From positions 91,624-155,623 of the forward strand of contig CAITGV010000001.1 of the NCBI GenBank assembly GCA_903892035.1: a stretch of 64,000 nt of DNA, given 5' to 3'. The notes beneath the pieces were generated by a model. That model saw only the letters and a list, made by a program, of their open reading frames with translations, searched no databases and had not been told where the DNA came from. The stretch is from an uncultured bacterium (GTDB taxonomy: Bacteria > Patescibacteriota > Minisyncoccia > Phycocordibacterales > UBA9973). Both the position numbers and the translations under genes were made by a program. Below are positions 1-64,000 of the stretch, piece after piece. Numbering within the stretch: position 1 is the first letter of the stretch; each line of letters starts with the position of its first letter.

Positions 1-255
1 GTTGTCAAAGAACAAGAGCATATGCCCGAATACATCGGCAAGAACAAAAGGTGGGAAACATTCGACAGAGACTTGGAGATATACACGGCATACGAAAAGT
101 TAAGATCGGGTAGAACAGAAAAAAGAGCGGACTCATCGGGGCAATCACTAGATACCCAAGTATGGGGCGAGATGAAAAATAAGTATAAAAAATTGAAGCT
201 CGGTGATGTCCGACGAGCGGTTTCTCGCGTTGCAAAATTGGACTTGAAGGTCTAA
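1..255 (+). CDS. hypothetical protein, possibly 5'-partial. The frame is open to the window edge.
   Basis: ORF 22..255 has no upstream stop in frame and lies in GC-rich phage-like DNA. No motif recognised. Confidence 0.3.
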   Translation, partial: VVKEQEHMPEYIGKNKRWETFDRDLEIYTAYEKLRSGRTEKRADSSGQSLDTQVWGEMKNKYKKLKLGDVRRAVSRVAKLDLKV

Positions 256-320
256 CCGTACGATTAAACCCAACATTAGAAAAACCATACAAGAATAGAG
301 TAAGCACATTATTAGTTAGT

Positions 321-1616
321 GTGCTTTTTATTTATATGACTAAAAAGATTGTGTGGAAAACAGTGAAGCGCAAAGTCTCGAATTTGCTTCCCTACGAAAA
401 GAATCCGAGAAAAATTAGTGAGAAGCAGATGAAGGATTTAAAGCGTAGTTTGCGAAAGTATAACCTCGCCGAACTGCCTGCGATTAACTTGGACGGCGTG
501 GTGGTCGCGGGTCACCAGCGAATCAAAGCGTTGCACTTGATTGGTCGCGGTGATGAGGAGATTGAAGTCAGAATTCCGAATCGCCAACTTACAGAGGAGG
601 AATTCAAGGACTACCTCATTGTATCGAATAAGTCGGGCGGTTCATGGGACTTTGAGGGGCTTGCCGAGAATTTTGAGATGGACGCGCTGTCTCTTGCAGG
701 ATTCGAGGATGACGAACTGGGCGATATCTTCGCCAATAGTCTCCACGTCGATGATTCAGACACGAGCGACGAGGAGGAAGCGAAGAAGATCAAGAAGACC
801 AATATCAAGCGTGGTGACCTGTTCGCATTAGGAAAGCACCGTCTCTTGTGTGGTGACGCGCTCGACCCGAAGACCGTCAAGAAGCTTATGGGCTACGCGC
901 GCGCCGACCTCGTCAATGATGATTTGCCGTTCAATATTGACCTCTCATACGACAAAGGCGTGGGCAATAAGAAAAATTACGGCGGTACTACCAATGACAA
1001 CAAGACAGATGACGAGTATCGCGTGTTCGTGAAGACGATCATGCGGAACGCGAAGTCGGTAATGAAAAAAGACTCTCACTTCATGTTCTGGTGCGATGAG
1101 CGATATGTCTGGCTCTTTCAAATCCTTTACAAGGAACTCGGAATCGACAGCAAGCGTCTGCTCATATGGTTGAAAAATAATTCTTCTCCCACACCTATGG
1201 TCGCCTTTAACAAAGTCACAGAATTCATAGTCTATGGCACGATCGGCAGTCCATACCTCTCAAAGAAAGTCACTAATCTGAATGAGATTATAAACCCAAA
1301 AATGACGACAGGCAATAACCTTTCCACTGAGATTATCGACCAGTTAAACATCTGGATGGAGAAGCGTTTGCCCAGCAATGAGTATAACCACCCGACTGAA
1401 AAGAGTGCGTCGCTCCACGAAAAGGCGTTGCGCCGTTGCACTCGTCCCAACGACATCGTGCTTGACCTCACCGCTGGCGGCGGAAGCATTCTCATGGCGT
1501 GCGAGCAGTTGAAGCGCACGGCGTATGTCAATGAGTACGAGCCAATTTTTTGTCAGCTCATTATTAACAAGTTCGAGAAGCTTACTGGCATTAAGGCGAA
1601 AAAAATATATGAGTAA
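321..1616 (+). CDS. ParB-like nuclease domain fused to a beta-class N6A/N4C DNA methyltransferase. The start may be the MTKK Met at 336.
   Basis: N-terminal ParB-like stretch (LPYEKNPRKISEKQ...GHQRIKAL). DPPF-like motif (NDDLPFNI). C-terminal HPTEKS plus VLDLTAGGGS AdoMet motif. Sits directly upstream of the terminase genes, as in many phages. Confidence 0.75.
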   Translation: MLFIYMTKKIVWKTVKRKVSNLLPYEKNPRKISEKQMKDLKRSLRKYNLAELPAINLDGVVVAGHQRIKALHLIGRGDEEIEVRIPNRQLTEEEFKDYLIVSNKSGGSWDFEGLAENFEMDALSLAGFEDDELGDIFANSLHVDDSDTSDEEEAKKIKKTNIKRGDLFALGKHRLLCGDALDPKTVKKLMGYARADLVNDDLPFNIDLSYDKGVGNKKNYGGTTNDNKTDDEYRVFVKTIMRNAKSVMKKDSHFMFWCDERYVWLFQILYKELGIDSKRLLIWLKNNSSPTPMVAFNKVTEFIVYGTIGSPYLSKKVTNLNEIINPKMTTGNNLSTEIIDQLNIWMEKRLPSNEYNHPTEKSASLHEKALRRCTRPNDIVLDLTAGGGSILMACEQLKRTAYVNEYEPIFCQLIINKFEKLTGIKAKKIYE

Positions 1617-2043
1617 GAAATTGTCCGCCGCACAAACGCGAATTAAAAAGCAAAAAGAAGATTTGATTGACCAACTCAAAAAAAATCCTGTCATTCAGAT
1701 CGCGTGCGAGAAGCTCGACATCGGACGCGCCACGCACTACCGCTGGTACGCCGATGATGAGGAGTACGCCAAAGCGGTCGATTCCGCGATCGCCGAGGGT
1801 GTGACGTTCGTGGCGGAATTCGCCGAATCGCAGTTGCTCAACGCTGTCCGCAACGGCGATCCGTGGGCAGTCAGTATGGTACTCCGCGCCATGCATCCAC
1901 GATATAAGAACAAGGTTGAGTTCATAGGAACTATCAATCACACGAATCGCGAACTTACAGAAGAAGATATCGAGTTTATGAAAGAAAGCTTGATCCTTGC
2001 ATTACCAACTAATCAAAATCAAAATGAGAAACCTCAACCCTAG
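1609..2043 (+). CDS. phage terminase small subunit (HTH DNA-binding)
   Basis: Small protein between the MTase and the large terminase. HTH-like segment IGRATHYRWYADDEEY. Start overlaps the upstream stop (ATGAGTAA). Confidence 0.55.
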   Translation: MSKKLSAAQTRIKKQKEDLIDQLKKNPVIQIACEKLDIGRATHYRWYADDEEYAKAVDSAIAEGVTFVAEFAESQLLNAVRNGDPWAVSMVLRAMHPRYKNKVEFIGTINHTNRELTEEDIEFMKESLILALPTNQNQNEKPQP

Positions 2044-3481
2044 AGAAGAAGAGATCATTGATCGTATGATCAATGATCGCACGTTCCGCATCGCACTCGT
2101 GAAGCAAAGCCATTTTTGGTTTTTTCATTATTACTTTGGGCAGAAGTATGCAAAGTATCCAACAGCGGATTTCCAGCGCGAGATGTTCAACATCACGGAA
2201 AATCCAGACTTGCAGAACATCGTCATCACCGCGTTTCGAGGATCGGCAAAATCGACGATCTTCACCCTCTCGTATGTCATATGGTCAATTGTCGGCGTGA
2301 AGCAAAAGAAGTTCGCGATTATTCTCGGACGCACGCAGTTGAACACCACGCCCAACTTGAATGCTATCAAGAAGGAGCTTGAAGAAAATAAGGCATTCCG
2401 TAGTGACTTCGGACCCTTTAAGGAAGAAATCGACAGTAACGGAACAACCCAGTCGATCTCCTTGCCCGACTATAACGCCCAGATATCGACGCGCTCGATC
2501 GGGCAGAACATACGCGGAATCAAGCACTTTCAGTATCGCCCCGACCTCATCATCGCTGACGACATCGAGGATTCTGAATCAATCAAGACGCAAGAGAACC
2601 GCGACAAGCTGTTCGACTGGCTCACGGGCGATGTGATCCCCGCTGGAGACCGCGACACACAGCTCATCTTTATCGGTACTCCTCTGCATAACGATTCGAT
2701 ACTCATGCGATTGAAAGAGATATTTAAAAATGGTGATAGTAAAAATATCTTCCGTGAGTTTCCAATCGTGAACGAGGACGGGATACCATTGTGGCGCGGG
2801 AAATTCAAGACACAGACGGATATCGACAACGAGCGAGCCAAGTGCTTCAGCGAATCAGTCTGGCAACGCGAGTATTTGTTGAAGATTGTTGACGGCGAAG
2901 ATCAAATAGTCAGAAGCGAACACATCCATTACTACGACGACATTCCGAACGAAGAGTGCCGATTCGCCGCCGTGTCGGTCGATCCCGCCAGATCGCTGAA
3001 ATTGACTGCCGATTACACCGCCATGGTTTCAGGCAAAATGTATGGACACGGAAAGGACAGAAAACTATACATCATGCCAAACCCTGTGAATGCTCGTCTG
3101 AACACAGACCAGTTGATACAAAAGGTGAAGAGCATTTCAATGGCTCTCAACAACAACGGCTACTATGCGCGAGTGTACGTCGAAGATGTCGGAATGCAGG
3201 GAATAATCGCCGACATTTTGAAAGCTAACGGTCTATCTGCAAAACTGTTTCCTGTTCGCGGTTGGAGCAAGGAAGACCGCCTCACCGCCGTGTCCTCGCT
3301 TATCGAGCTTGGACAAGTCGTCTTCCCAAGAAAGGGAGCAGAAAAGCTGATCGAGCAAATACTGGGATTCGGAAAGGAAGCACACGACGATTTGGTAGAC
3401 GCTTGCACCATGCTCATAATTCAAGCATTCGAGGATTCAAAACAACCCAGAATGAGTATCAAGACTTATTATTTCAGATAG
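2024..3481 (+). CDS. phage terminase large subunit (ATPase plus RNaseH-like nuclease)
   Basis: Walker A-like AFRGSAKST, Walker B LIIADDIEDSE, C-terminal nuclease acidic residues (VYVEDVGMQG, AHDDLVDA). Confidence 0.8.
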   Translation: MRNLNPREEEIIDRMINDRTFRIALVKQSHFWFFHYYFGQKYAKYPTADFQREMFNITENPDLQNIVITAFRGSAKSTIFTLSYVIWSIVGVKQKKFAIILGRTQLNTTPNLNAIKKELEENKAFRSDFGPFKEEIDSNGTTQSISLPDYNAQISTRSIGQNIRGIKHFQYRPDLIIADDIEDSESIKTQENRDKLFDWLTGDVIPAGDRDTQLIFIGTPLHNDSILMRLKEIFKNGDSKNIFREFPIVNEDGIPLWRGKFKTQTDIDNERAKCFSESVWQREYLLKIVDGEDQIVRSEHIHYYDDIPNEECRFAAVSVDPARSLKLTADYTAMVSGKMYGHGKDRKLYIMPNPVNARLNTDQLIQKVKSISMALNNNGYYARVYVEDVGMQGIIADILKANGLSAKLFPVRGWSKEDRLTAVSSLIELGQVVFPRKGAEKLIEQILGFGKEAHDDLVDACTMLIIQAFEDSKQPRMSIKTYYFR

Positions 3482-3482
3482 G

Positions 3483-4247
3483 CTATTTCGCCTCGCCAGC
3501 GGCGGTCGCGTACTGCAACCAGTTCGTGCTGATTTCCTTTTGCGCTTCTTGGATCGTCATCGCACCGCTACAGACTTGTCGGTGCAAGTAATTCTCAAAA
3601 ACGTCTTTCACTCTCGCCCCGTCTGGTATCAAATATGATTCAGGATACAAATTCGAGATATCGTTGCTTCCGCCGATTTCCAAGCTGATGATGTGATCGA
3701 CTTCATAGTTGGAGTGTTCAGTGGAATATGAAATACCGTATTCTGCGAATACCTCTTCTTTTGTCGCAACTGAAACATCGCGGACGGTTTTTGTGTAGCC
3801 GACCGTACAAACAGTCGGAATGTCGGTCGTGAGAACCGCGCCCGGCGAACAGGCTGGATCGGGTAATACGCCGTCCACACATCCGCTTGTCTTTGTCTGC
3901 ACTCCGTAGGTCGGAGTAGAGGTCGATTGAACGACAGTTTGCGATTTTATTACTGGCGCGGCGACAGGCACGCTCGTTGGCGGTGGTGTGATTTTTGCGG
4001 GAGCTATGGCGACAACGGTGTCGGTTGTGGTCGTTGAAGCTATTAAGGTCTCGGGCGCAGAAGCAATCGGGGTCGTCGCTGGCGCGGGCGATGCTACTCC
4101 GAACAATATAAAAAATGCAATCATTGATCCGCCAAAAACCAGACCTGCTTTTTTCCTAGATTTCAGTTTAAGGAGCGACGGCTTCCCGAGACCGATGATG
4201 AGAGCGAGGATTGATAAAAGAAATAGTGCGAGGAATATGTCTCTCAT
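3483..4247 (-). CDS. membrane-anchored or secreted protein with C-terminal HNH/EndoVII-like nuclease motif
   Basis: N-terminal TM/signal segment, Thr/Pro-rich linker, then EVDHIISLEIGGSNDISNLYP (HNH-type DH...GG...N motif). Confidence 0.5.
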   Translation of the reverse strand: MRDIFLALFLLSILALIIGLGKPSLLKLKSRKKAGLVFGGSMIAFFILFGVASPAPATTPIASAPETLIASTTTTDTVVAIAPAKITPPPTSVPVAAPVIKSQTVVQSTSTPTYGVQTKTSGCVDGVLPDPACSPGAVLTTDIPTVCTVGYTKTVRDVSVATKEEVFAEYGISYSTEHSNYEVDHIISLEIGGSNDISNLYPESYLIPDGARVKDVFENYLHRQVCSGAMTIQEAQKEISTNWLQYATAAGEAK

Positions 4248-4250
4248 ACG

Positions 4251-4691
4251 CTAGTTCTTCGAGACGAACTCGTTGGGAACGAATCCCGACTGTCCAATGT
4301 AGTCTCCGCTCATTATTCGCACCTCACTCGAACTGAATCCCTCACCAATGACCTTGACTTGTGTTCCATTTTTTACGGGAAGCACTTGTCCGTCCAAAAC
4401 CATTTGTGCTATTCCAGTTGTGTCACCCGCGACAGAAAGTTGCATCGTTCGATCAAAGTAATCTTTTGTGATCGGAACGAGAATTGGATCGGCACTACTT
4501 TTCAGATATGCTGTGTCGCCGATTAAAACTTGGCTAGCAGGAGGAGTAGGTGCTGAAGCACCTGAAGAATTACTACTACCTGAATTGCTAATAATCATCA
4601 CGAGTACACCGAGACCAATGATTGATCCATAAATTATTTTCTTCTTCTTACTCAATGGCTTTTTCGCACCTGCTTGATCGCTTTTTTCCAT
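4251..4691 (-). CDS. membrane-anchored hypothetical protein
   Basis: Lys-rich N-terminus, single TM helix (IIYGSIIGLGVLVMII), Ser-rich linker, extracytoplasmic beta-rich domain. Confidence 0.4.
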   Translation of the reverse strand: MEKSDQAGAKKPLSKKKKIIYGSIIGLGVLVMIISNSGSSNSSGASAPTPPASQVLIGDTAYLKSSADPILVPITKDYFDRTMQLSVAGDTTGIAQMVLDGQVLPVKNGTQVKVIGEGFSSSEVRIMSGDYIGQSGFVPNEFVSKN

Positions 4692-4954
4692 ACATACTTT
4701 TTTTGCGTGTTAGTAATAAATCCGAGGATGAGACGCAAAAAGCCCACCACATGGGTTGAGGGCTATTAGACCCTCCATACACCTTTCGATGTACGGCGAT
4801 CAAGCAAACCCCATATGATGGGTTCTTTATGCTTGATCGACTTTATTCGCCATGCCGCCGCTGAAGCGAGGGTTTAGGCTACTTACTTATTCAGTTGTTA
4901 ACAAACAATAGCATTTTCGACGCTATTATTCCAGACCATGATATCGCAGTACTG

Positions 4955-5012
4955 TGAAATCACTGAGGGGAGTTACCAACACGTTGCCAACAACGACCCC
5001 TCAGTGATTTCA
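4955..5012. promoter_or_regulatory. perfect 16-bp inverted repeat (TGAAATCACTGAGGGG / CCCCTCAGTGATTTCA) with a 26-bp spacer, just upstream of the recombinase start
   Basis: Read directly from the sequence. Lies 25 nt upstream of the probable start codon at 5037. Candidate operator or att core. Confidence 0.5.
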
Positions 5013-5036
5013 ACGATCTGCGTCATTAATATATAC

Positions 5037-6368
5037 ATGGAGACACAGTCATATAGCGCAATGATCGGAACGGCGAAAGTCGTACCGACCGTAAAAGTGA
5101 GATATTGTCTTTATGCGAGAAAATCGACAGAGCAAGATGAGAAGCAAGCTCTGTCTATTGATTCTCAAGTAAAAGAAATGTTACAGATCGCCGAGCGAGA
5201 CGGTTTGGAAGTGATAGACATTAGGAGAGAATCGCACTCGGCAAAAGATTCTGGACAACGACCAGTTTTTAAAGAAATTTTAGAAGATCTGCGGCGAGAT
5301 AGATTCAACGGAATCCTTGCATGGGCACCAGATCGTTTAAGTAGAAACGCTGGCGACCTCGGAAGCGTCGTCGATCTGATGGACGAAAAGCATCTAGTAG
5401 AAATACGAACGTACGGACAACAATTTAGAAATTCGCCGAACGAGAAATTCTTGCTCATGATTCTGTGTTCACAAGCAAAGCTCGAAAATGACAACAAAAG
5501 TATAAACGTGAAGCGAGGTTTAAAAACGAGATGTGAAATGGGACTATGGCCATGTCCCGCCCCTACTGGGTACGTCAAAGAAAAAAGAATGGATCGGAGG
5601 TGTCAGACACTAATAGATCCAGAGCGCGGGGCGATCGTAAAAAAGATTTTCGAGAAGGCGGCGTACGAGAAGTGGAGCGGACGAAAGATATATCACTGGC
5701 TGAAATTCGATCTGAACTTCCGAAGTGCGAACAGTAACAAGAACCTTACTTTGAGCAATATATACATGATGTTGGAAAACCCCTTTTACTACGGGGTTTT
5801 TGAATATCCGAGAAAAAGCGGAAACTGGTACAAAGGAACGTACGAGCCGCTCATCACAAAGGAGCTGTTCGACCAAGTCCAAGGACAGATGAAAAGTCAG
5901 ATCGTCAGATCCGAGAGTAAAGAATTTGCTTTCACGAAACTCATGACATGCGGAATGTGCGAATCTGGAATATGCGCCGACGAGAAATTCAAAAAGCCTA
6001 AAAACGGAAACATTCACCGATATGTCTACTACGGTTGTACCCGATCGAGAGACAAGAATTGCAAGTGCGGATTTATCGAAGAGAAAGAACTAATCAAGCA
6101 ATTTGAGGACATGCTCGACACGATCGACTTGGACGAGATCGGGATAAAGGAAAAGCTCAAGATTGAAGTCGAGCGATTCAAAAAATTCCAGCGAGTGATA
6201 CTAGGTAGTAAGGAAAAAATCGAGATTGGCGATGTCGATATTCGGAACTATACCAAGTACTTACTGCGAGACGGTTCAGATTTAGAGAAACGAGAATTAC
6301 TTGGATGCTTTAAAAGTAAAATAACCCTAAAACAAAAGACGATTTCATTGGCTAAAAACTCAAGTTAG
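5037..6368 (+). CDS. large serine recombinase (resolvase N-terminal domain, recombinase domain and zinc ribbon). The ORF is open from 4938.
   Basis: YARKST catalytic-Ser motif, PDRLSRN, recombinase domain, and C-terminal Cys cluster CGMCESGIC...YYGCTRSRDKNCKC. Confidence 0.85.
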   Translation: METQSYSAMIGTAKVVPTVKVRYCLYARKSTEQDEKQALSIDSQVKEMLQIAERDGLEVIDIRRESHSAKDSGQRPVFKEILEDLRRDRFNGILAWAPDRLSRNAGDLGSVVDLMDEKHLVEIRTYGQQFRNSPNEKFLLMILCSQAKLENDNKSINVKRGLKTRCEMGLWPCPAPTGYVKEKRMDRRCQTLIDPERGAIVKKIFEKAAYEKWSGRKIYHWLKFDLNFRSANSNKNLTLSNIYMMLENPFYYGVFEYPRKSGNWYKGTYEPLITKELFDQVQGQMKSQIVRSESKEFAFTKLMTCGMCESGICADEKFKKPKNGNIHRYVYYGCTRSRDKNCKCGFIEEKELIKQFEDMLDTIDLDEIGIKEKLKIEVERFKKFQRVILGSKEKIEIGDVDIRNYTKYLLRDGSDLEKRELLGCFKSKITLKQKTISLAKNSS

Positions 6369-6420
6369 TCAAAAAACGCCTACTAAACTATCGACTGGGG
6401 CGATTCAAAAAAGACTTACG

Positions 6421-7062
6421 CTAAATTTTATTTAGTTGAGTAACATGTTGTGCGTGTTTTTGTGATTCCATGCGAGCCAATTTACCCTCATGTGTTTCTG
6501 GCTCTATGTTTGCCGCGTCCTTAAAAATTTCTGTTGCACGCGTTTTAATTTCAACCTGCGTTGCCAAATTTTCCCTGCGTGCCATCTTAGAAGCGATTAT
6601 ATCCAACTGGTTAAAAAATACTTTTATGTAAATGAAATTAAGAACATCGTCTGTGGGTGTTCCTCGGGCTGGACTTACTTTCTTAAAATGCTTCACGTTT
6701 GAAGCTGTTTTAATGTAATCGGACACATTTCCTTGATTGATTCCGATTTGACTTTTATTAAAAATAATTTTGAAGAAAACATAAACAAACCCGAGAGTGT
6801 ATCCTATTTGAACAGCCGGTGAGCCAAATTTAAAAATTGAAAATGTGATACCAAAAAATATAACGAAAAGAATCAATATGCTTCCCAAATATTTTGAAAT
6901 AATCGGGTGATTTTTCGCAATCATATTTTCACGTTCAAGCTCTACTGTCAAAGGGATACAGAAGACGAGACAAATAACAGCCGAGAGGAGCGTGTAGCTC
7001 GCTATTATCATTCCGAAAATGAACGACACTATTAAAATAATCATTATATACAAAGTAATCAT
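6421..7062 (-). CDS. multi-pass membrane protein, hypothetical
   Basis: About 4 predicted TM helices, then a charged cytoplasmic C-terminus. Starts 11 nt downstream of the giant helicase gene on the same strand. Confidence 0.45.
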   Translation of the reverse strand: MITLYIMIILIVSFIFGMIIASYTLLSAVICLVFCIPLTVELERENMIAKNHPIISKYLGSILILFVIFFGITFSIFKFGSPAVQIGYTLGFVYVFFKIIFNKSQIGINQGNVSDYIKTASNVKHFKKVSPARGTPTDDVLNFIYIKVFFNQLDIIASKMARRENLATQVEIKTRATEIFKDAANIEPETHEGKLARMESQKHAQHVTQLNKI

Positions 7063-7073
7063 ATTTTTATCTC

Positions 7074-10000
7074 CTAAAGTGCTTTTGTTCCTTTACAATA
7101 GGGAAATTTTGAACATCCGTAGAATTTTCCTCTTTTGCCATTTCGGAGAATCATTTTTGATCGACAGCGCGGGCAGTCCTTATCTGAAAGAACTGGCGCG
7201 GGCTTATTATCTTTAACGGCTTGCGCTAAATCCTTGCAATATTTACAAAATTTTCCGCGACCACTAATTAATTTAGGATTCTTAAAATCAACATCCTCTC
7301 TTATTTCATGGCATTTTGGACATTCCTTTTTATCTCCATTTTGAAGACCCTCGATCGTCTCTTGAATGCCAGTCAGAACGGGATTATAGCTAGTACGAAC
7401 ATTTTTTATGAGACCACTGATTCGCTCGTTCAATGTCGATATCTGGTTAGCACCGATGTTGAATTTGTTTATTCGGAGAAACTTGTAACCGTAGCTTTCT
7501 AAAACCTTCTGTCGATAAATATCATCCTCGGAATAATATTCTTTGTAGTTGAATTCATTTACCTCCGCGAGATCGCTAAAATGCTCCTTGAAGCCGTCGT
7601 ACTCAATGACTATCTTGTGTTCATTACGATTCTCGTCTTTGTATACCAACAAGAAATCAACCTTGTAGTGGGGGTGCTTATAGGTACGATCGAGCTGTTT
7701 AAGATATTTGCCGATCTCGAATTGAGGAAAAAATTCGATGTTCTCTTTATTATTTTTCCAGAACTCCGTTTGATAAAACCAGTTCAATACCTCTGGTTCC
7801 ATTTTTGATTTCTGGTCTGTCTCGGAAACATCATGTTCCTTTTTGGCTTCTTCAAGAATAAAATAGTAGTGTCTTAACGCGTCACCTATTGAACCGCTGA
7901 ATTTGTCGAGCGGTTTGCTGAGAACGAAGTGGATCGTCTCTTTCGCTCGGCTGAAACCTACGTTCAATCGTTGTACTTTTATTTTACCGTCTTCTTCCGT
8001 ATCGACACTGTTAAAGTCCTTTATGAATACGCCCCAGAGCCTGTCGCTATTTTCATTTGCAACCATGGAGTAGAAAATAATGTCTCGTTCCTCACCTTGG
8101 CAGGTGTCAAATGTCATTATCTTCAAATTGAGATTTTCAAAATAGAAGTCACGCTCTGGGAGCTTGCTGATTGCTTCCATGAGTAGCTTCTGCTGATTCG
8201 TGTGGGGCGTAATGATACCGACGCTCTGATTTGTCTTGGCTTCATACAAAGTCTGCAACTGCTTGATTATGAAATCAATCTCCGCTCTATTGCTGTTAGG
8301 TACACTTTCCTCTTTTCCGTCATGATCGACGAAGCTAAATTTAATGACATCGTCGATGTTCTTACCTCGAATTTTCATGACCTGAAGACCACCCTGATAG
8401 AAATATTTATTTGAGTAAGAAATGATTTCCTTGTAGCCACGAAAATGCTTGAGTAGCTGAGTATTGTAGTTTGTGATAAATTCAAAGAACTCCAAGATTG
8501 AAGTCTTGATATCGAATTTTCCGAGTTTAACCAATTTTGAATCCTCTTCGGAAACTTGATCTCGAAACACTCGCGCCAGAGAATTCAGGTATTCTCGGTT
8601 TGTCTCCGATTTCGCTTGAGCCGCCTTGATATTGCTGAACTGCTTTTTGTCTCCGAGAATAAGAACTTTTTTTGCGCGGATCAAAGCTGGAAATGCCTGC
8701 GCGATACTCACCTGTGAAGCCTCATCAATAATAACCAAATCAAACAACCCCGCATTTAAAGGGATATATTCTGCGTAGTCTCTTATGCCCGCAAGAATAC
8801 AAGGAAAAGCATCTTTAAGTTTGAGAAACTGCTCTTTGGGGAATTTCATCTTGTTTTTAATGACCTCCCGCAAGGTTTCGGCATCTGCCTTATTATTGTT
8901 GTAGAAATCAATGAGACGACCGTCCAAAACGTGGGTAACCTGAGTTGTCACGAGCGTCTCAAGCTCCTTCTTTTGACTAACATAGCTCATCGCTGGGATC
9001 GATCCAAACTTAGAAGTTATAGAAGCTTTAAGTACGGGGTAGCGCGCGGATCGATCGAAATCAAGGCTACTCATCGTCACAAGCGGACTATTAAATATTC
9101 CCGAAAAATGCTCTTTTGAAATATTTAATTTTTGGATTGAAGCTGGGCATAGATCGAATTCCTCGAACAGTGACAACGCTTCTTTTTCAGTAGAAAGAAT
9201 TATTTTTTCTTGCTCATCAAAGTTGGTCTTTGATGAAACGAGTTCAACCAAAACGGCGACATGGTCGATACTCATTTCAGTGATAAGTTTTGATTGCGCT
9301 ACCAAAGCTTGGAAATAATCAAAAATTTCTATCGTCTGCTTCAACTCCTTGATATTCTCGTGAGCAATTCGATACTCCACCAGAGGAAACAGCTCTTTGA
9401 ACGAATTATCCAAAGACTGGAGTTTTGATCCGCTGAACATATAACCGACAATAGGCATTTTTGCTTCTTCGCAGTCACGAACCCATTTTTTGAGATTCAC
9501 CAAGTCTTTTTGGGCGAAAACCTTAAGCCGTGAGATCCGCTGAATGTCCTCGCCGAATCGGCGGTATGTTTCTTGAGCAAGGTGGTAATATGCCAAAAGA
9601 ATCTGCAAGAAGTTTAAGAGAATATCTTTACTCTTAAGGGTTTCGAGTTCAACATGTAGAATCTTTGAGAGACAGTCATTTTTAAATATTTGAGGCAATG
9701 AGAGAATGAACGATCGAAACTCTCCCAAAAATACAATCGCGCTTTCATTTTGAGAAAGTTCGTTAAGATCAAACGCGTATCCGTGCGAAGAATAAAAATC
9801 TTCTAAGGAGTAAAACTCACTTATTTCCTTCAGATCAATTTCAGAGTAAGCCAAAGCCTCTGCCTCGATATCTTCTTTTAGTGAATTTGAGAGCTTGGAA
9901 ATATTTTCCTCAATCGCAGCAAAATCTTTTTGGACGGCTCGATGATGAGTTTTTATCTTTTCAATTGATGATTTCGCAAGTATCTGTCCATATGTATTTC

Positions 10001-11630
10001 CTGTTTTCCCAAGTCTTAAGATTGGATTTTGGAAACCCTCGTTATCGTCAAGACGACGCACCTTGTTCATCGTTTCGGTAATTTTATCCTCAACGACATC
10101 AAGTGCCTCTTTCTTATCAGAAAGAACAAGTACCGATTGGTGATTTAAAATCGCGTCAAAAATAATCGCGGTGATTGTATGACTTTTACCAGTACCCGGG
10201 GGACCCTCTACGGTGATGTACTTACAGCCTGGCTTCCTGATCGCCGACAGAATTTGAATCTGCTCACTATTGAGTGGGATAGGGCTTTCAGAAACGAGCC
10301 TGTCGGGAATTGAGGCATCGTCCCATTCTTTCTCAACCTCTGGATTGAGGAGAATTGGATTCTTATGAATAAAGTCTTCGATGAGGGTGTTGAATATTTG
10401 AGCAAGCTCTCCCTCTTCCAAACTAAGTTGCTGGAGAATTTCCTCATAGTCATTCACAAGAGCTTCGTCCGATTTATCGAACAAGGAGAAATAAATTGAG
10501 TTTGAAGTTCTGACGCTCAAGCTTCTCGCTTGCTGGGGATCCTTGGAAGCGAGATCGATATTTTTATCAAGATCAAAAAGGTTAGTGATCTCGTTTAAGA
10601 TCGCTTCGAGCGTGTCGTTAGACTTACCCTGAGATAAGTAGATGATACGGTCAGTTACAGTTTTCAAATTACCCTTTGTTCCTTTTTCTTTGTTGTACTC
10701 TTGTACGATGAATTCGAGTGCCTTTTTGTTTATATAAATCTGTGAATCAAATTCAATTTTAAAAACATCATTGTCTCTTCGCAGGGAAAAAGGCGTATAG
10801 AAAATTGGGTACTTCGTTTTATCAAAAGTGATGTCGCAGAAGTAGAGGTAAAATTCTTGCTTATCTAAAATCGCCCTATTCTTATCAATTTCAAAAAGCT
10901 CACTAAAAAGGTCTCCCACTTGGAACGATTCAAAGAAAGTGTTTATCGCATTTTTTGCATCAGAAAGATCTATCACCGATTTGATCTCTTTTTGAACATT
11001 AACTTTCTGTCCCGAGATAAGCAATTTCAGAATTTCAGAAAGCTTATTCTCGATAAGCCTCAAGAATATCTCGGTCAATTCTTCCTCCATTAAAAAGATA
11101 TCGTTCTCATCACCAATACCGAGGCTTTCAACCGATTTTTCAATACTACCGACAAAAGGCAACACTAAGAAAGTTTTTATATGCACCGCGCTGTCCTCAA
11201 GAATCAATCCAAGGGCTTTATCATATTCCTTGGCGTACAAAGTAGCCGACTTTTCAAGATCGTCCGTGACGGCATTGATAAGCTCATTTATTTGAGAATT
11301 TTGAATTTTACCAACCTGCAGGCTGATCAAATCCAAAAGACTTTGGGGTAAATTACTCCTGTACACGCCCTTGCTGATCGTACTCAAAGCTGACTTGTCA
11401 AAACCGTGAGTGATTAGTTTCCAAATTTCTTTTGTGAATGAGGGATATTTTGAAAGGTTAATCCCAACGAGTAGATTGTCACTGGTTCGATATTTTATTG
11501 ACCTTTTAGGATTCTTCCTTTTGTGGAAATCCGTCTCAAGAAAGTCCATGAAATACTTCGCAACTTCTTTAACAAAAGTTAGGTTGCCAAGTCGCTCTTT
11601 CTCTTCAGACTGATTGGATTCGTTTTTCAT
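7074..11630 (-). CDS. 1518-aa multidomain protein: N-terminal DUF4011-like region, SF1B Upf1/DNA2-like helicase (AAA_11/AAA_12), DUF559/Vsr-like PD-(D/E)xK endonuclease, and two topoisomerase-I-type zinc ribbons
   Basis: Helicase motifs: Walker A GPPGTGKSH, motif II LVIIDEASQ, motif III ILGDKKQ, motif V TFDTCQGEERD, motif VI RLNVGFSRAK. DUF559 core: KVDFLLV...IVIEYDGFKEHF...GYKFLRINKFNI. C-terminal CPKC..CKYC and CPRC..GCSKFPYC zinc ribbons. Confidence 0.8.
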   Translation of the reverse strand: MKNESNQSEEKERLGNLTFVKEVAKYFMDFLETDFHKRKNPKRSIKYRTSDNLLVGINLSKYPSFTKEIWKLITHGFDKSALSTISKGVYRSNLPQSLLDLISLQVGKIQNSQINELINAVTDDLEKSATLYAKEYDKALGLILEDSAVHIKTFLVLPFVGSIEKSVESLGIGDENDIFLMEEELTEIFLRLIENKLSEILKLLISGQKVNVQKEIKSVIDLSDAKNAINTFFESFQVGDLFSELFEIDKNRAILDKQEFYLYFCDITFDKTKYPIFYTPFSLRRDNDVFKIEFDSQIYINKKALEFIVQEYNKEKGTKGNLKTVTDRIIYLSQGKSNDTLEAILNEITNLFDLDKNIDLASKDPQQARSLSVRTSNSIYFSLFDKSDEALVNDYEEILQQLSLEEGELAQIFNTLIEDFIHKNPILLNPEVEKEWDDASIPDRLVSESPIPLNSEQIQILSAIRKPGCKYITVEGPPGTGKSHTITAIIFDAILNHQSVLVLSDKKEALDVVEDKITETMNKVRRLDDNEGFQNPILRLGKTGNTYGQILAKSSIEKIKTHHRAVQKDFAAIEENISKLSNSLKEDIEAEALAYSEIDLKEISEFYSLEDFYSSHGYAFDLNELSQNESAIVFLGEFRSFILSLPQIFKNDCLSKILHVELETLKSKDILLNFLQILLAYYHLAQETYRRFGEDIQRISRLKVFAQKDLVNLKKWVRDCEEAKMPIVGYMFSGSKLQSLDNSFKELFPLVEYRIAHENIKELKQTIEIFDYFQALVAQSKLITEMSIDHVAVLVELVSSKTNFDEQEKIILSTEKEALSLFEEFDLCPASIQKLNISKEHFSGIFNSPLVTMSSLDFDRSARYPVLKASITSKFGSIPAMSYVSQKKELETLVTTQVTHVLDGRLIDFYNNNKADAETLREVIKNKMKFPKEQFLKLKDAFPCILAGIRDYAEYIPLNAGLFDLVIIDEASQVSIAQAFPALIRAKKVLILGDKKQFSNIKAAQAKSETNREYLNSLARVFRDQVSEEDSKLVKLGKFDIKTSILEFFEFITNYNTQLLKHFRGYKEIISYSNKYFYQGGLQVMKIRGKNIDDVIKFSFVDHDGKEESVPNSNRAEIDFIIKQLQTLYEAKTNQSVGIITPHTNQQKLLMEAISKLPERDFYFENLNLKIMTFDTCQGEERDIIFYSMVANENSDRLWGVFIKDFNSVDTEEDGKIKVQRLNVGFSRAKETIHFVLSKPLDKFSGSIGDALRHYYFILEEAKKEHDVSETDQKSKMEPEVLNWFYQTEFWKNNKENIEFFPQFEIGKYLKQLDRTYKHPHYKVDFLLVYKDENRNEHKIVIEYDGFKEHFSDLAEVNEFNYKEYYSEDDIYRQKVLESYGYKFLRINKFNIGANQISTLNERISGLIKNVRTSYNPVLTGIQETIEGLQNGDKKECPKCHEIREDVDFKNPKLISGRGKFCKYCKDLAQAVKDNKPAPVLSDKDCPRCRSKMILRNGKRGKFYGCSKFPYCKGTKAL

Positions 11631-11713
11631 TTATATCTTTACATTCTAGCATTTTTGATTTATTTTCTAAATCTTTAAAAATCGCCCCGCGCGGGGCGAT
11701 TTTTAATCGAAAC

Positions 11714-12340
11714 CTAAAGCCCGAGAGCTTTCATTTTTTCTCGGATATGAGGAGAACTTTTTGACTCTCTAGGAAATGACCCATCTTCATTAAAGAAAGA
11801 AATTTCTTTAGCTGAATGATTTGCTTTTTTGGGAAATAATAATGCAATTTTTTCTATGTCAGTGTATGGAGCAACTTCTAGCTTTTTACCCTCAATCTCT
11901 GGACTTTCTTTTATAAGTTTACCTACTGCTTCGGCAGCTACTTGCCAGTAGGTAGCGATTGCTATTTCGTGTTCAACAATAGATCCTTCGTGATATTTTT
12001 CTAGATGTTCCAATAATTCTTCAGTAGAATACCAAAGGATATCCCATTTGTGTGATCCTTCCGAATAGTCGATTTTTGTTGATTCTCCTAGCATGAGGAG
12101 AAATGCCAGTTTCAAGAGAGGAGTCCCATTTTCAGCGTGCATTGAAAACACATCAAGCCAGTTTCCCTCAAGTTTTCCATACAAGTGAGGGTAGTCTTTA
12201 AATCTCTCTTTCTTTTTCTGTTCATATTCAACATCGGACTTTTCGTTAGCAATTTCTGTTTTTTCATCCTCCTTTTGACGAAAAATACGCCAGAGTATAT
12301 ATGCTATTATCCCAAGAAGAATCACAATAAGTATTTCCAT
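11714..12340 (-). CDS. hypothetical protein with N-terminal TM helix
   Basis: Hydrophobic N-terminus (ILIVILLGIIAYILW). No recognised motif. Upstream of the helicase on the same strand. Confidence 0.4.
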   Translation of the reverse strand: MEILIVILLGIIAYILWRIFRQKEDEKTEIANEKSDVEYEQKKKERFKDYPHLYGKLEGNWLDVFSMHAENGTPLLKLAFLLMLGESTKIDYSEGSHKWDILWYSTEELLEHLEKYHEGSIVEHEIAIATYWQVAAEAVGKLIKESPEIEGKKLEVAPYTDIEKIALLFPKKANHSAKEISFFNEDGSFPRESKSSPHIREKMKALGL

Positions 12341-12403
12341 ATCTTTATATTAGCAGAAAGCGACCCCGCTATAAAGCTCTAATTCTAAGCGTCTTGAACC
12401 AAC

Positions 12404-12431
12404 TAAAAAGCACCCAATCGGGTGCTTTTTA
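12404..12431. terminator. bidirectional rho-independent terminator hairpin
   Basis: AAAAAGCACCC-AATC-GGGTGCTTTTT. Confidence 0.55.
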
Positions 12432-12582
12432 GTTCTGAATACCGCTCTCAGCGGGTATGCTATTACTGAATAGATCCATTGAGTGGTTCGAGTCCAGAGA
12501 TGGTCATTGATTTTAGGATTTTTAGAGATTTCTAAAACCTTTATAAATCAACGCTCTCTGAGCGAACGAACTGCGCTCAACT

Positions 12583-12656
12583 TGGCTGCCGGACTTGGAC
12601 TCGAACCAAAATGACCACTTTCAGAGAGTGGCATCCTACCATTAGATGATCCGGCA
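12583..12656 (-). tRNA. tRNA-Gln (anticodon CUG)
   Basis: Hand-folded cloverleaf. Acceptor UGCCGGA/UCCGGCA, D-arm AUCU..GGAU, anticodon stem CCACU/AGUGG with loop CUCUGAA, T-arm UUUGG-UUCGAGU-CCAAG. G73 discriminator and encoded CCA. Confidence 0.8.
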
Positions 12657-12728
12657 ATGGTAAAAGCATTCTTACAATACCTTAAAAATGGCCTTTTTTC
12701 AAGGTCAAAAATCTGCTACACTCAAGTA

Positions 12729-13421
12729 ATGCCTGCACCAAAACACATTGTAATATTTTCACATGGATTCGGTACAAAAAAGGATGACCGAGGATTACTT
12801 TCTGGTGAACACGGAATTGCAGAAGCTTTACAAGAACAAGGTATCGAAACAATACTTTTCGACTACAATGATGTAAATGAAGATACTCAATACATTACAG
12901 TACGACCACTAAGTATTCAAATAAAAATGCTTGCAGATGTAATAGCTGAAAGTAGAGAGAGAAACGAAGATGTAATAATTGATATCATAGCTCATTCACA
13001 AGGTTGCATAACTCCTGCGAAACTAATGCCAGAAGGTATTCGCAAAATAATTTTCGTGGCCCCTTCGCTCGATGTAAACAACCAAAGAATGATAGACCAA
13101 TTCAAAGACCGCCCAGGAACGATAATAGATCTTGAAGGAACATCAACTTTTGGAGGACGCAAAGATGGAACTACAACTATTGTTCCAAAAGAATATTGGG
13201 TAGAAAGAGGGAATGCTCTGCCAATTCCCCTATTTAATGCGCTATCTAAAATTACAGAACTAACAATGATTCGGCCAAATCAAGATGACATTTTAGGAAA
13301 TATGAGCATTGATGGGCTCTCAAAAGAAATCAAAGTAATCTATCTCGATGGTAATCATGGTTTCCATGGAGAAAAAGATAGAACAAAATTAATTGAGACT
13401 ATAAAAAATATTTTAATTTAA
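12729..13421 (+). CDS. alpha/beta-hydrolase fold protein (ORF open from 12657)
   Basis: HGFG oxyanion motif and AHSQG nucleophile elbow (GxSxG). Confidence 0.55.
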   Translation: MPAPKHIVIFSHGFGTKKDDRGLLSGEHGIAEALQEQGIETILFDYNDVNEDTQYITVRPLSIQIKMLADVIAESRERNEDVIIDIIAHSQGCITPAKLMPEGIRKIIFVAPSLDVNNQRMIDQFKDRPGTIIDLEGTSTFGGRKDGTTTIVPKEYWVERGNALPIPLFNALSKITELTMIRPNQDDILGNMSIDGLSKEIKVIYLDGNHGFHGEKDRTKLIETIKNILI

Positions 13422-13425
13422 TTTT

Positions 13426-15402
13426 TTATTTCTTCTCACCTCTGACTAGGACTTGAAGCAAGAGGTCGAGTTTGATTGTAGCGACGCCGGTGACGCGGTC
13501 GCCACCGCCGTAATAGATATAGAGTAAACCGTCGCGTTCGGTAATGCCACAAGGAAATACGACATTGTTTACTATTCCATTTTTTTCATAATCTTCCTCT
13601 GGTTCAAATATCGGGTCTGTCGTACGAGAGATGACAATTGCAGGGTCTTTTTTATCAAGCAAAACTGCGCCGACGCGGTATGTGCTGTGGCTTTTTGAAA
13701 CACCGTGATAAAGAAGGAGCCAACCGTATTTTGTCTTTATCGGTGGTGCCGCGATGCCAACTTTGAGCCCATCCCAAGCATTTACGCGTGGACCAAAAAT
13801 TCGAATGCATTTTTTAACACTATCTTTTTTGAAATCTAAGGAATGCAAATAGTCTCCGCAAACTTGCTCCCCTACGCGGTGCATCACCATATATCCACCT
13901 TGAACTTTTTCTGGAAATATACAAGTATCTTTGTCGTCAAAACCATTTGGAGTAATTAGAATTGGTTTTTCCCATTTCCAATTTTTTGCAAGAAAATCTT
14001 TTTCAGTTATTGAAGTCACAGCTACGCGTGGTGGGCCGATGCTGTCATAAGCTGTATAACACATATAAATAATTTTCCCAATTTGCGTAATGCGTGGGTC
14101 TTCACAACCAGAATTTGCACCGGTAATTTTTTTTATTTCAAAATCCTCATGTGGAGAATAAATAGGCTCCGTTAAGCGTTCAAAAATAGTCACCCCGTCT
14201 TTACTTGAAGCATAACCGATATACGAAGTATTGTCGCCAGAAAGTGCGCGGTAAAGGATGTAAGTCATTTTACCAATTTTTATTGCTGCAGGATTAAATA
14301 CTGCTTTTGACTCCCATTCATGCTCAGGTATAGGTAAAAGAATAGGATTATTTTTATATCTTTTGCATTGCCAATCACCCTCTGTCTCACTTCTCATAGT
14401 AGAAAGTAAATCATTTACATCCACACTTGCTCTACATGCTGTAGTATCACTTGCGCCATAATAAATATGCAATGTTCTATCTTCCAATATAGCTCCACTT
14501 GGAAAAACAATATTTGAAATGTGCCCTGTAAGTTCATACGACTCAGTTGGAACTAAAATTGGGCCTTTTGTGCGAGCCAAAATTTTATGTGCATCATTTC
14601 TATCCATCAACAATGCTTCAATACCAAAAATACGATCCTGATTATTTCCACTTTGAAAATAATTTTCTATATATGAATATAAAAGTAGCCAACCATATTT
14701 TGTTTTTACTGGCACTGCCCCAACTTCAGTATGGTCGTATTGTGAGCGAAGAGGATTTACAAGAACATGCTTTTCCAAATCTTCATTCCATTTATCCCAA
14801 AATTCTTTTTTCCAAAAATCTTCCACATTATTTGCTTCTGCAATTGCAATTTTTGCTGGAGGGCTGTCTGTATGAATTGTTAAAATTAAAATTACTTTTC
14901 CGTTTATTCTTTCAGGAAAAAGTGCTGCAGCTTTTGCATTAAAAGGTGTTACCAAATGTCTTTCATCAACTTTTTCTAAATTCTTTGAAATTGCTACTGC
15001 AACTTTTATATTTTCTGCAGAAAATGGATACCCACCAAGAGCAGTGTAGAATGTATAATATTTTCCTTCAAAAAAAGTCACGCGCGGGTCCTCGCAACCA
15101 TATTTCTCCCACTCTGCTTCTGGCACAATAAATTGCCTTCTATCTTCAAAATGCACTCCGTCTTTCCCCTGCCCAATACCTATCACAGAAACTTGTTCTG
15201 GTTTTCGCATTTTGTCTGGCAAGGACATTGCGCGATATAGTCCATAATAATTTTTTCCAATTTTTATTGGTGAAAGATTGAAAGTCGCCGAAGATTCCCA
15301 GTAATGGTCTCTATCTGGAACAAGTATTGGATTGTGATGTGAGCGTTTTACGACGTACATATTATTTTTTCTTTTTAACTTCTTGTGTAGAAAATTTTGC
15401 AC
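13426..15402 (-). CDS. tandem GH130-family glycoside (mannoside) phosphorylase-like protein with two beta-propeller domains
   Basis: Two repeats of the GH130/DUF377 pattern (GCEDPR, YGWLLLYH, YYGxxD). Confidence 0.55.
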   Translation of the reverse strand: MQNFLHKKLKRKNNMYVVKRSHHNPILVPDRDHYWESSATFNLSPIKIGKNYYGLYRAMSLPDKMRKPEQVSVIGIGQGKDGVHFEDRRQFIVPEAEWEKYGCEDPRVTFFEGKYYTFYTALGGYPFSAENIKVAVAISKNLEKVDERHLVTPFNAKAAALFPERINGKVILILTIHTDSPPAKIAIAEANNVEDFWKKEFWDKWNEDLEKHVLVNPLRSQYDHTEVGAVPVKTKYGWLLLYSYIENYFQSGNNQDRIFGIEALLMDRNDAHKILARTKGPILVPTESYELTGHISNIVFPSGAILEDRTLHIYYGASDTTACRASVDVNDLLSTMRSETEGDWQCKRYKNNPILLPIPEHEWESKAVFNPAAIKIGKMTYILYRALSGDNTSYIGYASSKDGVTIFERLTEPIYSPHEDFEIKKITGANSGCEDPRITQIGKIIYMCYTAYDSIGPPRVAVTSITEKDFLAKNWKWEKPILITPNGFDDKDTCIFPEKVQGGYMVMHRVGEQVCGDYLHSLDFKKDSVKKCIRIFGPRVNAWDGLKVGIAAPPIKTKYGWLLLYHGVSKSHSTYRVGAVLLDKKDPAIVISRTTDPIFEPEEDYEKNGIVNNVVFPCGITERDGLLYIYYGGGDRVTGVATIKLDLLLQVLVRGEKK

Positions 15403-16591
15403 TAATATTTTTAATTAATTCATTTAGAAAATCATCAAGCTTTGCAGTTGCGACACAAGCGACAGTATCTGCCCCACCGTAATACACAAAAAGCTTTCCA
15501 CTTTTCACCACTGCCCCACAACAGTATACAACCCCCCACTTGTGACCATTGTTCTCATACCACTCATCTGGAGCAAGGACTGATTCACGACTGCGATATA
15601 GTACTTTTTTCGGATCTTTTTCATCTAAAATCATTGCAAAAAGTTTATAACGATTTGGATCATTTTGCTCCATCGCATGATATAGCACAAGCCACCCGTA
15701 TTTTGTTTTTATTGGTGCTGGGCCCACTCCACGAATTCCCCTATCGCGAAGTTGCCACAAAGGGCTATCTTGATGCAAACTATGAATAAATTTTTTACCA
15801 TCGAAAGCATCGAGGCTCTCGACATAGTCAATCATTATTTCAGGAGAAATTGCATGAAGGATTGCATATTTACCATTTATTTTCTCCGGGAAAATTACCC
15901 AATTTTTCTGAACTTCACCCGGCGGAGAAATCATCACCGATTTTTTCCAAGCCCAATTTTTTAAAATTAAATTTCGAAGCGTTATTGAAGTGAGAGCAAT
16001 ACGCACAGAACCCCAGCCATCAAATGCTGTATAGAGCATATAAACTTTCCCATTTATTAAAGTTAGTCGTGGATCTTCGCACCCCCCACTCCATCCACCA
16101 CCAGATACATATGAAATAGGTTTATTTTTTTTATTTGTTTTTACGTAAACTCGCGTAAAAACTGGCATTCCAGATTTCTCAATAATACTTTCTCCATCGA
16201 GACTCAAAGCATAGCCCAATGCTGAAGTATCTCCCACGCCTATTGCACGGTATATGATGTGCACTTTGCCATCATGCTCTACTGCGGAAGGATTGAATGT
16301 AGCTACTGATTCCCAATTTGGATAATGCGAAGGAGAAATAATAGGGTTATTTGTGGCTCTTACTAACTTCAGTGGTGATACTACTATCTTTTTCTTTATT
16401 ACTTTTTTTGTAATTTTTTTAATTACTTTCTTTACTATCTTTTTTTTAATTACAATTTTCTTTTTTAGAATAACTTTTTTCTTAACAAATACTTTCTTTT
16501 TTGAGACAGTTTTTTTCTTAGAAATTACTTTTTTCTTTTTGAAGATTTTCTGTACAACTTTTTTAATTTTTTTCTTTTTTAAAATTACCAT
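15362..16591 (-). CDS. GH130-family glycoside phosphorylase-like protein with a ~80-aa Lys/Val/Ile-rich N-terminal extension
   Basis: CEDPR, YGWLVLYHA and VYYGGADT motifs. The N-terminus is a periodic KKKVxxKK repeat. Confidence 0.55.
   Translation of the reverse strand: MVILKKKKIKKVVQKIFKKKKVISKKKTVSKKKVFVKKKVILKKKIVIKKKIVKKVIKKITKKVIKKKIVVSPLKLVRATNNPIISPSHYPNWESVATFNPSAVEHDGKVHIIYRAIGVGDTSALGYALSLDGESIIEKSGMPVFTRVYVKTNKKNKPISYVSGGGWSGGCEDPRLTLINGKVYMLYTAFDGWGSVRIALTSITLRNLILKNWAWKKSVMISPPGEVQKNWVIFPEKINGKYAILHAISPEIMIDYVESLDAFDGKKFIHSLHQDSPLWQLRDRGIRGVGPAPIKTKYGWLVLYHAMEQNDPNRYKLFAMILDEKDPKKVLYRSRESVLAPDEWYENNGHKWGVVYCCGAVVKSGKLFVYYGGADTVACVATAKLDDFLNELIKNISAKFSTQEVKKKK
16356..16588. repeat. 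low-complexity poly-A/T coding repeat encoding the Lys-rich tail
   Basis: Seen directly as periodic tttttctt/aaa tracts. Confidence 0.6.
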
Positions 16592-16592
16592 T

Positions 16593-17360
16593 TTATTTTG
16601 AGATAAGTTTTTTTATGACTTTTTCGGTTTCTTTTGGACCAGAAACTTCTACACAATCTGCTCCGGAAGCCCTTGCTGGAAAATCATTTCCACCAGGCTC
16701 GAGTTTATCACCCACAAACATAATATCACTTTTAATCACCCCAAGATAGGAAATAATTTTATTTATTGAATAAGCCTTATCAATCCCCTTTCTTGTCACA
16801 TCAATAGTACTCATTCCACCCAAGCTTATTGAAAAATCAGGTAAAAATGGAAGCATTACATCTCGAAGTGCACTTCTCTTTTCCATTTTTGGGTCCCATA
16901 CAGATTTTATTTCGATCGGTGCACTTTGCCCGCATCCAGAAAATGAAATTTGTGTTGCTCTATCTTCTATCACAGGGCCATATGAAGGAGTAGGTAAAAT
17001 TATTTTTGTTTGTTTCAAGGCTTCGTTCCATGCGTGCATTATTTTTGTTTTTTCGTCAGTATTCAATAATTCTTCATATTCACAAACCCAATTATTATCC
17101 TTATATAAATATAAGGAACTTCCATTTGTTGGGAATAAATATAAATGATTTTTCAATCCATCACCTATGTGGCCAAGTCCATCTAGAATTTGTTTTTGAT
17201 ATTGAGGAAATGCTCCACCAGAAACAATTGCAACGTAATGCTCTTCCAAAAGAGAGCTCAGTAAATCAGACATTTCAATGGTCATTTTTGACTTACTTTC
17301 AGTGAGAGTACCGTCGAGGTCAAAAACCACAACTTTATATTTTTTTTGATCTGGAATCAT
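16593..17360 (-). CDS. HAD-superfamily hydrolase, eukaryotic-type phosphomannomutase-like
   Basis: VVFDLDGTLT motif I, size ~255 aa, and context with the PMI cupin and GH130 genes. Confidence 0.5.
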   Translation of the reverse strand: MIPDQKKYKVVVFDLDGTLTESKSKMTIEMSDLLSSLLEEHYVAIVSGGAFPQYQKQILDGLGHIGDGLKNHLYLFPTNGSSLYLYKDNNWVCEYEELLNTDEKTKIMHAWNEALKQTKIILPTPSYGPVIEDRATQISFSGCGQSAPIEIKSVWDPKMEKRSALRDVMLPFLPDFSISLGGMSTIDVTRKGIDKAYSINKIISYLGVIKSDIMFVGDKLEPGGNDFPARASGADCVEVSGPKETEKVIKKLISK

Positions 17361-17845
17361 TTTTTTGTTTTTTTCTTTTTTGCATTAATTTTTGCTTTCG
17401 TACTTTTTTCAACAAGCAAAGAAGAGCTCTGGACTTTTCCACCGTGTCCAATGTCGTTCACGATTTTGCATCCAATTTCTTCACAAACCAAAACTTCAGG
17501 TGTAGGAATATTTCCAGTGTGACGATCGCCACCTTTTGCGAAAATATGTGGTCGTAGTGTTCGTAAATCATTACTAATACTTATATCTTTTGTATTTTTT
17601 TTATGAGAACTCAATATTACCCTATCGACTGCCTGAAATGCTTCAATAATTTCCTTGCGCTCGTGTTCTGGCATGAAAACATAACCTTTTTTTAATTTCA
17701 ACCAATTGTCATTGTTTATTACAACCACCAATTCGTCGCCAAGTTTTTTTGCTTCTTCAAACATACGCACATGCCCAATATGCACAGGATCGAAACCACC
17801 CGAGACCATCACAATTTTTTTCTTTTTACTTGTTTTCTCTGCCAT
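17357..17845 (-). CDS. HIGH-motif nucleotidyltransferase (cytidylyl/adenylyltransferase, RfaE domain II-like)
   Basis: GGFDPVHIGH motif. Resembles the heptose-1-P adenylyltransferase domain. Confidence 0.55.
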   Translation of the reverse strand: MAEKTSKKKKIVMVSGGFDPVHIGHVRMFEEAKKLGDELVVVINNDNWLKLKKGYVFMPEHERKEIIEAFQAVDRVILSSHKKNTKDISISNDLRTLRPHIFAKGGDRHTGNIPTPEVLVCEEIGCKIVNDIGHGGKVQSSSLLVEKSTKAKINAKKKKTKK

Positions 17846-18179
17846 AAATATCTTCGATTCTTACAATGTCTTCTTCGTCAAAATCTCCATATGCAATTTC
17901 TAAAATTTGAGCTTCATCTCCCCCACCTGCAAGTCTATGATGTTGCATTTTCTCAATTTTAAATTCATCACCTGGTTTTGCAGAAATTGTCTCTTCGCCA
18001 ATTGTGACTTTGGGATGTCCTGAAATTACACGCCAAAATTCTTCACGGTTGTGGTGATATTGCAAACTTAAAACTCCATCAGCTTTTACTGTAATAATTT
18101 TTACAGTAGTTATTTCATTATGAGTAAATTGTTCAAACTTACCCCATGGTCTTTCCACTACAAGTGTTTTCATATACAC
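17826..18179 (-). CDS. cupin-domain protein, mannose-6-phosphate isomerase type II-like
   Basis: Cupin motifs (HHNREEFWRVISG ... PGDEFKIEKMQHHR). Confidence 0.5.
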   Translation of the reverse strand: MYMKTLVVERPWGKFEQFTHNEITTVKIITVKADGVLSLQYHHNREEFWRVISGHPKVTIGEETISAKPGDEFKIEKMQHHRLAGGGDEAQILEIAYGDFDEEDIVRIEDIYGRENK

Positions 18180-18190
18180 ATAATAGCAAA

Positions 18191-18235
18191 TAAAAAGAAC
18201 CCCGTCATTCGTGAATAATGGGGTTCTTTTTATTT
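18191..18235. terminator. bidirectional rho-independent terminator
   Basis: AAAAAGAACCCCG-(loop)-CGGGGTTCTTTTT. Confidence 0.65.
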
Positions 18236-18249
18236 GCTATTTTACAGAT

Positions 18250-18582
18250 TTATTTTGTAGTTGAAGTAGATGCTGGGGCTGGAAGCTCGGAAATAGGAGC
18301 AATCTGCCATCCTCCACCTTGTCCATAACCAGAGTAGTCAGACATCATAGAACGGCGGTGATGAGAACCACTGTATCCATTTTCAAATGAACCCTTCATT
18401 TCACCTATTTTTTCACCAACACAGAAAACAAATGTTAAAATGAATATAACTAAAATCATTTTAATCAAGTTAAAATGACCATGCATTTTCTTTCCACACA
18501 TTGAACCCATGCCGTATTGCTTACATTCACAACCTCCGCATGAATTTCCTTCTTTATTTTCACCACATGTATTGTTACACAT
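18250..18582 (-). CDS. Cys-rich N-terminus plus TM hypothetical protein
   Basis: CxxxC/CGGCEC cluster, a TM helix, and a Gly/Ser-rich C-terminus. Confidence 0.35.
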   Translation of the reverse strand: MCNNTCGENKEGNSCGGCECKQYGMGSMCGKKMHGHFNLIKMILVIFILTFVFCVGEKIGEMKGSFENGYSGSHHRRSMMSDYSGYGQGGGWQIAPISELPAPASTSTTK

Positions 18583-18674
18583 ATATATTTTTTATAATTA
18601 ACTAATAAAAAGTCTTTTGTACGTATATTATACTACCTATTTCTATTTTGACCAAAATAAGGTAATCTCTATCT

Positions 18675-19430
18675 ATGATACAAAATAAAATTTTTATATA
18701 CGGTAAACATGCTTTGACCGAAGCCTTGCAAAATAGGCCCCAAGCAGTGAAAAAGATCTTTCTAGCCCCATATGTGGATGATCCAAAACTAAAGGAGCTT
18801 ATACGCAAAGTGGGTATTCCTACGTCACCTTTGGGTGGGAGTAGCGGTAAGATGCCATCTGAAGTAAGCGACAATGCTACACACCAAGGAATTATTGGAC
18901 AAATTTCTCTCTCTGACCTAGTCATTCCTTATGAGAAATTTGTAGAAAATTTAAAAATAAATTCAAATACTGCTCTTGTACTTTTAAATGAAATCCAAGA
19001 TCCGCACAATGTCGGTGCCGTCATCCGTTCTGCTGCTGCATTTGGTATTGCTGGAGTTCTTATTCCAGAACACAACCAAGCACCTATCACAGGCGCTGTG
19101 GTGAAAGTTTCTGCAGGAATGGCATTTCGTATTCCAATCGTTTCAATAGGAAATGAAAACCACATAATTCGTGATTTGAAAGATAAAGGTTTCTGGACTT
19201 ACGGCCTCGCAGGAGAAGGAGCAAAATCTCTCAATGAAGAAAAATTTGATGCTCCATCACTCTTTATCCTCGGCAACGAAGGTGCGGGCATCCGCGCCAA
19301 AACTCGCGAACTCTGTGATGTCCTCCTTTCTATCCCAATGCACCCTCAATGCGAATCTCTAAACGCCGCCACAGCAATGGCCATCACCCTCTACGCCTGG
19401 AGCGCCCAGCACAAGGGAGCACTGAAATAA
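18675..19430 (+). CDS. rlmB: SpoU/TrmH-family rRNA 2'-O-methyltransferase (RlmB-like)
   Basis: N-terminal L30e-like substrate-binding domain, then SpoU motifs (DPHNVGAVIRSAAAFG, GNEGAGI). Confidence 0.75.
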   Translation: MIQNKIFIYGKHALTEALQNRPQAVKKIFLAPYVDDPKLKELIRKVGIPTSPLGGSSGKMPSEVSDNATHQGIIGQISLSDLVIPYEKFVENLKINSNTALVLLNEIQDPHNVGAVIRSAAAFGIAGVLIPEHNQAPITGAVVKVSAGMAFRIPIVSIGNENHIIRDLKDKGFWTYGLAGEGAKSLNEEKFDAPSLFILGNEGAGIRAKTRELCDVLLSIPMHPQCESLNAATAMAITLYAWSAQHKGALK

Positions 19431-19450
19431 AAGGTTCTTCTAATAAATTT

Positions 19451-20464
19451 CTATAGCCACCTCATTTTTGGCGAAGGAGTATTGTTAAGTTTTCCATTTA
19501 AACAACTAAAATAAATAGTTTGAGCAGGAAACACTGGTGTTGGACAAAAGTTTTTGTAATCTGGACTAGAACTATTCAATACCTGCCCATTAACCTTCTG
19601 CTTTCCACTACAAACATCTTCAAAGGGTTTTACATCACTTTCAAATTTTATATACCCGTTTCCAGAAAAAGTACTACTATTACTGTTTATGTTATCCCAA
19701 ACAAAAGATATGTTATTAAAAATTCCAGTACTATAACCATTTGCACTCTTGTTGCTTTCATCTATTTTTACACCCTGTTTGGCAACATTAGTTTTAGTCT
19801 GAAGATAAATGCCACTACCGCTACTATTGACATTAGGCACAGAAAAATCAAAACTTTGACCTACATCATTTCCTGAAAAATCAATACCCATTTGCCAATT
19901 TACAGGACCAGATTTGCCATCTACATACTCACCATTTATTCTGCAGTCAGATTGAGTAAAACTGTATTGTTTACCATTATAACTAATATCAGTATTCTTG
20001 GTTTTTTGATAAGTAGGTACCGTTGAATTAGCTGGAGGCATGACGTCACACGGGAAATAACCAGTGCAATGATTCGAATGGATAGCTGTATTTTTATAAA
20101 ATGAATAAGCAAAATAACCTCCGACAAGAAGTCCAAATAGAACTAAAACTACAATAATCCACTTTTTGGATTTATGTGAAGTCGGAGTAGGGTTTTCATG
20201 GATAACAACAGGTTCAGCAATTGCTGGAGTTGGAGTTGGAACAAAGGTTTGTGGCTGGATTACTTGCGGTTGTGGAGTTTGTATTGGTGGCGGAGGAGGA
20301 ACACTTTTTGGAATTGGCATTCCAGTCTTTGCAATTTCAGCGAGAGCTTGGTCGACATCAAATGCCATCCAGCCTTGAGTAGAGAGATCTTTTCTATACT
20401 GCGTTTCTGGAATCCCAAGCTCTATCTGCTTTTTAACGTATTCCAAAAGTTCTGGATTTATCAT
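19451..20464 (-). CDS. membrane protein with Pro-rich linker and extracytoplasmic Ser/Asn-rich domain
   Basis: Cytoplasmic helical N-domain, PPPPPIQTPQP linker, one TM helix, then a beta-rich domain. Confidence 0.4.
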   Translation of the reverse strand: MINPELLEYVKKQIELGIPETQYRKDLSTQGWMAFDVDQALAEIAKTGMPIPKSVPPPPPIQTPQPQVIQPQTFVPTPTPAIAEPVVIHENPTPTSHKSKKWIIVVLVLFGLLVGGYFAYSFYKNTAIHSNHCTGYFPCDVMPPANSTVPTYQKTKNTDISYNGKQYSFTQSDCRINGEYVDGKSGPVNWQMGIDFSGNDVGQSFDFSVPNVNSSGSGIYLQTKTNVAKQGVKIDESNKSANGYSTGIFNNISFVWDNINSNSSTFSGNGYIKFESDVKPFEDVCSGKQKVNGQVLNSSSPDYKNFCPTPVFPAQTIYFSCLNGKLNNTPSPKMRWL

Positions 20465-20509
20465 TGTTTTATTATATAACACAAAAAAACTTATTACTAC
20501 ATATAGCAC

Positions 20510-20665
20510 CTCTGACGGCCGTCCGAAGTGCTACCTTTACCCACGACACCAGGTGTCGTGGGTTTACCGATTTTCCGCTATCGCGGATTTTCGGTAAATT
20601 TTACCAAGGGCTCCCCTTTGTAAACAGTAAGTCCCCGGAATAAATTAATACTCTACGGGGACCAC
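20510..20665. other. GC-rich, highly structured intergenic element (candidate ncRNA or REP-like cluster)
   Basis: At least 4 hairpins or palindromes: AGCACCTCTGACGG/CCGTCCGAAGTGCT, CCCACGACACC/GGTGTCGTGGG, TACCGATTTTCCGC/GCGGATTTTCGGTA, GTCCCCG/CGGGGAC. Confidence 0.4.
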
Positions 20666-20899
20666 TTAATGCGACTTTTTTGTTTTGATAATATCGTTTA
20701 GTAAGTCGGAGTAATAAGCAGATATATACAAAGTAATAGTGCTCACGAGCAATATAAGTGGTAGAAAAAATGAAACTTTACCACCAATTGCAAAACCTAA
20801 TGCCACCATTGTACCCTTCGCAAAAATTGCACCGAGAAACGATAAAATAAAACAAATCCATGTGTAATGGACAACCTTTTTTTGTGCCATATCTTTCAA
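20666..20899 (-). CDS. small two-TM membrane protein
   Basis: Hydrophobic helices. No motif. Confidence 0.3.
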   Translation of the reverse strand: MKDMAQKKVVHYTWICFILSFLGAIFAKGTMVALGFAIGGKVSFFLPLILLVSTITLYISAYYSDLLNDIIKTKKSH

Positions 20900-20952
20900 T
20901 TTTTACTAACCCTATCAGCAGGAAAAGCCTATGTCAACCTGGCAGGTTAACA

Positions 20953-22164
20953 TTACCACACGTTTTCTTTGAATTTTTTGATGTAGTTTAGTTGGCGGAA
21001 AAACATATAAAGCATGCGAAGAAAACCTGCATCTTTATTATAGTATAAAGGATTCACATAATTACCTGCTTTTATGAGCGACATTGCTTCGTCGCGTATA
21101 GCAATGTTCCCGACAAAATTTCGAATAACGATATGAGGAACAACAGTAAAAAGCATTGGTTTATTTATGAGTGCCAGCGAAAGCTCTTTTTTGTAAATAA
21201 TGTCATCAACTAAATACTTCGCGAGATTGTACCCGCAAGCTACAACATAAAAACTACTTCTCCCCTGTCTGACATTTACTTCAAAAATTTTAAATTTTCC
21301 ATCTCGTGTATCGTATTTAATATCAAAATTTGCAAAACCAACATAACCAATATCTTCAAGAAAATTTTTTAATTTCATCATCATCTCTTCATTGTATCTG
21401 GCAATCACAGAACAATAATTACCAATTGCAGTTTTTGTATGCTCCTGAAGAACAACTTGTCCAAAAGAAATTAATTTTGCTTTACCATCACGCCCACAAT
21501 AAAAAACACTATCCCACATAAAAGTATCGTCACCTGGAATAAAATCTTGAATTATAAGCTCATCTACATAACCACTAGCGACAATTGAGGAAATATTTTT
21601 CTGTAGTTCTTCCATACTCTCAGGTCTGTAAACTTTCTGCTGGCCATCGAAGTGACATTTTAGATAATTCACACCATTTGAAGGCTTAATAATTACTGGA
21701 AATTTTGTTATAGGCAGAACCTTGTCGTCATTTGCACAAGAATAAATAAAAGTCTCCGGAAAATCTACATTGTGAATTTTGCATAATTCATAAAAATTCT
21801 TTTTAACTAAAATCTTATTCAATAATTCTTCATTTATATAATTGAAAACAAAATACTTTTTTAATTCTTCTGTATTTTCAATTATAAGACGAACATAAAA
21901 ATCATTGGTTCCAACAAGTACCAATTTTTGATTTTTATAATCATATTTTTCTGCGACAGAAATCATTGTTTTCATAAATGAATCCGTATCCCAAAGAGCA
22001 TCATGAAGCACTATATCGCGAATAATTTTACTGTATTTTACAAATGGCAAAAGCATCTTACCAATGATTACAGGCTTTGTGCCGTAAGCTTCGTGAAATG
22101 CTCTCGACATCGAGTAAGCATTTATATCTGTTCCAATGATTATTGGAATGAAATCTTCTTTCAT
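20953..22164 (-). CDS. ATP-grasp domain protein (carboxylate-amine ligase-like)
   Basis: ATP-grasp core (FPVIIKPSNG ... FEVNVRQGRS). Confidence 0.5.
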   Translation of the reverse strand: MKEDFIPIIIGTDINAYSMSRAFHEAYGTKPVIIGKMLLPFVKYSKIIRDIVLHDALWDTDSFMKTMISVAEKYDYKNQKLVLVGTNDFYVRLIIENTEELKKYFVFNYINEELLNKILVKKNFYELCKIHNVDFPETFIYSCANDDKVLPITKFPVIIKPSNGVNYLKCHFDGQQKVYRPESMEELQKNISSIVASGYVDELIIQDFIPGDDTFMWDSVFYCGRDGKAKLISFGQVVLQEHTKTAIGNYCSVIARYNEEMMMKLKNFLEDIGYVGFANFDIKYDTRDGKFKIFEVNVRQGRSSFYVVACGYNLAKYLVDDIIYKKELSLALINKPMLFTVVPHIVIRNFVGNIAIRDEAMSLIKAGNYVNPLYYNKDAGFLRMLYMFFRQLNYIKKFKENVW

Positions 22165-22165
22165 G

Positions 22166-23836
22166 TTATTTCCCGCCTCTTCGGCGGGTCGCCGAAGAGG
22201 CGACTTTGATGAATGCTGTAAAAAGAGGGTGCGGTCTCAAAGGACGTGCTAAAAATTCTGGATGAAATTGAGTTCCTAAAAAGAATGGATGTTTCTCAGT
22301 TGGCAATTCGGCAATTTCCATAAGTGTTTTGTCTGGTGAACAACCAGAAAAAACTAAACCAGCTTTTTCAATATCAGCAATGTATTTTGGATTTACTTCG
22401 TAACGATGGCGATGGCGTTCTACTATCTCGCTTGATCCATATGCTTTGCGAGCTATACTTCCACTCTTAATCTGCGCTTTATATTCTCCAAGACGCATGC
22501 TTCCACCATAGCGCTTATTGCGAAGATTTTCTTTTTGATTTTCAATAATATCAATAACAGGATGCGGAGTTTTTGCATTTACCTCTACTGTGTGCGCATC
22601 TTTCAATTTCGCAACATTTCTAGCGTATTCGATTACAGCCAATTGCATTCCGTAACAAAGTCCGAAATATGGTATTTTATTTTCCCTTGCATAACGAATG
22701 ACATTTATCATTCCCTCAATACCACGAGAACCAAAACCCCCAGGAACGATAATACCATCATATTTTTTCAAATTTGAAACTGATTTTGGATCCTTTTCAT
22801 AATCCATAGCATTTAGCCATGTAAGCACTGGTTTTTTATTTTGAGTATAAGCAGAATATTTTAGAGCTTCAATAACTGAAAGATAAGAATCCGCGAGTAA
22901 ATATTCGCCTGTTTCAAAATATTTTCCAATGACTGCAATATGAATTTCGTCTTTTGCATTGTGAACTTTTTTTGTAAAATTCTTCCACTCTTTTGCGCTA
23001 GGCATCACAGTACTTGAACACTGCATTCCTCCAAGTTCGCAAAGTAAATCTGACAAACCATCCTTTTCAAAATTTTCTGGTACATCATAAATACTTTGTA
23101 CGTCTGGAGCAGAAATAACTCGCCCAGGTGAAATATTGCAAAACAAAGCTAATTTTTCTTTGCGTTTTGCATCAAGAGGAGAATTCCCTCTTGCAATAAG
23201 TATATCTGGTTGAATTCCTGAAGCATTTAAAGTACGGACTGCGTGCTGTGTTGGTTTTGTTTTCATTTCTCCTACAGTTGTAGGAACTGGCAAATATGAA
23301 ACCATTACAAAAATCACATCTCTTGGATTTTTTATTTTCATCATACGGGCAGCTTCAAGGAAAAGCATATTTTGATATTCACCAATTGTTCCGCCAATTT
23401 CTACAACCACAACATCAGCTTCAGATTGTTTCTGAGCAAGCTCAATGCGACGAATTACTTCCAAAGGAATATGCGGTACAACTTCCACACACTTGCCACC
23501 GTATTCTAAATTTCTCTCTTTTTCAATGACAGTCTGATACACACGACCAGTAGTCATATAATTTGTACGTGTAAGATCAATATTTAAAAATCTTTCATAA
23601 TTCCCCATATCTTGATCTGTCTCGTCTCCATCATTTAAAACAAAAACTTCCCCGTGTTCAGTCGGGTTCATTGTGCCTGCATCGATATTTATATATGGGT
23701 CGATTTTTATTGCAGTCGCTTTTTGACCTCGGTCTTGTAAAATTTTAGCTATCGAAGATGCTGCGACTCCTTTGCCGACACCTGAGATTACACCACCCAC
23801 AACAAATATGAATTTTGGATTATCTTTTTTCTGCAT
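22166..23836 (-). CDS. pyrG: CTP synthase
   Basis: N-terminal synthetase domain (FVVGGVISGVGKG) and C-terminal GATase domain (GLCYGMQ). Confidence 0.9.
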   Translation of the reverse strand: MQKKDNPKFIFVVGGVISGVGKGVAASSIAKILQDRGQKATAIKIDPYINIDAGTMNPTEHGEVFVLNDGDETDQDMGNYERFLNIDLTRTNYMTTGRVYQTVIEKERNLEYGGKCVEVVPHIPLEVIRRIELAQKQSEADVVVVEIGGTIGEYQNMLFLEAARMMKIKNPRDVIFVMVSYLPVPTTVGEMKTKPTQHAVRTLNASGIQPDILIARGNSPLDAKRKEKLALFCNISPGRVISAPDVQSIYDVPENFEKDGLSDLLCELGGMQCSSTVMPSAKEWKNFTKKVHNAKDEIHIAVIGKYFETGEYLLADSYLSVIEALKYSAYTQNKKPVLTWLNAMDYEKDPKSVSNLKKYDGIIVPGGFGSRGIEGMINVIRYARENKIPYFGLCYGMQLAVIEYARNVAKLKDAHTVEVNAKTPHPVIDIIENQKENLRNKRYGGSMRLGEYKAQIKSGSIARKAYGSSEIVERHRHRYEVNPKYIADIEKAGLVFSGCSPDKTLMEIAELPTEKHPFFLGTQFHPEFLARPLRPHPLFTAFIKVASSATRRRGGK

Positions 23837-23837
23837 T

Positions 23838-24761
23838 TTATTTTTTTAAATATTTTCTAATTGCCAAATAACTTGAAATGATACCAATGAGCACTCCTGA
23901 AAGTAATGCGATACTGAAAATTTGAAAGAAGCTTCCGGTAAAATAATTAAAAGCATTAATTCCCAAGAAATCGGAGAAATTTTTTCCAAGCCAAAGCGTA
24001 ATAGGAACAAAAATCACCATTGTCGCAACCGAAGCAATAATACCATAAATTATGCCAGCAATCATATAGGGACCAGTAATGTGCTTATTTTCAGCCCCTA
24101 CAAGCCTCATTACCCCTATTTCCTCTCGAGACATGAATATTGTGAGGCGAATAGTATTGAATGTTATAATTATAGAAATCAACACTAAAATAAGTGTGAC
24201 AGCGAAACCTAAAGCGTGAGCTCCTTTAGTAATTGCATTCAGGCGGTCTATCACAAATTTATTTTGAGTATAATCAATTTTGTCTATTATATGTGTTCCG
24301 TCTTTTGCTAAGCTACTATCATTGTCTAATACACCCACGATACTTTCATACTGAGTAGGATCTTTTGCTTTGATATTCATAACAGCACCAAAAGGATTTG
24401 TACCGACTTCATCTAGAGCTTGAATAATCAACGAATCGTCTTTATGCCTATCACGAAAATCTTGGAGAACTTGATCCTCTGGTGTATAAGCAACACTTGC
24501 CACTTCCCCCAATTTTTCTAAATTTGATTTTAGTGACAAAATCTGAGTTTCCGAAGCATCAGTCGTAAAATAAACTGTGACATCAATTTTTTTCTGCAAA
24601 CCTGAAAGTGATGAAGTAAGTACTGCTTGTAAAAAAATCAAAGTAGTGATAACAGAAATTGTAATTGTCATTACGAGCACTGAAGCAAGCGAAGTAGCTC
24701 CGCTTCTTTTAAAATTTTTCCAACCAGAACGTATAATTCTTTTTGTATCTGTCCAAAGCAT
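23838..24761 (-). CDS. ftsX: cell-division permease FtsX
   Basis: FtsX-like topology: TM, large periplasmic loop, then 3 TM. Adjacent to ftsE. Confidence 0.8.
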   Translation of the reverse strand: MLWTDTKRIIRSGWKNFKRSGATSLASVLVMTITISVITTLIFLQAVLTSSLSGLQKKIDVTVYFTTDASETQILSLKSNLEKLGEVASVAYTPEDQVLQDFRDRHKDDSLIIQALDEVGTNPFGAVMNIKAKDPTQYESIVGVLDNDSSLAKDGTHIIDKIDYTQNKFVIDRLNAITKGAHALGFAVTLILVLISIIITFNTIRLTIFMSREEIGVMRLVGAENKHITGPYMIAGIIYGIIASVATMVIFVPITLWLGKNFSDFLGINAFNYFTGSFFQIFSIALLSGVLIGIISSYLAIRKYLKK

Positions 24762-24765
24762 AAAT

Positions 24766-25446
24766 TTATATTATATATTTTCCATTTTTATCATCTCGAA
24801 CGACTTTACCTTTTTCGAGTGTAACTACACGCTTACCTATTGCATCTATCACTCCGCGATTGTGTGTTGTTAAAATTACCGTAGTACCAAGCTCGTTTAT
24901 TCTTTTTAAAATTTCTACAACTTCGTGTGTGCTTACTGGATCGAGATTTCCTGTTGGCTCATCGGCAATAATTATTTCTGGTTGATTTATAATTGCGCGT
25001 GCAATTGCAAGACGTTGACGCTCTCCCCCTGAAAGCTGATGCGGGAAATGGTTAGACTTATTTCCAAGATCAACAAGCTCAAGAACATGAGGAACGTCAC
25101 TCAAAATTTCTTCATCAATCTTTCCTGCTGCTTCCATAGCAAAAGCAATATTTTCATACGCAGTTTTATTTGGCAAAAGTCTAAAATCCTGAAAAACAAC
25201 ACCAATCTTTCGGCGAAGTTTTGTAATTTCTTTACTGTTTAACTTGTGAATATCCACAGATTCAAAAAAAACTGAGCCATCTGTAGGCTTCTCTTCGGCT
25301 AAAATCAATTTTACAAGTGTTGTCTTTCCAGCTCCTGAGTGCCCGACAATGGATACAAATTCCCCCGCAAACACAGTAAGGGTCACATTTTCAAGCGACG
25401 GCGAGTCTTTTGGATACACCTTTGAAACATTGTTGAAATAAATCAT
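24766..25446 (-). CDS. ftsE: cell-division ABC ATPase FtsE
   Basis: Walker A GHSGAGKTT, ABC signature LSGGERQR, Walker B IIADEPT. Confidence 0.9.
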   Translation of the reverse strand: MIYFNNVSKVYPKDSPSLENVTLTVFAGEFVSIVGHSGAGKTTLVKLILAEEKPTDGSVFFESVDIHKLNSKEITKLRRKIGVVFQDFRLLPNKTAYENIAFAMEAAGKIDEEILSDVPHVLELVDLGNKSNHFPHQLSGGERQRLAIARAIINQPEIIIADEPTGNLDPVSTHEVVEILKRINELGTTVILTTHNRGVIDAIGKRVVTLEKGKVVRDDKNGKYII

Positions 25447-25546
25447 AATTAATCTCCTGATTATACCGCATTAACAGCAAAGATAGAAGCGTGAGTCTAA
25501 TTAATTTATATAATTGCAATTATCATTATAGTATTATATAATGTGT

Positions 25547-25603
25547 TTATTAGAGAGGTTGCCTCTCTTGCTCGCAAGAGCCGATAGCCCCGCAAGGGGC
25601 TAT
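25547..25603. terminator. tandem hairpins downstream of the mazF-like gene (minus-strand transcript)
   Basis: ATAGCCCC-GCAA-GGGGCTAT and CTCTTGC..GCAAGAG stems. Confidence 0.5.
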
Positions 25604-25992
25604 TATAGTTTATAGAGCTTTTTAAAATAAATCTCAATATTGCTATATTCTTCATCTGAAAGAGTATACTTATATTCTGTTAGTCTTCTTTTGTCAAAAC
25701 TTCTTATTTGATAAATTAAAGCTGTATGTAATTTTCCATCATTTGTTTTAATAATACAGGAATATTTTCTACTTTTAATTTTTGAAGTAAGCGGAATTCC
25801 TATAAAACTCTCATTGCCTTCAGCATTTATTACTAAAACTGGTCTTGTGTAATCATCACCTTTCCCAAATACTTCACTCCCCACATTAATACCAACACTG
25901 CACCACCATATTTCTTTTTCTTTAGGGTGATTGTATTTTTCATTTCCATCAATTTTAATTTTTTTCTTGTTCCAACTATCAAAATCTTTCAT
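25603..25992 (-). CDS. MazF/PemK (EndoA-like) endoribonuclease toxin-family protein, with no obvious antitoxin
   Basis: GSEVFGKGDDYTRPVLVIN ... IRSFDKRRLTE matches MazF/EndoA conserved blocks. Confidence 0.65.
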   Translation of the reverse strand: MKDFDSWNKKKIKIDGNEKYNHPKEKEIWWCSVGINVGSEVFGKGDDYTRPVLVINAEGNESFIGIPLTSKIKSRKYSCIIKTNDGKLHTALIYQIRSFDKRRLTEYKYTLSDEEYSNIEIYFKKLYKL

Positions 25993-26074
25993 TAAAATAT
26001 TTTAACATATTTTATTAATAATAAAAAAATGGCCCAGACTTATCATCTGAACCATTTTCAATTTACCTTTAGAC

Positions 26075-27007
26075 CTAAAAAATTATTCTTTTACCGTATT
26101 GCAAAAATTTTTCTTCATTTGACTCGTCGTCATACCCAACAATAATCTCCTGAGGGCTCGAAGCGTAAAATGATGCAAACCCTAAGGAGTTAAGTTCGTC
26201 AGATAAACTCAAAGCAATAGATTCATCAAGATTTTGCAAACCTATTAATGAATTTTTTGCATGACTTTTTAACGCATACAAACGAATCATTACAGAATCA
26301 GGAGAAAATTGATTTCTTATCTCCTCTGGATTTACAAGCGAGTATCCTTGCATCATCGTAAAAGTGAGAGTAATTTTTCTTCCAGTTTCTTGTTTAAACT
26401 TGTCAGCATAATGAGAAACAACCTTAACAGGCATAAGATTTGCCTTTGCAATTTTTTTACGCATTTCATCATTACTAGCTAATAGTGAAACTTGCATATG
26501 AAATCGTTTGTCAGGATTATACTCAGTAAATTCAATCATACGATCAAAATTCTTATGCACAATCTGAGCATTTGGAAGTGTCGAAGAAAACTTTAAATAG
26601 CTAAACAAATCTCCAAGAACTGCATACTCTACAATTTCAGAAAAGTTTGAATTTAATAAAACTTCTCCCCCATCAGTAAAAGACAACTTAAATTTTTCAT
26701 TATTTGAAAAATTAAAATGATCTGGGAATTTTTTTGCAACAGCAAGTACTAAACTAACTTGTTGTTTTAAGTGTTTTACTCCCAGATTTTCAGAAAACTT
26801 TGGTAGGTTGCAAAACATACAACCCACAGCACAACCAACCTGCGTTGATACTTCAATAGTCCAATTATTTCCATTACTATTTCTAATAGGAAACAATATC
26901 ACTGCAACTTTTTCCTTTTTTTCAGGAAACTGAATAAAAGAAATGATTGTTTTACGTAATGGGTCATGGTAATTGCCCATAAAAATTTTTGTTTGATTTT
27001 TCTCCAT
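26075..27007 (-). CDS. radical SAM protein, RlmN/Cfr-like (N-terminally short)
   Basis: QVGCAVGCMFC (Cx3Cx2C), closely matching the RlmN motif. Confidence 0.5.
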   Translation of the reverse strand: MEKNQTKIFMGNYHDPLRKTIISFIQFPEKKEKVAVILFPIRNSNGNNWTIEVSTQVGCAVGCMFCNLPKFSENLGVKHLKQQVSLVLAVAKKFPDHFNFSNNEKFKLSFTDGGEVLLNSNFSEIVEYAVLGDLFSYLKFSSTLPNAQIVHKNFDRMIEFTEYNPDKRFHMQVSLLASNDEMRKKIAKANLMPVKVVSHYADKFKQETGRKITLTFTMMQGYSLVNPEEIRNQFSPDSVMIRLYALKSHAKNSLIGLQNLDESIALSLSDELNSLGFASFYASSPQEIIVGYDDESNEEKFLQYGKRIIF

Positions 27008-27049
27008 TTTTTAAGTTTTAAGTTAATTATTTATTTAATTATTAAAGTA

Positions 27050-27090
27050 CAAAATAAAAGCCCTTCGGAGACCGAAGGGCTTTTATTTGG
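27050..27090. terminator. bidirectional rho-independent terminator
   Basis: AAAAGCCCTTCGG-AGA-CCGAAGGGCTTTTATTT. Confidence 0.7.
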
Positions 27091-27221
27091 ATTCCTTAGA
27101 GATTCACTTTTAAGAAATAGCAATAAAAACCCTCCAGTTGAAGGACTTCTTTGCTTTCTTATTTGTGAATATAAAACTCATATAATTACAATAGCATATT
27201 GATAAAATATGTCAAATTTCT

Positions 27222-28106
27222 TTATAGCTTTTTTTCGGCTTCGATGAAAGCGTCGAGGTCGCCTTCTTCGAGTACTCCTTTAACATCAGAGGTTTCAACC
27301 CCTGTACGGAGGTCTTTTACGAGTTTGTAGGGGTGCAGGACGTAGTTTCTTATTTGATTTCCCCACTCTATCTCAGTCGCTTTACCCATTTGCATACTTT
27401 CGACAAGCGACTTGCGTTCGTCTTCGGCTTTTTTGAAAAGTTTTCCACGGATTATTTCCATTGCTCTTTCACGATTTTGTTCTTGTGAGCGTTCTTCGCG
27501 CACATGAGCTGAAATACCTGTAGGCTTGTGAACAACTCGCACTGCTGTTTCTCTTTTGTTCACATTTTGCCCTCCAGGACCCCCTGCTCGCGCAAAATCA
27601 AATTCCAAATCACCTTCATTGAGCTCTGGCATCATGGCTTTTGGAATTTTGGGAATAACTTCAACTAAAGCAAAACTAGTACTTCGTTTTCCTTTTGAGT
27701 TAAAAGGCGAATTTCGCACCAAGCGGTGCACCCCGCTCTCCTTCTTTAGGGTGCCATAAGTATTTTTACCTTCTATCTCAAGAGTAATATTTCTATAACC
27801 TCCATGATCATTTATATTTTCGTGGCGAATACTATATGAAAAATTTTGTTTTAAAAAATATTTTGCATACATTTCAAAAAGCATTCGTGCAAAATCTTCT
27901 GCATCATCGCCTCCTGCACCTGAGATAATGGTCAGTATTGCATTACCTCGATCAAAAACTGCAACACCTTCTTTTTTATTTTTTAATTCATTTAGTTCTC
28001 GAACTTTTGCTTGAGCTTCTACTTTGTTTTCCCAAAAGTTTGCCTGAGCCATTTCATTTTCAAGCTCTTCGATTTTTTGATCTATGGATTTTATTTCTTC
28101 TTTCAT
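27222..28106 (-). CDS. prfB: peptide chain release factor 2 (short N-terminus, no frameshift site seen)
   Basis: GGQ motif (GGQNVNK) and SPF motif. The ATG lies 2 nt after the upstream stop. Confidence 0.85.
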
Positions 28107-28107
28107 A

Positions 28108-28689
28108 TTATATTGCACCAAGCTCACGAAAAGCATCTTCGTAAACACGGATAGTCTGCATAGCCTCATTTTGGCTTAACTTAAAATCTGTACCTTCGTG
28201 GGCAATACGATTGCGAACCTTGTGAGCTTCCCAGAGTCTTTGAAAATTTGCAATATCTCCAGATGGAATATTTTGCATTCTCTCACCCAATGTGTCCCCC
28301 GTGTATCCACGTCCATCAACTACTTCATCTAAAATTGTATCGGCTTCAAGAATTGCCATGCGCCAGTCAGAAGGATTGTCAGAATTAATATGATTTAAAA
28401 CATTTTGCCATTTTGGATTTTGAGATTGATGTTTTTCTTCTGTTGCTGCCATTGCTACTGCATGCTCAATATGCCTGTGTTCATTTTTCCAAATTTCCAA
28501 CATTCGCACTAAGGCATAAATAATAACTGCCAAAAAAAATGCTCCAGCAAAACCAAAAATAAATTGTATTTTTGATGCTAAATGAGTATCGATTGAGTAA
28601 ACTTTAAAATTATCAAAAAAGTGAAGTACCTGATTGAAGAAATATTCAACATTTCCATAGGTTGGGTCTACTGTGAGTCCATTGTTCAT
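28108..28689 (-). CDS. membrane-anchored hypothetical protein with HEPN-like Rx4-6H motif
   Basis: TM helix, then a C-terminal helical domain containing [10 protein letters not shown]. Confidence 0.35.
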
Positions 28690-28694
28690 ATCAA

Positions 28695-30113
28695 TTACAT
28701 TTTCTCAAATTCTTTGCCAAGAGTAAATAGCAAACTATCTGCAAAATGTGGTGCCATAAATTGAATGTCTAGAGGTAGTCCATTTTTTGTAAAACCATTT
28801 GGTATAGATATTGCTGGAATTCCCGCAATATTTGCTGGCACGGTAAAAATATCAGCCAAATACATAGACAGTGGATCAGATTTTGCTCCAATTTTAAATG
28901 CGGGAGTTGGAGATGTGGGAGTTACAATAACATCAACACTTTCAAATACTTTCCTAAATTCATCTTTGATGGCTTCACTAACTGCTAAAGCTTTTGAATA
29001 ATAAGAATCAAAATGCCCATGTGAAAGAATATATGTTCCCAATAAAATTCTTCGACGTGTTTCTTTTCCAAAACCTGCTCCGCGAGATTTATTGTAAACT
29101 TCAGATAAATCTTTACCAGGGGCTGAGACTCCGTAACGAATACCATCAAATCTTGAAAGGTTTGTGGAAACTTCGGCAGGCATTATCACATAATACACAG
29201 CGAGAGAGTGCTGTGCTTTTGATAAATCAATATCAATGATTTCATAACCAGCATTTTTAAACTTCTCAATACTATTTTTAAAATTCTCTAAAACTTCTGG
29301 ATCTACTCCTTCTTTGAAAAGATGCCACGGTACGCCAATTTTTTTAACTTTTTTATTTTCGAAAATTCTTTTTTCTTCTGGAATTGACTGAGCATCAAGT
29401 GGGTCATGAATTTTAATTGCATTGAAAAATATTTCTGCATCGCTGACATTTTTTGCAATTGGCCCAATCTGGTCAAGTGAATTTCCCATCGGAATTATTC
29501 CTGAACGAGAAACGACACCATATGTTGGCTTGAAACCCACAACACCACAAAATGAAGCTGGTTGGCGTATTGATCCACCAGTATCAGAACCAAGAGAAAG
29601 AAGCGCCATATCACCGGCCACAGCTGAAGTCGAACCACCCGAAGAGCCACCAGCAACTGTAGATAAATCGTAAGGATTTTTTGTTACTCCATATGCAGAA
29701 TTTTCTGTTGAAGAACCCATTGCAAATTCATCCATATTTGTACGTCCTAAAATCACAGCCCCATGATTTTTTAAAATTTTCGCCATAGTGCCATCATATG
29801 TCGAATTATAATTTTCTAAAATCTTTGAACCAGCAGAACAAATTTCCCCTTCGACGAGCATATTGTCTTTGAGCGCCACAGGAATACCAGTGAGAGGTTT
29901 TATGTTTCCACTCTTTATCATTTCATCTGCTTTGTCTGCATCTTTTAAAGCATTGTCAAAAACTTCTAAATAAGCAAAAATATCTTTATTCTTTTTTTGA
30001 ATTTCATCAATATAAGCTTGAGTAAGTTCACGCGCAGAAAAATCACCATTACGAAAATGTGTCTGTGCTTTTTCTATTGTCATTGTTTTTAAGTTAATCA
30101 TTTGATGAAACAA
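28695..30113 (-). CDS. gatA: Glu-tRNA(Gln) amidotransferase subunit A
   Basis: Amidase signature GGSSGGSTSAVA...GSDTGGSIRQPA. Confidence 0.9.
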   Translation of the reverse strand: MFHQMINLKTMTIEKAQTHFRNGDFSARELTQAYIDEIQKKNKDIFAYLEVFDNALKDADKADEMIKSGNIKPLTGIPVALKDNMLVEGEICSAGSKILENYNSTYDGTMAKILKNHGAVILGRTNMDEFAMGSSTENSAYGVTKNPYDLSTVAGGSSGGSTSAVAGDMALLSLGSDTGGSIRQPASFCGVVGFKPTYGVVSRSGIIPMGNSLDQIGPIAKNVSDAEIFFNAIKIHDPLDAQSIPEEKRIFENKKVKKIGVPWHLFKEGVDPEVLENFKNSIEKFKNAGYEIIDIDLSKAQHSLAVYYVIMPAEVSTNLSRFDGIRYGVSAPGKDLSEVYNKSRGAGFGKETRRRILLGTYILSHGHFDSYYSKALAVSEAIKDEFRKVFESVDVIVTPTSPTPAFKIGAKSDPLSMYLADIFTVPANIAGIPAISIPNGFTKNGLPLDIQFMAPHFADSLLFTLGKEFEKM

Positions 30114-30156
30114 AATATTCTGAATTTTTGTGTAAAAGAATGTTTTATATAATTTT

Positions 30157-30202
30157 TTCGCGCTTTACCCTCTCTACGGGGGCTCCGACACGCTCTAAAA
30201 TT
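30157..30202. repeat. 46-nt intergenic motif, copy 1 (TTCGCGCTTTACCCTCTCTACGGGGGCTCCGACACGCTCTAAAATT)
   Basis: Matches copy 2 at 61179..61224 at 44 of 46 positions. Confidence 0.7.
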
Positions 30203-30227
30203 TTACAAAACATTCTTTTTAAATAAG

Positions 30228-30506
30228 CTACATAATCTTCCTTACTTTTAAATAACCATTCTCCTTCATTGGCATTTCGGCCAGTATGCTTTCTGTATAT
30301 TGCCCCCCGACATTTGCATTTTCATCCTCGCGCATAACATTATAAACAACACCCAATTTTTCGGACACTTCTTTGGTCTCAATAGATTGAATTTGGTCGA
30401 TATAGTCCAAAATTGAGCTAAAATTAGCTCCAATTTCAGCCTTTTCGCTATCGGTCATATCCATCTTTGCGAGCTTTGCGAGCTCGTCTATAACGCTTTT
30501 ATCCAT
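30228..30506 (-). CDS. gatC: Glu-tRNA(Gln) amidotransferase subunit C
   Basis: ~92 aa, GatC-like sequence, immediately upstream of gatA. Confidence 0.75.
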   Translation of the reverse strand: MDKSVIDELAKLAKMDMTDSEKAEIGANFSSILDYIDQIQSIETKEVSEKLGVVYNVMREDENANVGGQYTESILAEMPMKENGYLKVRKIM

Positions 30507-30521
30507 GGCTCCAGTATAACA

Positions 30522-32564
30522 TTAAGAAATCATTTTGAGAAAATTTGCCTCATCTAGCACTTCAACAGATAGCTTTTTAGCTTCGGTGAGTTTCGAGCCA
30601 GAATTTTCCCCCGCTACAACAAAAGAAGTATTTTTTGACACAGAGCTCGCGACTTTTCCACCCAAAGAATTTATCCGCATCTTTGCCTCATCGCGCGACA
30701 ATGCCTGCATTGTGCCTGTAAGAACAAAAATCTTGCCAGTAAGTTTTCCATTTTCAACTTTTTTCGCATTTTCAATTTTTACACCATTATTTTCCAATTT
30801 CTCTATAAAATGTAAATTAGTTTTCTCTTGAAAAAAATCATAAACACTTTTTGAAACCACAGGCCCAATATTTTCTATTGAATTAATCTGGCTCGCACTT
30901 GCATTCATTATTTTCTTTAAATTTCCAAAATTATTTGCAATATCCTTCGCAGTCTCTTCCCCGACGTGCATAATACCTAAAGCAAATAAAAATCTCCAAA
31001 GTAAAACTTTTTTTCTTTCTTGAATCGAAGCCACAATATTTTGTGCAGATTTTTCTCCAAATCTTTCTAAGCCTGAAAGGTCGGCTTCAGTGAGAGTAAA
31101 CAAGTCGGCAGAGTCCGAAATTAGTCCTTCTTCCTTGAGTCGGTCAAGAATTTTTGGTCCAACTTCATATATTTCAAAAACATTTACGAAGTGTTGCATA
31201 CCACGACGGTTTTTTGCCGGACACTTTTTATTCACACAATAATAAGCGACCGACCTGTCGGTCGTCCTGAGCGTAGTCGAAGGACCACCCAGGAGTTGCT
31301 CAACTTCGCTTTCGCATACTGGACATTTTGTAGGAATTTTAATTTTTTTCTCTTTACCAGATCTAAGTTTTTTCAAAACTTCCACGACTTCGGGAATTAC
31401 GTCCCCTGCTTTTTGAATAACCACAGTATCACCAATTCTTAAATCCAACCTTTCAATCTGATCAAAATTGTGAAGTGTAGCTTTTGAAACAGTTGAACCA
31501 GCGACAAGCGTTGGTCTAAAATGCGCAAGCGGTGTGATAACTCCAGTTCTTCCCACGTTCAGTGTAACATCTAGTACAATGGTCGTTGCACGTTCTGCTG
31601 GAAATTTATACGCAATTACAGCACGAGGATCTTTTCCTACCACACCCAATCTTTCGTATACCTCTGTACTATCAATATTTACTACTACCCCATCTATACC
31701 AAAAAGTAATGAGTCACGAATTTTTCCGATTTCCTGAATAAATTTATAAACTTCATTTAAATTTTTTATTTTCTTTGTATTTGAGTCTGTCATGAAACCA
31801 AATTTTTTCAATAAGTCATGTTTCAATGAATGCAGTTTTATTTTATCTTTCCAACTTTCATCTATTTGAGCAATTTCATAAGCCATAAAATCGAGCTCAC
31901 GCTCGCGTGTCAGACTTGGGTCAAGTTGACGAAGTGAGCCCGCTGCTGCATTTCTTGAATTTGCAAAAAGTGGTAAACCTTTTTTTTCATTTTGAACATT
32001 CAATTTTTTCCAAACACTTTTTTTCATCAGTGCTTCTCCACGAACTTCAAGAAGTTTTGGATATGGGGCTTTTAGACTAAGTGGTACAGTGGCAACCATT
32101 TTCAAATTTTCTGTAATATCCTCGCCTACCTCCCCGTCACCACGAGTAGCACCACGCACAAATTTTCCATCTTCATACAAAAGAGAAATTGCTAAACCAT
32201 CAAATTTTAATTCACAAAAATACTCAAATTTGGGAGCTAAGCTCCCAAAAAATTTAATATTTCGCTTTTCCCAGGCAAAGAGTTCTTCTTCAGAAAAAAC
32301 ATTTCCAAGTGAAAGAAGTCGAACACTGTGTTGAACTTTTTTAAATTTATCGAGAGGTCTACCAGCAACACGTGAAAGTATGCTATTTGGGTCGTGAAAT
32401 TCTGGATTTTCTTTTTCTAATTGCATTAATTCACGAGTAAGAGAATCATATACATCATCAGAAACAGCCGGATCGTCTGCCACATGATATCGATACCTTA
32501 AATCAGAAATCTCCTTACGGAGCTTGTTTATTCTAGCCAAAATAGCACTTTTGTCTGTACTCAT
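30522..32564 (-). CDS. ligA: NAD-dependent DNA ligase
   Basis: KxDG adenylation motif (CELKFDGLAISL), OB fold, Zn finger (CPVCESEV), HhH repeats and C-terminal BRCT. Confidence 0.9.
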   Translation of the reverse strand: MSTDKSAILARINKLRKEISDLRYRYHVADDPAVSDDVYDSLTRELMQLEKENPEFHDPNSILSRVAGRPLDKFKKVQHSVRLLSLGNVFSEEELFAWEKRNIKFFGSLAPKFEYFCELKFDGLAISLLYEDGKFVRGATRGDGEVGEDITENLKMVATVPLSLKAPYPKLLEVRGEALMKKSVWKKLNVQNEKKGLPLFANSRNAAAGSLRQLDPSLTRERELDFMAYEIAQIDESWKDKIKLHSLKHDLLKKFGFMTDSNTKKIKNLNEVYKFIQEIGKIRDSLLFGIDGVVVNIDSTEVYERLGVVGKDPRAVIAYKFPAERATTIVLDVTLNVGRTGVITPLAHFRPTLVAGSTVSKATLHNFDQIERLDLRIGDTVVIQKAGDVIPEVVEVLKKLRSGKEKKIKIPTKCPVCESEVEQLLGGPSTTLRTTDRSVAYYCVNKKCPAKNRRGMQHFVNVFEIYEVGPKILDRLKEEGLISDSADLFTLTEADLSGLERFGEKSAQNIVASIQERKKVLLWRFLFALGIMHVGEETAKDIANNFGNLKKIMNASASQINSIENIGPVVSKSVYDFFQEKTNLHFIEKLENNGVKIENAKKVENGKLTGKIFVLTGTMQALSRDEAKMRINSLGGKVASSVSKNTSFVVAGENSGSKLTEAKKLSVEVLDEANFLKMIS

Positions 32565-32601
32565 AGATACAGTATAACAAATATCTATTTAGTATAGAAA
32601 A

Positions 32602-33126
32602 TTAACTTGTCGGGCCAGTATATGTAATTTCTTCTCTGCGCTCCACACTTCCTGAACTATTTGGTAGATTTGTATTATATCCAAGTGAAACAACTGTTGT
32701 ATTTCCATTACTCATATCTTTAGTTAAAGTAACATCTGCAAATTCTTTTGTATTTATGACAAATGTAAAGTGATAAACATTGATAGATCCAGAATTTGTG
32801 AATTCAATTGGAATACTATTTGCTCCTCCAGCACAATAAATATTTGCTGGACTTGATGTTACAAAATTACTTGTAGTCGTTGTTAAGTCCCAATAAAGTG
32901 CACAATCGGCACCAGTATCTGCAGAATAAAATGCATAATCACTATTTGATGTTGTACTTGTAAGTATCAATTCCTTCATTGCAACATTTGCCAGACTCAT
33001 GGCCATTATCAACACAACACTTGAAACAACTACAGCTAAAAGTATCGCCATTCCATTTTGTCTATTATATTTAATTTTATTGTTTATATTTTTCATATTC
33101 ATATTATGGATGTGCTGAAAAGGCAT
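32602..33126 (-). CDS. PilX-like minor pilin
   Basis: N-terminal hydrophobic segment MAILLAVVVSSVVLIMAMSLANVA in the pilus locus. Confidence 0.45.
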   Translation of the reverse strand: MPFQHIHNMNMKNINNKIKYNRQNGMAILLAVVVSSVVLIMAMSLANVAMKELILTSTTSNSDYAFYSADTGADCALYWDLTTTTSNFVTSSPANIYCAGGANSIPIEFTNSGSINVYHFTFVINTKEFADVTLTKDMSNGNTTVVSLGYNTNLPNSSGSVERREEITYTGPTS

Positions 33127-33715
33127 AAGGCCATTGATTTAAAAATTCAACATAAGAAATATTTTTATTTGTTCCACCATCTACCCACGATACAGTAGAA
33201 GTAACTTTCACTTCATCAATACCAGAAGTATTCATATGTTCAATTTTAATAGCACGGTAATATGCTTTGCCAGCATTAGAAGTTGTATCATATAAACCCG
33301 TACTTGCATCATAATACAAAGCGCAACCATTCATTGGCCCCATAGGACAAGGTGTACCAACAAGGTCAATGTCTGTTGGAATTATATTACAACCACCGTC
33401 GGTACTACACGCAGGAACATAATTTGATAAAAACAAACTCCAACCAGAAACATTGGGGTTATTTGGAAAATCTAAAATATAAGTATCTCTTGCATTTCTG
33501 ACTAATTCAATACCCTCTTGGGCTAAATATGAAGCGACTAATTTATTTTTGGATGCAAGCACTTGACCTTGGCTTGACGTAGAAAGTGACATAAGTGCAG
33601 TAATAGAAACAGTAAAAATCATTACAGCGACAAGTGTTTCTAAAACTGTAAAACCTTTATTTATTTTTTTATTAAAATTATTTTTCATATTATGGCGCAA
33701 TTGGACCCATATCAA
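33104..33715 (-). CDS. type IV pseudopilin/minor pilin (start possibly 33688)
   Basis: Prepilin N-terminus KGFTVLETLVAVMIF. Confidence 0.6.
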   Translation of the reverse strand: MIWVQLRHNMKNNFNKKINKGFTVLETLVAVMIFTVSITALMSLSTSSQGQVLASKNKLVASYLAQEGIELVRNARDTYILDFPNNPNVSGWSLFLSNYVPACSTDGGCNIIPTDIDLVGTPCPMGPMNGCALYYDASTGLYDTTSNAGKAYYRAIKIEHMNTSGIDEVKVTSTVSWVDGGTNKNISYVEFLNQWPYAFSAHP

Positions 33716-34355
33716 GTTGTCTTTTCGACACTGTTGTCTCTAAGTTAAATGGAATAGTTACATCTTGATATGTAGCTGTACCAGATAATCTAATTATCAC
33801 CCTTGCTTGACCGTCTGTATCTGCAACAAGGTTACTTGCTGGTACACTAGAACCAATAACTTGAAAACCAGAATGATTTGGATCTATTTGAACATCAACA
33901 GCTGAAGTTAAGGTGTGTAAACTTGGATCATTTGGATCAAAATTATTACTTATTCCAAGAGATTTTTTTATGACATATGAACCATTTGTATCCTGCCCAA
34001 TATAATATACTATCCTATTTTCATCTCCTTGATCAGTATTCTCCACACCCCTAATTGCTAATAAATAACTAAAACTAGATGTCGAACAATCTCCTGACAC
34101 AGAAACATCCCCACCTCCACAATGATAATCACTCCCAAGTCGAATATTTCTTGTCATATCTTCCATTGCAAAAGAAAGATTATCCATTGCGCTACGAAGT
34201 TTTCGGGTCACATTATTTGTCTTATTGACTTCATAAATTGCCCCCATGCTCATTGTCGCCAAAATTGTAAAAATACCAACTGCAACAACCATTTCAATGA
34301 CTGTAAAACCTTTATTAAATTTTATTTCTTTTATAAATTTCATATTATTCAACAC
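33690..34355 (-). CDS. type IV pseudopilin/minor pilin
   Basis: KGFTVIEMVVAVGIF prepilin signature. Confidence 0.6.
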   Translation of the reverse strand: MLNNMKFIKEIKFNKGFTVIEMVVAVGIFTILATMSMGAIYEVNKTNNVTRKLRSAMDNLSFAMEDMTRNIRLGSDYHCGGGDVSVSGDCSTSSFSYLLAIRGVENTDQGDENRIVYYIGQDTNGSYVIKKSLGISNNFDPNDPSLHTLTSAVDVQIDPNHSGFQVIGSSVPASNLVADTDGQARVIIRLSGTATYQDVTIPFNLETTVSKRQLDMGPIAP

Positions 34356-34935
34356 TTATCTGACCAGTCGAAAAAACTCTTATAGTTTTAGTACGCGAAG
34401 TATTTGCTGATTGTATATCAATTTCAATATCAGAAATTGAATTATTACTTTGATTACGAAAAGTAGCATCAGTATACGGGCGAATAAATGTTACATCTAA
34501 ATCCTGACCTGGAGGATATGAATTCATACCATTGTTTGCAATTAAATTTGAAACAACAATATTGCTAGGTAATTTTAATATATCAAGACACTCTGGAGGG
34601 TTACACACAGATAAAGAAGAAGTGTAAGTCTTATTTCCAGTTGTATCAATAAAATTTACAATTTTATAAAATCCATCACTGTGATCCATCGACAAATGAA
34701 CTCCGTAACTAGGTGCTAAAGTACCAAATGCAGAGTTTTGTAAACCAGAAACTGAATTTACTTGAGCTTTGTGAATATCAAGAGCAATGTCTTGTGCGAC
34801 ATTTGTTAAATTTGCATTGTCGCCAAAGTCTCTAAAATTAAAAAGTACAATGCCGGCAATTATTGCAAAGATACCAATTACAACAATTAGCTCAATAAAT
34901 GTAAAACCTGAATTTTTATTTTTTATATCAATCAT
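34345..34935 (-). CDS. type IV pseudopilin/minor pilin
   Basis: SGFTFIELIVVIGIF prepilin signature. Start set at the internal Met (MIDIKNK). Confidence 0.6.
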   Translation of the reverse strand: MIDIKNKNSGFTFIELIVVIGIFAIIAGIVLFNFRDFGDNANLTNVAQDIALDIHKAQVNSVSGLQNSAFGTLAPSYGVHLSMDHSDGFYKIVNFIDTTGNKTYTSSLSVCNPPECLDILKLPSNIVVSNLIANNGMNSYPPGQDLDVTFIRPYTDATFRNQSNNSISDIEIDIQSANTSRTKTIRVFSTGQISVE

Positions 34936-34936
34936 T

Positions 34937-35734
34937 TTAAAAAGTAAACCACGATGCCAAAGTAACAAAACCAATTTGACAAAAATATGCTAAAGCCGTT
35001 CCTAAAATAAGAAAAGGTGCGAAAGGAATTTCGGTCCTCATTGTCACAGTACTTTTTGAAATTTTCTTATACAATTTACTTACCAAAAGCAAAATGATTG
35101 AAAAAATTGCTCCTATCCAAAATGACAATAAGAAAGCTGCGACGCCCTTTGAAAGCCCGAGAAAAAAACCGACAGCAAGAAGGAGCTTCGCATCTCCAAG
35201 CCCTACCCACTTCCCTTTTGAAATAAACCACACGAGAGCAATTGGTAGTGCCAGTATTGGACCAGCAAGTAAAGTATAAATATCTGGGGAATGAAAACTA
35301 TTTGTATAAAAATTAAAAAATACTGAAAAAAGTGAGACTAGAATCAATGGGTATACTAACCTATCTGGAATAATTTTATGTCGCAAATCATAAACTCCGA
35401 TAACGATAAGTACAGAAAATACCCACATTGAGTAAACCATTTCAGAATATGGTACATGACGAAGGAAAAGTAAAAGAAAAACTAAACCAGAAAGAGCTTC
35501 GACTGCAGGATACTGCCATGAAATTTTACTGTTACAGTGCCCGCACTTCCCTTTTTGCACCATAAAACTAAAGATTGGAATAAGCTCACTACTTCTCAAA
35601 GTTTCTCCACAAGACATGCACATTGACCGGCCTCCTAAACCTTTGCCACTTTGAAAACGTAAAATGACAACATTTAAAAAACTTCCGATAATAACTCCGA
35701 AAACAAAAACTATTACATCTGTAAGAATTTCCAT
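34937..35734 (-). CDS. pilD: prepilin peptidase (A24 family)
   Basis: N-terminal CxxC..CxxC zinc motif and polytopic TM peptidase body. Confidence 0.8.
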   Translation of the reverse strand: MEILTDVIVFVFGVIIGSFLNVVILRFQSGKGLGGRSMCMSCGETLRSSELIPIFSFMVQKGKCGHCNSKISWQYPAVEALSGLVFLLLFLRHVPYSEMVYSMWVFSVLIVIGVYDLRHKIIPDRLVYPLILVSLFSVFFNFYTNSFHSPDIYTLLAGPILALPIALVWFISKGKWVGLGDAKLLLAVGFFLGLSKGVAAFLLSFWIGAIFSIILLLVSKLYKKISKSTVTMRTEIPFAPFLILGTALAYFCQIGFVTLASWFTF

Positions 35735-35770
35735 ATTTTTATTATACCACCTCAAGCACAAAAACAAATA

Positions 35771-36415
35771 TTAATTTTGTTTCATTATGTCGTAGCAGTA
35801 TTTACCTGAATCATAGTCAGTATTTGAATTCATATTATGAGTGCAACCACCGGTTACACCCTCAGCTGTACCATCAGCAACATTTGTGGCATATTGAGGA
35901 CTACCACACCTATATCCAGGTCGATTTGTAAGGACATTTGTATCATCACTAATAAAATCTGAGTCTGAATTTATCACAGAATTGCTTTTCTCTAATGAAA
36001 CAGCGAGGTGGTAACTATTACAATATACTAAATCGCTCGCTGTAGGTGTTGATGAGGTGTGAAAACTTGGAGCCTGCATACTTAAAGCTGTGTAATGATA
36101 ATTTGAATTTCCTCCTAGTGGATCTACTGGAACAGAGGGCAGATAACCTTCAGCAACTAAACGATTTAAGTTATTTGCCGACGGATTCAAGCTTCCATCG
36201 TAAAATGGATAATATCCGTATTTATCATAATAAAGAGTAAGTGCAGTTTGAATGCTATGTATTTCTTCAATACGTTTTGCGTCGCGAGCTTTTGCTCGAG
36301 CATCTGCCATTGATGCTAAAATCACTCCAGCCAAAATACCAATGATTGCAATTACAACCAAAAGCTCAAGAACAGTAAAACCTTTTTTAATAGAATTAAA
36401 TTTATTTAAACTCAT
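35771..36415 (-). CDS. type IV pilin-like protein
   Basis: KGFTVLELLVVIAIIGILAG signature. Confidence 0.7.
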   Translation of the reverse strand: MSLNKFNSIKKGFTVLELLVVIAIIGILAGVILASMADARAKARDAKRIEEIHSIQTALTLYYDKYGYYPFYDGSLNPSANNLNRLVAEGYLPSVPVDPLGGNSNYHYTALSMQAPSFHTSSTPTASDLVYCNSYHLAVSLEKSNSVINSDSDFISDDTNVLTNRPGYRCGSPQYATNVADGTAEGVTGGCTHNMNSNTDYDSGKYCYDIMKQN

Positions 36416-36425
36416 ACATACTCAC

Positions 36426-36869
36426 TTAAGAACAAACTCCAGTTGAAAGCGTACAAGTCACATTTGTGCTTGTTGTAGATGCGCTAAAAATAAGTGTCGG
36501 AGGTGAAGTAAGAGCACCGCCATTTGAAACTGGGAGGTACGCTGCACCTGTAGGCAATGCTGGCCACTTTGCATTGTGTCCAGACAAAGCTCCATATGGA
36601 GATGTTCCGCTTACACAAATTGCAACTCCAGTAGTCGGTGTCCCTGTTGCACTTGGCTGAGAACCAGCTGTGCCAGTACTTACATAACCACTATCATATG
36701 CGCAATTATTTAATTCTGAAACTACTCCGCTAAGTGTCGAAATTGTCGCCGCTCTGATAGACTTTGCTTTCGAAGAACTCATAGATGTTAAAACTATCCC
36801 AGTAATTATCATTATGATTGCAATAACAACCAATAATTCTAGAACTGTAAAACCTTTACTTTTTTTCAT
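36426..36869 (-). CDS. type IV pilin
   Basis: KGFTVLELLVVIAII signature, ~147 aa. Confidence 0.75.
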   Translation of the reverse strand: MKKSKGFTVLELLVVIAIIMIITGIVLTSMSSSKAKSIRAATISTLSGVVSELNNCAYDSGYVSTGTAGSQPSATGTPTTGVAICVSGTSPYGALSGHNAKWPALPTGAAYLPVSNGGALTSPPTLIFSASTTSTNVTCTLSTGVCS

Positions 36870-36924
36870 ATATACAAAGGAAAATATTATTAATTAATAT
36901 GTAAACTATTATATCATTCCCCAA

Positions 36925-36963
36925 ACAAAAAACCACTCCGACTGAAGCCAAAGTGGTTTTTTG
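36925..36963. terminator. rho-independent terminator after the pilin gene (minus-strand)
   Basis: AAAAAACCACT...AGTGGTTTTTTG hairpin with U-tract. Confidence 0.5.
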
Positions 36964-36985
36964 TTAATAAATAATCAAGAAATGA

Positions 36986-37438
36986 TTATGAGCAAGTTAG
37001 ATTTGTTGTAGTACCTTGTACACAATGAATATCCGCAAAACCAGTTCCCCCTACAAGATAGAAATCAGTACCACTTGCCAATGTACCCGCTGTAAATGCT
37101 GTTGGAGTTGGACCAGCTGCTGAAGAATATTGGTAAGGGTTGCCTGCAGGTAATGCTGGCCAAGTAACTGTGTGATTACCACCAGTACAAATTTGTGTTG
37201 TTCCAGGTGTTACAGGATTGTTAAGTGTAAGGGAATCATCATAACACAAAGTCATTTCTGTTCCCAAACCAGAAACTGTTGCCAAAGCTGAAGCTTTTTT
37301 AGCCTTGTTTGTAGCACCTGACAATGATGTCAAAACGATAGATGCAAGAATACCGATGATTGCGATAACGACGAGCAATTCGATCAATGTAAAACCACGA
37401 CTTTTAAGAACGGGTAAACCTTTTTGTTTATTAAACAT
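36986..37438 (-). CDS. type IV pilin (major pilin candidate)
   Basis: Leader MFNKQKGLPVLKSRG, then FTLIELLVVIAIIG. Confidence 0.8.
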   Translation of the reverse strand: MFNKQKGLPVLKSRGFTLIELLVVIAIIGILASIVLTSLSGATNKAKKASALATVSGLGTEMTLCYDDSLTLNNPVTPGTTQICTGGNHTVTWPALPAGNPYQYSSAAGPTPTAFTAGTLASGTDFYLVGGTGFADIHCVQGTTTNLTCS

Positions 37439-37506
37439 ATATATAAAAAAATTAATTAATAATAAAATAATAATACAACCTAGTTACTATTATACTCCTC
37501 TCAAAA

Positions 37507-37536
37507 CAAAAAACCACCTAGGTGGTGGTTTTTTGT
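37507..37536. terminator. rho-independent terminator after the pilin gene
   Basis: AAAAAACCACC-TAGG-TGGTGGTTTTTT. Confidence 0.5.
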
Positions 37537-37559
37537 TAATAACTTAATCAAATTCCAAA

Positions 37560-38003
37560 TTATGAACAAATAAGATTTGATGTTGCAGACCATCCACAAG
37601 TAATCGTAGGTAAAGTTGCACTTGTTAGATAAAACGAATGAACAGCGTTACTTGTTAATGCAGTATCTGCTGTAGTACCAGAATATGTACTTGCAGTTGA
37701 GTATTGATAATCTCCCGGAAGAGTTGGCCAGTTTACAACTGTGTGATTAGCTGCATTTGAACCCAAAGTTCCAGTAACTCTACAAATTGATGCTAAAACA
37801 ATTGGTTGAACTGGTGTAGCACTATCGTCTATACATAATATCAATTCTGTTCCTACACTTGAAACTGATGCCAAAGCTGAAGCTCTCTTAGCTTTGTTTG
37901 TTGCTCCTGACAATGATGTCAAAACGATTGATGCCAAGATACCGATGATTGCAATAACAACGAGCAATTCGATCAATGTAAAACCTTTTTGTTTATTTAA
38001 CAT
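37560..38003 (-). CDS. type IV pilin
   Basis: KGFTLIELLVVIAIIG signature. The longer ORF to 38288 was rejected. Confidence 0.75.
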   Translation of the reverse strand: MLNKQKGFTLIELLVVIAIIGILASIVLTSLSGATNKAKRASALASVSSVGTELILCIDDSATPVQPIVLASICRVTGTLGSNAANHTVVNWPTLPGDYQYSTASTYSGTTADTALTSNAVHSFYLTSATLPTITCGWSATSNLICS

Positions 38004-38139
38004 TTTAATAATATAAAACTTATAATTAATCTTCTCTTCATTACTAAATGTTGGAAGAGAAAACGACCTGCTTTCAATCTTTCGATAGAAAGACTTTGTT
38101 TCTAATAGAATAATTATATCACGAGAAGAAAAATAAAGG

Positions 38140-38205
38140 GCAATATAGGGGGCTGTGGATAAGTATCCCCCCTCTCCTTTACAAGAAGAGGGGTTGGGGA
38201 GAGGT
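38140..38205. terminator. GC-rich hairpin pair immediately downstream of pilC (minus-strand)
   Basis: GGGGG..CCCCCC and CCTCTCC..GGAGAGG stems, followed by a U-run on the minus transcript. Confidence 0.4.
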
Positions 38206-38208
38206 GAC

Positions 38209-39414
38209 TTATATTCCACTCGCCATATTGTAAATTGGCACAAGAACAGATACAAGAAGGAGTCCAACCCCAAGACCAAGCACCACAATCATAATAGGCT
38301 CAATAAGACCGACAAGTGTATCAATAGCATTATCAACTTCGCGTTTATAAAACTTAGCTAAAGTTTTTAGAATTGGAGCGATAGACCCAGTCTCTTCTCC
38401 GACTTTTACCATCTGAACCATTATAGAAGGAATTTGCTCTGGATATTTTTCCAAAGATGCTGAAAAGGAGCCCCCGGCTTTCACACTCTCGACGGCGTCG
38501 GTCATAATTTTCTTATAAACCCTATTACCAACAACGTCACCTGTAATTTCAATAGAGCGTACTATAGCGATACCCGAAGAAAGCATCGTATCCATGTTGT
38601 CCGCAATACGAGCAAGATAAATCTTAGTAAACATAGGTCCGACAGCAGGAATTGAGAGCTTGATGCCATCTAGTGCTTCTTTGCCCTTCTCACTACGAAG
38701 CATATACCAAATGTAACCTATTAAAATTATCAAAAACATCAATAAAAATATTCCGTAATTAACAACGAAATTTGAAACTCCTATTACGACTTGTGTATAT
38801 ATCGGAATCGATTGCCCAGAAGATTTAATGATTTCAGACAATCTTGGGATAACTACTGTGAGCATCAAAGTCATAACAGCAAAAAATGTAAAAATAACAA
38901 AAGCTGGATAAACAAGAGCATTTTTTGTTTTTGAATTTATTTCGAATTCGCGGTCTAAATAATCAGCGAGGTAAGAAAAAGTTTGATTTAATTTTCCACT
39001 TTCTTCTCCAGCTTTAACCATATTTATATAAAAATCAGAAAAGACATCTGGGTGTTTCGCAAGTGCGCCAGAAATTGAAAAACCAGCTTGAAGATCGTCG
39101 ACAACTTGAGTAAGTTTTACACGAAGTAGTCTATTGTCAGCATTCGAAGCAAGCATTGAAAATGCTTTTAATGCTGAAACCTGAGCATCAAAAAGAGTAG
39201 ATATTTGGCGAGAAAGAATAACGACGTCTTTTACTGGAACTTTTTCAAAAACAGATTTTTGCAAAAAGGGTTTATTTTCTTGGTCGTGAATTGAAACAAC
39301 AATAAGTCCCCTGCGCTGAAGAGCACCAATGGCAAGGTCTTTGTTTACGGCATCCACTCCGCCTTCTTTTGTGACACCAGTATTGTCTATAGCTTTATAT
39401 TGGTATGTAGGCAT
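38209..39414 (-). CDS. pilC: type IV pilus assembly platform protein PilC (GspF family)
   Basis: Two GspF repeats, 3-TM topology, located between pilT and the pilin genes. Confidence 0.85.
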   Translation of the reverse strand: MPTYQYKAIDNTGVTKEGGVDAVNKDLAIGALQRRGLIVVSIHDQENKPFLQKSVFEKVPVKDVVILSRQISTLFDAQVSALKAFSMLASNADNRLLRVKLTQVVDDLQAGFSISGALAKHPDVFSDFYINMVKAGEESGKLNQTFSYLADYLDREFEINSKTKNALVYPAFVIFTFFAVMTLMLTVVIPRLSEIIKSSGQSIPIYTQVVIGVSNFVVNYGIFLLMFLIILIGYIWYMLRSEKGKEALDGIKLSIPAVGPMFTKIYLARIADNMDTMLSSGIAIVRSIEITGDVVGNRVYKKIMTDAVESVKAGGSFSASLEKYPEQIPSIMVQMVKVGEETGSIAPILKTLAKFYKREVDNAIDTLVGLIEPIMIVVLGLGVGLLLVSVLVPIYNMASGI

Positions 39415-39415
39415 A

Positions 39416-40477
39416 TTAGACTAGACGCTCAAGCGCTTTTGGATTAAGTGAATAAGCGTAGGCATTTTCAATACTTATTTCTCCTTGACGTACAAGTTCC
39501 AAAAGTGAGCGATTCATATCGATCATCCCCTGTTCAAAACCAGTTTCAATCACAACATCTATCTCGTGAGTTCTTCTTTCGCGAATAAGATTTGCGACAG
39601 CGTTGTTGTTTATCAAAAGTTCGTAAGCAGGAACTAAGCCTCCGGCAATACGAGGAACCAAACGTTGTGAAAAGATTCCAAGCAAAGAATTTGAAAGTTG
39701 TGTGCGAATTTGATCTTGTTGACCTGCTGGAAAAGCGTCAATGATGCGGTCGAGTGTTTGTGAAGCATTGTTTGTATGAAGTGTCGAAAGTACAAGGTGG
39801 CCAGTCTCCGCGGCCGTCACTGCTGTTGCAATAGTTTCTGGTGAGCGCATTTCTCCAACCATTATCACATTTACATCTTCACGAAAAATTGATTTGAGTG
39901 CTGTCTCAAAACTTTTTGTATCAATACCAACTTCGCGCTGGTCGATCATTGCGTGTTTTTGTTCAAATAAATATTCAATAGGATCTTCGATGGTGACGAT
40001 ATGCTCTGGTCGCTCTTCGTTTATCAAATTTACCATTGCTGACATTGTTGTAGATTTTCCTTGCCCCACAGGACCCACAATCAAAAAGAAGCCTTGTTTA
40101 CGTCGAGCAAAATCTGCAAGTATTGGTGGAAGTTTCAATTCCTGTAAAGTTTTAACTTTTGGAATTAAGCGCAAAGCCATACCGACTTCACCTTTTTGAA
40201 AAAAAGCATTACCACGAAGTCGCGCAGTACCCTGGAAATCATAAGAGAAGTCGATTTCCTGATTCACTTTAAAACGCTCGAGTTTTACTTTGTCACCCAA
40301 TAATATTTCAAGCATTACTAATACATCGTCATTTGTAGCCATTTGTCTTTTTACAAGAGCAATAAGCGTACCTGCGACACGGATTGCCGGATATCGCCCT
40401 GCAGAAATATGCAAATCAGAACCACCTTCGCGTATTATTGTTTGAATAAGTTCGTCTAATTCTTTTTTATGATCCAT
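39416..40477 (-). CDS. pilT: twitching-motility retraction ATPase PilT
   Basis: Walker A GPVGQGKST, Asp box, His box, ~350 aa. Confidence 0.9.
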   Translation of the reverse strand: MDHKKELDELIQTIIREGGSDLHISAGRYPAIRVAGTLIALVKRQMATNDDVLVMLEILLGDKVKLERFKVNQEIDFSYDFQGTARLRGNAFFQKGEVGMALRLIPKVKTLQELKLPPILADFARRKQGFFLIVGPVGQGKSTTMSAMVNLINEERPEHIVTIEDPIEYLFEQKHAMIDQREVGIDTKSFETALKSIFREDVNVIMVGEMRSPETIATAVTAAETGHLVLSTLHTNNASQTLDRIIDAFPAGQQDQIRTQLSNSLLGIFSQRLVPRIAGGLVPAYELLINNNAVANLIRERRTHEIDVVIETGFEQGMIDMNRSLLELVRQGEISIENAYAYSLNPKALERLV

Positions 40478-40481
40478 AGTT

Positions 40482-40871
40482 TTATTTTTTATTTGCTAAC
40501 TCTTTTACTTTTTCTACGGCTTCTGCTGGAGTAGTGTTTACTTTTACTATATAGGCGATTGCACCGAGAGCTTTACCGCGATCTATATCTTGAGCTTGAC
40601 CCAAATTTGAAAGAATAATTTTCATTGTATTTGGAATAAGTTTTTCTTCATTAATTTTTTCAAGCAAAGCAAAACCGTCCATTACTGGCATTACGATATC
40701 AAGAAGCATTATATCTGGCACGAGACCAGCTTTCAATTTGTCTAGCGCAAAAACTGGGCCTTCAGCAGTGACAACATCAAAACCAGATTGACTGAATTTC
40801 AATGCATACATATCAAGCAAAAAACTGTCATCGTCCACAATCAATATTTTTATCTTTTTTTCTTCAGCCAT
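40482..40871 (-). CDS. CheY-like response regulator, receiver domain only (PilH-like)
   Basis: ILIVDDD..D..MP..DG receiver motifs, embedded in the pilus operon. Confidence 0.7.
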   Translation of the reverse strand: MAEEKKIKILIVDDDSFLLDMYALKFSQSGFDVVTAEGPVFALDKLKAGLVPDIMLLDIVMPVMDGFALLEKINEEKLIPNTMKIILSNLGQAQDIDRGKALGAIAYIVKVNTTPAEAVEKVKELANKK

Positions 40872-40902
40872 GTTCTTATATTATATACTACACTTATATG
40901 TA

Positions 40903-42639
40903 CTACAAGTTATAAACTTCTTGGAAAGGCACAATGCCTTGCATACTTTTCAAAATAGCGTCTTCTCGCATAGAAAGCATACCTTTATCACGCACAACTT
41001 TGTAAATTTCCATCTCACTCGGAGTTTTTAAAATAACACTTTCTATTTCTTTGTCTATTTTAAACATTTCATAAACTGCCACTCGCCCACGTGTACCAGA
41101 CGGGCATTCGGATGATGGCACTGCTTCGTAGACATTGTCACTTTTTGGTATTTTTGTTTTATATTGTTCTGGTAAATCTGCAAATTGCTTGTCTATCATC
41201 AACTTGTAACTATCTGTAATTGGTACTGGTTTTTTTGAAGTAGGACAAATAACTCGAGTGAGGCGTTGAGCAATTGCCAAAACCAAAGTCGGTGCAATGA
41301 GGTAAGGATCCACCCCCATATCAATAAGACGAGGAATAACTCCTATGGCATTGTTTGTGTGAAGGGTTGAAAGTACAAGATGACCCGTAAGAGCGGCTTG
41401 AATTGCAAGTTGTGCTGTCTCTTTATCACGAATTTCTCCCACCATTATGATGTCTGGATCTTGACGCAAAATTGAACGCAAACCTGAAGCAAAGGTATAA
41501 CCGATTTCAGGCATTACTTGTGACTGATTTACGTCTGGTATGTGATATTCAACTGGGTCTTCCAGAGAAACAATATTTGCTTTTTCTCTATCTAAAGCAT
41601 TTAGCATTGAATAAAGTGTAGTAGTTTTTCCAGAACCCGTAGGTCCAGTAATGAGAATAAGACCAAATGGTTTTGCCAATGCTTCTTTTATCATTGCCAA
41701 ATTTTCAGGAGACATTTCAAGAGCATCCAGCGCCTTCACACCTTTTTCAGAATCCAAAATACGCAAAACTGCTTTTTCACCATAGTATGCAGGCAGAGTA
41801 GAAACACGAAAATCTATTTTTCTATTTTCAATAGTAGCTGAAAACCCACCATCTTGAGGTTTACGTTTTTCATCGAGACGCAATTTTGCTAAAATTTTTA
41901 TTCTAGCAATAACACCATTGTATGCTTGAATCGGCAAAACTAGAGATGTGTGCAATACACCATCAACTCGAAAACGAACTTTGACCTTATCCCCCGTGTT
42001 TTCTATGTGAATATCCGAAGCATTGCCATCGATAGCGTTTCTCAAAATCACAGCAACAATTTTTATTATTGGTGCATCTTCGACAATTTTCTCTTCATCG
42101 GTATCTTTTTTTTCTTCTTTTTTTACGCCTTTATTTTTGGCTTGCTCATTGGCTTCTTTTTCTAAATTTAAATCTGTATCAAACTCAGTCAAAGCATGGT
42201 CAACTTCCCCGGTCATACCTTTATATGTCTCAGCCAAAGTTTTAAAATTGTCTTTTGAAATTATGAAGAATTTAAAAGGTACATTCAATTTGTTTGAAAT
42301 GAATTGTAATGCATCAGTAGCACCAATATTGTCTGGGTCCACTACGCCCACCTCAAGTACACCGTCAGCAAAACCTATCGGTACTATCTGATAATGTAAT
42401 GCAGAATCTTCTGGAATATATTTATACAAATCGTAAGAAACAGATTTTGAATCAACTACACGGAAAGGAATTCCATAATAATCACTTTTCCACTGTAATA
42501 CCGATTTTGGATCAGCTCCAATTTCAATTAAAGCCAAATCAATATCACCACCAAATTTGTTTTCAGCGCGCCGAATAATATCTCCGGCCTGATTCTCTTT
42601 AATAATTCCTTTTGAGACAAGCTGTTCTAAGAAACTCAT
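40903..42639 (-). CDS. pilB: type IV pilus assembly ATPase PilB (GspE family)
   Basis: N-terminal GSPII domain and Walker A GPTGSGKTTT. Confidence 0.9.
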   Translation of the reverse strand: MSFLEQLVSKGIIKENQAGDIIRRAENKFGGDIDLALIEIGADPKSVLQWKSDYYGIPFRVVDSKSVSYDLYKYIPEDSALHYQIVPIGFADGVLEVGVVDPDNIGATDALQFISNKLNVPFKFFIISKDNFKTLAETYKGMTGEVDHALTEFDTDLNLEKEANEQAKNKGVKKEEKKDTDEEKIVEDAPIIKIVAVILRNAIDGNASDIHIENTGDKVKVRFRVDGVLHTSLVLPIQAYNGVIARIKILAKLRLDEKRKPQDGGFSATIENRKIDFRVSTLPAYYGEKAVLRILDSEKGVKALDALEMSPENLAMIKEALAKPFGLILITGPTGSGKTTTLYSMLNALDREKANIVSLEDPVEYHIPDVNQSQVMPEIGYTFASGLRSILRQDPDIIMVGEIRDKETAQLAIQAALTGHLVLSTLHTNNAIGVIPRLIDMGVDPYLIAPTLVLAIAQRLTRVICPTSKKPVPITDSYKLMIDKQFADLPEQYKTKIPKSDNVYEAVPSSECPSGTRGRVAVYEMFKIDKEIESVILKTPSEMEIYKVVRDKGMLSMREDAILKSMQGIVPFQEVYNL

Positions 42640-42656
42640 ATTATTTTTGTTTTCGT

Positions 42657-43304
42657 TTAATTTGTTTTAAAAGTTAGCACTTCTCCATAAGTCACCACAT
42701 CTCCAACCTTGATTGCTGCTTTGAAATAATAAGTGGTCAGGCGAGTAAGTCCTGCGGCTGTTTGATGAAATGACCCTGCAACTCCGCCGACTGAAACCTC
42801 TGGAGTTTTTGAACCCATGTCTGTAGTTGTACCATATTCAAACCATCGAGTAGCATTTACATCAGTACTAGTTGTGGAACCATTTAACACTGCATTGAAT
42901 TTGAGTGAGCTTGTGACAGGAAGAGTCGTGACAATACTTGTACTTGAATTCACAACAGGTGCTTGAACAAAACTATCAATAGGCGCAAAAGGATTTGGAC
43001 GACCAGATGGCTCTGGAATAAGAGTAGTCGTATAATCTTGTAAACTTAAAAATGATGCACTATCAAAAACACTTGCATTTAATTTAATATTTTGAATACC
43101 AAGCAATGTATTTAAAAATTCTTGACCTGTAGTAGAACCAGTGCCTGTTTGGTCAGTAGATACAGGATTTACAACTGCGCCCGTCATAGCAGAAGTCAAA
43201 CTCGATGACGAAGAAGTATTACCTTTATTTACAAATATTGAATAACCCACAAATGCTAGGGCTAATATTACTACAAAAATAATGACATTTTTAAATTTTG
43301 ACAT
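42657..43304 (-). CDS. pilus-associated TM plus Thr/Ser-rich hypothetical protein (PilP-like position)
   Basis: Single TM helix and a beta-rich C-terminus in the pilM/N/O-x arrangement. Confidence 0.35.
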   Translation of the reverse strand: MSKFKNVIIFVVILALAFVGYSIFVNKGNTSSSSSLTSAMTGAVVNPVSTDQTGTGSTTGQEFLNTLLGIQNIKLNASVFDSASFLSLQDYTTTLIPEPSGRPNPFAPIDSFVQAPVVNSSTSIVTTLPVTSSLKFNAVLNGSTTSTDVNATRWFEYGTTTDMGSKTPEVSVGGVAGSFHQTAAGLTRLTTYYFKAAIKVGDVVTYGEVLTFKTN

Positions 43305-43305
43305 A

Positions 43306-43911
43306 TTAATTCTTTAACCAATAAGTATTAATTGTGAAATCGTATTGGTATCCATTTGTGGAAATTCCTGTTGCACTTCCAGATGTACTTTGAGTTGGAC
43401 TTACTGAAGTAAAACCGACTGAATCAATATCTACTATTCTTAAACTTTTTTCTAAGTCACCTACAAAACTCAAGAAATTGTCATAAGTACCTTGTGTAGA
43501 GAAACCAAGAGACATTGTTCCATAGTCTTTGTTTTGTGCAGCTAGGTCAGTAGCAGAAGGTGCAGAAAATGTTTGTGTGGCATCCTTCTTTTGAGTATCG
43601 TCGTACTTAACATTTTTTAATTGCATACCATACTTACGTGCTATTGCATCAATTTCTATAATAAGACGAATGTTGTCTACATTATTTGGAAGAAGTTTGT
43701 TCAATTTATCAATATTTGTCTGCGGAAATGCATTATATTGACCCACAAGCTCATCACGTTTTGCCTGTAGTGCTTTTGCATTTCCAAGAGCTGTATCATA
43801 AGAAGATGCTTGCGCTCGTAGAGCTTGCACATTTTGATAATGCTTGTCGGTAAAGATAAAAAAACCGGCAACAGCAACTAATATCATAAATATTGGTAGA
43901 AATGTTCTCAT
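43306..43911 (-). CDS. pilO: PilO-like pilus assembly protein
   Basis: TM helix plus coiled coil, operon position. Confidence 0.5.
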   Translation of the reverse strand: MRTFLPIFMILVAVAGFFIFTDKHYQNVQALRAQASSYDTALGNAKALQAKRDELVGQYNAFPQTNIDKLNKLLPNNVDNIRLIIEIDAIARKYGMQLKNVKYDDTQKKDATQTFSAPSATDLAAQNKDYGTMSLGFSTQGTYDNFLSFVGDLEKSLRIVDIDSVGFTSVSPTQSTSGSATGISTNGYQYDFTINTYWLKN

Positions 43912-44516
43912 TGTGTTGGGTTTTGATTAGCTTTTGTAATATTGCTCGAATATGAAACAAATGATGGGTCAACAGAAAATGTCAGGTCAAAATTTACACT
44001 TCCCTTGTCGTCAAGATTTAAGTTTGAAAAAACAGGATCAATTAAATATTTATTTTGACCAAAATTATCAGCCTGAATTGCAATGGATTGATAACTTGGG
44101 GCCTTTCCACTCATTTTAATTAAAATATTTGATGTACCTTTTGGAATACTGTAGTCGAATTTTGTATATTGAATTGATTTTAGTGTAGTGTCCCCAAGAG
44201 TTTTAAAAATTGGAGTGACAGCGATGTGGTGATTTAAAATATCATTTGCTGAATTTAGTCTTTTATTTAATGCAACAAGGTCATTGATAACTGTTGGTTC
44301 AAAAGCATCTTGGGCTCGTTTTAGACTATCGGCAGAACTAGCAACTTGCTTAGTTAAAAGTATTTCATAAAAATACACACCACCACCTGCAACAATACTC
44401 GCAATAAAAATGATAGTTGCAAGAAAAGAAAATACTCCAACAGAACGGGGTTTTATAATTCGATCTTCAGCAAGTGGTTTTTTAGGTATGAAAGATGTTT
44501 GAAATTGCTGTTCCAT
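43908..44516 (-). CDS. pilN: PilN-like pilus assembly protein
   Basis: TM helix plus coiled coil, operon position. Confidence 0.5.
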   Translation of the reverse strand: MEQQFQTSFIPKKPLAEDRIIKPRSVGVFSFLATIIFIASIVAGGGVYFYEILLTKQVASSADSLKRAQDAFEPTVINDLVALNKRLNSANDILNHHIAVTPIFKTLGDTTLKSIQYTKFDYSIPKGTSNILIKMSGKAPSYQSIAIQADNFGQNKYLIDPVFSNLNLDDKGSVNFDLTFSVDPSFVSYSSNITKANQNPTQ

Positions 44517-44603
44517 AATTTACTTTAAAATTATAGCACAAAAATAGATGTCAATATAGATATACATGTGTATAAATATGAAACTTCAGCACAGAATATT
44601 AGT

Positions 44604-45731
44604 TTAACTTAATTTTCGCAAAGCAAGACCGACAGCGACTGAAAATTCTGGACCAGCACTTTCTAAGGCATGCTCCAAAAATGCTGGGGCTTCAACTTTT
44701 CCAAAAGGATTACCTAATATAACTTCTGAATGAAAATTATCTTGAGCAATTTCTAGAAAACCTTTCAGTAGTGATCCCCCACCAGTCAATATGACTTTAC
44801 TTATTGTGCGATTATATTTTTTCTCATATGCCAAAACGACACTGTTTGTTTCGGAAATAATGTAGTCGACAGAAAGTTTTAAAATTTCTGCAACACTCTT
44901 GTCCGCAGATGCAGTCGTCAAGCCCAATTCCTTTTTCATTTGTTCAGCTTTTGTAAAAGGAATACTTAAAGATTTTGAAAGAGCTGTCGTCATGTCGAAA
45001 CCTCCACGATTTATAATATGAAAAGACCTGACAATGCCGTGCTCGACAATTGAAAGTTTTGTTTTCGATGCACCAAGGTCTAAAAGTAAAACTGGGGAAA
45101 GTTCATGACCAAAAGTCGAACGAATATTTGAAAAAACTTCAATTTCAAAAAAATCTGCAGAAAGATTTGCGCGCTTCACGATATCGCGGTATTTGGAAAT
45201 TGTTTCATTGTGAATTGCTGCAACAAGAATTTCTGTTTTTTGGGCCACAGTCTCTGTCGTAGCTTCTTCTAAAGATTCTTCTTTTTTTGGAATTGCCCAC
45301 CAATCGAGAGAAACTTCAGATATTGGTACTGGAATATATTTTCGAGCTTCTGTAGGAATGATATTTGCAAATTCTTTTTCTGGAACTGCTGCGGGAATGT
45401 CGATAAGGAAAACCAAACTTGCTGAAGATGGAATAGACAAAGCGCAAGACTTCGATGTTATGTCGGATTCTTTTAATACGTCTACAGTTGCAACTCCCAA
45501 TTTTTCTTCTGGAAGATTTGTAACATTGCCCACGTCGAGATCACCATAAGGACCTAGAGAAAGTGCACCGTAAGTTTCAAGTACGGCTTTACCTCCTTTG
45601 CGTTTAAGTTGAACAACCTTTATAGATGAGGCTCCGATATCAATACCAACTACACTTTCCGATGAGCTACTACCACCCATTTTGAGCATTGCCAAACCTT
45701 TTGCCAATATTTCTTTGAACGGATTATCCAT
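44604..45731 (-). CDS. pilM: PilM (actin-like ATPase fold) pilus assembly protein
   Basis: VVGIDIGASSIKVV actin-like fold. Start set at MDNPFKE. Confidence 0.7.
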   Translation of the reverse strand: MDNPFKEILAKGLAMLKMGGSSSSESVVGIDIGASSIKVVQLKRKGGKAVLETYGALSLGPYGDLDVGNVTNLPEEKLGVATVDVLKESDITSKSCALSIPSSASLVFLIDIPAAVPEKEFANIIPTEARKYIPVPISEVSLDWWAIPKKEESLEEATTETVAQKTEILVAAIHNETISKYRDIVKRANLSADFFEIEVFSNIRSTFGHELSPVLLLDLGASKTKLSIVEHGIVRSFHIINRGGFDMTTALSKSLSIPFTKAEQMKKELGLTTASADKSVAEILKLSVDYIISETNSVVLAYEKKYNRTISKVILTGGGSLLKGFLEIAQDNFHSEVILGNPFGKVEAPAFLEHALESAGPEFSVAVGLALRKLS

Positions 45732-45753
45732 AATGTATAATACATTATACACT

Positions 45754-46401
45754 ATGATTTTTTTAAAGCATATACTAGATGCTCTATTCCCAAGGTCATG
45801 CATTGGTTGCGATAAAAATGGCAGAACTATTTGTGAAAAGTGCATTGAAAGAGCTCCGAAAGCACGCGACACAGAAAATAGCTTTCTTTCTGTCTTTGAC
45901 TATCGAGATGGTGTGATAAAAAAAGCACTTTGGATGCTTAAATATAAAAACCGCCGTGATGTGGCGGAAGACCTGGGTCGCACAATGGCCGACCATTTTG
46001 CTGAGGACCTCATCGAACTTGCTCAAATGAAAAATTTTGTAAATCCTGTCCTTATCCCTATTCCCCTATCAAAAAAGAAGCTCCGCAAACGCGGATACAA
46101 TCAATCATTATTAATAGCAAAGTCTGTGGCGAAAAATTTACAGAATTTTAATTTAGAAATTATTGAAAATGTTTTAATTAAAACAAAAGATACACCACCT
46201 CAAGCCAAAATAAAAAATCGCAGGGAACGTTTGGAAAATTTGAAAGATTGTTTTGCAATTTCAAATAAAGAAAAAATAGTCGGCCGAAACATTATTCTCG
46301 TCGACGACATCACCACCACCGGCGCAACTCTCCGCGAAGCCACAAAAGTCCTCAAAAATGCCCACGCCAAAAAAATAATTTCAATCACTGCAGCGCATTA
46401 A
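45754..46401 (+). CDS. comF: ComF/ComFC competence protein (phosphoribosyltransferase family)
   Basis: N-terminal CxxC..CxxC, then C-terminal PRTase motif ILVDDITTTGAT. Confidence 0.7.
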   Translation: MIFLKHILDALFPRSCIGCDKNGRTICEKCIERAPKARDTENSFLSVFDYRDGVIKKALWMLKYKNRRDVAEDLGRTMADHFAEDLIELAQMKNFVNPVLIPIPLSKKKLRKRGYNQSLLIAKSVAKNLQNFNLEIIENVLIKTKDTPPQAKIKNRRERLENLKDCFAISNKEKIVGRNIILVDDITTTGATLREATKVLKNAHAKKIISITAAH

Positions 46402-46422
46402 TAAATCTGCTATTATATTCAT

Positions 46423-47640
46423 ATGTCTAAAAAAAATTCTTGTCCGTATTGTGGACCGAGTCAGATAAATCATTTTATTGCTTGGTTCTCTGCTTGGGTT
46501 GATCATAGCTTCAGTATTTTTTCGAGTAAACCAAATTTTCTTTTAAGTTGGCTCGAACCACTTATTCCAAATAAATTTTATGAAATCGGAAGTTTAGGAA
46601 TAATTAATACACTTACATTTTTGCATTTAGGAACCATAAAAAGAAAGCCAGATGAGCGTGATAGTTACCGAGGGCGAGTCCTTTGGGAAGAAGCAGAAAA
46701 AAGAGGAATAGAAATGTATGAATTTTTACTTTTTGGAACAAGAAAAGATTTTTTTGTAGCGAAATATGGTGGAGTTGTAAGATGTTTCGATGGTTTGCCT
46801 CGCCCTCGCGGAAAAGAATCTGATGCTCTAAACTGGATGGATAATAAAGCAATTTTGCATAAAAAATTGAGCGCACATGGAATTCCTATGGCAAAATTTG
46901 GTGTTGCTTCTACTTGGAGTCAAGCACAAAAAATATTCAAAAATTTAAAAGCTCCTGTAATTTCAAAACCTCACTTGGGTTCCAGAAGTCGCCACACGAC
47001 TACACACATTACTGATGAAATAATTTTGAAAAAAGCATTTTATATTGCAAGGCAACTTTCTCCGTGGGTAATAATTGAAGAGGAACTTTCTGGGATGGTT
47101 TACCGTGGAACTGTAATTGGTGGAAAATTAATTGGTGTAGTCGAGCGCTCTCCTGCATCTGTGACCGGGGACGGCATTCACACGCTTCGCGAACTTGTGG
47201 ATGAAGAAAATAAAAATCCACTTCGCCAAGGACCAATTTTTCACCATATACCAGAAAATTCAGATACAATTGAAGAACTTTCTCGACAAGGAATTGATTG
47301 GAAAACTATTCCAGAAAAAAATAAAATAATTACTCTCGGACAAAAAGCTAGTCGCGGACTCGGAGGTGGAATTACAAATGTCACTCACATAATGCACTCT
47401 GACAATGTCGCAATACTTGAAAATGTCGGCAAAGTTTTAGCTGACCCACTTATTGGAATTGATTTTATAATGGACGACGTCACCCGCTCGTGGAAAGAAG
47501 AACCTCGCTCGGGAGTGATTGAAGTAAATAGTTTACCTTTCATAGATTTGCACCACTACCCACTCGTAGGAAAACCTGAAAATGTTGCTGGTGCTCTTTG
47601 GGATATTGTTTTTCCAGAGTCAGCGAAAGGAAAAATATAA
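46423..47640 (+). CDS. ATP-grasp ligase (RimK/CphA-like) with N-terminal Cys motif
   Basis: ATP-grasp core (ISKPHLGSRS ... VIEVNSLP) and N-terminal CPYCGP. Confidence 0.5.
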   Translation: MSKKNSCPYCGPSQINHFIAWFSAWVDHSFSIFSSKPNFLLSWLEPLIPNKFYEIGSLGIINTLTFLHLGTIKRKPDERDSYRGRVLWEEAEKRGIEMYEFLLFGTRKDFFVAKYGGVVRCFDGLPRPRGKESDALNWMDNKAILHKKLSAHGIPMAKFGVASTWSQAQKIFKNLKAPVISKPHLGSRSRHTTTHITDEIILKKAFYIARQLSPWVIIEEELSGMVYRGTVIGGKLIGVVERSPASVTGDGIHTLRELVDEENKNPLRQGPIFHHIPENSDTIEELSRQGIDWKTIPEKNKIITLGQKASRGLGGGITNVTHIMHSDNVAILENVGKVLADPLIGIDFIMDDVTRSWKEEPRSGVIEVNSLPFIDLHHYPLVGKPENVAGALWDIVFPESAKGKI

Positions 47641-47699
47641 GTAAAAAATAGTCTGGGGATTTTTTCCGAGGACTTTTTTTAATTTTATTTTTCCTGTAG

Positions 47700-48179
47700 C
47701 TATTTATTATATGTAATTTCAGAATCTGGTGTCGGCACAGTAGTGTCGGGTTCGAGATGTGAAATATGTTTTCGGGTCACCACATAAGTTCCAAGAAATT
47801 TCAAAAAATCATTTGTTTTTGGTCTCTCCCCTTTTTCAAAAAAGTGTCGGAGCGGTGATGCTTCTGGCGTCAGCTCAAAGTGTCCACGAATCTCTCCATT
47901 TGAAAAAACACGCAAATGATATTGTTCACTAAAGCTCGTGAGCTTTCTCCAAGATAGAACTTGCGATGGATCTTCCCATGCCACAAAATGGTTTCCGAAA
48001 CCCCACTGTTCCGATAAATGTTTTTTTAGTCCTGCAAGTGTGTGGTGAGGATCAAGCCAACCTATATGATATTTCTGCCTTTTATTTGTATGTAAAAAAA
48101 GAAACCAATGTTCCAAATATGGAAATACAGGGTACAACCATCTCCAAATCTTTTGTTCAATCTTTCTGTATAGATTCAT
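47700..48179 (-). CDS. hypothetical protein
   Basis: No motif recognised. Convergent with the ATP-grasp gene. Confidence 0.3.
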   Translation of the reverse strand: MNLYRKIEQKIWRWLYPVFPYLEHWFLFLHTNKRQKYHIGWLDPHHTLAGLKKHLSEQWGFGNHFVAWEDPSQVLSWRKLTSFSEQYHLRVFSNGEIRGHFELTPEASPLRHFFEKGERPKTNDFLKFLGTYVVTRKHISHLEPDTTVPTPDSEITYNK

Positions 48180-48499
48180 ATATAAAACATATTAACACAA
48201 ATCAAAGATTCATCAATTCCTTTAGTGATTCAATAATATAAGTTGGATTTTTTGTTTCTTCGTTTGGAACCTCATCTTTAAACTTTCCTTTCTTTATCCA
48301 TAATTATTTTTCTTTACACCATTCCATAATTTCCAATGCTTCAGGAAATTCCATATTAGTTTCTGGGTCATGCAATGTCCTTCCCCAGTCAAAAATTATT
48401 GCTTTAATATTCATCTGCGGGTGGTACTAGACGAAGTTAGAACCTTCATAATGCTTAATTCTAGCACTAAATTCTCAATTGTGAACACTTGGTAGGCAT

Positions 48500-49891
48500 T
48501 TAAGCAGACTTAGTATATTTTCCCTCCATATCAGTATGTTTTACTATTTGCTCAATTTTTTCACCATCACCTCTGTCATCTAGTTTTATATAAACTCCGA
48601 CCCTTTCAATCACAGGAAGTAATTGAACTTCATTGTCATAATTTCCACCACCTTTTTCAAGCTGAAACCATACCATTGTCAGTATACTGTCATTTTCTTT
48701 ATAGAGGTCCAAATTGTACCAGATAACGAAATCTAACTCACCCCAATCGCTTGAATCAATTCTAATTGAGGATTTTGGCAAAAGCTCTCCTTTTTCTCTT
48801 ACTACTTTACTTGTTTCTAGTAAACCATCTTCGTCACCACAGTATGCTCCAGACAATAAGTTTACTCTTGTATATTTAGAATCTGTTGAGTTTACAAGAT
48901 GTACTTCAAAAGTGCTATCTTCTTCATTCATTATAAATGCCACAAACGGTTTATCTATCTCTGATTTTACTTTTAGAACAGATACCATTTCTGACTCTTT
49001 CATTTTTTCTTGGAAGTCTGCAAAAGTACTAAGGCAGTCTGCGATGTGTGCCATCAGAAGAAATGTTATCATATCTTCTTTGCTGTGCTCCTCTATATTT
49101 TTAATAACCGCTTTAAACGCAGTCATATCTGCGAGAAAACTTCGTTCAAATGCAGGAATGTCATTATGTTTCCGAAGAATACCAATATCAGATTGTGTAC
49201 GTTTACACAATTCAATTACTTTCTCTGCCATAAATGAACTTTTAAACACGCGACTTATTTCATATAGAATATATGCCAAATTCCATTCAATATAAGAAAT
49301 ATGTCCTTCATCTAAAGCTTGTACCCTGTACAATTCAATATCTATTTCTAAAAGGTCTTGCCTGAGAGGACTTTCAAACCAGCATTCCAATATTGTGGCG
49401 ATAACTTTGCGAGTGTAATGGATTATTTTTTCTTTTGGGGCATTGAACCTATCAAAAGTTTTTTCTCCATCTATTTTATAATCAGCAATAAGCTCTGATG
49501 TGTTTGAGATTATATCGGCGGATTTTAAGAGTAAAGAATCATTTGAGAAAGTTTTGATATGCTCTAGTGCTTCAGCTTTTCGCTCTACCCAAGACAAAGA
49601 CTTGTCTTGCTCTGTCACACTTAAAACCAAATCAGATACTCTCTGACCAAACATATCAGTAATCATTTCTTTAGTGACTTTGTGTTCAGTCACACTATCC
49701 TCAATAGTATCGTGCAGTATTCCAGCGACTACCACATCCTCTGTAGCCCCTGTATTAGCCAGTATTAGCCCCACAGAGAGCGGATGAGTGATGTATGGGA
49801 CATCTTTGCCTTTCCTTTTTTGCTTCTGGTCCAGCTCGTGGGTTTTGATTGCTAAGTTTATTGCTTTTTGAATGCGTGATGTATATATCAT
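48500..49891 (-). CDS. SpoT/Mesh1-type HD-domain (p)ppGpp hydrolase-like domain fused to a ~270-aa unknown C-terminal domain
   Basis: YITHPLSVGLILA...AGILHDTIED...FGQRVSDLV...LLLKSADIISN matches Rel/SpoT HD-domain blocks. No synthetase domain. Confidence 0.6.
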   Translation of the reverse strand: MIYTSRIQKAINLAIKTHELDQKQKRKGKDVPYITHPLSVGLILANTGATEDVVVAGILHDTIEDSVTEHKVTKEMITDMFGQRVSDLVLSVTEQDKSLSWVERKAEALEHIKTFSNDSLLLKSADIISNTSELIADYKIDGEKTFDRFNAPKEKIIHYTRKVIATILECWFESPLRQDLLEIDIELYRVQALDEGHISYIEWNLAYILYEISRVFKSSFMAEKVIELCKRTQSDIGILRKHNDIPAFERSFLADMTAFKAVIKNIEEHSKEDMITFLLMAHIADCLSTFADFQEKMKESEMVSVLKVKSEIDKPFVAFIMNEEDSTFEVHLVNSTDSKYTRVNLLSGAYCGDEDGLLETSKVVREKGELLPKSSIRIDSSDWGELDFVIWYNLDLYKENDSILTMVWFQLEKGGGNYDNEVQLLPVIERVGVYIKLDDRGDGEKIEQIVKHTDMEGKYTKSA

Positions 49892-50142
49892 AATATTTAT
49901 AATTATTTTTATAATACTCTTAACGCAATAGTTGCGGACTAGGCAAACAAAAAAGCGACTAAGAGATTTACACCAGTACGACTTACTGATAGAAATCTCC
50001 CAACCGCTTTAACGCTAGTCAGTCATTTATAACTTGTGGCTCATCGCAGATTTCCCAACTTGCCTACCCATTTAAGGGAGATATAAACGGTCTGATTTGC
50101 TTGCTCAGACTACAATGTTTCTAATAAAGAACTACACTTACA

Positions 50143-51639
50143 CTATATCACAGAAAGCAGATGCTTCCAAATCGCATACATCGCATATGTATCTAGCTTG
50201 CAATACTTTAAAAGGTCCTGAATCTGAGTTTGCTTATCAGTTTCACTGTATTGGTCTGTGACAATCTTATTCCAAGTATCTGAAGCCACAGCCCCATTTT
50301 GTATGCCAAGCTCTTTATAACTCAAATCCGAGAGCGTAGGCAACACAAATTTGATAGAAGTCTTACCTTTAAATCCCTTGTGAACATACATCTGTTTTTT
50401 AAACACATCTTCCAAATCAACAACTTTTGAGTTTAAGTTTTCTAAGAAATCTTTATATTCAGGGTTTCTTTCAACAAGCTTATTATTGATACCCATTTCA
50501 AAACTTTTATTCCAGACAATTATAGAGCCAGTTTTCGGTAGCTGTTTCTGTAGAGCTTCTATAAATTCTATGTCGGGCTTTGTTGATTCGGAGAATATAA
50601 ATTCGCTGTGGGCTGGCTCTATACTTTCTTCGCTTGCTATATGCAAGGAAAATTGAAATGGTATCTGGTTGAATGGACCATAGCCAGAAAATCTAGGGAT
50701 AGCTGATGGAAATGTCTCGTAATCTAAAAATGATATTGGATACTTAATCGTCTCAAGAAATTCACTGATTGCATTTTTATCAATCAATTTCTTGTCTATC
50801 TGTGCAACTTGAACCTGATTCTTTTGAATATCACTTAGCTCAAAGTCCTCTGGTACCTCTAGTATAGAAAACTTCTCTAGGTTCATATCTACAAGGTCCT
50901 CAAGTTTTTTCTTTGATAAACCGATGCGGGCTATGTCGTGAATGCTGTAATCAGAAACATCAGGATTGGAATACTTGAAAGTCGTACAGTGTGAGCTTCT
51001 ACCTCTGGTGATACATTTACACTCTCCGTGCGGTTCTTCAGTCTGAGATAGTACACCAAAGGCACTATCCATATCAGAGCTGACAGCATCAATAATACCG
51101 TTTACTTTGTCTGTAAAATCTTCTTTAGTAAGTAGCCCATTTAAATCAATGTCTCCCGCACGAATATATTCTTTATTTAAACGCACGAGATATAGTTTGT
51201 TTATAGGTATATTATTTTCTTTCAAAACAACATACTGAAAAGCTAAATCGTTAGAATAGATTTCATCTTTTGCTTTCTTGTTTTCTCCACTATTGGAAGC
51301 CTTTACTTCATAAACATCATACGCTCCTACTTCACTGTTCCAGACAAAAATATCAGAAATCATTTTAAACTTTTCTGTTTCAAATACTGGCTGATATATA
51401 ACTGGTGTTTTCTTTTCAATCAAACTTTTGGTCAATTCTGTATCATCTCTATCTTCCACCAAAACACCATTTGGAAACAACCCTCGTGCGAGCGTATCCA
51501 CATCATTACCAGTCTCAATAATCATCATTTCAAACTCTGAAAGTGGCTGTGATTTATACACCTCAGGCTTGTGAATCTTCAGCCAAGCATTCTTACCGCA
51601 ATCTTGGTATATAAGATAGTTTGTTTTTGATAGTTTCAT
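50143..51639 (-). CDS. DUF2779-like predicted dual nuclease (N-terminal PD-(D/E)xK plus C-terminal DnaQ-like exonuclease motifs)
   Basis: N-terminus LSKTNYLIYQDCGKNAWL. D..YEVK motif. C-terminal FLDYETF and YCKLDTYAMY. 3-nt gap to the RM gene. Confidence 0.45.
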   Translation of the reverse strand: MKLSKTNYLIYQDCGKNAWLKIHKPEVYKSQPLSEFEMMIIETGNDVDTLARGLFPNGVLVEDRDDTELTKSLIEKKTPVIYQPVFETEKFKMISDIFVWNSEVGAYDVYEVKASNSGENKKAKDEIYSNDLAFQYVVLKENNIPINKLYLVRLNKEYIRAGDIDLNGLLTKEDFTDKVNGIIDAVSSDMDSAFGVLSQTEEPHGECKCITRGRSSHCTTFKYSNPDVSDYSIHDIARIGLSKKKLEDLVDMNLEKFSILEVPEDFELSDIQKNQVQVAQIDKKLIDKNAISEFLETIKYPISFLDYETFPSAIPRFSGYGPFNQIPFQFSLHIASEESIEPAHSEFIFSESTKPDIEFIEALQKQLPKTGSIIVWNKSFEMGINNKLVERNPEYKDFLENLNSKVVDLEDVFKKQMYVHKGFKGKTSIKFVLPTLSDLSYKELGIQNGAVASDTWNKIVTDQYSETDKQTQIQDLLKYCKLDTYAMYAIWKHLLSVI

Positions 51640-51641
51640 AA

Positions 51642-53921
51642 CTATTTCAACAGCTCATATTTAAACAATTTTGGTGTGATATATCTTGCGTAGTAGTTCT
51701 TAAGTTTCTTTTTAAGATTCTCTAATTCACCATTGAGTGTTGAGTAGTGATAAACTATTTTATTATTTTCATCTTTCTCCGATGTATTTAATTCCATTTC
51801 AATTTGGTAAGGACCGTACGCTAATTTTTTACTATAGTTTTCTGTCTTCTTAGCTTCAACTAAAACAGCTTCCCATATCTTTACTAATTCTTTTTCGTCA
51901 CCATTTAATTTGAATTTTTCAAGCTGTTTACTTGCTAGTGTGTCATTATCAAAACACAATTCATTTTTATAGAATCGTTTGTCGCTACCAGTAAAAGAAA
52001 TACATTTATTGTATCGAGATAAACATGCAAAGATAAAGCATGATTTCAAGAAGTCTTTATCTTTTGTGTATTTATCACCACCATCACCAGTGGTAAAATA
52101 AACATCTTTTTCATACCACTTTTCTTGAGGGTAAAGTTTTGCTGAAAAAAGTGGTAATTTTTCAAAGTAATTATCGTCTCGCAAATAAAAACCATTTTTT
52201 CTTAAATTTATAGTTGTCCTTGTTAAATTTTTTGCTTGTCCATTAAACATCAAACCGACTAAGTGTAAGTAAGCGATTATATTTTTATTGTAAATATTTT
52301 CTGTAGCAGTGCTTTTCTGTTTTGGTGCTTCATAACCATCCGCTCCACACCAAACACCATTAGTAATATCATCCTTTAGTACTCTTCTGTCAAAATAAAC
52401 TTCATTCGGTGATTTATAACATTTACGAATGATTATGTCTTGAATTTGAAAAATCGTATCATCAGAAACATCAGCTGTATTTTTTGTGTTAATATCAAAA
52501 GCATTCAAAGTAAAATTTTCCTGATTTTTGTCAAAATTTTGCCACAAAATGCAAGAGATTGTTGATGGAGAAGCATGAAAAAATTTGCGATTAAAAGCAA
52601 AACCAAGTTTAAATGTTTTGTTTACAAGTCCAATATTTTTAAAGTATTTTACTGGACTGAATAAAATATAACTATCGGTAGGTTGCCTCAAGTAATAATG
52701 AAACCCAGACCATATAAATAAGTTGGCTAATTCCTTTGATGGAACATTTCCTTTCATTTTTGATTTAAAATTTTTCTTAAATTCAGTTGAAATAAAAGAA
52801 TTTTTACCAACATTACGAGATACTCCAGTTTCCATCGTATCCCCAGAAGCATCACTATATGGTGGGTTCTCAAATAAAATTACCGTACATTTTGAATTAT
52901 CAGTATATTGTTTAATAATTTCATTATTTACAAAATCTTCACTAAGAGCGTCTGCATTTACCACAAAGCCAGCAGAAAATTCTACGTTGTCATCAGTTGG
53001 TGGAATAATATGACGAACACGTCCATTGAAACGTTCTAACAAAACCTTGTATTCATAATATTCATAAGTACTAACAATGGTGTGCTCAAGTTCTTCACTA
53101 GAAAGCTCTGCTTCCAAATTTCCAGTCCCCGCACATCGGTCTAAAATAATATAATCATTACCCTTAGGAACAAGCTTGATTGCTTCACGAACAAGCTCTA
53201 CAGATTTTTTTGCATAAGCAGGTGGAGTAAAGAATGCACCGAGTTCTTTTTTTATCAAATTATCATTCAACTTATCCATCAAATACTTAAATTTGATGTT
53301 TGTTTTTTCCTTAAATGGCAGAATATAGTCCTTGAACTTTATTGGTTTGCGAATTTCGCCACCGTCTTTATCATCAAGATAATCACTTTTCTTTGCAGTT
53401 GGATTTTCTCGGTAAAATTTTTCCGCCCATCCAACAATACAATCCTCATCAATTTTTATTTTAGTGAAATTATTTTCTTTTAGTATTTTTAAAATCTTGT
53501 CTGCACCCATACCCGTAGAGTAGTCAATTTCTATTGGCTGTTTTTTTATTACAAAACCATCATTATTTTTACTTGCTCCACCATAATAAATTTGGTGAAT
53601 TTCTTCAAAATAATCTCCGCTATCAAAAATATTTGCCTTGCTCTGATTCAACGAAATAAGCAAAATATTTTTGGGCACTGGATTACCAGTAATTCTTAGT
53701 CGTGAAAGATACTTAATTGCCTGAAAAAGTACTTGCTGTGTGTTGTTGATGTTTAATTTAAATTCAAAAATATTCCCTTTATTAACACCATCGGTGTTAG
53801 CAATTAAAATATCATTTTCATCAATGTTTATTCCAAAATTCTTGAAAAAGTGAAGTTGACCTTCCCGTTCAGTGGTAAAAGTTTTATTTAGTGTTTTTTT
53901 ATTTTTAGTTTCTGTTTTCAT
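51642..53921 (-). CDS. type IIG/IIL restriction-modification enzyme (PD-ExK nuclease fused to gamma-class N6-adenine methyltransferase and TRD)
   Basis: N-terminal D..EFK motif. GAFFTPP (motif X), DRCAGTGN (motif I), NPPY (motif IV). ORF open to 53972. Confidence 0.65.
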   Translation of the reverse strand: MKTETKNKKTLNKTFTTEREGQLHFFKNFGINIDENDILIANTDGVNKGNIFEFKLNINNTQQVLFQAIKYLSRLRITGNPVPKNILLISLNQSKANIFDSGDYFEEIHQIYYGGASKNNDGFVIKKQPIEIDYSTGMGADKILKILKENNFTKIKIDEDCIVGWAEKFYRENPTAKKSDYLDDKDGGEIRKPIKFKDYILPFKEKTNIKFKYLMDKLNDNLIKKELGAFFTPPAYAKKSVELVREAIKLVPKGNDYIILDRCAGTGNLEAELSSEELEHTIVSTYEYYEYKVLLERFNGRVRHIIPPTDDNVEFSAGFVVNADALSEDFVNNEIIKQYTDNSKCTVILFENPPYSDASGDTMETGVSRNVGKNSFISTEFKKNFKSKMKGNVPSKELANLFIWSGFHYYLRQPTDSYILFSPVKYFKNIGLVNKTFKLGFAFNRKFFHASPSTISCILWQNFDKNQENFTLNAFDINTKNTADVSDDTIFQIQDIIIRKCYKSPNEVYFDRRVLKDDITNGVWCGADGYEAPKQKSTATENIYNKNIIAYLHLVGLMFNGQAKNLTRTTINLRKNGFYLRDDNYFEKLPLFSAKLYPQEKWYEKDVYFTTGDGGDKYTKDKDFLKSCFIFACLSRYNKCISFTGSDKRFYKNELCFDNDTLASKQLEKFKLNGDEKELVKIWEAVLVEAKKTENYSKKLAYGPYQIEMELNTSEKDENNKIVYHYSTLNGELENLKKKLKNYYARYITPKLFKYELLK

Positions 53922-54046
53922 AGGCATCCGTACTGAGATGCCTAAAAACAAAATAGGCACCCCGAGTAGCAAGGTGCCCCAAGATAACAGCTTTCGCCGT
54001 TGGTCCTGATTCCCTGACTAGGGTGCCCATTATGGGCAGGACCAAC
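53922..54046. other. cluster of nested GC-rich hairpins in the divergent intergenic region
   Basis: AGGCATC/GATGCCT, GGCACC/GGTGCC, and GTTGGTCCTG/CAGGACCAAC enclosing CCCT..AGGG and CCCA..TGGG. Confidence 0.45.
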
Positions 54047-54170
54047 AACAAAAAGCATAAAACTTCTTGAAAAACTATTATCTTGGGGCAACATAAATAT
54101 AGCAAAAAATACTTAATTTTACCAGTCAAATATGATAAAATGTCTTTGTTTTCAATAAACCACCATTACA

Positions 54171-55283
54171 ATGAATAAACTGCATTCAAAACTATATACT
54201 GCAAAAAAACTCCTACTGAGCCATTTGGAAGTGAACGGTAAAAGAAACACTTTCTCTAAGCTAGATTTTTCAAAAAGCACTCTAACCGCTTTAGAGCAAG
54301 ATGGGCTAATAAAATTTGATAAGCCTTTATTGAGCAAGAAATATATCAATAATTATCAAAGTGCCAGAAAAACATTTGAAAGCATACAAGAAAAAAAGCG
54401 TCTAGCTTCTCTTTCTTTTGGTGGACCTCGAAGCTCGTATGGTCTTGAGCAGACAAAGAAAGAATTTGAAAATTATCTAGCTGATAAATACTGTAGTCTC
54501 GGAAAAGGGCTATATGAAAAACTTCAAGAAAGCCCAGAGATTGAAATTGACCACTTAAGTTTTCAGAGTATCGCAACGAAAGATTTTGCAAACGATTCTT
54601 TAAGTTTTAACCTAGAATTTTCACCTGAAAAAATACAAGAGTTTTTGAATGAGAAAATGGATTTGTTTATTACAGACGAGTTAGAATTGTCTGATGACCA
54701 AGCCCATAGATTTTTAAGCTATGAGAAACAAAAAGAGCAGTTTTCTATTGGTATTGTGAAGCTAACAAATACTGGATATTCTGCAAATAATTTAAAGATA
54801 GATTATATGCAGATTTTTAAGAAAGAGGATTTATTGCAAACAAACTTTGTTGAAACAGCTCTAGCTATGGAAAGAGAGGGATTGATAGAGGTAAAAAATA
54901 TCATAGAAACAACGCCAGCAAACCCTGTAGTTATAACTAGTCAAGATGTATTTAAATATCCTACGATTATACAGCTTAAGGTTCTTGGTAAATTCTCGCC
55001 TTACTATGAACAAGTTTATAAGAAATACTCACCTAAAACACAGGAATCAACCCAAGAAGCCTTAACGCCAAACAATAAGAAATTGAAACTACTTGAAAAA
55101 TTGAAAGAGGAAAAAGATTTAATGCCTAAATGGAAAACAGTTATGGATATTCATCCCCCTAAATTCTCTAGTTGGATGAGAGAGTGCGGTATTGATGACT
55201 ACACCCAGCTAAGAAATATTCTTGATAGTCTTCAAGAAGAAGAATTACTTATTTCTATTAAGTCTGTTAATCCAGCTATGTGA
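54171..55283 (+). CDS. hypothetical protein (cargo of the integrated element)
   Basis: 370-aa ORF with no recognised motif. Confidence 0.35.
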   Translation: MNKLHSKLYTAKKLLLSHLEVNGKRNTFSKLDFSKSTLTALEQDGLIKFDKPLLSKKYINNYQSARKTFESIQEKKRLASLSFGGPRSSYGLEQTKKEFENYLADKYCSLGKGLYEKLQESPEIEIDHLSFQSIATKDFANDSLSFNLEFSPEKIQEFLNEKMDLFITDELELSDDQAHRFLSYEKQKEQFSIGIVKLTNTGYSANNLKIDYMQIFKKEDLLQTNFVETALAMEREGLIEVKNIIETTPANPVVITSQDVFKYPTIIQLKVLGKFSPYYEQVYKKYSPKTQESTQEALTPNNKKLKLLEKLKEEKDLMPKWKTVMDIHPPKFSSWMRECGIDDYTQLRNILDSLQEEELLISIKSVNPAM

Positions 55284-55801
55284 TGATGAATTATCTACAA
55301 ATACAATTTCCTGAAGACTTTGAGAAAAGGTATAAAAAATACAAGGACCAGATTTTGCATTCCTCTACTAAAAATACTTTCTCAAAGATACCCTCAGATG
55401 AACCAACAGTTGCCACCCAAGAAACAGAAAATCAAAAAGGTGTTAAATCAAACCCTGAATCAGGCAAGAAAATGGCTTCAATTGAGTATAACCCAATCAC
55501 TGGTGATGGAATTGTAAATACAACAAGTTTTAAATTCAAAGACCACCAGCCTGAATATAGGTTATTTAAACTTCTGTGCGAAAAGGTTAATAATAAAATT
55601 CAACGCTATGACGTTCTTGTAGCAATCCATTTTTATGAAGATGGTGCAGATGTTGAACCAGCTAGAAAGTCTCTTGAGACTGAAGAAATAAATAAAGTTG
55701 TTAAAAAAATCAGAGGGAAAACTGGGCTTACTACAAAACAGCTAGTAAATAACAATGGAAATGTAACATTACTCGGGAATATAGTACCAAATCAAACCTA
55801 A
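55280..55801 (+). CDS. hypothetical protein
   Basis: Overlaps the upstream stop by 4 nt. No motif. Confidence 0.3.
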   Translation: MMMNYLQIQFPEDFEKRYKKYKDQILHSSTKNTFSKIPSDEPTVATQETENQKGVKSNPESGKKMASIEYNPITGDGIVNTTSFKFKDHQPEYRLFKLLCEKVNNKIQRYDVLVAIHFYEDGADVEPARKSLETEEINKVVKKIRGKTGLTTKQLVNNNGNVTLLGNIVPNQT

Positions 55802-56167
55802 AACCATACTGAATCTAGTCTAAATCGCATCTAACTCGAATAAGTGAATAAATATAGGATGATACTAAGCCTATATTTTTTTTGGCTGGGGAAATCTTGA
55901 ACCCCCTGTAAGCCCTTTGCTTACTCGGCAGGTGCCTCACGGCGTTCAAGAACCTACCGAGTAAATAGTGGGCTTGCCTATGTTACCAGAACAAGCCATA
56001 ACAGAATACAAGAAGCTCTACGAAGCCCGTTACGGCGTCGTTTTAAGCGATGCTGAGGCATCGTTGCGGGCGAATAACCTTGTAAATTTCTATAAGGCTA
56101 CTTTGGGGTCGGAACATCCAAATACAACGAAAGTGGTCGATGAACCTCGTTGTAATTATTAACAAAT

Positions 56168-56515
56168 ATGGCAAAAATAAATTGTCATAAAATTTACAGC
56201 AGTATGAGCTACACAGTAAAAGAACTAGCAAACGAGTTAGGAATATCAGAAAAAACAATTTTCCGTTGGATTGAAAATGGTTTAAGAATTGTAGATGGAA
56301 GCAAGAAACCCATCCTGATAATGGGTGTGGAAGTAAAAGATTTTACAAGAAGAAAAGATTCAAAAAAGAAAGTAGGTAAAATTAAAAGGAATGAGTTTTT
56401 GTGCCTAACGTGTAAGAAAGGGAGACGTGCAAAAAGAGGTTCAATTAAGAAACTGAAGAGCAAGAAACTAGGAGAATGTTATGTCTGTAACGGGAAAATG
56501 AGCAGAACAATCTAG
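56168..56515 (+). CDS. excisionase/MerR-like HTH protein with C-terminal zinc ribbon
   Basis: YTVKELANELGISEKTIFRWIENG HTH and CLTC..CYVC. Immediately upstream of the tyrosine integrase. Confidence 0.45.
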   Translation: MAKINCHKIYSSMSYTVKELANELGISEKTIFRWIENGLRIVDGSKKPILIMGVEVKDFTRRKDSKKKVGKIKRNEFLCLTCKKGRRAKRGSIKKLKSKKLGECYVCNGKMSRTI

Positions 56516-56594
56516 CTCGACCAAAAGGACTATGTAGTATTGTCTCTTCTAGTTTAAATGTCCATTATTAACTATTAACGCATCTATTAAAATT

Positions 56595-57701
56595 ATGACA
56601 AAAACAACGCTCGAAAATGAGCAAATAAAGAGGGATTTTTTTGACCAACTAAAGGGAGCAAAAGGGTTTGCAAAAAGCTCAGTAGTAGCTTTTTCAGATG
56701 CAATATCCCAGTGGCAAAAATTCACTGAAAATGAAAGTTTTTCAAAGTTTACTAAAGAAGAAGCGACAGCTTTTGTGGAGTGGTTAAGCACCAAGCCATC
56801 TAAAACAAAAACTGGTAAAATCGCTCTAGTTACTCAAGACAATTATCTTCGCAGAGTGAAGAAGTTTTTTGAGTGGCTGTCTGAGCAATCGGGATATAAA
56901 AGCAAAATATCAAAAAATGAAGTAGAGTGGCTGAGGCTTTCCAAGACCGATGCTCGTATTGCAAGAATGGGGACTACCCGCACAGAGCCTGTATTTGAGG
57001 AGGTAAAAAAAGTTATAGAAAGTATAAAAGGTAAAAGTGAAGTAGATATGAGGGATAGAGCCATTATTTCTCTAGCATTGATTACAGGGGCTCGTATTTC
57101 CGCCATTACCTCTTTGAAAATGCGTAGCTTCGACAAGAAAAAGAATGTCGTGTATCAAAGTCCAAAAGATGGTATTAAAACAAAAAGCTCAAAGCTGATA
57201 GCTACCTTGATTTTCCCTATTGAATGGCGTGAACCAGAAAGATATTTTGTCGAATGGTATGAGTATCTAGAGTCAAAAGGTTTCCGCCCAGATGACCCTA
57301 TTTTCCCAGCAACATTTAATGATATAGGTAATAAAAATACTAGCAAAGCAGTGGTCAGCAAGCGTTTTTGGAGTAATGCTAACTCTGCACGAAATATCTT
57401 TAAAACAAGATGTTTGGATGCTGGCATTCCTTACTTCAATCCTCACTCCTTTCGTCACCTAATTGTGGGTATGTGGATGGAGGAGATACTTCCCGAGAAA
57501 TATAAAAAGGCTATCAGCCTGAATCTTGGTCACGAAAGTGTTTCTACTACCTTTGATTCATATGGTCATAGTAATATGACCCAAAATGAGGTCTTTGGAA
57601 TTATTAAAAATCTCAAGAATTTAAAAGCAGAGAGTAAAAGCACTTCGATAACACAAGAAGAAAGGGAGGCTATCGAGAAGCTACTTAAAAGAAGTGCATA
57701 A
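56595..57701 (+). CDS. tyrosine site-specific integrase
   Basis: N-terminal SAM-like domain. Catalytic R (ITGARIS), HSFRHL (HxxR) and the SYGH Tyr motif. Confidence 0.8.
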   Translation: MTKTTLENEQIKRDFFDQLKGAKGFAKSSVVAFSDAISQWQKFTENESFSKFTKEEATAFVEWLSTKPSKTKTGKIALVTQDNYLRRVKKFFEWLSEQSGYKSKISKNEVEWLRLSKTDARIARMGTTRTEPVFEEVKKVIESIKGKSEVDMRDRAIISLALITGARISAITSLKMRSFDKKKNVVYQSPKDGIKTKSSKLIATLIFPIEWREPERYFVEWYEYLESKGFRPDDPIFPATFNDIGNKNTSKAVVSKRFWSNANSARNIFKTRCLDAGIPYFNPHSFRHLIVGMWMEEILPEKYKKAISLNLGHESVSTTFDSYGHSNMTQNEVFGIIKNLKNLKAESKSTSITQEEREAIEKLLKRSA

Positions 57702-57742
57702 CACCACTTGCTATGTAAAGAATAGTAAAGTATACTAGATAT

Positions 57743-58690
57743 ATGAATAATAATAAATTGGGTAAATTAAGCAAGGTAGACTTGCGGGAAATTTGGAAAA
57801 ATGAAGAGTATGACTTTTCAGCTTGGCTGGCTGAAGAAGAAAATCTTGCTCTTTTGTCCGACGAACTTGGTGTTTCAATAAAATTGATTGAGAGAGAAGC
57901 GGGTGTTGGAAAATACAGCTTGGATATTTTAGCGGAAGAGGAAGGCACGGGGCATAAAATCGTGATAGAGAACCAACTTGAAAATACTGACCACGACCAT
58001 TTGGGAAAAATCATCACGTACTCTGCTGGGCACGATGCGAAAATCATCGTTTGGATTTTCAAAGACATCTGTGAAGAGCACCGCAGTGCGATTGACTGGC
58101 TCAACGACAACACAGGCGATGACCTTCACTTTTTCGCTGTGAAGTTGGAAGTATGGAAAATCAACGAATCCGAATCAGCTCCGAAGTTTCAAATAATTTG
58201 TAAGCCGAACGAGTGGAAAAAAATTGTAAAACATAGTTCGGGAAGTAAGGATTTGGGAAGTACTGAATTGAAAAAACTTGATTTTTGGACAAAACTCAAA
58301 TCATACGCTTTAGATAAAAAAGTAACTCTATTCACACGAACACCCAACCCGTATCACTGGTATGATATATCTATTGGAACTTCTGGAGCTCATATTTCAC
58401 TCACTATCGGTATTAGAGAAAGTAAAATTGGTTGTGAACTTTATATTGACGATAACAAGCCCTTATTTGAGCATCTCAAAACAAAAAAGATGGAGCTTGA
58501 AGGACAGCTCAACGGGAAGCTTGAGTGGATAGTAGCAGAAAAGGCGTGTCGCATCGTGTTACGAAAAGAAAATGCCAACTTGGATGATGAAGAAAATACC
58601 AGCACCTTATTTGATTGGATGATTGAAAAAGCGGTCGTTTTTCATAAAGTATTTAGTCCGTTAGTAAAGCAATACAAAAATGAGCAATAA
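57743..58690 (+). CDS. hypothetical protein with PD-(D/E)xK-like core (possible DUF4268-like)
   Basis: YSLDILAEEEGTGHKIVIENQLENTDHDHLGKIITY block. Confidence 0.35.
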   Translation: MNNNKLGKLSKVDLREIWKNEEYDFSAWLAEEENLALLSDELGVSIKLIEREAGVGKYSLDILAEEEGTGHKIVIENQLENTDHDHLGKIITYSAGHDAKIIVWIFKDICEEHRSAIDWLNDNTGDDLHFFAVKLEVWKINESESAPKFQIICKPNEWKKIVKHSSGSKDLGSTELKKLDFWTKLKSYALDKKVTLFTRTPNPYHWYDISIGTSGAHISLTIGIRESKIGCELYIDDNKPLFEHLKTKKMELEGQLNGKLEWIVAEKACRIVLRKENANLDDEENTSTLFDWMIEKAVVFHKVFSPLVKQYKNEQ

Positions 58691-58871
58691 AGATTTTTAC
58701 ACAGCCAAAGAACTGGCAGATAAACTGCGAGTAAATATAATGACCATCTATCGCTATATAGGTGCGAAAGGTGCAAAGAAATTAAATGCCTATAAATTTG
58801 GCAAGGAATTTAGAATTGATAAGAAAGAGTTTGATAGTTTCTTGAACAAGGCAAAAACTAATGGAAAATAA
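58680..58871 (+). CDS. excisionase-family HTH DNA-binding protein
   Basis: YTAKELADKLRVNIMTIYRYI HTH. Overlaps the serine recombinase start. Confidence 0.5.
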   Translation: MSNKDFYTAKELADKLRVNIMTIYRYIGAKGAKKLNAYKFGKEFRIDKKEFDSFLNKAKTNGK

Positions 58872-60468
58872 AACTGTCAAAATGATATATGGTGGCTACC
58901 ACAGAAAATCTACCGAATCTGAGGATAGGCAGGTTCTTTCTATTGATTCTCAAATTGATGAGGGTAAGAGAATCGCAGATAGCTTAGGGATAAAAGTGAA
59001 ACCTGAGCATATTCTTTCAGAATCAAAATCAGCCAAAGTAACTGGTAAGCGATTAAAGTTCCAGCAAATGCTCAGTATGATTGAGCGAGGAGAAATAAAT
59101 GGAATCATTGTATGGCACGCAGACAGGCTTTCAAGAAATGCTATGGACTCAGCTTTACTTATTGACCTGATAGATAAAGGAAAACTTATTGAAATAGTTA
59201 CGCCAGCACAAACATTCAGGAATACTCCGTTAGATAAATTTATGTTTATGTTCCAGTGTAGTCAGGCAAAAATGGAGAACGACAAAAAAGGCGTTGATGT
59301 AACAAGAGGACTTCATAAAAAAGCTAGTCTCGGAATGTATCCTGCACCAGCACCTGTTGGTTACAAAAATGATAAGTATGCAGAGAAAGGAAACAAAGTG
59401 CCACTAGTAGATGCGGAAAGATTCCCACTGGTGCGAAAAATGATAGACCTTATGCTTACAGGAAATTATACTGTGGCGGAGATATGGAGAATCGCAAGAA
59501 ACGAATGGGGCTTTACTATGCCGAGTGGAAAGAAAATCAGTAGACCTACTGTTTATAGAATTTTCTCAAACCCTTTTTATTATGGGAGATACGAATATCC
59601 TCTCAGAAGCGGTAAGTGGTATGACGCTATCCATACTCCGATGATGGATGTGGAGGAGTACGACAAGATTCAATTTATCCTTGGCAAGAAAGGTAAACCT
59701 AGACCGAAGTCTCACATATTTGATTTTACAGGAATGATGCACTGCGGAGAGTGCGGAGCAAGTATTACAGCCGAGACAAAAATTAAAAGGCAGAAAAATG
59801 GGAACATTCATACCTATGTTTACTATCACTGCACTAAAAGAATAAATCCAAACTGCACGCAAGGCTCTATTGAGGAGAAAGATTTAAAGAAGCAAATTGT
59901 AGCTGAAATTGAGAGTATTGAAATACCGCCAGAATTTCATAGTTTTGCTATGAAATGGTTTAAGAAAGAGAACGAAAAAGAAATTGATGGTCGTAATGCT
60001 GTTATAAAAGCCAATGAGAAAGCCTACAAGGCTTGTTTAGCGAAGATTGACGGCTTAACCGATATGAGAGCGGGTGGCGAAATATCAGCCGTAGAATTTG
60101 CTGAAAGAAAAATAAAATTCCTTGCAGAAAAGAAACAACTTGATAATTTATACGGTGATACAAGTAAGAGAGTAGATAGGTGGCTAGATACTGCCGATAA
60201 TATGTTTACTTTTATTGAAAACGCAAAAGATAAATTTGAAAATGGAACGATTCAGACAAGACGCTCAATACTTTCAACACTAGGTTCAGACCTCATACTA
60301 AAGGATAAAATACTCAGTATTGATATAGATAAATCACTCTTTCCAATAAAAAGAGTCTCAAAAGAGGCTAATGCAATTAGTAAACGGTTAGAACCTCTCA
60401 AAACTATTGATAAACAAAGAGAATTTGACCTTTTGTGTGATAAAAATCCCGTAATGCGGAGGCGGTGA
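58861..60468 (+). CDS. large serine recombinase (paralog of the 5037..6368 gene)
   Basis: YHRKST catalytic Ser, ADRLSRN, and zinc ribbon CGECGA...YYHCTKRINPNC. By eye about 45 % identical to the first recombinase. Confidence 0.85.
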   Translation: MENKTVKMIYGGYHRKSTESEDRQVLSIDSQIDEGKRIADSLGIKVKPEHILSESKSAKVTGKRLKFQQMLSMIERGEINGIIVWHADRLSRNAMDSALLIDLIDKGKLIEIVTPAQTFRNTPLDKFMFMFQCSQAKMENDKKGVDVTRGLHKKASLGMYPAPAPVGYKNDKYAEKGNKVPLVDAERFPLVRKMIDLMLTGNYTVAEIWRIARNEWGFTMPSGKKISRPTVYRIFSNPFYYGRYEYPLRSGKWYDAIHTPMMDVEEYDKIQFILGKKGKPRPKSHIFDFTGMMHCGECGASITAETKIKRQKNGNIHTYVYYHCTKRINPNCTQGSIEEKDLKKQIVAEIESIEIPPEFHSFAMKWFKKENEKEIDGRNAVIKANEKAYKACLAKIDGLTDMRAGGEISAVEFAERKIKFLAEKKQLDNLYGDTSKRVDRWLDTADNMFTFIENAKDKFENGTIQTRRSILSTLGSDLILKDKILSIDIDKSLFPIKRVSKEANAISKRLEPLKTIDKQREFDLLCDKNPVMRRR

Positions 60469-60542
60469 GATTCGAACTCACGGTCCTTTAAAGGGACGAC
60501 GGTTTAGTAAACCGTTGATTTAAACCACTCATCCACGCCTCC
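60457..60542 (-). tRNA. class-II (long variable arm, Ser-like) tRNA with anticodon loop UUACUAA, i.e. apparent anticodon ACU. CCA is not encoded.
   Basis: Hand-folded. Acceptor GGAGGCG/CGCCUCC, T-arm GUGAG-UUCGAAU-CUCAC, anticodon stem ACGGU/ACCGU, variable stem GUCC/GGAC. The last 12 nt are overlapped by the recombinase stop. Confidence 0.55.
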
Positions 60543-60610
60543 AGTGGTAGCTTAACTTATAACATTTTATGGAGAAAAAAACAAAAATATGCTACTCTTT
60601 CTTGGTATTT

Positions 60611-60695
60611 GGAGACGTGTCGGAGTGGTCTAACGTACCTCCTTGCTAAGGAGGCAGGCTTCACGGCCTCGCGAGTTCGAATCTCGCCGTCTCCG
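60611..60695 (+). tRNA. tRNA-Ser (anticodon GCU)
   Basis: Acceptor GGAGACG/CGUCUCC, anticodon stem CCUCC/GGAGG with loop UUGCUAA, long variable arm, T-arm GCGAG-UUCGAAU-CUCGC, G73. Confidence 0.85.
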
Positions 60696-60697
60696 CT

Positions 60698-61174
60698 ATG
60701 AAGAAAATTCCTATAGGTATCGTTCACGGAAGATTTCAGCCACTACATAGTGGGCATTTGAAATACATACTTGCAGGACTCGCAAGATGTGATTTTTTAT
60801 ATATTGGGGTTTGTACACCAAAACTTTGCACTAAAGAAGAGGCAGAAAAAACTGGCTTCCCCTGCCTACCAGAACAAAACCCACTTTCTTTTATTGAAAG
60901 AAAAAAAATGATAGTGGAAGCATTGAAAGAAAAAAATATTCCAAATAAAAAATATAAAATTATTAAATTTCCAAGTGATTATAAAAATATTGAAAAATAC
61001 ATTCCTAAAAATACTACATTTTTTATGACGGCATGGAATGACGAAGGGGAAAATAAGGTAAAAGCTCTGCGAAGGCTTGGTTTAAAAGTTTCAGTTTTAA
61101 GTTCCATAAAAAAGGAGAAAGGTGAAAAAAGTGGGACTGAAATAAGAAAAATATTCGCTCGTGCGGTAACTTAA
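60698..61174 (+). CDS. archaeal-type nicotinamide-nucleotide adenylyltransferase-like nucleotidyltransferase
   Basis: GRFQPLHSGH motif. Confidence 0.55.
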   Translation: MKKIPIGIVHGRFQPLHSGHLKYILAGLARCDFLYIGVCTPKLCTKEEAEKTGFPCLPEQNPLSFIERKKMIVEALKEKNIPNKKYKIIKFPSDYKNIEKYIPKNTTFFMTAWNDEGENKVKALRRLGLKVSVLSSIKKEKGEKSGTEIRKIFARAVT

Positions 61175-61178
61175 TTTA

Positions 61179-61224
61179 TTCGCGCTTAACCCTCTCTACG
61201 GGGGCTCCGACACGCTCAAAAATT
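61179..61224. repeat. 46-nt intergenic motif, copy 2
   Basis: TTCGCGCTTAACCCTCTCTACGGGGGCTCCGACACGCTCAAAAATT. Matches copy 1 at 44 of 46 positions. Confidence 0.7.
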
Positions 61225-61276
61225 ATGTTACCGCACTCACAAATTACTTTTTCCCAGCCTGTGCTATAATTTTTAT

Positions 61277-61966
61277 ATGAGTGAAATTACAAAAGAGGAA
61301 AATATTGCAATCGAAGCACACCAGCTAAAGACAAATTTAGGTGCGGCAAAGTGGGTACTAAAAATGATGGAGGATGGTGACACAGGAGCTCTCACAGAAG
61401 AACAAAGAGGATTAATAAACAAACTCTACAAAAACAATGAAGACATGCTCGCTCAAGTAGGTAAAATGCTTGCAATCAGTCGCGACGGTGAGAAAAGTGA
61501 AGAGTACAATTTTACTTCTGTAGATTTAATAAAGATTACAGACGATGTTCTTTTTGCATTCCGTGAACAAATTTTAAAAAGACAAATTGAAGTTATTTTT
61601 ATTCGCCCTGAGGAAAATATGCTAGCAAAAGCAGATGCTAAAAAAATTCATATTGTAATACAAAACCTAATTGAAAATGCTATTAAGTATGGAAGCGAAA
61701 AAGGTAAAATTTTTATATCTGCAAGAAAAATAGACAATACGGTAGAGATGGCAGTAAAAGACTCTGGTTTAAAAATTTCTGAAAGTGACCAGCCAAATAT
61801 ATTTGAAAAATATTTCCGTGGAGAAAAAGGTTTGGCAAATGAAACAAGTACCGGACTTGGCCTTTATATTACAAAAAATATCATAGAAAATCATGGTGGC
61901 AAGATCTGGTTTGAAAGCACAGACTCTAGTACAACCTTTTACTTTACCTTGCCAGCTATGGTATAA
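61277..61966 (+). CDS. cytoplasmic sensor histidine kinase (HisKA plus HATPase_c, no TM)
   Basis: H-box EAHQLKTNLG. N-box IQNLIENAIKY. G-boxes DSGLKI and GLGLYI. Confidence 0.6.
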   Translation: MSEITKEENIAIEAHQLKTNLGAAKWVLKMMEDGDTGALTEEQRGLINKLYKNNEDMLAQVGKMLAISRDGEKSEEYNFTSVDLIKITDDVLFAFREQILKRQIEVIFIRPEENMLAKADAKKIHIVIQNLIENAIKYGSEKGKIFISARKIDNTVEMAVKDSGLKISESDQPNIFEKYFRGEKGLANETSTGLGLYITKNIIENHGGKIWFESTDSSTTFYFTLPAMV

Positions 61967-61973
61967 TGTTTTT

Positions 61974-62339
61974 ATGAGTAAAAAGATATTAGTAGTTGAA
62001 GATGATTCATTTCTGTCGGGCCTCGAAGCAAAAAAGCTAACAATGGAGGGTTTTGAAGTTTCTACAGCACCAGATGGCGAGACGGCTGTAAAGCTCGCAG
62101 ATCAACTTAAACCTGATCTTATTCTTCTCGACCTTATTCTCCCTGGAATGGACGGTTTTGGTGTACTCGAAAAAGTTCGTAAAAACGAAGCTCTAAAAAA
62201 TGTACCTATTTTGGCATTTTCAAATCTTTCTGAAGAAAAAGACGTAGCAAAAGCAAAAGAACTAGGTGCAGTGGACTTTATGATAAAATCAAATTTTACT
62301 CTCGATGAAGTCGTAGCTAAAGTAAAAGAATATATATAA
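61974..62339 (+). CDS. response regulator, receiver domain only
   Basis: ILVVEDD..D..LPGMDG..K receiver motifs. Confidence 0.75.
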   Translation: MSKKILVVEDDSFLSGLEAKKLTMEGFEVSTAPDGETAVKLADQLKPDLILLDLILPGMDGFGVLEKVRKNEALKNVPILAFSNLSEEKDVAKAKELGAVDFMIKSNFTLDEVVAKVKEYI

Positions 62340-62343
62340 TTTT

Positions 62344-62550
62344 ATGAGTAAAAAGAAAAAACTTTATGTTGTTATTGCTGTATTTATTGTAATAATCATC
62401 ACATATCTTATAGTTAGTAAGACCATCCCTACCCCAGGCTCACAGCCAGCAACTCAAAACAACGCTACTGACCAAAATGATTTTCCAAGTGCGCAAAATT
62501 CTCCAAACGAAGTAGCACCCCCAGATGTTACTCACAATGCAACTAAGTGA
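62344..62550 (+). CDS. small TM protein
   Basis: Single TM helix (LYVVIAVFIVIIITYLIV). Confidence 0.3.
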   Translation: MSKKKKLYVVIAVFIVIIITYLIVSKTIPTPGSQPATQNNATDQNDFPSAQNSPNEVAPPDVTHNATK

Positions 62551-64000
62551 TTCCATATCAAAACATTTTCGTCTAGACTCTCAAACAGAGAGTAGCTTAA
62601 AACGCCTAGGTCTTGAAAAAATAAAGGACCTTATTTTTTATTTTCCAATTCGATATGGCGATATGAGTGCACTTAAAAATGTGGCTGATCTTGTCGCAGG
62701 AGAGACCGCGACTCTATATGGCACAATAAAAAATCCAAAAACAAAAAAAGGTTTTGTTTCAAAGATACCAATGGCTGAAGCAACATTTGAAGACCTATCG
62801 GGAAGCATAAAAATTATTTGGTTTCACCAAGCATATTTAGCAAAAATGGTTCACGACGGTCAATCTGTAAAACTTACCGGAAAAGTTTCAGAAAATAAAA
62901 ATGGTTTATACCTCTCAAATCCTGAATTTGAGAAAGTTTCCACAATGCCCATTGATAGCAACTCCTCACTTTTCAAAAATGGACAGAATAATGAGACAAT
63001 CTTTGGTGGCGGCTATCCTGTTTACAAAGAAACAAAAGGTCTTTCTTCAAAATGGATTTATCATACAATAATAAAAATTTTCAAAAGCGGGCTTTTAGAC
63101 AACATATCTGAATACTTACCAGAAAAAATATTAGAAAAATATCATCTACCGAAACTAAAAACAGCACTTATTTGGATTCACTCTCCAAAGAAGAAAGAGG
63201 ACGCCGAAAGTGCAAGAAAACGTTTTGCTTTTGAAGAAGTATTTTTTATTCAACTTCAACGTGCACATGAAAGAAATAATTTTGAAAAAAATAATGCATA
63301 CATTGTAAATACGGACAAAAATGATATAGAAAATTTTGTGAATCGTTTTCCATTTCAAATGACAAAATCTCAAGAGAATGCAATAAATGCAATTTTGGAT
63401 AATATGGAAAAATCAAACCCTATGGCTCGCCTACTCGAAGGTGATGTGGGTAGCGGAAAAACTGCTGTCGCTGCAACATCTGCGTATTCTGTTATAAAAA
63501 ATAGACCACCAAAGCCACAGGCCTTGCCTAGGGGAATTCCCCTAGGCAAGGCCTGTGGTGAAAGGCAAGCTTTTGGAAATCTTCAAGTCGCATATATGGC
63601 ACCAACAGAAATTCTTGCGACTCAACATTTTGAAAATTTTATTCAGTACTTCAAACACACCGGAATATCCATTGGATTAATTACTGGAAGTGGTTGCAGA
63701 AAATTTCCAACCAAAGTCGCATCTGCGCGTGAACCATGGACAAATATTTCTCGTGCACAACTTTTGAAATGGGTTGCAAATGGTGAGATTCCAATATTAA
63801 TTGGAACTCATGCTCTTATCCAAAAATCTGTAAAATTTAAAGATTTAGCACTTGTGATTGTCGATGAACAACATCGTTTTGGAGCCCTGCAACGCGCTCG
63901 ACTTGCAAAAAAAGAAAATTTTGCACCACACTACCTTTCAATGACTGCAACCCCAATTCCCCGCACATTGGCTCTCACAATTTATGGTGACCTCGACCTT
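62537..64000 (+). CDS. recG: ATP-dependent DNA helicase RecG (3'-partial, runs off the window)
   Basis: N-terminal wedge domain, helicase motif I GDVGSGKT, MAPTEILATQH, motif II VIVDEQHRFG. Alternative start at 62525. Confidence 0.85.
   Translation, partial: MQLSDSISKHFRLDSQTESSLKRLGLEKIKDLIFYFPIRYGDMSALKNVADLVAGETATLYGTIKNPKTKKGFVSKIPMAEATFEDLSGSIKIIWFHQAYLAKMVHDGQSVKLTGKVSENKNGLYLSNPEFEKVSTMPIDSNSSLFKNGQNNETIFGGGYPVYKETKGLSSKWIYHTIIKIFKSGLLDNISEYLPEKILEKYHLPKLKTALIWIHSPKKKEDAESARKRFAFEEVFFIQLQRAHERNNFEKNNAYIVNTDKNDIENFVNRFPFQMTKSQENAINAILDNMEKSNPMARLLEGDVGSGKTAVAATSAYSVIKNRPPKPQALPRGIPLGKACGERQAFGNLQVAYMAPTEILATQHFENFIQYFKHTGISIGLITGSGCRKFPTKVASAREPWTNISRAQLLKWVANGEIPILIGTHALIQKSVKFKDLALVIVDEQHRFGALQRARLAKKENFAPHYLSMTATPIPRTLALTIYGDLDL
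63515..63558. repeat. perfect 44-bp GC-rich palindrome inside recG, in frame
   Basis: CCACAGGCCTTGCCTAGGGGAA|TTCCCCTAGGCAAGGCCTGTGG. Encodes PQALPRGIPLGKACG between helicase motifs I and Ia. Confidence 0.8.

What the first reader, a model, noticed from the sequence alone, without database searches (positions are those of the whole stretch)
53922..60542. Integrated element carrying both a tyrosine integrase and a large serine recombinase, each with its own excisionase-like HTH, abutting a tRNA
Gene order is: xis-like HTH/Zn-ribbon, tyrosine integrase, PD-(D/E)xK-like protein, xis-like HTH, large serine recombinase, then a tRNA on the opposite strand. The last 12 nt of the tRNA 3' end are overlapped by the recombinase stop codon. 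That is the classic tRNA-integrated element junction, but here it is made by a serine recombinase, not a tyrosine one. Two complete recombination modules in tandem suggest nested or composite elements. The left side shows a nested GC-rich hairpin cluster and unknown cargo genes.
Basis: partly seen in the sequence, partly recalled or inferred. Interest (0 to 1): 0.65.

Follow-up and report, generated by a model that had tools for sequence, protein, structure and literature searches.

The report
tRNA-targeting serine-integrase element with paired tyrosine recombinase
A 12-kb mobile element sits at the end of a serine tRNA gene, inserted by a serine integrase whose gene runs across its own attachment site, so insertion swaps the enzyme's tail; the second (tyrosine) recombinase is a conserved partner, not a second nested element.

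Summary
Gene order, both recombinases and the 12-13 nt overlap between the serine recombinase (LSR) stop and an antisense tRNA-Ser are as described.

The element is larger than reported: about 12.04 kb, window 48416-60459. It is bounded by a 5-bp TGCGG repeat. Its left end is a conserved 75-bp block found at five other junctions.

The LSR made the junction:
- In 57 of 80 related genome loci the LSR 3' end abuts the 3' end of an antisense tRNA. Ten amino-acid types are used. Chance expectation is about 0.002 per locus.
- All four att states were found: attL and attR (window), attP (a 93%-identical relative, and an exact 9,885-bp free circle) and an empty tRNA-Ser(ACU) site.
- attP lies inside the LSR reading frame. 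The episomal enzyme therefore carries a conserved 24-residue tail (VLDEVRT...IVNTW) that integration replaces with RR.

The two recombinases are not nested elements. A p60, HTH-Zn, tyrosine recombinase, HTH_17, LSR module recurs in about 20 loci and in the free circle, and the catalytic residues are invariant. The tyrosine recombinase's job is unproven; multimer resolution is my leading guess.

Cargo looks defence-like (PDC-S11, nuclease, methylase-like protein).

Verdict: a new variant of a known kind.

The parts
48307..48414 (-). Host flank (original B arm side). A short HAD-like ORF (MNIKAIIFDWGRTL..., stop after 36 codons) starts 2 nt from the attL core.
   Evidence: In the empty-site relative L090/L091 a HAD-family gene follows tRNA-Ser(ACT) by 27 nt, and the flank CCGC|AACAGAATATT resembles the window's CCGC|AGATGAATATT. 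Protein similarity itself is not significant.
48416..48420 (+). attL core TGCGG, a copy of the last bases of the tRNA and its trailer.
   Evidence: The same 5 bp occur at 60455-60459. Homology to other elements starts exactly here.
48421..48495 (+). P' arm, which is also the orphaned coding sequence for the LSR's episomal C-terminal tail (VVLDEVRTFIMLNSSTKFSIVNTW + TAG at 48493-48495).
   Evidence: 98.7% identical block in L002/L003/L007, and related blocks in L011, L086 and L087, each with unrelated flanks on both sides. Fifteen such blocks translate to the same tail and stop at the same point. TTAGAACC lies 5 nt farther from the core than TTCGAAC does in the tRNA.
48500..49891 (-). Cargo: HD-domain (RelA/SpoT-type hydrolase-like) protein, 463 aa.
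   Evidence: Pfam HD_4 4.4e-14. A 75% identical homologue sits in another element of the family, L026.
50143..51639 (-). Cargo: DUF2779 protein (RecB/Cas4-like nuclease family), 498 aa.
   Evidence: Pfam DUF2779 1.9e-38. Weak Cas4 hit in PADLOC.
51642..53927 (-). Cargo: 761-aa protein with an NPPY motif (methyltransferase-like). No Pfam, PHROG, PDB or PADLOC match.
   Evidence: More than 3,500 homologues at 50-88% identity, stand-alone in varied contexts.
53925..54105 (-). It contains a promoter-like site (54105-54077), nested hairpins, a terminator-like hairpin with U tract (53979-53955) and a hairpin over the start codon (53944-53925).
   Evidence: No Rfam family. An analogous nested-repeat-plus-terminator layout occupies the same position in element L026.
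54171..55283 (+). Cargo or unknown: 370-aa protein.
   Evidence: No family hits. One weak relative in L015.
55283..55801 (+). Unknown 172-aa protein; relatives lie upstream of p60 in several elements.
   Evidence: L005/L010, L026, L042.
55980..56162 (+). p60: a 60-aa protein, the most widely conserved accessory gene of the family.
   Evidence: Found upstream of the LSR in 46 of 64 loci with enough sequence. Also in the free circle.
56204..56515 (+). HTH + Zn-ribbon (excisionase-family-like) protein, always paired with the tyrosine recombinase.
   Evidence: Co-occurs with TyrInt in 20 loci.
56523..56568 (+). Conserved non-coding motif upstream of the tyrosine recombinase (AAAGGACTAT ... TAAATGTCCATTAT). 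Candidate operator or recombination site. Single copy in the window.
   Evidence: Conserved across most loci and the circle. One copy only. Homology with L002 begins at this motif.
56595..57701 (+). Xer-like tyrosine recombinase, 368 aa.
   Evidence: PF00589 plus SAM-like N-terminal domain. Weak XerA/XerD/XerC matches. R167, K197, H284, R287, H313 and Y323 are invariant in 21 distinct homologues.
57708..57736 (+). Conserved promoter-like site TTGCTA-N17-TATACT. It normally drives HTH_17-LSR. It also marks a cargo hotspot.
57743..58690 (+). Cargo inserted inside the recombinase module: DUF4268 / PADLOC PDC-S11 candidate defence gene.
   Evidence: Absent from all relatives. Other inserts occupy the same spot in L006 and the circle.
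58680..58871 (+). HTH_17 excisionase-family protein. Its end overlaps the LSR start by 11 nt. Candidate directionality factor.
   Evidence: Pfam 8e-9; TIGR01764 1.1e-8.
58861..60468 (+). Large serine recombinase in its integrated (short, 535 aa) isoform. The last codons (...NPVMR) are the P arm of attP.
   Evidence: R15, S17, R89, R92 invariant; SPbeta integrase structures.
60455..60459 (+). attR core TGCGG.
   Evidence: Divergence points.
60457..60542 (-). Host tRNA-Ser(ACU). Its T arm and acceptor 3' strand form the B' half of attB. The tRNA stays intact.

Best explanation
Window 48416-60459 is a roughly 12.04-kb integrative element of a Patescibacteria-wide family. A large serine recombinase (LSR) inserted it at the extreme 3' end of the host tRNA-Ser(ACU) gene.

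Sites. attP lies inside the LSR gene. The P arm is the last conserved codons (...K-N-P-V-M-R). The crossover core (TGCGG here) equals the last bases of the tRNA and the start of its trailer. The P' arm carries a T-arm-like TTAGAACC placed 5 bp farther from the core than TTCGAAC is in the tRNA. That offset is the usual attP/attB half-site difference of serine integrases.

Consequences of integration. The mature tRNA is left unchanged. The LSR reading frame is cut. The episomal enzyme (557 aa) ends in a conserved 24-residue tail, VVLDEVRTFIMLNSSTKFSIVNTW. The integrated enzyme (535 aa) ends in RR, read from the antisense tRNA. The orphaned tail codons form the conserved left end of the element.

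Inferred steps. The tail swap lets the element make different integrase forms in the free and integrated states, as a built-in regulatory or directionality cue. HTH_17, and possibly p60, supply the excision factor.

The tyrosine recombinase. Together with its HTH-Zn partner it is a conserved, catalytically intact part of the same module, not a second element. Its most likely role (inferred, about 0.35-0.4) is Xer/Cre-type resolution of multimers of the free circular form, acting at the conserved site just upstream of its gene.

Cargo. It is defence-like: PDC-S11, a DUF2779 nuclease, an NPPY methylase-like protein and an HD protein.
For: - Junction generality. 57 of 80 genome loci have an antisense tRNA 3' end within 20 nt of the LSR's residue-532 equivalent, and 11 more show T-arm sequence where the contig ends. 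Chance is 0.0018 per locus.
- Left ends. The P' motif is preceded by a copy of the tRNA-specific core: GCGG for Ser, GCTGCG for Gln, GCTCCG for Asn, GTGCGCCC for Lys. The offset was exactly +5 in 10 of 10 pairs that could be resolved.
- Window ends. TGCGG occurs at 48416-20 and 60455-59. The 79-bp block recurs at 98.7% identity with unrelated flanks.
- attP observed. L149/L150 (LSR 93% identical) read ...CTCGTAATGCGG|GGGGTATTAGACGAAGTTAGAACC..., which equals the window's attR-left joined to attL-right. attP also appears in L052 and L066.
- Free circle. Four Logan contigs of 9,915 bp have 30-nt terminal overlaps and are exact rotations of one another. They carry the whole module.
- Empty site. 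In L090/L091, tRNA-Ser(ACT) is followed directly by a HAD gene. Sequence diverges from the occupied sites right after CCTCCGCA.
- Tail. Fifteen P' blocks translate to the same peptide with the same stop position. Differences are enriched at third codon positions (226/222/348). Long-tail isoforms exist in the protein database.
- Catalytic residues are intact in both enzymes.
- Module conservation is shown.
Against: - No attP or attB reads could be examined for this strain. Every contig carrying the exact flanking proteins is occupied. Current mobility of this copy is therefore unproven.
- The empty site comes from a distant relative (52% identity in the flanking protein), and the HAD synteny rests on motif-level similarity only.
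- P and P' arms, and B and B' arms, show little dyad symmetry (my own reading of the sequences).
- Any function of the tail is pure inference. Its first 25 bp or so may be conserved for DNA recognition alone.
- The tyrosine recombinase's role is untested. No replication gene was identified in the Tyr-type elements. The Tyr gene is swapped between near-identical LSRs (L006 94%/52%, L011 92%/42%), which argues for independence of the two enzymes.
- The L003-type arrangement is not explained: attP-like site, plus a perfect 202-bp inverted repeat starting at the core.
Confidence: 0.8

Rival explanations
1. Two independent mobile elements are nested or abutted: a tyrosine-integrase element sitting inside or next to a serine-integrase element.
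For: The Tyr module is exchanged between nearly identical LSR modules (L006, L011). A cargo gene (PDC-S11) sits between the two modules. Each recombinase has its own small HTH partner.
Against: The same order, p60, HTH-Zn, TyrInt, (HTH_17), LSR, with gaps as short as 38-90 bp, occurs in about 20 loci and in a free 9,885-bp circle. Only one pair of ends exists, and it is LSR-type. The conserved motif upstream of TyrInt is single-copy, so no Tyr-type attL/attR pair is present.
Confidence: 0.07
2. The tyrosine integrase, not the LSR, inserted the element into the tRNA in the classical way, and the LSR has another job.
For: tRNA 3' ends are the classic targets of tyrosine integrases (established knowledge; Williams 2002, cited within PMC12884075). 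A catalytically intact tyrosine recombinase is present.
Against: The repeat is only 5 bp, with no tRNA-segment duplication. Relatives lacking any tyrosine recombinase have the identical LSR-tRNA junction. Both attP arms are encoded within the LSR reading frame. The 5-bp half-site offset is an LSR signature.
Confidence: 0.03
3. The tyrosine recombinase is a second integrase or a cargo-exchange enzyme, not a multimer resolvase. It would let the circle use an alternative chromosomal site, or swap the variable cargo that lies between the P' end and its own upstream site.
For: Cargo between the P' end and the TyrInt-upstream motif varies from 0.68 kb to about 8 kb. Homology between the window and L002 starts exactly at that motif. 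HTH-Zn is excisionase-like and strictly co-occurs with TyrInt. In Tyr-less relatives the same slot holds a roughly 400-aa protein with weak rolling-circle Rep similarity.
Against: No locus was seen in which a junction is made at the Tyr site. The integron-integrase model scores 22.7 bits against a cut-off of 265. No attC-like repeats were found. No relatives occur in IMG/VR.
Confidence: 0.3
4. This copy is a fixed, no longer mobile island: a domesticated defence island with relic recombinases.
For: All 7 contigs carrying this exact LSR, and all 5 carrying the exact flanking gene, are occupied. The neighbouring HAD-like ORF is truncated.
Against: All module ORFs are full length with invariant catalytic residues. 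attL and attR match functional-looking attP and attB sites of relatives to the base. The tail-coding remnant is still intact, including its stop.
Confidence: 0.15

Closest known systems
Large serine recombinases (serine integrases) of phages and ICEs: phiC31, Bxb1, A118/LI, SPbeta SprA (YokA). SprA is the closest solved structure.
   Same: Resolvase + Recombinase + Zn-ribbon architecture with a catalytic Ser. Short att sites with a tiny core. The distal half-site motif sits 5 bp farther out in attP than in attB. A small HTH gene lies next to the integrase as candidate RDF, as with phiRv1 Xis (my knowledge).
   Different: The target is the 3' end of tRNA genes, and the family has retargeted among at least 10 amino-acid types. 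attP lies inside the integrase ORF, so integration changes the enzyme's C-terminus. The LSR is paired with a tyrosine recombinase. Sequence similarity to SprA is only E = 4.5e-12.
Classical tRNA-integrating genomic islands and prophages with tyrosine integrases (P4-like and others).
   Same: Insertion at the tRNA 3' end with the integrase gene next to the tRNA. The tRNA is kept intact. The cargo is a defence/accessory island.
   Different: The enzyme class differs. The repeat is 5 bp rather than a duplicated tRNA segment of tens of bp. Recognition uses a T-arm mimic in P' rather than sequence identity.
attP-within-a-gene switches: myxophage Mx8 intP/intX, and integration-dependent immunity of mycobacteriophages such as BPs (my knowledge, not checked in the library).
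   Same: Integration cuts a phage reading frame at attP and yields a protein with a different C-terminus in the integrated state.
   Different: Those are tyrosine-integrase systems. Here the gene cut is a serine integrase. The lost tail is a conserved 24-residue peptide ending in W, not an ssrA-like tag. Its effect is unknown.
Tandem recombinase modules: SCCmec CcrA/CcrB, Tn554 TnpA/TnpB.
   Same: Two site-specific recombinase genes are kept adjacent on one small element.
   Different: Those pairs belong to one enzyme class and act together at one site. Here one enzyme is serine-type and one tyrosine-type, and the Tyr gene is exchanged independently of the LSR.
Xer/dif, Cre/loxP and plasmid multimer-resolution systems.
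   Same: A simple tyrosine recombinase (SAM-like N-terminal domain plus catalytic domain, no arm-binding domain). A conserved site lies next to its gene on an element that exists as a free circle.
   Different: Matches to the XerA/C/D models are far below their cut-offs. No dif-like 28-bp site was recognised. Function is untested.

Membership tests
Large serine recombinase (serine integrase) | N-terminal resolvase catalytic domain with the nucleophilic Ser and conserved Arg residues | tested here: met
   PF00239 7.1e-19. Y13, R15, S17, R89 and R92 are invariant in 13 homologues.
Large serine recombinase (serine integrase) | Recombinase domain plus zinc-ribbon domain C-terminal to the catalytic domain | tested here: met
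   PF07508 3.9e-7 and PF13408 9e-11. Aligns to SPbeta integrase structures over residues 12-347. The coiled-coil was not examined.
Large serine recombinase (serine integrase) | Short att sites sharing only a few bp; attP half-site longer than the attB half-site | tested here: met
   5-bp core TGCGG. TTnGAACC at position 21 in P' against 16 in B' in 10 of 10 pairs.
Large serine recombinase (serine integrase) | Catalyses attP x attB integration; excision needs an RDF | not testable with these tools
   All four site states are seen in sequence data, but no biochemistry is available.
Tyrosine recombinase superfamily | Catalytic R-K-H-R-H/W-Y residues | tested here: met
   R167, K197, H284, R287, H313 and Y323 are invariant in 21 distinct homologues. 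PF00589 3.5e-14.
XerC/XerD/XerA chromosome-dimer resolvases | Score above the curated equivalog cut-off | tested here: not met
   XerA 62 bits against 220. XerD 49.5 against 329.6. XerC 48.4 against 335.
Integron | Integron-type integrase plus attI/attC cassette array | tested here: not met
   TIGR02249 scores 22.7 bits against 265. No repeated cassette sites; the upstream motif is single-copy.
Classical tRNA-integrated island (tyrosine-integrase type) | Direct repeat of a tRNA 3' segment (typically more than 15 bp) at the far end | tested here: not met
   No such repeat in 40-64 kb. Only TGCGG is shared.
Prophage | Virion, packaging or lysis genes inside the element | tested here: not met
   Only integrase/excisionase and HD-hydrolase PHROGs were hit. 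No close LSR relatives (best 47%) and no Tyr relatives in IMG/VR.
ICE / IME | Relaxase and/or type IV secretion genes | tested here: inconclusive
   None was found by Pfam in the window's element. Three proteins remain unannotated. Tyr-less relatives carry weak Rep_trans / G2P-like proteins.
PADLOC PDC-S11 candidate defence gene | Full-length match to the PDC-S11 profile | tested here: met
   1.1e-116 over residues 1-310 of 315. Defence activity was not tested.

The most novel reading that the evidence does not exclude
Patescibacterial LSR elements form an undescribed integrase system. The integrase gene spans its own attP, which produces two enzyme isoforms. The free circle makes a long form with the conserved VLDEVRT...VNTW tail. 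The integrated copy makes a short form ending in antisense-tRNA codons. This isoform switch would set directionality or enzyme stability. A Xer-like tyrosine recombinase would maintain the plasmid-like state. Retargeting between tRNAs would need only a change of the 4-8 bp core, because P' mimics the universal T arm. That would make the family a naturally reprogrammable, tRNA-directed serine integrase.
Probability: 0.3. Interest if true: 0.85.

Novelty: new variant of a known kind. Interest (0 to 1): 0.68.

Why it matters
Serine integrases are the main tools for inserting large DNA into genomes, and their target choice is hard to predict or change.

This family shows a natural solution. One half of attP imitates the universal tRNA T arm. 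A short core matches the end of the chosen tRNA. Relatives have moved among at least ten tRNA types.

The integrase also reads across its own attachment site, so the cell makes different enzyme forms before and after insertion. That is a simple, testable candidate for how a one-way enzyme senses its state.

The family also gives a first defined class of small plasmid/chromosome-switching elements that carry restriction and defence genes in Patescibacteria (CPR). Mobile elements of that group are barely described. Seven library searches for serine recombinase/integrase with tRNA targets or attP inside the integrase gene, and for integrative elements in CPR/Patescibacteria/Parcubacteria, found no description of tRNA-targeting serine integrases or of this element family.

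Tried and rejected
- Direct repeat of the tRNA 3' segment. The repeat finder over 40-64 kb gave nothing beyond chance. The real repeat is 5 bp and was found through homology breakpoints.
- Rfam at permissive E-values on the hairpin cluster gave only chance hits.
- Empty site in the same species. Exact-protein look-ups of the LSR and the right-flank gene returned only occupied contigs. The nearest relatives of the flank gene are at most 52% identical.
- Exact P' search in IMG/VR gave nothing. The Tyr recombinase has no relatives in IMG/VR. LSR relatives there are at most 47% identical.
- A second copy of the TyrInt-upstream motif, which would indicate a nested Tyr element, was not found.
- Divergent tyrosine recombinases in 'Tyr-less' relatives. 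Ten upstream ORFs had no PF00589 hit; two had weak rolling-circle Rep hits.
- Conservation of the structured leader upstream of homologues of the 761-aa protein was not seen.
- HAD orthology by tblastn was not significant.
- The integron, prophage and classical Tyr-island readings were rejected on tested features (see membership table).
- Structure prediction of the long isoform was considered. It was not run, because the output would not show where the tail docks.

Full report

Yes. ORF listing, Pfam, ARAGORN and Rfam confirm these plus-strand features:
- An HTH/Zn-ribbon protein at 56168/56204-56515. Its HTH_17 score is below Pfam's cut-off. It has two CxxC pairs.
- A tyrosine recombinase at 56595-57701 (PF00589, 3.5e-14, with a SAM-like N-terminal domain).
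- A DUF4268 protein at 57743-58690.
- An HTH_17 excisionase-family protein at 58680-58871, which overlaps the next gene by 11 nt.
- A large serine recombinase (LSR) at 58861-60468 (Resolvase, Recombinase and Zn_ribbon_recom domains).

A tRNA-Ser lies on the minus strand at 60456/60457-60542. Its 3' end is overlapped by the last 12-13 nt of the LSR ORF. The GC-rich hairpins at 53922-54100 are also real: the minus strand folds at -82.9 kcal/mol, z = -7.8.

The window is a low-GC bacterial chromosome with type IV pilus genes, ligA and pyrG. LSR relatives are annotated as Patescibacteria/Paceibacterota MAGs. The source contig is 358,928 bp. An independent Logan assembly (L001) is 100% identical over 52385-60485, so the arrangement is not an assembly chimera.

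**2. The LSR-tRNA junction is a family trait.**

A scan of one genome per species returned 80 loci with LSR relatives at 39-94% identity.
- In 57 loci, an antisense tRNA 3' end lies within 20 nt of the position equivalent to LSR residue 532.
- In 11 more, T-arm sequence is visible but the contig ends.
- Six loci are too short to judge.
- Two are in the attP state.
- Four are otherwise different.

The chance expectation is 0.0018 per locus. The tRNAs are Gln (22), Asn (15), Ser (6), Lys (6), Glu, Gly, Arg, Trp, Ile and Leu. Many database LSRs therefore end in antisense T-arm codons such as '...RDSNP'.

**3. The true ends of the element.**

No long repeat of the tRNA exists. Homology breakpoints give the ends instead.

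A 79-bp stretch at 48417-48495 is 98.7% identical to a stretch 0.68 kb upstream of the recombinases in L002/L003/L007. It recurs in L011, L086 and L087. In each case the flanks on both sides are unrelated, and the stretch is preceded by (T)GCGG. The same TGCGG lies at 60455-60459, which is where relatives diverge from the window. The element is therefore 48416-60459, with 12,039 bp between the crossover points.

Across the family, a P' motif (GGnnnTnGACGAAGTTAGAACC) lies upstream of the LSR. It is always preceded by a copy of the core that fits the tRNA at the other end: GCGG for Ser, GCTGCG for Gln, GCTCCG for Asn, GTGCGCCC for Lys. The TTnGAACC of P' starts at position 21 from the core start. 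The TTCGAAC of the tRNA T arm starts at position 16. The offset was exactly 5 in 10 of 10 pairs my script could resolve. From established knowledge of serine integrases (LI integrase-attP work, Rutherford and Van Duyne), a 5-bp outward shift of the distal motif is what distinguishes attP from attB half-sites.

**4. All four att states were found.**

- *attL and attR:* the window itself.
- *attP:* L149/L150 encode an LSR 93% identical to the window's. They read ...AATAAAAATCTCGTAATGCGG|GGGGTATTAGACGAAGTTAGAACC.... This is the window's attR-left joined to its attL-right. L052 and L066 are also in the attP state.
- *Free circle:* four Logan contigs from different runs (L145-L148; LSR 70% identical) are each 9,915 bp. 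Each has a 30-nt terminal overlap, and they are exact rotations of one 9,885-bp circle with 0 mismatches. The circle carries p60, HTH-Zn, TyrInt, a 94-aa gene, HTH_17, the LSR with intact attP, and a type III restriction-modification pair.
- *attB:* in L090/L091, the right-flank protein is 52% identical to the window's. There tRNA-Ser(GCT) and tRNA-Ser(ACT) sit in tandem, and a HAD-family gene follows 27 nt later with no recombinase nearby.

An alignment of three occupied sites and this empty site is identical through ...CCTCCGCA and diverges immediately after. In the window, the base after attL starts a short ORF with a HAD-motif-I-like N-terminus, and the flank resembles L090's (CCGC|AGATGAATATT against CCGC|AACAGAATATT). 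The protein-level match is not significant. L088, a 48% relative with the same right-flank synteny, is occupied at the same tRNA.

**5. attP lies inside the LSR gene, so integration swaps the enzyme's tail.**

Read in the LSR frame, P + core + P' gives ...NPVMR-VVLDEVRTFIMLNSSTKFSIVNTW-stop. The stop is the TAG at 48493-48495, exactly where the conserved left-end block ends.

Fifteen independent P' blocks, from elements aimed at Ser, Gln, Asn and Lys tRNAs, translate to x-L-D-E-V-R-T ... F-x-[IV]-V-[NRK]-x-W-stop. All have the same length. Differences are enriched at third codon positions (226/222/348), and 201 of 539 differing codon pairs are synonymous. Database homologues with this tail exist: P0002 at 93% identity and 557 aa, plus P0012, P0017, P0025, P0027, P0102 and others.

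What is shown: the episomal LSR is 557 aa with a conserved tail, and the integrated LSR is 535 aa ending in RR.

What is inferred: that this difference matters for stability, directionality or autoregulation. The nearest precedents I know are Mx8 intP/intX and the integration-dependent immunity of mycobacteriophages. Both are tyrosine-integrase systems, and I did not check them in the library.

**6. The two recombinases are one module, not two elements.**

The order p60, HTH-Zn, TyrInt, (HTH_17), LSR recurs in about 20 of 64 loci with enough upstream sequence. TyrInt-LSR gaps are as short as 38-90 bp. The same order is in the free circle.
- HTH-Zn and TyrInt always co-occur, except in the minimal 3.7-kb L002-type element.
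- The catalytic R167, K197, H284, R287, H313 and Y323 are invariant in 21 distinct homologues.
- The LSR's R15, S17, R89 and R92 are invariant.
- Only LSR-type ends exist.
- The conserved motif upstream of TyrInt (56523-56568) is single-copy.

The Tyr gene is nevertheless swapped between nearly identical LSRs (L006 94%/52%, L011 92%/42%). The breakpoint is a conserved promoter, TTGCTA-N17-TATACT at 57708-57736. That promoter is also a cargo hotspot: it is followed by PDC-S11 in the window, about 530 bp in L006 and a 94-aa gene in the circle.

In Tyr-less relatives, the slot between p60 and the LSR holds a roughly 400-aa family with weak rolling-circle Rep hits (Rep_trans 6.5e-4, Phage_CRI 2.9e-4).

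The circle assembles cleanly with no break at attP, so its free form dominates in those samples. That points to a plasmid-like state. My leading guess for the tyrosine recombinase is therefore Xer/Cre-type multimer resolution at its upstream site (about 0.35-0.4). A second integration route or cargo exchange is the main rival (about 0.3). Matches to the Xer and integron models are far below their cut-offs.

**7. Cargo and the hairpin cluster.**

Cargo genes:
- HD-domain protein at 48500-49891.
- DUF2779 nuclease-family protein at 50143-51639.
- A 761-aa NPPY protein at 51642-53927. It has no Pfam, PADLOC, PHROG or PDB match, but more than 3,500 homologues at 50-88% identity in varied contexts.
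- Two unknown proteins at 54171-55801.
- The PDC-S11 candidate defence gene (1e-116).

No virion, relaxase or secretion genes were found.

The hairpins lie between the divergent cargo operon and the plus-strand genes. On the minus strand there is a promoter-like site at 54105-54077, then nested hairpins, then a terminator-like hairpin with a U tract at 53979-53955. The 5' half of that terminator stem overlaps the closing stem of the nested structure. A final hairpin at 53944-53925 covers the start codon. This looks like an attenuator-type leader. It matches no Rfam family and is not conserved upstream of homologues of the 761-aa protein. Element L026 has an analogous layout at the same position. 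This part remains a weakly supported inference.

**8. Comparison, novelty and verdict.**

This element works like a serine-integrase integrative element, and it passes every LSR feature I could test. It fails the tested features of a classical Tyr-integrase tRNA island, an integron and a prophage.

The new points are:
- tRNA 3'-end targeting by an LSR clade, with a T-arm mimic in P'.
- attP embedded in the integrase ORF, with a conserved episome-only tail.
- A conserved serine-plus-tyrosine recombinase module.

Seven literature searches found no description of these features. The library is incomplete, so prior description cannot be excluded.

I rate it a new variant of a known kind, interest 0.68.

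Unresolved:
- Whether this particular copy is currently mobile.
- The functions of the tail and of the tyrosine recombinase.
- The L003-type loci, where the LSR is followed by an attP-like site and a perfect 202-bp inverted repeat that starts at the core.

Noticed in passing
window 60457-60542 (-); also L006 4419-4504, L088 5307-5393, L090 4941-5026, L091 634-719: The target tRNA is tRNA-Ser with anticodon ACT (A34), which is very unusual for bacteria. It is conserved in at least 5 genomes, always near a tRNA-Ser(GCT). L006 has compensatory changes in two acceptor-stem pairs and the variable arm, so it looks like a functional gene.
   Followed up: partly
window 1-6400: A second mobile region sits at the left edge. 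GC is 44-49% against about 36% for the host. It carries a DNA methylase (321-1616), a terminase-like protein (1997-3481) and a second LSR (4938-6368). That LSR is 41% identical to the studied one over 352 aa, but has a different C-terminus and no tRNA at its end. A LOOT RNA (RF03000, 76 bits) lies at 4758-4880 (-), just upstream of it.
   Followed up: partly
L003 3819-4020 and 6700-6901 (same arrangement begins in L002, L004, L007, L008): In the 94%-identical relative, the LSR is not next to a tRNA. It is followed by an attP-like site with a variant tail (CVLNEVRMYFELNPDDQ). This is one arm of a perfect 202-bp inverted repeat whose two arms both start at the TGCGG core. The arms enclose 2.7 kb carrying a trypsin-like protease and an HTH_31 gene. 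It could be a tandem array, an invertible segment or a pseudo-site; this is unresolved. L053 also has internal P-remnant|P' junctions.
   Followed up: partly
window 51642-53927 (-): The 761-aa NPPY-motif protein belongs to a large family of more than 3,500 members, 50-88% identical across Patescibacteria, Planctomycetes and Clostridia. It has no Pfam, PDB, PHROG or PADLOC match and usually occurs as a stand-alone gene.
   Followed up: partly
L023, L027, L031, L033, L034, L038 (ORFs directly upstream of the LSR): Relatives without the tyrosine recombinase carry a roughly 400-aa protein family in the same slot. It has motifs FSIPK and HFCKNI and weak Rep_trans / phage G2P similarity. This suggests rolling-circle replication of those elements.
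   Followed up: partly
L147 5320-5775 (free 9,885-bp circle): The gene just after attP in the circle encodes a 151-aa protein with a weak FtsK-gamma-domain hit (5.2e-5, below cut-off). That domain activates XerD in E. coli (my knowledge). This is a possible link to the Xer-like recombinase.
   Followed up: no
window 57743-57757 and L147 3078-3092: Different cargo genes inserted after the conserved promoter start with the same five codons (MNNNK), although the rest of the genes are unrelated. This hints at cassette exchange downstream of a fixed leader.
   Followed up: no
window 60485 (end of L001; a 1,781-bp ENA contig ends 1 nt later): Independent short-read contigs break inside the tRNA T arm 17-18 nt after the LSR stop. 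Related elements at tRNA-Ser(TGA) share sequence up to about 60488. This is probably a graph branch between co-occurring variants.
   Followed up: partly
window 63515-63558: A perfect 44-bp palindrome (CCACAGGCCTTGCCTAGGGGAA / TTCCCCTAGGCAAGGCCTGTGG) lies in host DNA to the right of the element (I12).
   Followed up: no
L111 and L132, about 9433-9460 (IMG/VR viral contigs): Distant LSRs (about 27% identity) on viral contigs also have a P'-like CCGAAGTTAGAACC right at their 3' end. The attP-in-ORF design may extend to phages well beyond this clade.
   Followed up: no

Follow-up and report, generated by a model that had tools for sequence, protein, structure and literature searches.

The window, a 64,000-nt stretch of DNA from an uncultured bacterium, carries what we take, at odds of roughly three in four, to be a functional chromosomal tRNA-Ser(ACU) gene of a conserved CPR family, dedicated to reading AGU with an unmodified A34 and providing in its 3' end the attachment site of a 12-kb island. 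Bacteria almost never encode A34 tRNAs other than tRNA-Arg(ACG), and an unmodified A34 is exceedingly rare (PMC11066159), in agreement with the remark in the initial annotation that A34 is nearly restricted to tRNA-Arg(ACG). Literature searches, subscription journals excepted, turned up no publication on tRNA-Ser(ACU) from bacteria or from CPR; on TilS and tRNA-Ile in Patescibacteria they gave nothing CPR-specific.

ARAGORN called a class-II tRNA-Ser with anticodon ACU ("act") at 60456..60542 (-), and the Rfam tRNA model RF00005 matched over its full length at 60457..60542 (-) with 57.3 bits (E 1e-9, model positions 1-71; gathering score 29). Both also called the head-to-head partner tRNA-Ser(GCU), which scored 52.6 bits with RF00005. 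The initial annotation, which had described a class-II ACU tRNA beside a normal tRNA-Ser(GCU), is thereby borne out: the anticodon returned was the same, the Rfam score is not pseudogene-like, and the neighbouring tRNA-Ser(GCU) was called as well (Table 1). The anticodon loop, read directly from the sequence, is UUACUAA (U32 U33 A34 C35 U36 A37 A38), with the U33 and A37 already noted there, and that of the partner is UUGCUAA. The acceptor stem has 7 bp, G18G19 is present, the T loop is GTTCGAATC and the CCA is not encoded, the gene being followed on its 3' side by a C and then by ATTAC of the island. A long stemmed variable arm, discriminator G73 and a D stem of 3 bp (G10-C25, A11-U24 and U12-A23 paired, G13:A22 unpaired) place the molecule among the class-II tRNA-Ser, while the score above the gathering threshold and the helices kept by compensatory substitutions place it in RF00005. 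In a single-sequence MFE fold the cloverleaf does not form, and just the acceptor arm and the T arm appear (z = -3.4); support for the cloverleaf comes instead from the covariance-model alignment and from family covariation.

A metagenome scan was performed with the same tRNA body as the query pattern and the anticodon left free (NNN). The anticodon was ACT in 120/120 matches listed (at least 120 loci), which comprised 68 different tRNA sequences and some 108 different upstream regions. Across the 68 sequences 98.9% of the cells of the cloverleaf are paired, G73 occurs in 68/68, and 10 pairs have changed on both sides, in the acceptor, variable-arm and T stems; the variable-arm stem has 4-5 bp (alignment columns 46-61) and shows covariation. 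The covariation score was 0.324 against 0.086 in shuffles (0/500 reached 0.324), and slid registers gave at most 0.069. Since the search pattern fixes the D arm and the anticodon arm, both are invariant by construction in these matches, and covariation for their stems comes from L261 alone, a 705-kb record (CP064973.1, Ca. Nomurabacteria) in which ACU is kept with compensatory changes in the D stem and the anticodon stem. The anticodon also occurs in L262 and L268, which like L261 were retrieved via PilB and hence independently of the tRNA pattern, and the L128 locus likewise has a tRNA-Ser(ACU).

Among the matches listed, a tRNA-Ser(GCU) lies nearby in 72/117 ACU loci, and in 57 of those 72 the two genes stand head-to-head, as in the window, at a median distance of 90 nt. 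Together with the window, L128, L261, L262 and L268, these 72 loci hold ACU and GCU in one place, that is, an A34 tRNA in a split NNY box beside its G34 isoacceptor. Synteny is conserved as well, with RecG on one side of tRNA-Ser(ACU) and PilM and a 159-aa ORF on the other. The nearest homologue of the flanking cytidylyltransferase is just 52% identical, and this gene was therefore left out of the synteny comparison. The gene is not universal, since in one relative, L264, the syntenic spot holds GCU but no ACU. Judged by these sequence comparisons, tRNA-Ser(ACU) represents an old family of paralogues that has been conserved within Patescibacteria (CPR), specifically among the relatives of Paceibacterota and Ca. 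Nomurabacteria. The proposal of the initial annotation that the gene is a G34-to-A type serine tRNA reading AGU is thus supported as to the reading of AGU; it does not hold as to a one-off variant, the paralogue family being conserved in more than 120 independent contigs.

The initial annotation had also considered a pseudo-tRNA, which here would be a decaying, redundant duplicate of tRNA-Ser(GCU) with a G34A mutation. A normal GCU gene 68 nt away and a native 3' trailer replaced by the island would suit such a history, which is nevertheless highly improbable. Identity to tRNA-Ser(GCU) of the same genome is about 67-69%, and the anticodon stems differ (ACGGU/ACCGU in tRNA-Ser(ACU), CCUCC/GGAGG in the partner); at about 69% identity the gene is not a recent duplicate. 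The covariance-model score, which exceeds that of the neighbour, and the compensatory stem changes, together with the ACU found throughout the matches listed, refute decay.

The spacer between the two divergent genes presumably holds the promoters of both. An extended -10-like element lies 14-22 nt upstream of tRNA-Ser(ACU) (Table 1), and the motif TGYTAnnWK occurs upstream of tRNA-Ser(ACU) in 58/109 distinct loci against 6.7 +/- 2.5 in shuffles, an enrichment that is inflated because the motif was defined by eye, post hoc, on the same data. A generic sigma-70 promoter scan of 60300..60800 gave no matches, and TATAAT alone upstream of the family was at the level of shuffles (51 vs 36).

Phages provide a second setting for this anticodon. 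An ACT-specific viral scan found 11 viral contigs with tRNA-Ser(ACU) in total, and phage tRNA arrays contain independent tRNA-Ser(ACU) genes; counts from the first viral scan hold among the matches listed and give no ACT:GCT ratio. In INPHARED (cultured phage genomes) the tRNA-Ser matches reached at most 80% identity, with no close relative. The phage genes might point to a role other than ordinary AGU decoding, either as a back-up isoacceptor spared by an anticodon nuclease directed against tRNA-Ser(GCU) or as a serine donor for a tRNA-dependent transferase. Such a role would fit the 3' end of the gene being a hot spot for mobile elements and, as far as the account of VapC10 in PMC10945364 goes, tRNA-Ser being a known toxin target. 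We regard it as very unlikely, given that ACU is invariant in at least 120 loci and that the elements of ribosomal use (G18G19, T loop, 7-nt loop, U33, A37) are all canonical. Because the anticodon is not read by SerRS, an invariant ACU would be unnecessary in a serine donor outside translation. Moreover, the phage genes sit among U34 tRNAs for A/U-ending codons on contigs of 35-41% GC, which fits codon matching.

AGU is the majority AGY codon of the window (AGU 317 vs AGC 133, a comparison already suggested in the initial annotation). The AGU share of AGY is 0.70, against U-ending shares of 0.53-0.76 in the other NNY boxes of the window. Being no higher than in those boxes, it fails to explain by codon demand alone why an A34 tRNA is present solely in the serine AGY box, and the codon-demand explanation was set aside. 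Reassignment of AGA/AGG to serine was also considered and rejected: 471 aligned AGA codons correspond to CGN in 29.5%, Lys in 22.7%, TCN in 0.4% and AGT in 0.8% of cases, about 1% with TCN or AGY. AGA is the commonest arginine codon of the window (191 codons) and encodes the catalytic arginine in both recombinases, and the AGT codons of the window align with serine codons. The genetic code is standard, AGA still being Arg and AGU still Ser.

From the identity elements we infer that SerRS would charge tRNA-Ser(ACU) with serine, through the long variable arm and G73. With A34 remaining unmodified, the tRNA would read AGU through Watson-Crick pairing of A34 with U3; tRNA-Ser(GCU) would read AGC, and AGU only by G:U wobble, and the clade would then have one dedicated tRNA per AGY codon. 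AGU decoding with an unmodified A34 is the most likely mode by analogy with an orthogonal tRNA of anticodon ACU in E. coli, which reads AGU, reads AGC below detection and forms no inosine (PMC11066159). In Streptomyces, decoding of GAU is improved by tRNA-Asp(AUC), a natural split-box tRNA with A34 (PMC9262613).

Alternatively, a TadA-type enzyme might deaminate A34 to inosine, and the resulting ICU tRNA would read AGU and AGC and possibly AGA. A34 and C35 are common to ACU and the TadA substrate ACG, and a TadA-like ORF, 37% identical to E. coli TadA, occurs in the related CPR loci L125 and L131. The loop of tRNA-Ser(ACU) nevertheless departs at positions 32 and 36 from the canonical substrate (C32 U33 A34 C35 G36 A37). 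TadA requires G36 in its substrate loop, although CPR enzymes may differ. I:A pairing would misread AGA, which is clearly still Arg; the GCU partner, already a reader of AGC, is kept in most loci, a redundancy if ICU covered both codons; and E. coli TadA does not deaminate an ACU tRNA (PMC11066159). We therefore consider inosine at this position unlikely and retain AGU reading by unmodified A34 as the preferred interpretation.

The island adjoining the tRNA 3' end was delimited by comparison with relatives and with other copies of the element. In relatives with an empty site, the orthologue of ORF 47700..48179 and the ACU tRNA 3' end are separated by 87 nt (L149) to about 240 nt (L229), as compared with 12.3 kb in the window. 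The conserved left end is 98.7% identical to L129 4854..4932 and 82% identical to L133 798..876, both upstream of the same recombinase module, and L129 holds a shorter copy of 3.7 kb with the same ends at a non-tRNA site. A terminal recombinase gene, a repeated core, empty sites (L149, L229) and copies elsewhere (L121-L135) characterize it as a tRNA-targeted island; the core shared by its ends is short, 4 bp (GCGG), and the island is known here from its integrated form. Junction comparison indicates that the 3' end of the tRNA-Ser(ACU) gene (positions 71-74, GCGG) is the site that served for attachment, with tRNA positions 1-74 intact, and the predicted attP is ...CTCGTAATGCGG|GGGGTACTAGACGAAGTT.... 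No partial tRNA repeat (attR) was found within the window by pattern search with up to 3 mismatches or by blastn-short.

The large serine recombinase ORF ends inside the tRNA gene: its last four codons and the TGA stop (60466..60468) are read from the strand opposite the acceptor and T stem. Recombinase homologues (74-94% identity) abut the 3' ends of tRNA-Ser(ACU/UGA/GGA) genes in L128, L124/L132, L125/L126/L131 and L134, where the end of the ORF extends into the tRNA; in L135 the homologue stops 6 nt before tRNA-Gln(UUG), without overlap. The module of a 60-aa ORF, an HTH ORF, the tyrosine integrase, an HTH_17 ORF and the large serine recombinase is conserved in L121-L126. The DUF4268 gene, which matches a candidate anti-phage defence family, is missing from the module in those loci; it is the sole PADLOC match of the island, the cargo at 48500..55801 giving none.

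The initial annotation had rightly suspected an integrated element at the tRNA, but the island offers no explanation of the anticodon. The suggestion that the gene is an attL hybrid, whose 3' part including the anticodon was supplied by the element, draws on recombinase genes that abut the tRNA 3' end and on the overlap of 12 nt between recombinase ORF and tRNA. It is refuted for the anticodon and its probability is close to nil, since element copies elsewhere match the window only up to 60459, in the GCGG core, which covers tRNA positions 71-74 only. Among the matches listed, this element is absent from 112/117 informative ACU loci; the same recombinase family stands beside Ser(UGA), Ser(GGA) and Gln(UUG) tRNAs with host-specific bodies; and acceptor-stem pairs co-vary across the junction.

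Table 1. Coordinates of the tRNA genes, the junctions and the genes of the island in the window
Feature	Position	Strand	Evidence or remark
tRNA-Ser(ACU) gene	60457..60542	-	Anticodon 60506..60508, G73 at 60457; ARAGORN, Rfam, homologues, covariation
Partner tRNA-Ser(GCU)	60611..60696	+	ARAGORN, Rfam; head-to-head with tRNA-Ser(ACU)
Spacer between the divergent tRNA genes, 68 nt	60543..60610		Presumed site of both promoters
Extended -10-like element TGTTATAAG	60556..60564	-	Upstream of tRNA-Ser(ACU)
Integrated island, about 12.0 kb	48417..60459		Inserted at 3' end of tRNA-Ser(ACU); empty sites in relatives
Left junction core GCGG	48417..48420		Repeat of right-end GCGG, found by comparison with other element copies
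Conserved left end, 79 nt (GCGGGTGGTACTAGACGAAGTTAGAACC...)	48417..48495		Begins with left GCGG
HD-domain protein, cargo	48500..49891	-	Pfam
DUF2779 protein, cargo	50143..51639	-	Pfam
Cargo ORF without family match	51642..53972	-	Pfam
Cargo ORF without family match	54171..55283	+	Pfam
Cargo ORF without family match	55280..55801	+	Pfam
Small ORF upstream of tyrosine integrase	55968..56162		Part of island module
HTH/excisionase-like ORF, before tyrosine integrase	56168..56515		Part of island module
Tyrosine integrase	56595..57701	+	Pfam Phage_integrase
DUF4268 gene between the two recombinase genes	57743..58690	+	Pfam DUF4268; PADLOC PDC-S11, E 1e-116
HTH_17 ORF, after tyrosine integrase	58680..58871		Part of island module
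Large serine recombinase gene, 535 aa	58861..60468	+	Pfam Resolvase, Recombinase, Zn_ribbon_recom
Right junction core GCGG	60456..60459		Antisense of tRNA positions 71-74; element homology stops at 60459 (L121-L123, L129, L130)

If the interpretation as an AGU-dedicated reader is true, tRNA-Ser(ACU) would be nature's clearest example of a tRNA devoted to the NNU codon of a split box, a natural system for asking why A34 is normally avoided and how misreading of AGA is prevented, and a natural template for AGU-specific orthogonal tRNAs. A bolder reading, which we would bet against, is that CPR bacteria of the Paceibacterota/Nomurabacteria group have as a clade given up the nearly universal avoidance of A34 that bacteria show in split codon boxes, and that A34 is itself modified (inosine or new). 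This modification, or the separate promoters of the ACU and GCU genes, would then allow AGU and AGC decoding to be tuned independently, a natural codon-specific control of translation by two dedicated serine tRNAs. For genome annotation, a Ser(ACT) call in a CPR genome should be kept and not discarded as a pseudogene. The comparisons also delineate a group of small recombinase islands targeting tRNA 3' ends, that of tRNA-Ser(ACU) among them, in CPR genomes, where few mobile elements have been described.

Compared with known systems, the island resembles other tRNA-gene-targeting islands in its position at a tRNA 3' end, the intact tRNA, the empty sites in relatives and a short direct repeat at both ends; it differs in a shared core of just 4 bp and in having, along with a tyrosine integrase, a large serine recombinase with an ORF that crosses the junction, and either enzyme may act at the site. 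The tRNA itself shares the class-II architecture, G73 and the loop context UU-NCU-AA with the canonical bacterial tRNA-Ser(GCU). Its anticodon stem ACGGU/ACCGU is the commonest among the tRNA-Ser(GCU) of the viral scan (98/120 among the matches listed), to one of which (L034) it is 83% identical. Unlike these, every ACU member has A and not G at position 34 and forms a separate paralogue. A34 is also genomically encoded in the tRNAs that acquire I34 by TadA/ADAT, such as tRNA-Arg(ACG), tRNA-Leu(AAG) of Lactobacillales (PMC13249217) and eukaryotic tRNA-Ser(AGA). In the four-codon boxes that those tRNAs serve, I34 can read U, C and A without harm, whereas the box of tRNA-Ser(ACU) is split (AGY Ser, AGR Arg), so that inosine would misread AGA. 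Mycoplasma tRNA-Thr(AGU), as the review in PMC11066159 presents it, likewise has an unmodified A34 in a bacterium with a reduced genome, but serves a four-codon box by super-wobble within a minimal tRNA set; the A34 of tRNA-Ser(ACU) is added to a G34 isoacceptor and does not replace it. A further counterpart is tRNA-Asp(AUC) of Streptomyces (PMC9262613), a natural bacterial A34 tRNA of a two-codon NNY box that coexists with a G34 isoacceptor; its proposed role is to decode the U-ending codon through a Watson-Crick pair where the isoacceptor would need G:U wobble. That tRNA is sporadic (32/4649 genomes), located in chromosome arms and of low Cove score (29), whereas tRNA-Ser(ACU) is a high-scoring class-II tRNA for another amino acid, syntenic across many CPR genomes that are AT-rich and not GC-rich.

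Three tRNA genes were called in the window with ARAGORN, namely tRNA-Gln(CUG), tRNA-Ser(ACU) and tRNA-Ser(GCU). The second of these, hereafter the ACU gene, gave a full-length match to the Rfam tRNA model at 60457..60542 with 57.3 bits (E 1e-9, gathering score 29), which is above the 52.6 bits of its neighbour tRNA-Ser(GCU). Read directly, the 5' half of the RNA is GGAGGCG-UG-GAUG-AGUGGUUUAA-AUC-A-ACGGU-UUACUAA-ACCGU, and the anticodon arm is followed by the variable arm CGUCCCUUUAAAGGACC and then GUGAG-UUCGAAU-CUCAC-CGCCUCC-G. The anticodon loop UUACUAA carries U33 and A37, with the anticodon at 60506..60508, and the loop of the neighbour is UUGCUAA. The initial annotation had described a class-II Ser tRNA with anticodon ACU and both of these loops; ARAGORN, Rfam and direct reading agree with it in every detail. 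A single-sequence MFE fold did not yield the cloverleaf, for which the evidence is the covariance model together with covariation. By every sequence criterion that could be tested, the gene belongs to the tRNA family as a bacterial class-II tRNA-Ser. An extended -10-like motif (TGYTAnnWK), defined by eye on the same data as used for its count, lies 14-40 nt 5' of the gene in 58 of 109 distinct loci vs 6.7 ± 2.5 in shuffled sequence, and is only suggestive of a promoter of its own.

Coordinates of features in the window and in loci (L-numbers) fetched from metagenome, viral or genome records
Feature	Sequence	Coordinates	Strand	Remark
LOOT RNA	window	4758..4880	minus	76 bits
Second large serine recombinase	window	4938..6368		~40% identical to island LSR
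HTH ORF	window	56168..56515		island
Tyrosine integrase	window	56595..57701		island
DUF4268 gene	window	57743..58690	plus	PADLOC candidate defence family PDC-S11, E 1e-116
Small HTH_17 ORF	window			island, between DUF4268 gene and LSR
Large serine recombinase (LSR), 535 aa	window	58861..60468		TGA stop 60466..60468 inside ACU tRNA
tRNA-Ser(ACU)	window	60456..60542	minus	ARAGORN
-10-like motif	window	60556..60564		TGTTATAAG
tRNA-Ser(GCU)	window	60611..60696	plus	ARAGORN
tRNA-Ile(UAU)	L136	1346..1420
tRNA-Ile(UAU)	L137	676..750
tRNA-Ile(UAU)	L140	1066..1140
tRNA-Arg(GCG)	L125	8594..8666
tRNA-Arg(GCG)	L131	9600..9672
TadA-like deaminase	L125	13206..13587
TadA-like deaminase	L131	14221..14586

A metagenome collection was scanned with the pattern GGATGAGTGGTTTAAATCAACGGTTTNNNAAACCGTCG, in which the anticodon is unconstrained. 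The anticodon was ACT in all of at least 120 loci (120/120 among the matches listed), and ARAGORN called tRNA-Ser(act) in 117 of the 120 listed. The full-length genes among these matches comprise 68 distinct sequences, all with G73, and in their alignment standard pairs make up 98.9% of the cells on the cloverleaf. Both-sided changes were seen at 10 pairs (193 cells), to which the acceptor and variable-arm stems contribute four each and the T stem two. Covariation scored 0.324 vs 0.086 after shuffling (reached in 0 of 500), and no slid register exceeded 0.069; this set is invariant in the D and anticodon arms by design of the pattern and uninformative on covariation there. Three further ACU loci (L261, L262 and L268) were found independently of the tRNA pattern, through PilB homologues. 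In L261, a 705-kb record (CP064973.1) with a PilB assigned by name to Ca. Nomurabacteria, the D stem has the compensatory change A11-U24 to G-C and the anticodon stem ACGGU/ACCGU is replaced by GCAGU/ACUGC. The occurrence of ACU in at least 120 loci and the compensatory changes in the stems rule out a one-off mutation, an error or a pseudogene, and the pseudo-tRNA first considered is rejected. One locus (L264) has GCU alone at the syntenic place, and in L266 and L267 the whole region is missing from the stretch fetched; the gene is thus widespread, not universal.

Among the metagenome matches listed, tRNA-Ser(GCU) is present in the fetched stretch of 72 of 117 ACU loci and is divergent from the ACU gene in 57 of these 72, with a median gap of 90 nt (68 nt in the window). 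The two genes are 69% identical in the window (median 67% within loci) and, judged from their sequences, are old paralogues. The anticodon stem of the ACU gene is the commonest type among viral-contig tRNA-Ser(GCU) genes (98/120 among the matches listed), and one GCU tRNA from the viral scan is 83% identical to it. Synteny of the pair is kept: one flank holds RecG, a histidine kinase and a response regulator, the other PilM and the pilus operon, so the pair is a vertically inherited chromosomal feature and not element cargo. The window belongs to a contig of at least 359 kb and has a GC content of ~35%. Among named sequences, its PilB ATPase is closest to homologues from Candidatus Paceibacterota, Pacebacteria, Nomurabacteria and Minisyncoccia, which places the host in the CPR/Patescibacteria. 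Next to the pilus assembly operon (PilM, PilB, PilC-like), at 33600..38000, five or more short genes in an array have the N-terminal motif of type IV pilins in common (repeat family D1/D2). Two intergenic copies of a 53-nt direct repeat (TAATTT.TTCGCGCTT.ACCCTCTCTACGGGGGCTCCGACACGCTC.AAAATT; 94% identical) lie 31 kb apart at 30150..30202 and 61172..61224, one of them just 3' of the cytidylyltransferase-like gene that adjoins tRNA-Ser(GCU).

Recognition by SerRS is independent of the anticodon. That ACU is nevertheless strictly conserved points to an anticodon reader, for which the ribosome is the obvious candidate. In E. coli, an orthogonal ACU tRNA decoded AGU (U:C at least 95:5), while reading of AGC stayed below detection and inosine was not formed (PMC11066159). 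The natural tRNA-Asp(AUC) of Streptomyces gives better GAU decoding (PMC9262613). From the conservation of ACU and these two precedents we infer that the tRNA would be expressed, serylated and dedicated to AGU beside tRNA-Ser(GCU), with A34 left unmodified. The proposal of a Ser tRNA reading AGU is supported by analogy and extended to a conserved family. AGU makes up 70% of AGY codons (317 vs 133 AGC in 18,097 codons); one weakness of a codon-matching rationale is that this share is not above the U-ending share of other NNY boxes (0.53-0.76), of which only the AGY Ser box has an A34 tRNA. Deamination of A34 to inosine appears improbable, although related CPR loci do contain a TadA-like ORF. 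With inosine the tRNA might also read AGA, which at 191 codons is the most frequent Arg codon here, and at loop positions 32 and 36 it departs from the TadA substrate. The TadA-like deaminase of L125 and L131 is 37% identical to E. coli TadA and lies 4.5 kb from a tRNA-Arg gene; in the stretch fetched, this tRNA has the anticodon GCG in place of ACG. AGA codons of host genes in the window align in orthologues with CGN (29.5%), Lys (22.7%) and TCN or AGY (~1%), and AGT codons with AGT, TCN and AGC. The catalytic Arg of both serine recombinases is an AGA codon, and AGA in RecG is aligned with Arg in 4 of 4 cases. Judged from such alignments, the genetic code is unchanged.

An island of ~12.0 kb (48417..60459) is integrated at the 3' end of the ACU gene. 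Its bounds follow from a 79-nt block at the left end (48417..48495), which has a 98.7% identical counterpart 5' of the recombinase module in L129, and from the limit of homology among element copies at 60459; GCGG stands at both ends, the right-hand copy being antisense of tRNA positions 71-74. In empty-site relatives the distance between the orthologue of ORF 47700..48179 and the ACU 3' end ranges from 87 nt (L149) to ~240 nt (L229), and the identical tRNA in L148, L150 and L153 is followed by CCA, that of the window by C-ATTAC. Comparison of the window with L128 shows acceptor pairs 6:67 and 7:66 co-varying on either side of the supposed junction, so the acceptor stem is host sequence. An anticodon brought by the element is ruled out, since element copies share the window sequence only up to 60459. 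The suggestion of an attL hybrid therefore holds for the integrated island, which is truly there, and fails as an origin of the anticodon.

Close homologues of the LSR (74-94% identical) occur elsewhere in the same module of small ORF, HTH, tyrosine integrase, HTH_17 and LSR. Several of their ORFs likewise end ~12 nt inside a minus-strand tRNA of varying identity: Ser(UGA) in L124/L132 and L125/L126/L131, Ser(GGA) in L134 and Ser(ACU) in L128. In L135 the LSR stops 6 nt short of tRNA-Gln(UUG) with no overlap, and in L121-L123, L129 and L130 the element end (...CGTAATGCGG) borders on non-tRNA DNA, where the ORF continues for 15 more codons. The host flank of L128 has 45-53% GC and its element 33%, so the element moves between quite different hosts, both owning the ACU gene. 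Window-type LSR elements were found in 5 of 117 informative ACU loci among the metagenome matches listed. L223, L227, L243 and L171 have a second LSR lineage, ~32% identical, close to the ACU gene, and its ORF in L261 (4309..5997) overlaps the tRNA 3' end. Unrelated elements thus seem to have integrated repeatedly at the ACU 3' end, as at a hot spot. The DUF4268 gene, between the two recombinase genes of the island, is absent from the module in L121-L126 and is thus variable cargo. The remaining cargo (48500..55801) encodes an HD-domain protein, a DUF2779 protein, a 776-aa ORF and two further ORFs, the last three without Pfam or PADLOC match, and may be an undescribed defence or accessory module. 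Window positions 1..6400 (GC 0.45-0.48 vs ~0.35), with a DNA methylase and a weak terminase-like ORF, are probably another integrated element or prophage remnant.

tRNA-Ser(ACU) genes with different bodies were found in 11 IMG/VR contigs (L015, L016, L020, L043, L064, L107, L256-L260), so the ACU solution arose more than once. These are phage tRNA arrays in DNA of 35-41% GC, and in 9 of the 11 stretches fetched other tRNA genes adjoin ACU, mostly U34 tRNAs for A/U-ending codons. Other phage tRNA arrays (L003, L012, L022, L076, L096) carry tRNA-Ser(AGA), also an A34 Ser tRNA. In 14 of 120 metagenome loci among the matches listed, L136, L137, L140 and 11 others, a tRNA-Ile(UAU) lies 4-5 kb from the Ser pair. 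Such AUA decoders are rare in bacteria and known from Mycoplasma mobile (PMC3575796); their presence suggests AUA decoding without lysidine in this CPR group.

The ACU gene sequence is already in public genome records, e.g. CP064973.1, and no description of a bacterial or CPR tRNA-Ser(ACU) was found in the full text of papers outside the subscription journals. By loop sequence it is unlike the canonical TadA substrate. By analogy it would resemble Streptomyces tRNA-Asp(AUC), in which A34 likewise serves a split box that also has a G34 isoacceptor, but it differs from that tRNA in being clade-wide, in its synteny and in its high score.

Follow-up and report, generated by a model that had tools for sequence, protein, structure and literature searches.

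A perfect 44-bp palindrome lies in frame within the recG gene of an uncultured CPR bacterium belonging to the Paceibacteria/Nomurabacteria group. It was found in a 64,000-nt stretch of DNA, referred to here as the window, and it is real and far beyond what chance would produce. The best-supported reading makes it one of a class of GC-rich palindromic selfish elements in the AT-rich genomes of Paceibacteria. That this particular copy is a short, GC-rich selfish palindrome capable of forming a hairpin or cruciform, inserted in frame and tolerated in a disordered loop of RecG, has in our estimation a roughly even chance of being correct.

The palindrome occupies positions 63515-63558, reads the same on both strands and consists of two 22-nt arms with no spacer between them, CCACAGGCCTTGCCTAGGGGAA|TTCCCCTAGGCAAGGCCTGTGG. 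Its GC content is 64%, compared with 37% for the window. No palindrome in the 64 kb has longer arms; the runners-up have arms of 16-17 nt and are terminator-like hairpins flanked by runs of A or T, and when the window is shuffled with its composition preserved, no arm is longer than 10 nt. Taken as single-stranded DNA, the 91-nt region has a folding energy of -29.3 kcal/mol (z = -6.6), a stability attained by none of 200 dinucleotide shuffles. One of the three reading frames through the palindrome is open, and it is the frame used by recG. The palindrome contains one EcoRI, two AvrII and two StuI sites. The original prediction had described the perfect 22+22 palindrome, its position in frame between two helicase motifs of recG and its restriction sites, all of which are borne out; it had also proposed imperfect extensions to about 70 nt, and these did not hold up. 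Without gaps, pairing beyond the arms is limited to one of eight flanking positions, and the most that the folds add is a short outer helix, separated by an asymmetric loop of 11-12 nt.

At its edges the palindrome reads AAAG|CCACAGG...CCTGTGG|TGAA. The only direct repeat there is an offset and ambiguous AAAG, for which a target-site duplication model predicts 50 nt rather than the 51 nt observed, and there are neither terminal inverted repeats around a separate core nor a clear target-site duplication. A terminator and promoter scan made no call at the palindrome. Searches of the region against Rfam, at gathering as well as permissive thresholds, returned nothing that reaches a family threshold, the best scores being generic hairpin matches of about 23 bits where gathering scores are 41-190. 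One such match, to 'ssNA-helicase' (21 bits, where the gathering score is 41.5), was dismissed as chance. When the arms were aligned with 60 nt of flank on each side, the only sequence in common was the 7-mer AGGCAAG (p ~0.02-0.04), and templating by neighbouring DNA was set aside as unconvincing. Two other palindromes of the window, at 22174-22202 and 20539-20563, were considered as further in-frame inserts and rejected, their positions being gene end or intergenic instead.

The recG coding sequence begins at position 62537 on the plus strand and runs past the window end, and the portion present (62537..64000) holds the first 488 of 746 codons. Its full-length product, P0001, is 746 amino acids long, is 100% identical and contains the RecG_wedge, DEAD and Helicase_C domains; the T. 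maritima RecG structure 1GM5 matches the protein with E = 4.6e-122. Translation of the plus strand places helicase motif I (Walker A), GDVGSGKT, at 63452..63475 (invariant columns G306-T313) and motif Ia, MAPTE, at 63608..63622 (invariant M358-E362). Between these motifs the palindrome is read in frame and free of stop codons, coding for RecG residues P331-G345, PQALPRGIPLGKACG. Relative to orthologs with a minimal loop, the insertion spans 51 nt or 17 codons (63515..63565, plus strand, residues 331-347) and comprises the palindrome followed by TGAAAGG. The nearest ortholog, P0002 of locus L001 (74% identity), reads IKNRP-GK-QAFGNLQ, with the loop RPGKQAF, where RecG of the window reads IKNRP-PK-PQALPRGIPLGKACGER-QAFGNLQ and is 17 codons longer; the minimal loop of a further ortholog, P0011, is RP-PK-QDF. 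Both palindrome arms are thus extra sequence by comparison with minimal-loop orthologs. Alignment confirms the suspected insertion as lineage-specific, the nearest ortholog being without the 51 nt. Its proposed size of about 25 residues is right when RecG of E. coli or T. maritima is the reference (an excess of ~25-30 residues) and too large when the closest orthologs are (17).

The insertion falls within a hypervariable loop of RecG, a hot spot designated site 1, which covers residues ~325-351 (63509..63589, plus strand) as judged from ortholog loop lengths, a structural model and solved structures. Residues ~319-351 are without counterpart in the solved structures 1GM5 and 9WM0, in which the helix that follows Walker A runs almost straight into the motif Ia strand. 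In an AlphaFold2 model of the protein (mean pLDDT 74.5), the insert forms a coil that links helix 312-324 to strand 355-359, and pLDDT drops below 50 at residues 333-344. On the strength of the model, the insert is predicted to be 17 extra unstructured residues in a disordered surface loop, which agrees with the placement in a surface loop raised originally.

Site 1 varies widely among relatives. Across 120 RecG orthologs, the segment from GSGKT to MAPTE shows three ranges of length: 37 aa (55 orthologs), 41-47 aa (45) and 50-80 aa (20). The long inserts encode peptides unrelated to one another. DNA was compared for 80 orthologous loci from species-representative genomes together with 10 chosen orthologs, nine of which carry long inserts and the tenth being the minimal-loop P0002. 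The reading frame across the loop is intact in all 80 of the unbiased loci. Long site-1 inserts have fold z scores of -1.8 to -8.7, set against an average of 0.02 for 49 minimal loops. Two of them come close to the window palindrome in architecture while having unlike sequences: the insert of locus L089 has 22-bp arms with one G.T pair and a 6-nt loop (z -8.2), as well as nested 6-bp palindromes that are NcoI and SacI sites, and the insert of L091 has arms of at least 20 bp and a 6-nt loop (z -8.2). Together with L085 and L090, L091 makes up a family whose stem sequence has drifted: of 20 pairs, five have changed on both sides and none on one side, and the changes show no G.U intermediates. 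The compensatory score was reached by none of 500 shuffles, and pairing is 84% in the true register as opposed to 37-44% in slid registers.

Insert types A, B and C and the window insert each place exactly 19 residues where the minimal loop has two, and the window palindrome shares with the type B inserts the opening of its left arm, PPK(T)PQA. The codons that flank site 1, P-K (CCAAAG) and F-G (TTTTGG), are complementary to each other, and in some orthologs the site itself folds into a small native hairpin. In a neighbour-joining RecG tree from which the loop was left out, insert families are scattered and intermixed with minimal loops; type A (PPLPPPRFDYKTPLLRQEGK) appears at three separate positions.

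Type A offers the closest view of how such inserts are distributed. Its DNA is a double hairpin that keeps 96-100% identity between loci even though the recG codons on either side have diverged, such that 18-19 of 19 third codon positions are identical in the insert as compared with 41-47% in the flanks. A metagenome-wide scan with the 31-nt type A core returned two further copies, each of which occupies the same recG site, and one intergenic copy is present in locus L006. Five of the six known exact-core copies are in recG. This near confinement of type A to recG is an observation that counts against selfish dispersal.

Other palindrome families are found more widely. A palindrome census was made over ~1.45 Mb of fetched related DNA, in which most long palindromes are intergenic, AT-flanked and terminator-like, and the GC-rich ones internal to ORFs are concentrated in recG. 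Among the 80 unbiased loci, nine GC-rich ORF-internal palindromes have at least 14 pairs, seven of them in recG and two in other genes. Since recG makes up 18% of ORF-internal bases, the binomial p for seven of nine is 1.6e-4, with the provisos that common descent links three of the seven and that the enrichment (~16-fold) is drawn from DNA sampled around recG only, within +/-10 kb. GC-rich palindromes occur at six or more RecG positions, all of them loops and several of low confidence in the model. One family, TCCGCC..AGGCGGATCCGCCT..GGCGGA with a GGATCC centre, is present in recG of L048 near residue 150 and of L032 near residue 186; an ORF of 195 aa in L022 contains it as well, and each time it encodes the peptide SA(R/Q)GGSA(S/L)GG. 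The palindrome CCGCCCGAATGA...TCATTCGGGCGG is shared by recG of L044 and a 278-aa ORF of L027, with the peptide RPNE(F/V)GHSGG. Another, GCCTGCCTGC(C)GGCAGGCAGGC, lies in the site-1 recG loop of L076 and recurs at three further loci, and the core CCTTCGACTWCGCTCAGG is found in two recG loops, at two other loci and in the LigA gene of the window. Judged by sequence comparison, the presence of these sister families at non-homologous sites is behaviour that would be expected of mobile or copy-pasted DNA.

The window palindrome has so far been met once. Neither the arm nor the whole palindrome has a second copy, allowing up to three mismatches, in the 64-kb window, which represents ~13% of a 488-kb contig, and no further copies were found in genome, metagenome and viral contig collections. 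A blastn-short search of ~1.4-1.45 Mb of related loci gave no other copy. An HMMER scan with the 30-residue loop over 1.84 billion representatives clustered at 50% identity, which may lack the insert, also gave none; its only matches were three repetitive proteins with multiple stretches at 38-44% identity. No transposase or RAYT was seen among the 10 ORFs scanned or the Pfam matches of neighbouring genes. With no second copy in the collections searched, we infer mobility of the window palindrome itself rather than observe it.

An assembly, amplification or cloning artefact was an alternative raised from the start, given that the palindrome contains EcoRI, AvrII and StuI sites and that chimeric junctions can yield palindromes. 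It is rejected here as very unlikely, to the point of being almost negligible, because the identical 746-aa protein is recorded on five NCBI/ENA contigs, the longest of 488 kb, because the arms are not copies of adjoining sequence as they would be in an amplification chimera, and because the architecture recurs in independent assemblies. Equivalent palindromes occupy RecG site 1 in L089, from a Logan run, and in L091, from an ENA groundwater metagenome, both produced by other pipelines, and nested 6-bp palindromes are not peculiar to the window, being present in L089 as well. That the insert is in frame and lacks stop codons also speaks against an artefact.

If the palindrome is a selfish element, its spread may be pictured as follows. 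Palindromes would be copied to new places through single-stranded hairpin intermediates, either by template switching at stalled replication or by a trans-acting hairpin nuclease. A copy would persist only if it preserved the reading frame, brought no stop codon and lay in a permissive loop, and templated correction within the palindrome would keep it perfect. The element would not have to be of any use to RecG, the protein simply tolerating the insert. Pairing that is exclusively Watson-Crick, zero-length spacers in several members and two-sided changes without G.U together favour a DNA-level process over selection for an RNA hairpin; that process could be templated correction within the palindrome or template switching. 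One pattern is odd for independent transposition and weighs against the selfish-element view, namely that many unrelated palindromes sit on one codon boundary and four types are exactly 19 residues long. That a single codon position has received many unrelated palindromes was not foreseen in the original prediction, and a site-specific process accounts for it no less well than random transposition does.

The serious rival, and the main one, is a local origin through intramolecular template switching, in which a variable loop is inverted and duplicated, or an imperfect hairpin perfected, at a mutational hot spot from which the copy has never moved. In quasi-palindrome mutagenesis, as described by the Ripley model and by thyA and lacZ reporters in E. 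coli, imperfect inverted repeats become perfect and their arms change together, and the two-sided changes of L091, L085 and L090, none of which passed through G.U, are of just this kind. Perfect pairing without a spacer is likewise a DNA-level signature, and a local origin would account for a palindrome that is a singleton in everything searched, for recurrence on one codon position next to complementary P-K and F-G codons with their native hairpin in some orthologs, and for a left arm that opens like the type B inserts. We nonetheless consider this origin somewhat unlikely. The arms match native flanks by a 7-mer at most, copying of local DNA with 37% GC leaves arms of 64% GC unexplained, minimal-loop orthologs have neither arm, and sister families reside at non-homologous sites. 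Quasi-palindrome mutagenesis is moreover a mechanism and not an element family, and on its own it leaves both the GC-rich novel sequence and the non-homologous sites unexplained.

Two further explanations assign the insert a function. As a cis-element, an mRNA hairpin or DNA cruciform might regulate recG through translational pausing, through mRNA stability or through the binding of a recG cruciform by the RecG protein, a helicase of branched DNA. Compensatory changes that maintain the stem, nucleotide conservation of type A well above synonymous divergence and the enrichment of GC-rich ORF-internal palindromes in recG relative to its neighbours (7 versus 2, p = 1.6e-4) are consistent with such a role, which we regard as quite unlikely given that 46% of orthologs, the closest one included, are without the element, that its position in recG differs between genomes and that the same families exist in unrelated ORFs and intergenic DNA. 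The zero-nt loop and lack of G.U pairs speak against selection at the RNA level. Further points against a cis-element are the lack of an Rfam family at threshold and of a terminator signature. Protein-level adaptation, by which diversifying selection acts on the loop (evasion of phage inhibitors directed at RecG or LigA being one example) and palindromy is incidental, is highly improbable. It would suit the hypervariable surface loops of two DNA-repair enzymes, but predicts neither perfect DNA palindromes (z -6.6 to -8.7) nor identical third codon positions, and the inserts are disordered, with sequences that bear no relation to one another. Were it true, synonymous changes that abolish the hairpin might be frequent at this loop, and the data point the other way. 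A bolder reading is also conceivable. Paceibacteria may harbor an undescribed class of very short perfect palindromes that prefer fixed loops of repair enzymes acting on branched or nicked DNA, with at least six loops in RecG and the zinc finger in LigA, either through hairpin-targeted insertion with a strong site preference or through a functional link, which would make them more than passive, RPE-like junk. A functional link is conceivable because cruciforms and hairpins are substrates of RecG; even so, this reading seems unlikely.

Among known systems, the original prediction had likened the palindrome to the Rickettsia palindromic elements (RPEs). RPEs are ~100-150 bp long, form ten families and are often found in frame in housekeeping genes and also in intergenic DNA (PMC10969869). 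They reside in small AT-rich genomes, in unrelated housekeeping genes, where they are tolerated as surface insertions (PMC10969869). The window element is similar in being palindromic, hairpin-forming and in frame in a surface region of a protein from an AT-rich genome. It differs in its length of 44-51 nt, its perfect palindromy and a host that is a CPR bacterium instead of Rickettsia; moreover, RPEs reach dozens of copies per genome with a conserved peptide per family where the window element is so far a singleton, and the inserts described here gather at set positions within loops of RecG and LigA. Of the proposed likeness, then, the insertion, the surface loop and a wider class with dispersed sister families stand, while membership in the RPEs is ruled out by length and host taxon, and the copy number known so far is one.

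Nested restriction-site palindromes are typical of fungal mitochondrial GC clusters, among them the PstI palindromes of Neurospora. The AT-rich genome of yeast mitochondria contains short GC-rich palindromes, the GC clusters, which are polymorphic in frame in var1 and regarded as transposable (PMC8811140). They measure tens of bp, are mostly intergenic and are highly variable between lineages (PMC8811140). In behaviour, and in behaviour only since the host here is bacterial, the window palindrome resembles these clusters more closely than it does RPEs. Mitochondrial GC clusters are organellar and eukaryotic and have AG or TAG terminal repeats taken as target duplications, whereas the window palindrome belongs to a bacterial CPR genome and has no AG/TAG end repeat, only the ambiguous AAAG. 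Some coding-region clusters, the 'byps' of Magnusiomyces, are skipped during translation. Every insert here has a length divisible by three and no stop codon, that of the window being 51 nt, and bypass of the kind known from 'byps' or the T4 gene 60 gap was rejected on that basis.

REP/BIME sequences share with the present inserts the existence of dispersed families, REPs being GC-rich palindromes of 20-40 bp that act as single-stranded hairpins and are mobilised by RAYT, the IS200/IS605-like Y1 transposases. REPs are extragenic and high-copy, whereas the window palindrome is within recG and has one copy in the window. REPs also carry a GTAG or CGTC tag (PMC3733652). Membership in REP/BIME was rejected for a palindrome that is intragenic, single in the window and without either tag. 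A MITE was likewise rejected, the whole element being one palindrome with no internal segment and no structure of terminal inverted repeats, core and target-site duplication, as was an intrinsic terminator or Rfam RNA, there being no terminator call and no match at a gathering score. A search of the literature on CPR/Patescibacteria and in-frame palindromic insertions yielded no description of the phenomenon. If the selfish-element reading is true, it would extend in-frame palindromic selfish DNA, so far known mainly from Rickettsia and fungal mitochondria, to a third and unrelated set of small AT-rich genomes, those of CPR/Patescibacteria, in a version that is much shorter and perfectly palindromic. 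These genomes would then offer a natural system in which to study how palindromes arise, stay perfect and are tolerated with reduced repair machinery, and why certain loops of DNA-repair enzymes host inserts so often.

A second hot spot for hairpin inserts is the zinc-finger loop of the NAD-dependent DNA ligase LigA, which is encoded in the window at 30522-32564 on the minus strand. The loop of the window LigA is ~7-10 residues longer, and a small hairpin and a GC-rich motif lie where these extra residues are encoded. The segment from CxxC to CPAK is 31 aa long in 28 of 120 LigA orthologs, and roughly a third of the 120 have between 25 and 49 residues more; these additions can be grouped into peptide families that recur. 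In the most frequent long insert (L093), ~90 nt of DNA make an imperfect hairpin with z -3.6. Many of the long orthologs have lost the zinc-finger Pfam match, an instance of how such inserts break domain detection and inflate apparent protein divergence in the annotation of CPR genomes.

A second in-frame GC-rich element of the window is found on the minus strand at 31255-31295, inside the ORF for the NAD-dependent DNA ligase LigA (30522-32564). Here the zinc-finger loop of LigA is longer by approximately 7-10 residues (LLGGPSTTLRTTDR), and the extra segment bears a dispersed core, CCTTCGACTACGCTCAGG, together with a small hairpin. Across the LigA orthologs of Paceibacteria this loop is hypervariable and forms a hot spot: it measures 31 amino acids in 28 of 120 orthologs, with extensions of up to +49 amino acids in others. 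A GC hairpin (76% GC, 13-bp arms, 3-nt loop) also occurs in coding sequence at 22174-22202, where it forms the final codons of a CTP synthase (pyrG-like) ORF whose encoded C-terminus reads ...ATRRRGGK; the hairpin sits directly upstream of the next minus-strand gene.

Two further sequence families are intergenic. One is a polypyrimidine/polypurine hairpin, CCCCTCTCCTT-loop-AAGGAGAGGGG, present in the intergenic DNA of four genomes (window 38169-38193; related loci L001:690-712, L026:783-809 and L030:978-1002). Its CCCCTCTCCTT and AAGGAGAGGGG arms resemble an anti-SD/SD pair, and part of the recG insert of another related locus, L035, is similar to this family. The other is a 53-nt element with two copies in the window (30150-30202 and 61172-61224) that share 94% identity and have the GC-rich core TTCGCGCTTWACCCTCTCTACGGGGGCTCCGACACGCTC. 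Its fold is not significant (z of about -1), it has no Rfam match, and a search of 92 related loci found no copies.

The window also carries the genes of putative integrative elements. With ~60% GC content versus 37%, the start of the window (1-6365) stands out as an island; it codes for a large serine recombinase, a DNA methylase (N6_N4_Mtase) and an HTH_Tnp_1_2 protein, and has a weak terminase-like ORF. There is also a LOOT RNA (RF03000, 76 bits) at 4758-4880. The island looks like the remnant of a prophage or integrated element. A second integrative module lies just upstream of recG (54171-60696). It encodes a serine recombinase of 535 amino acids alongside a tyrosine integrase, DUF4268 and HTH_17. 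The 3' end of the recombinase gene overlaps a tRNA-Ser. The module has a divergent pair of tRNA-Ser genes with 69 nt between them: 60456-60542 on the minus strand, with the unusual anticodon ACT as called by ARAGORN, and 60611-60696 on the plus strand, with anticodon GCT. Both serine recombinases of the window have the N-terminal repeat D9 in common. In the related locus L083, a diversity-generating retroelement (12261-13666; reverse transcriptase RVT_1 and bAvd) sits directly 3' of a recG bearing a type A insert, the double-hairpin family of the RecG loop; this adjacency is probably a coincidence.

Turning to the remaining genes, a minus-strand ORF of 1518 amino acids (7077-11630) combines superfamily-1 helicase domains (AAA_11, AAA_12 and AAA_30) with a C-terminal topoisomerase-type zinc ribbon and a weak REase_MTES_1575 match, and may encode a defence- or repair-related helicase-nuclease. 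Seven paralogous short genes form a tandem array, also on the minus strand (33615-37997); a 53-nt 5' segment, designated repeat family D1, is conserved among them. The array is probably one of pilin-like genes; in the related locus L093, N_methyl pilin genes adjoin ligA.
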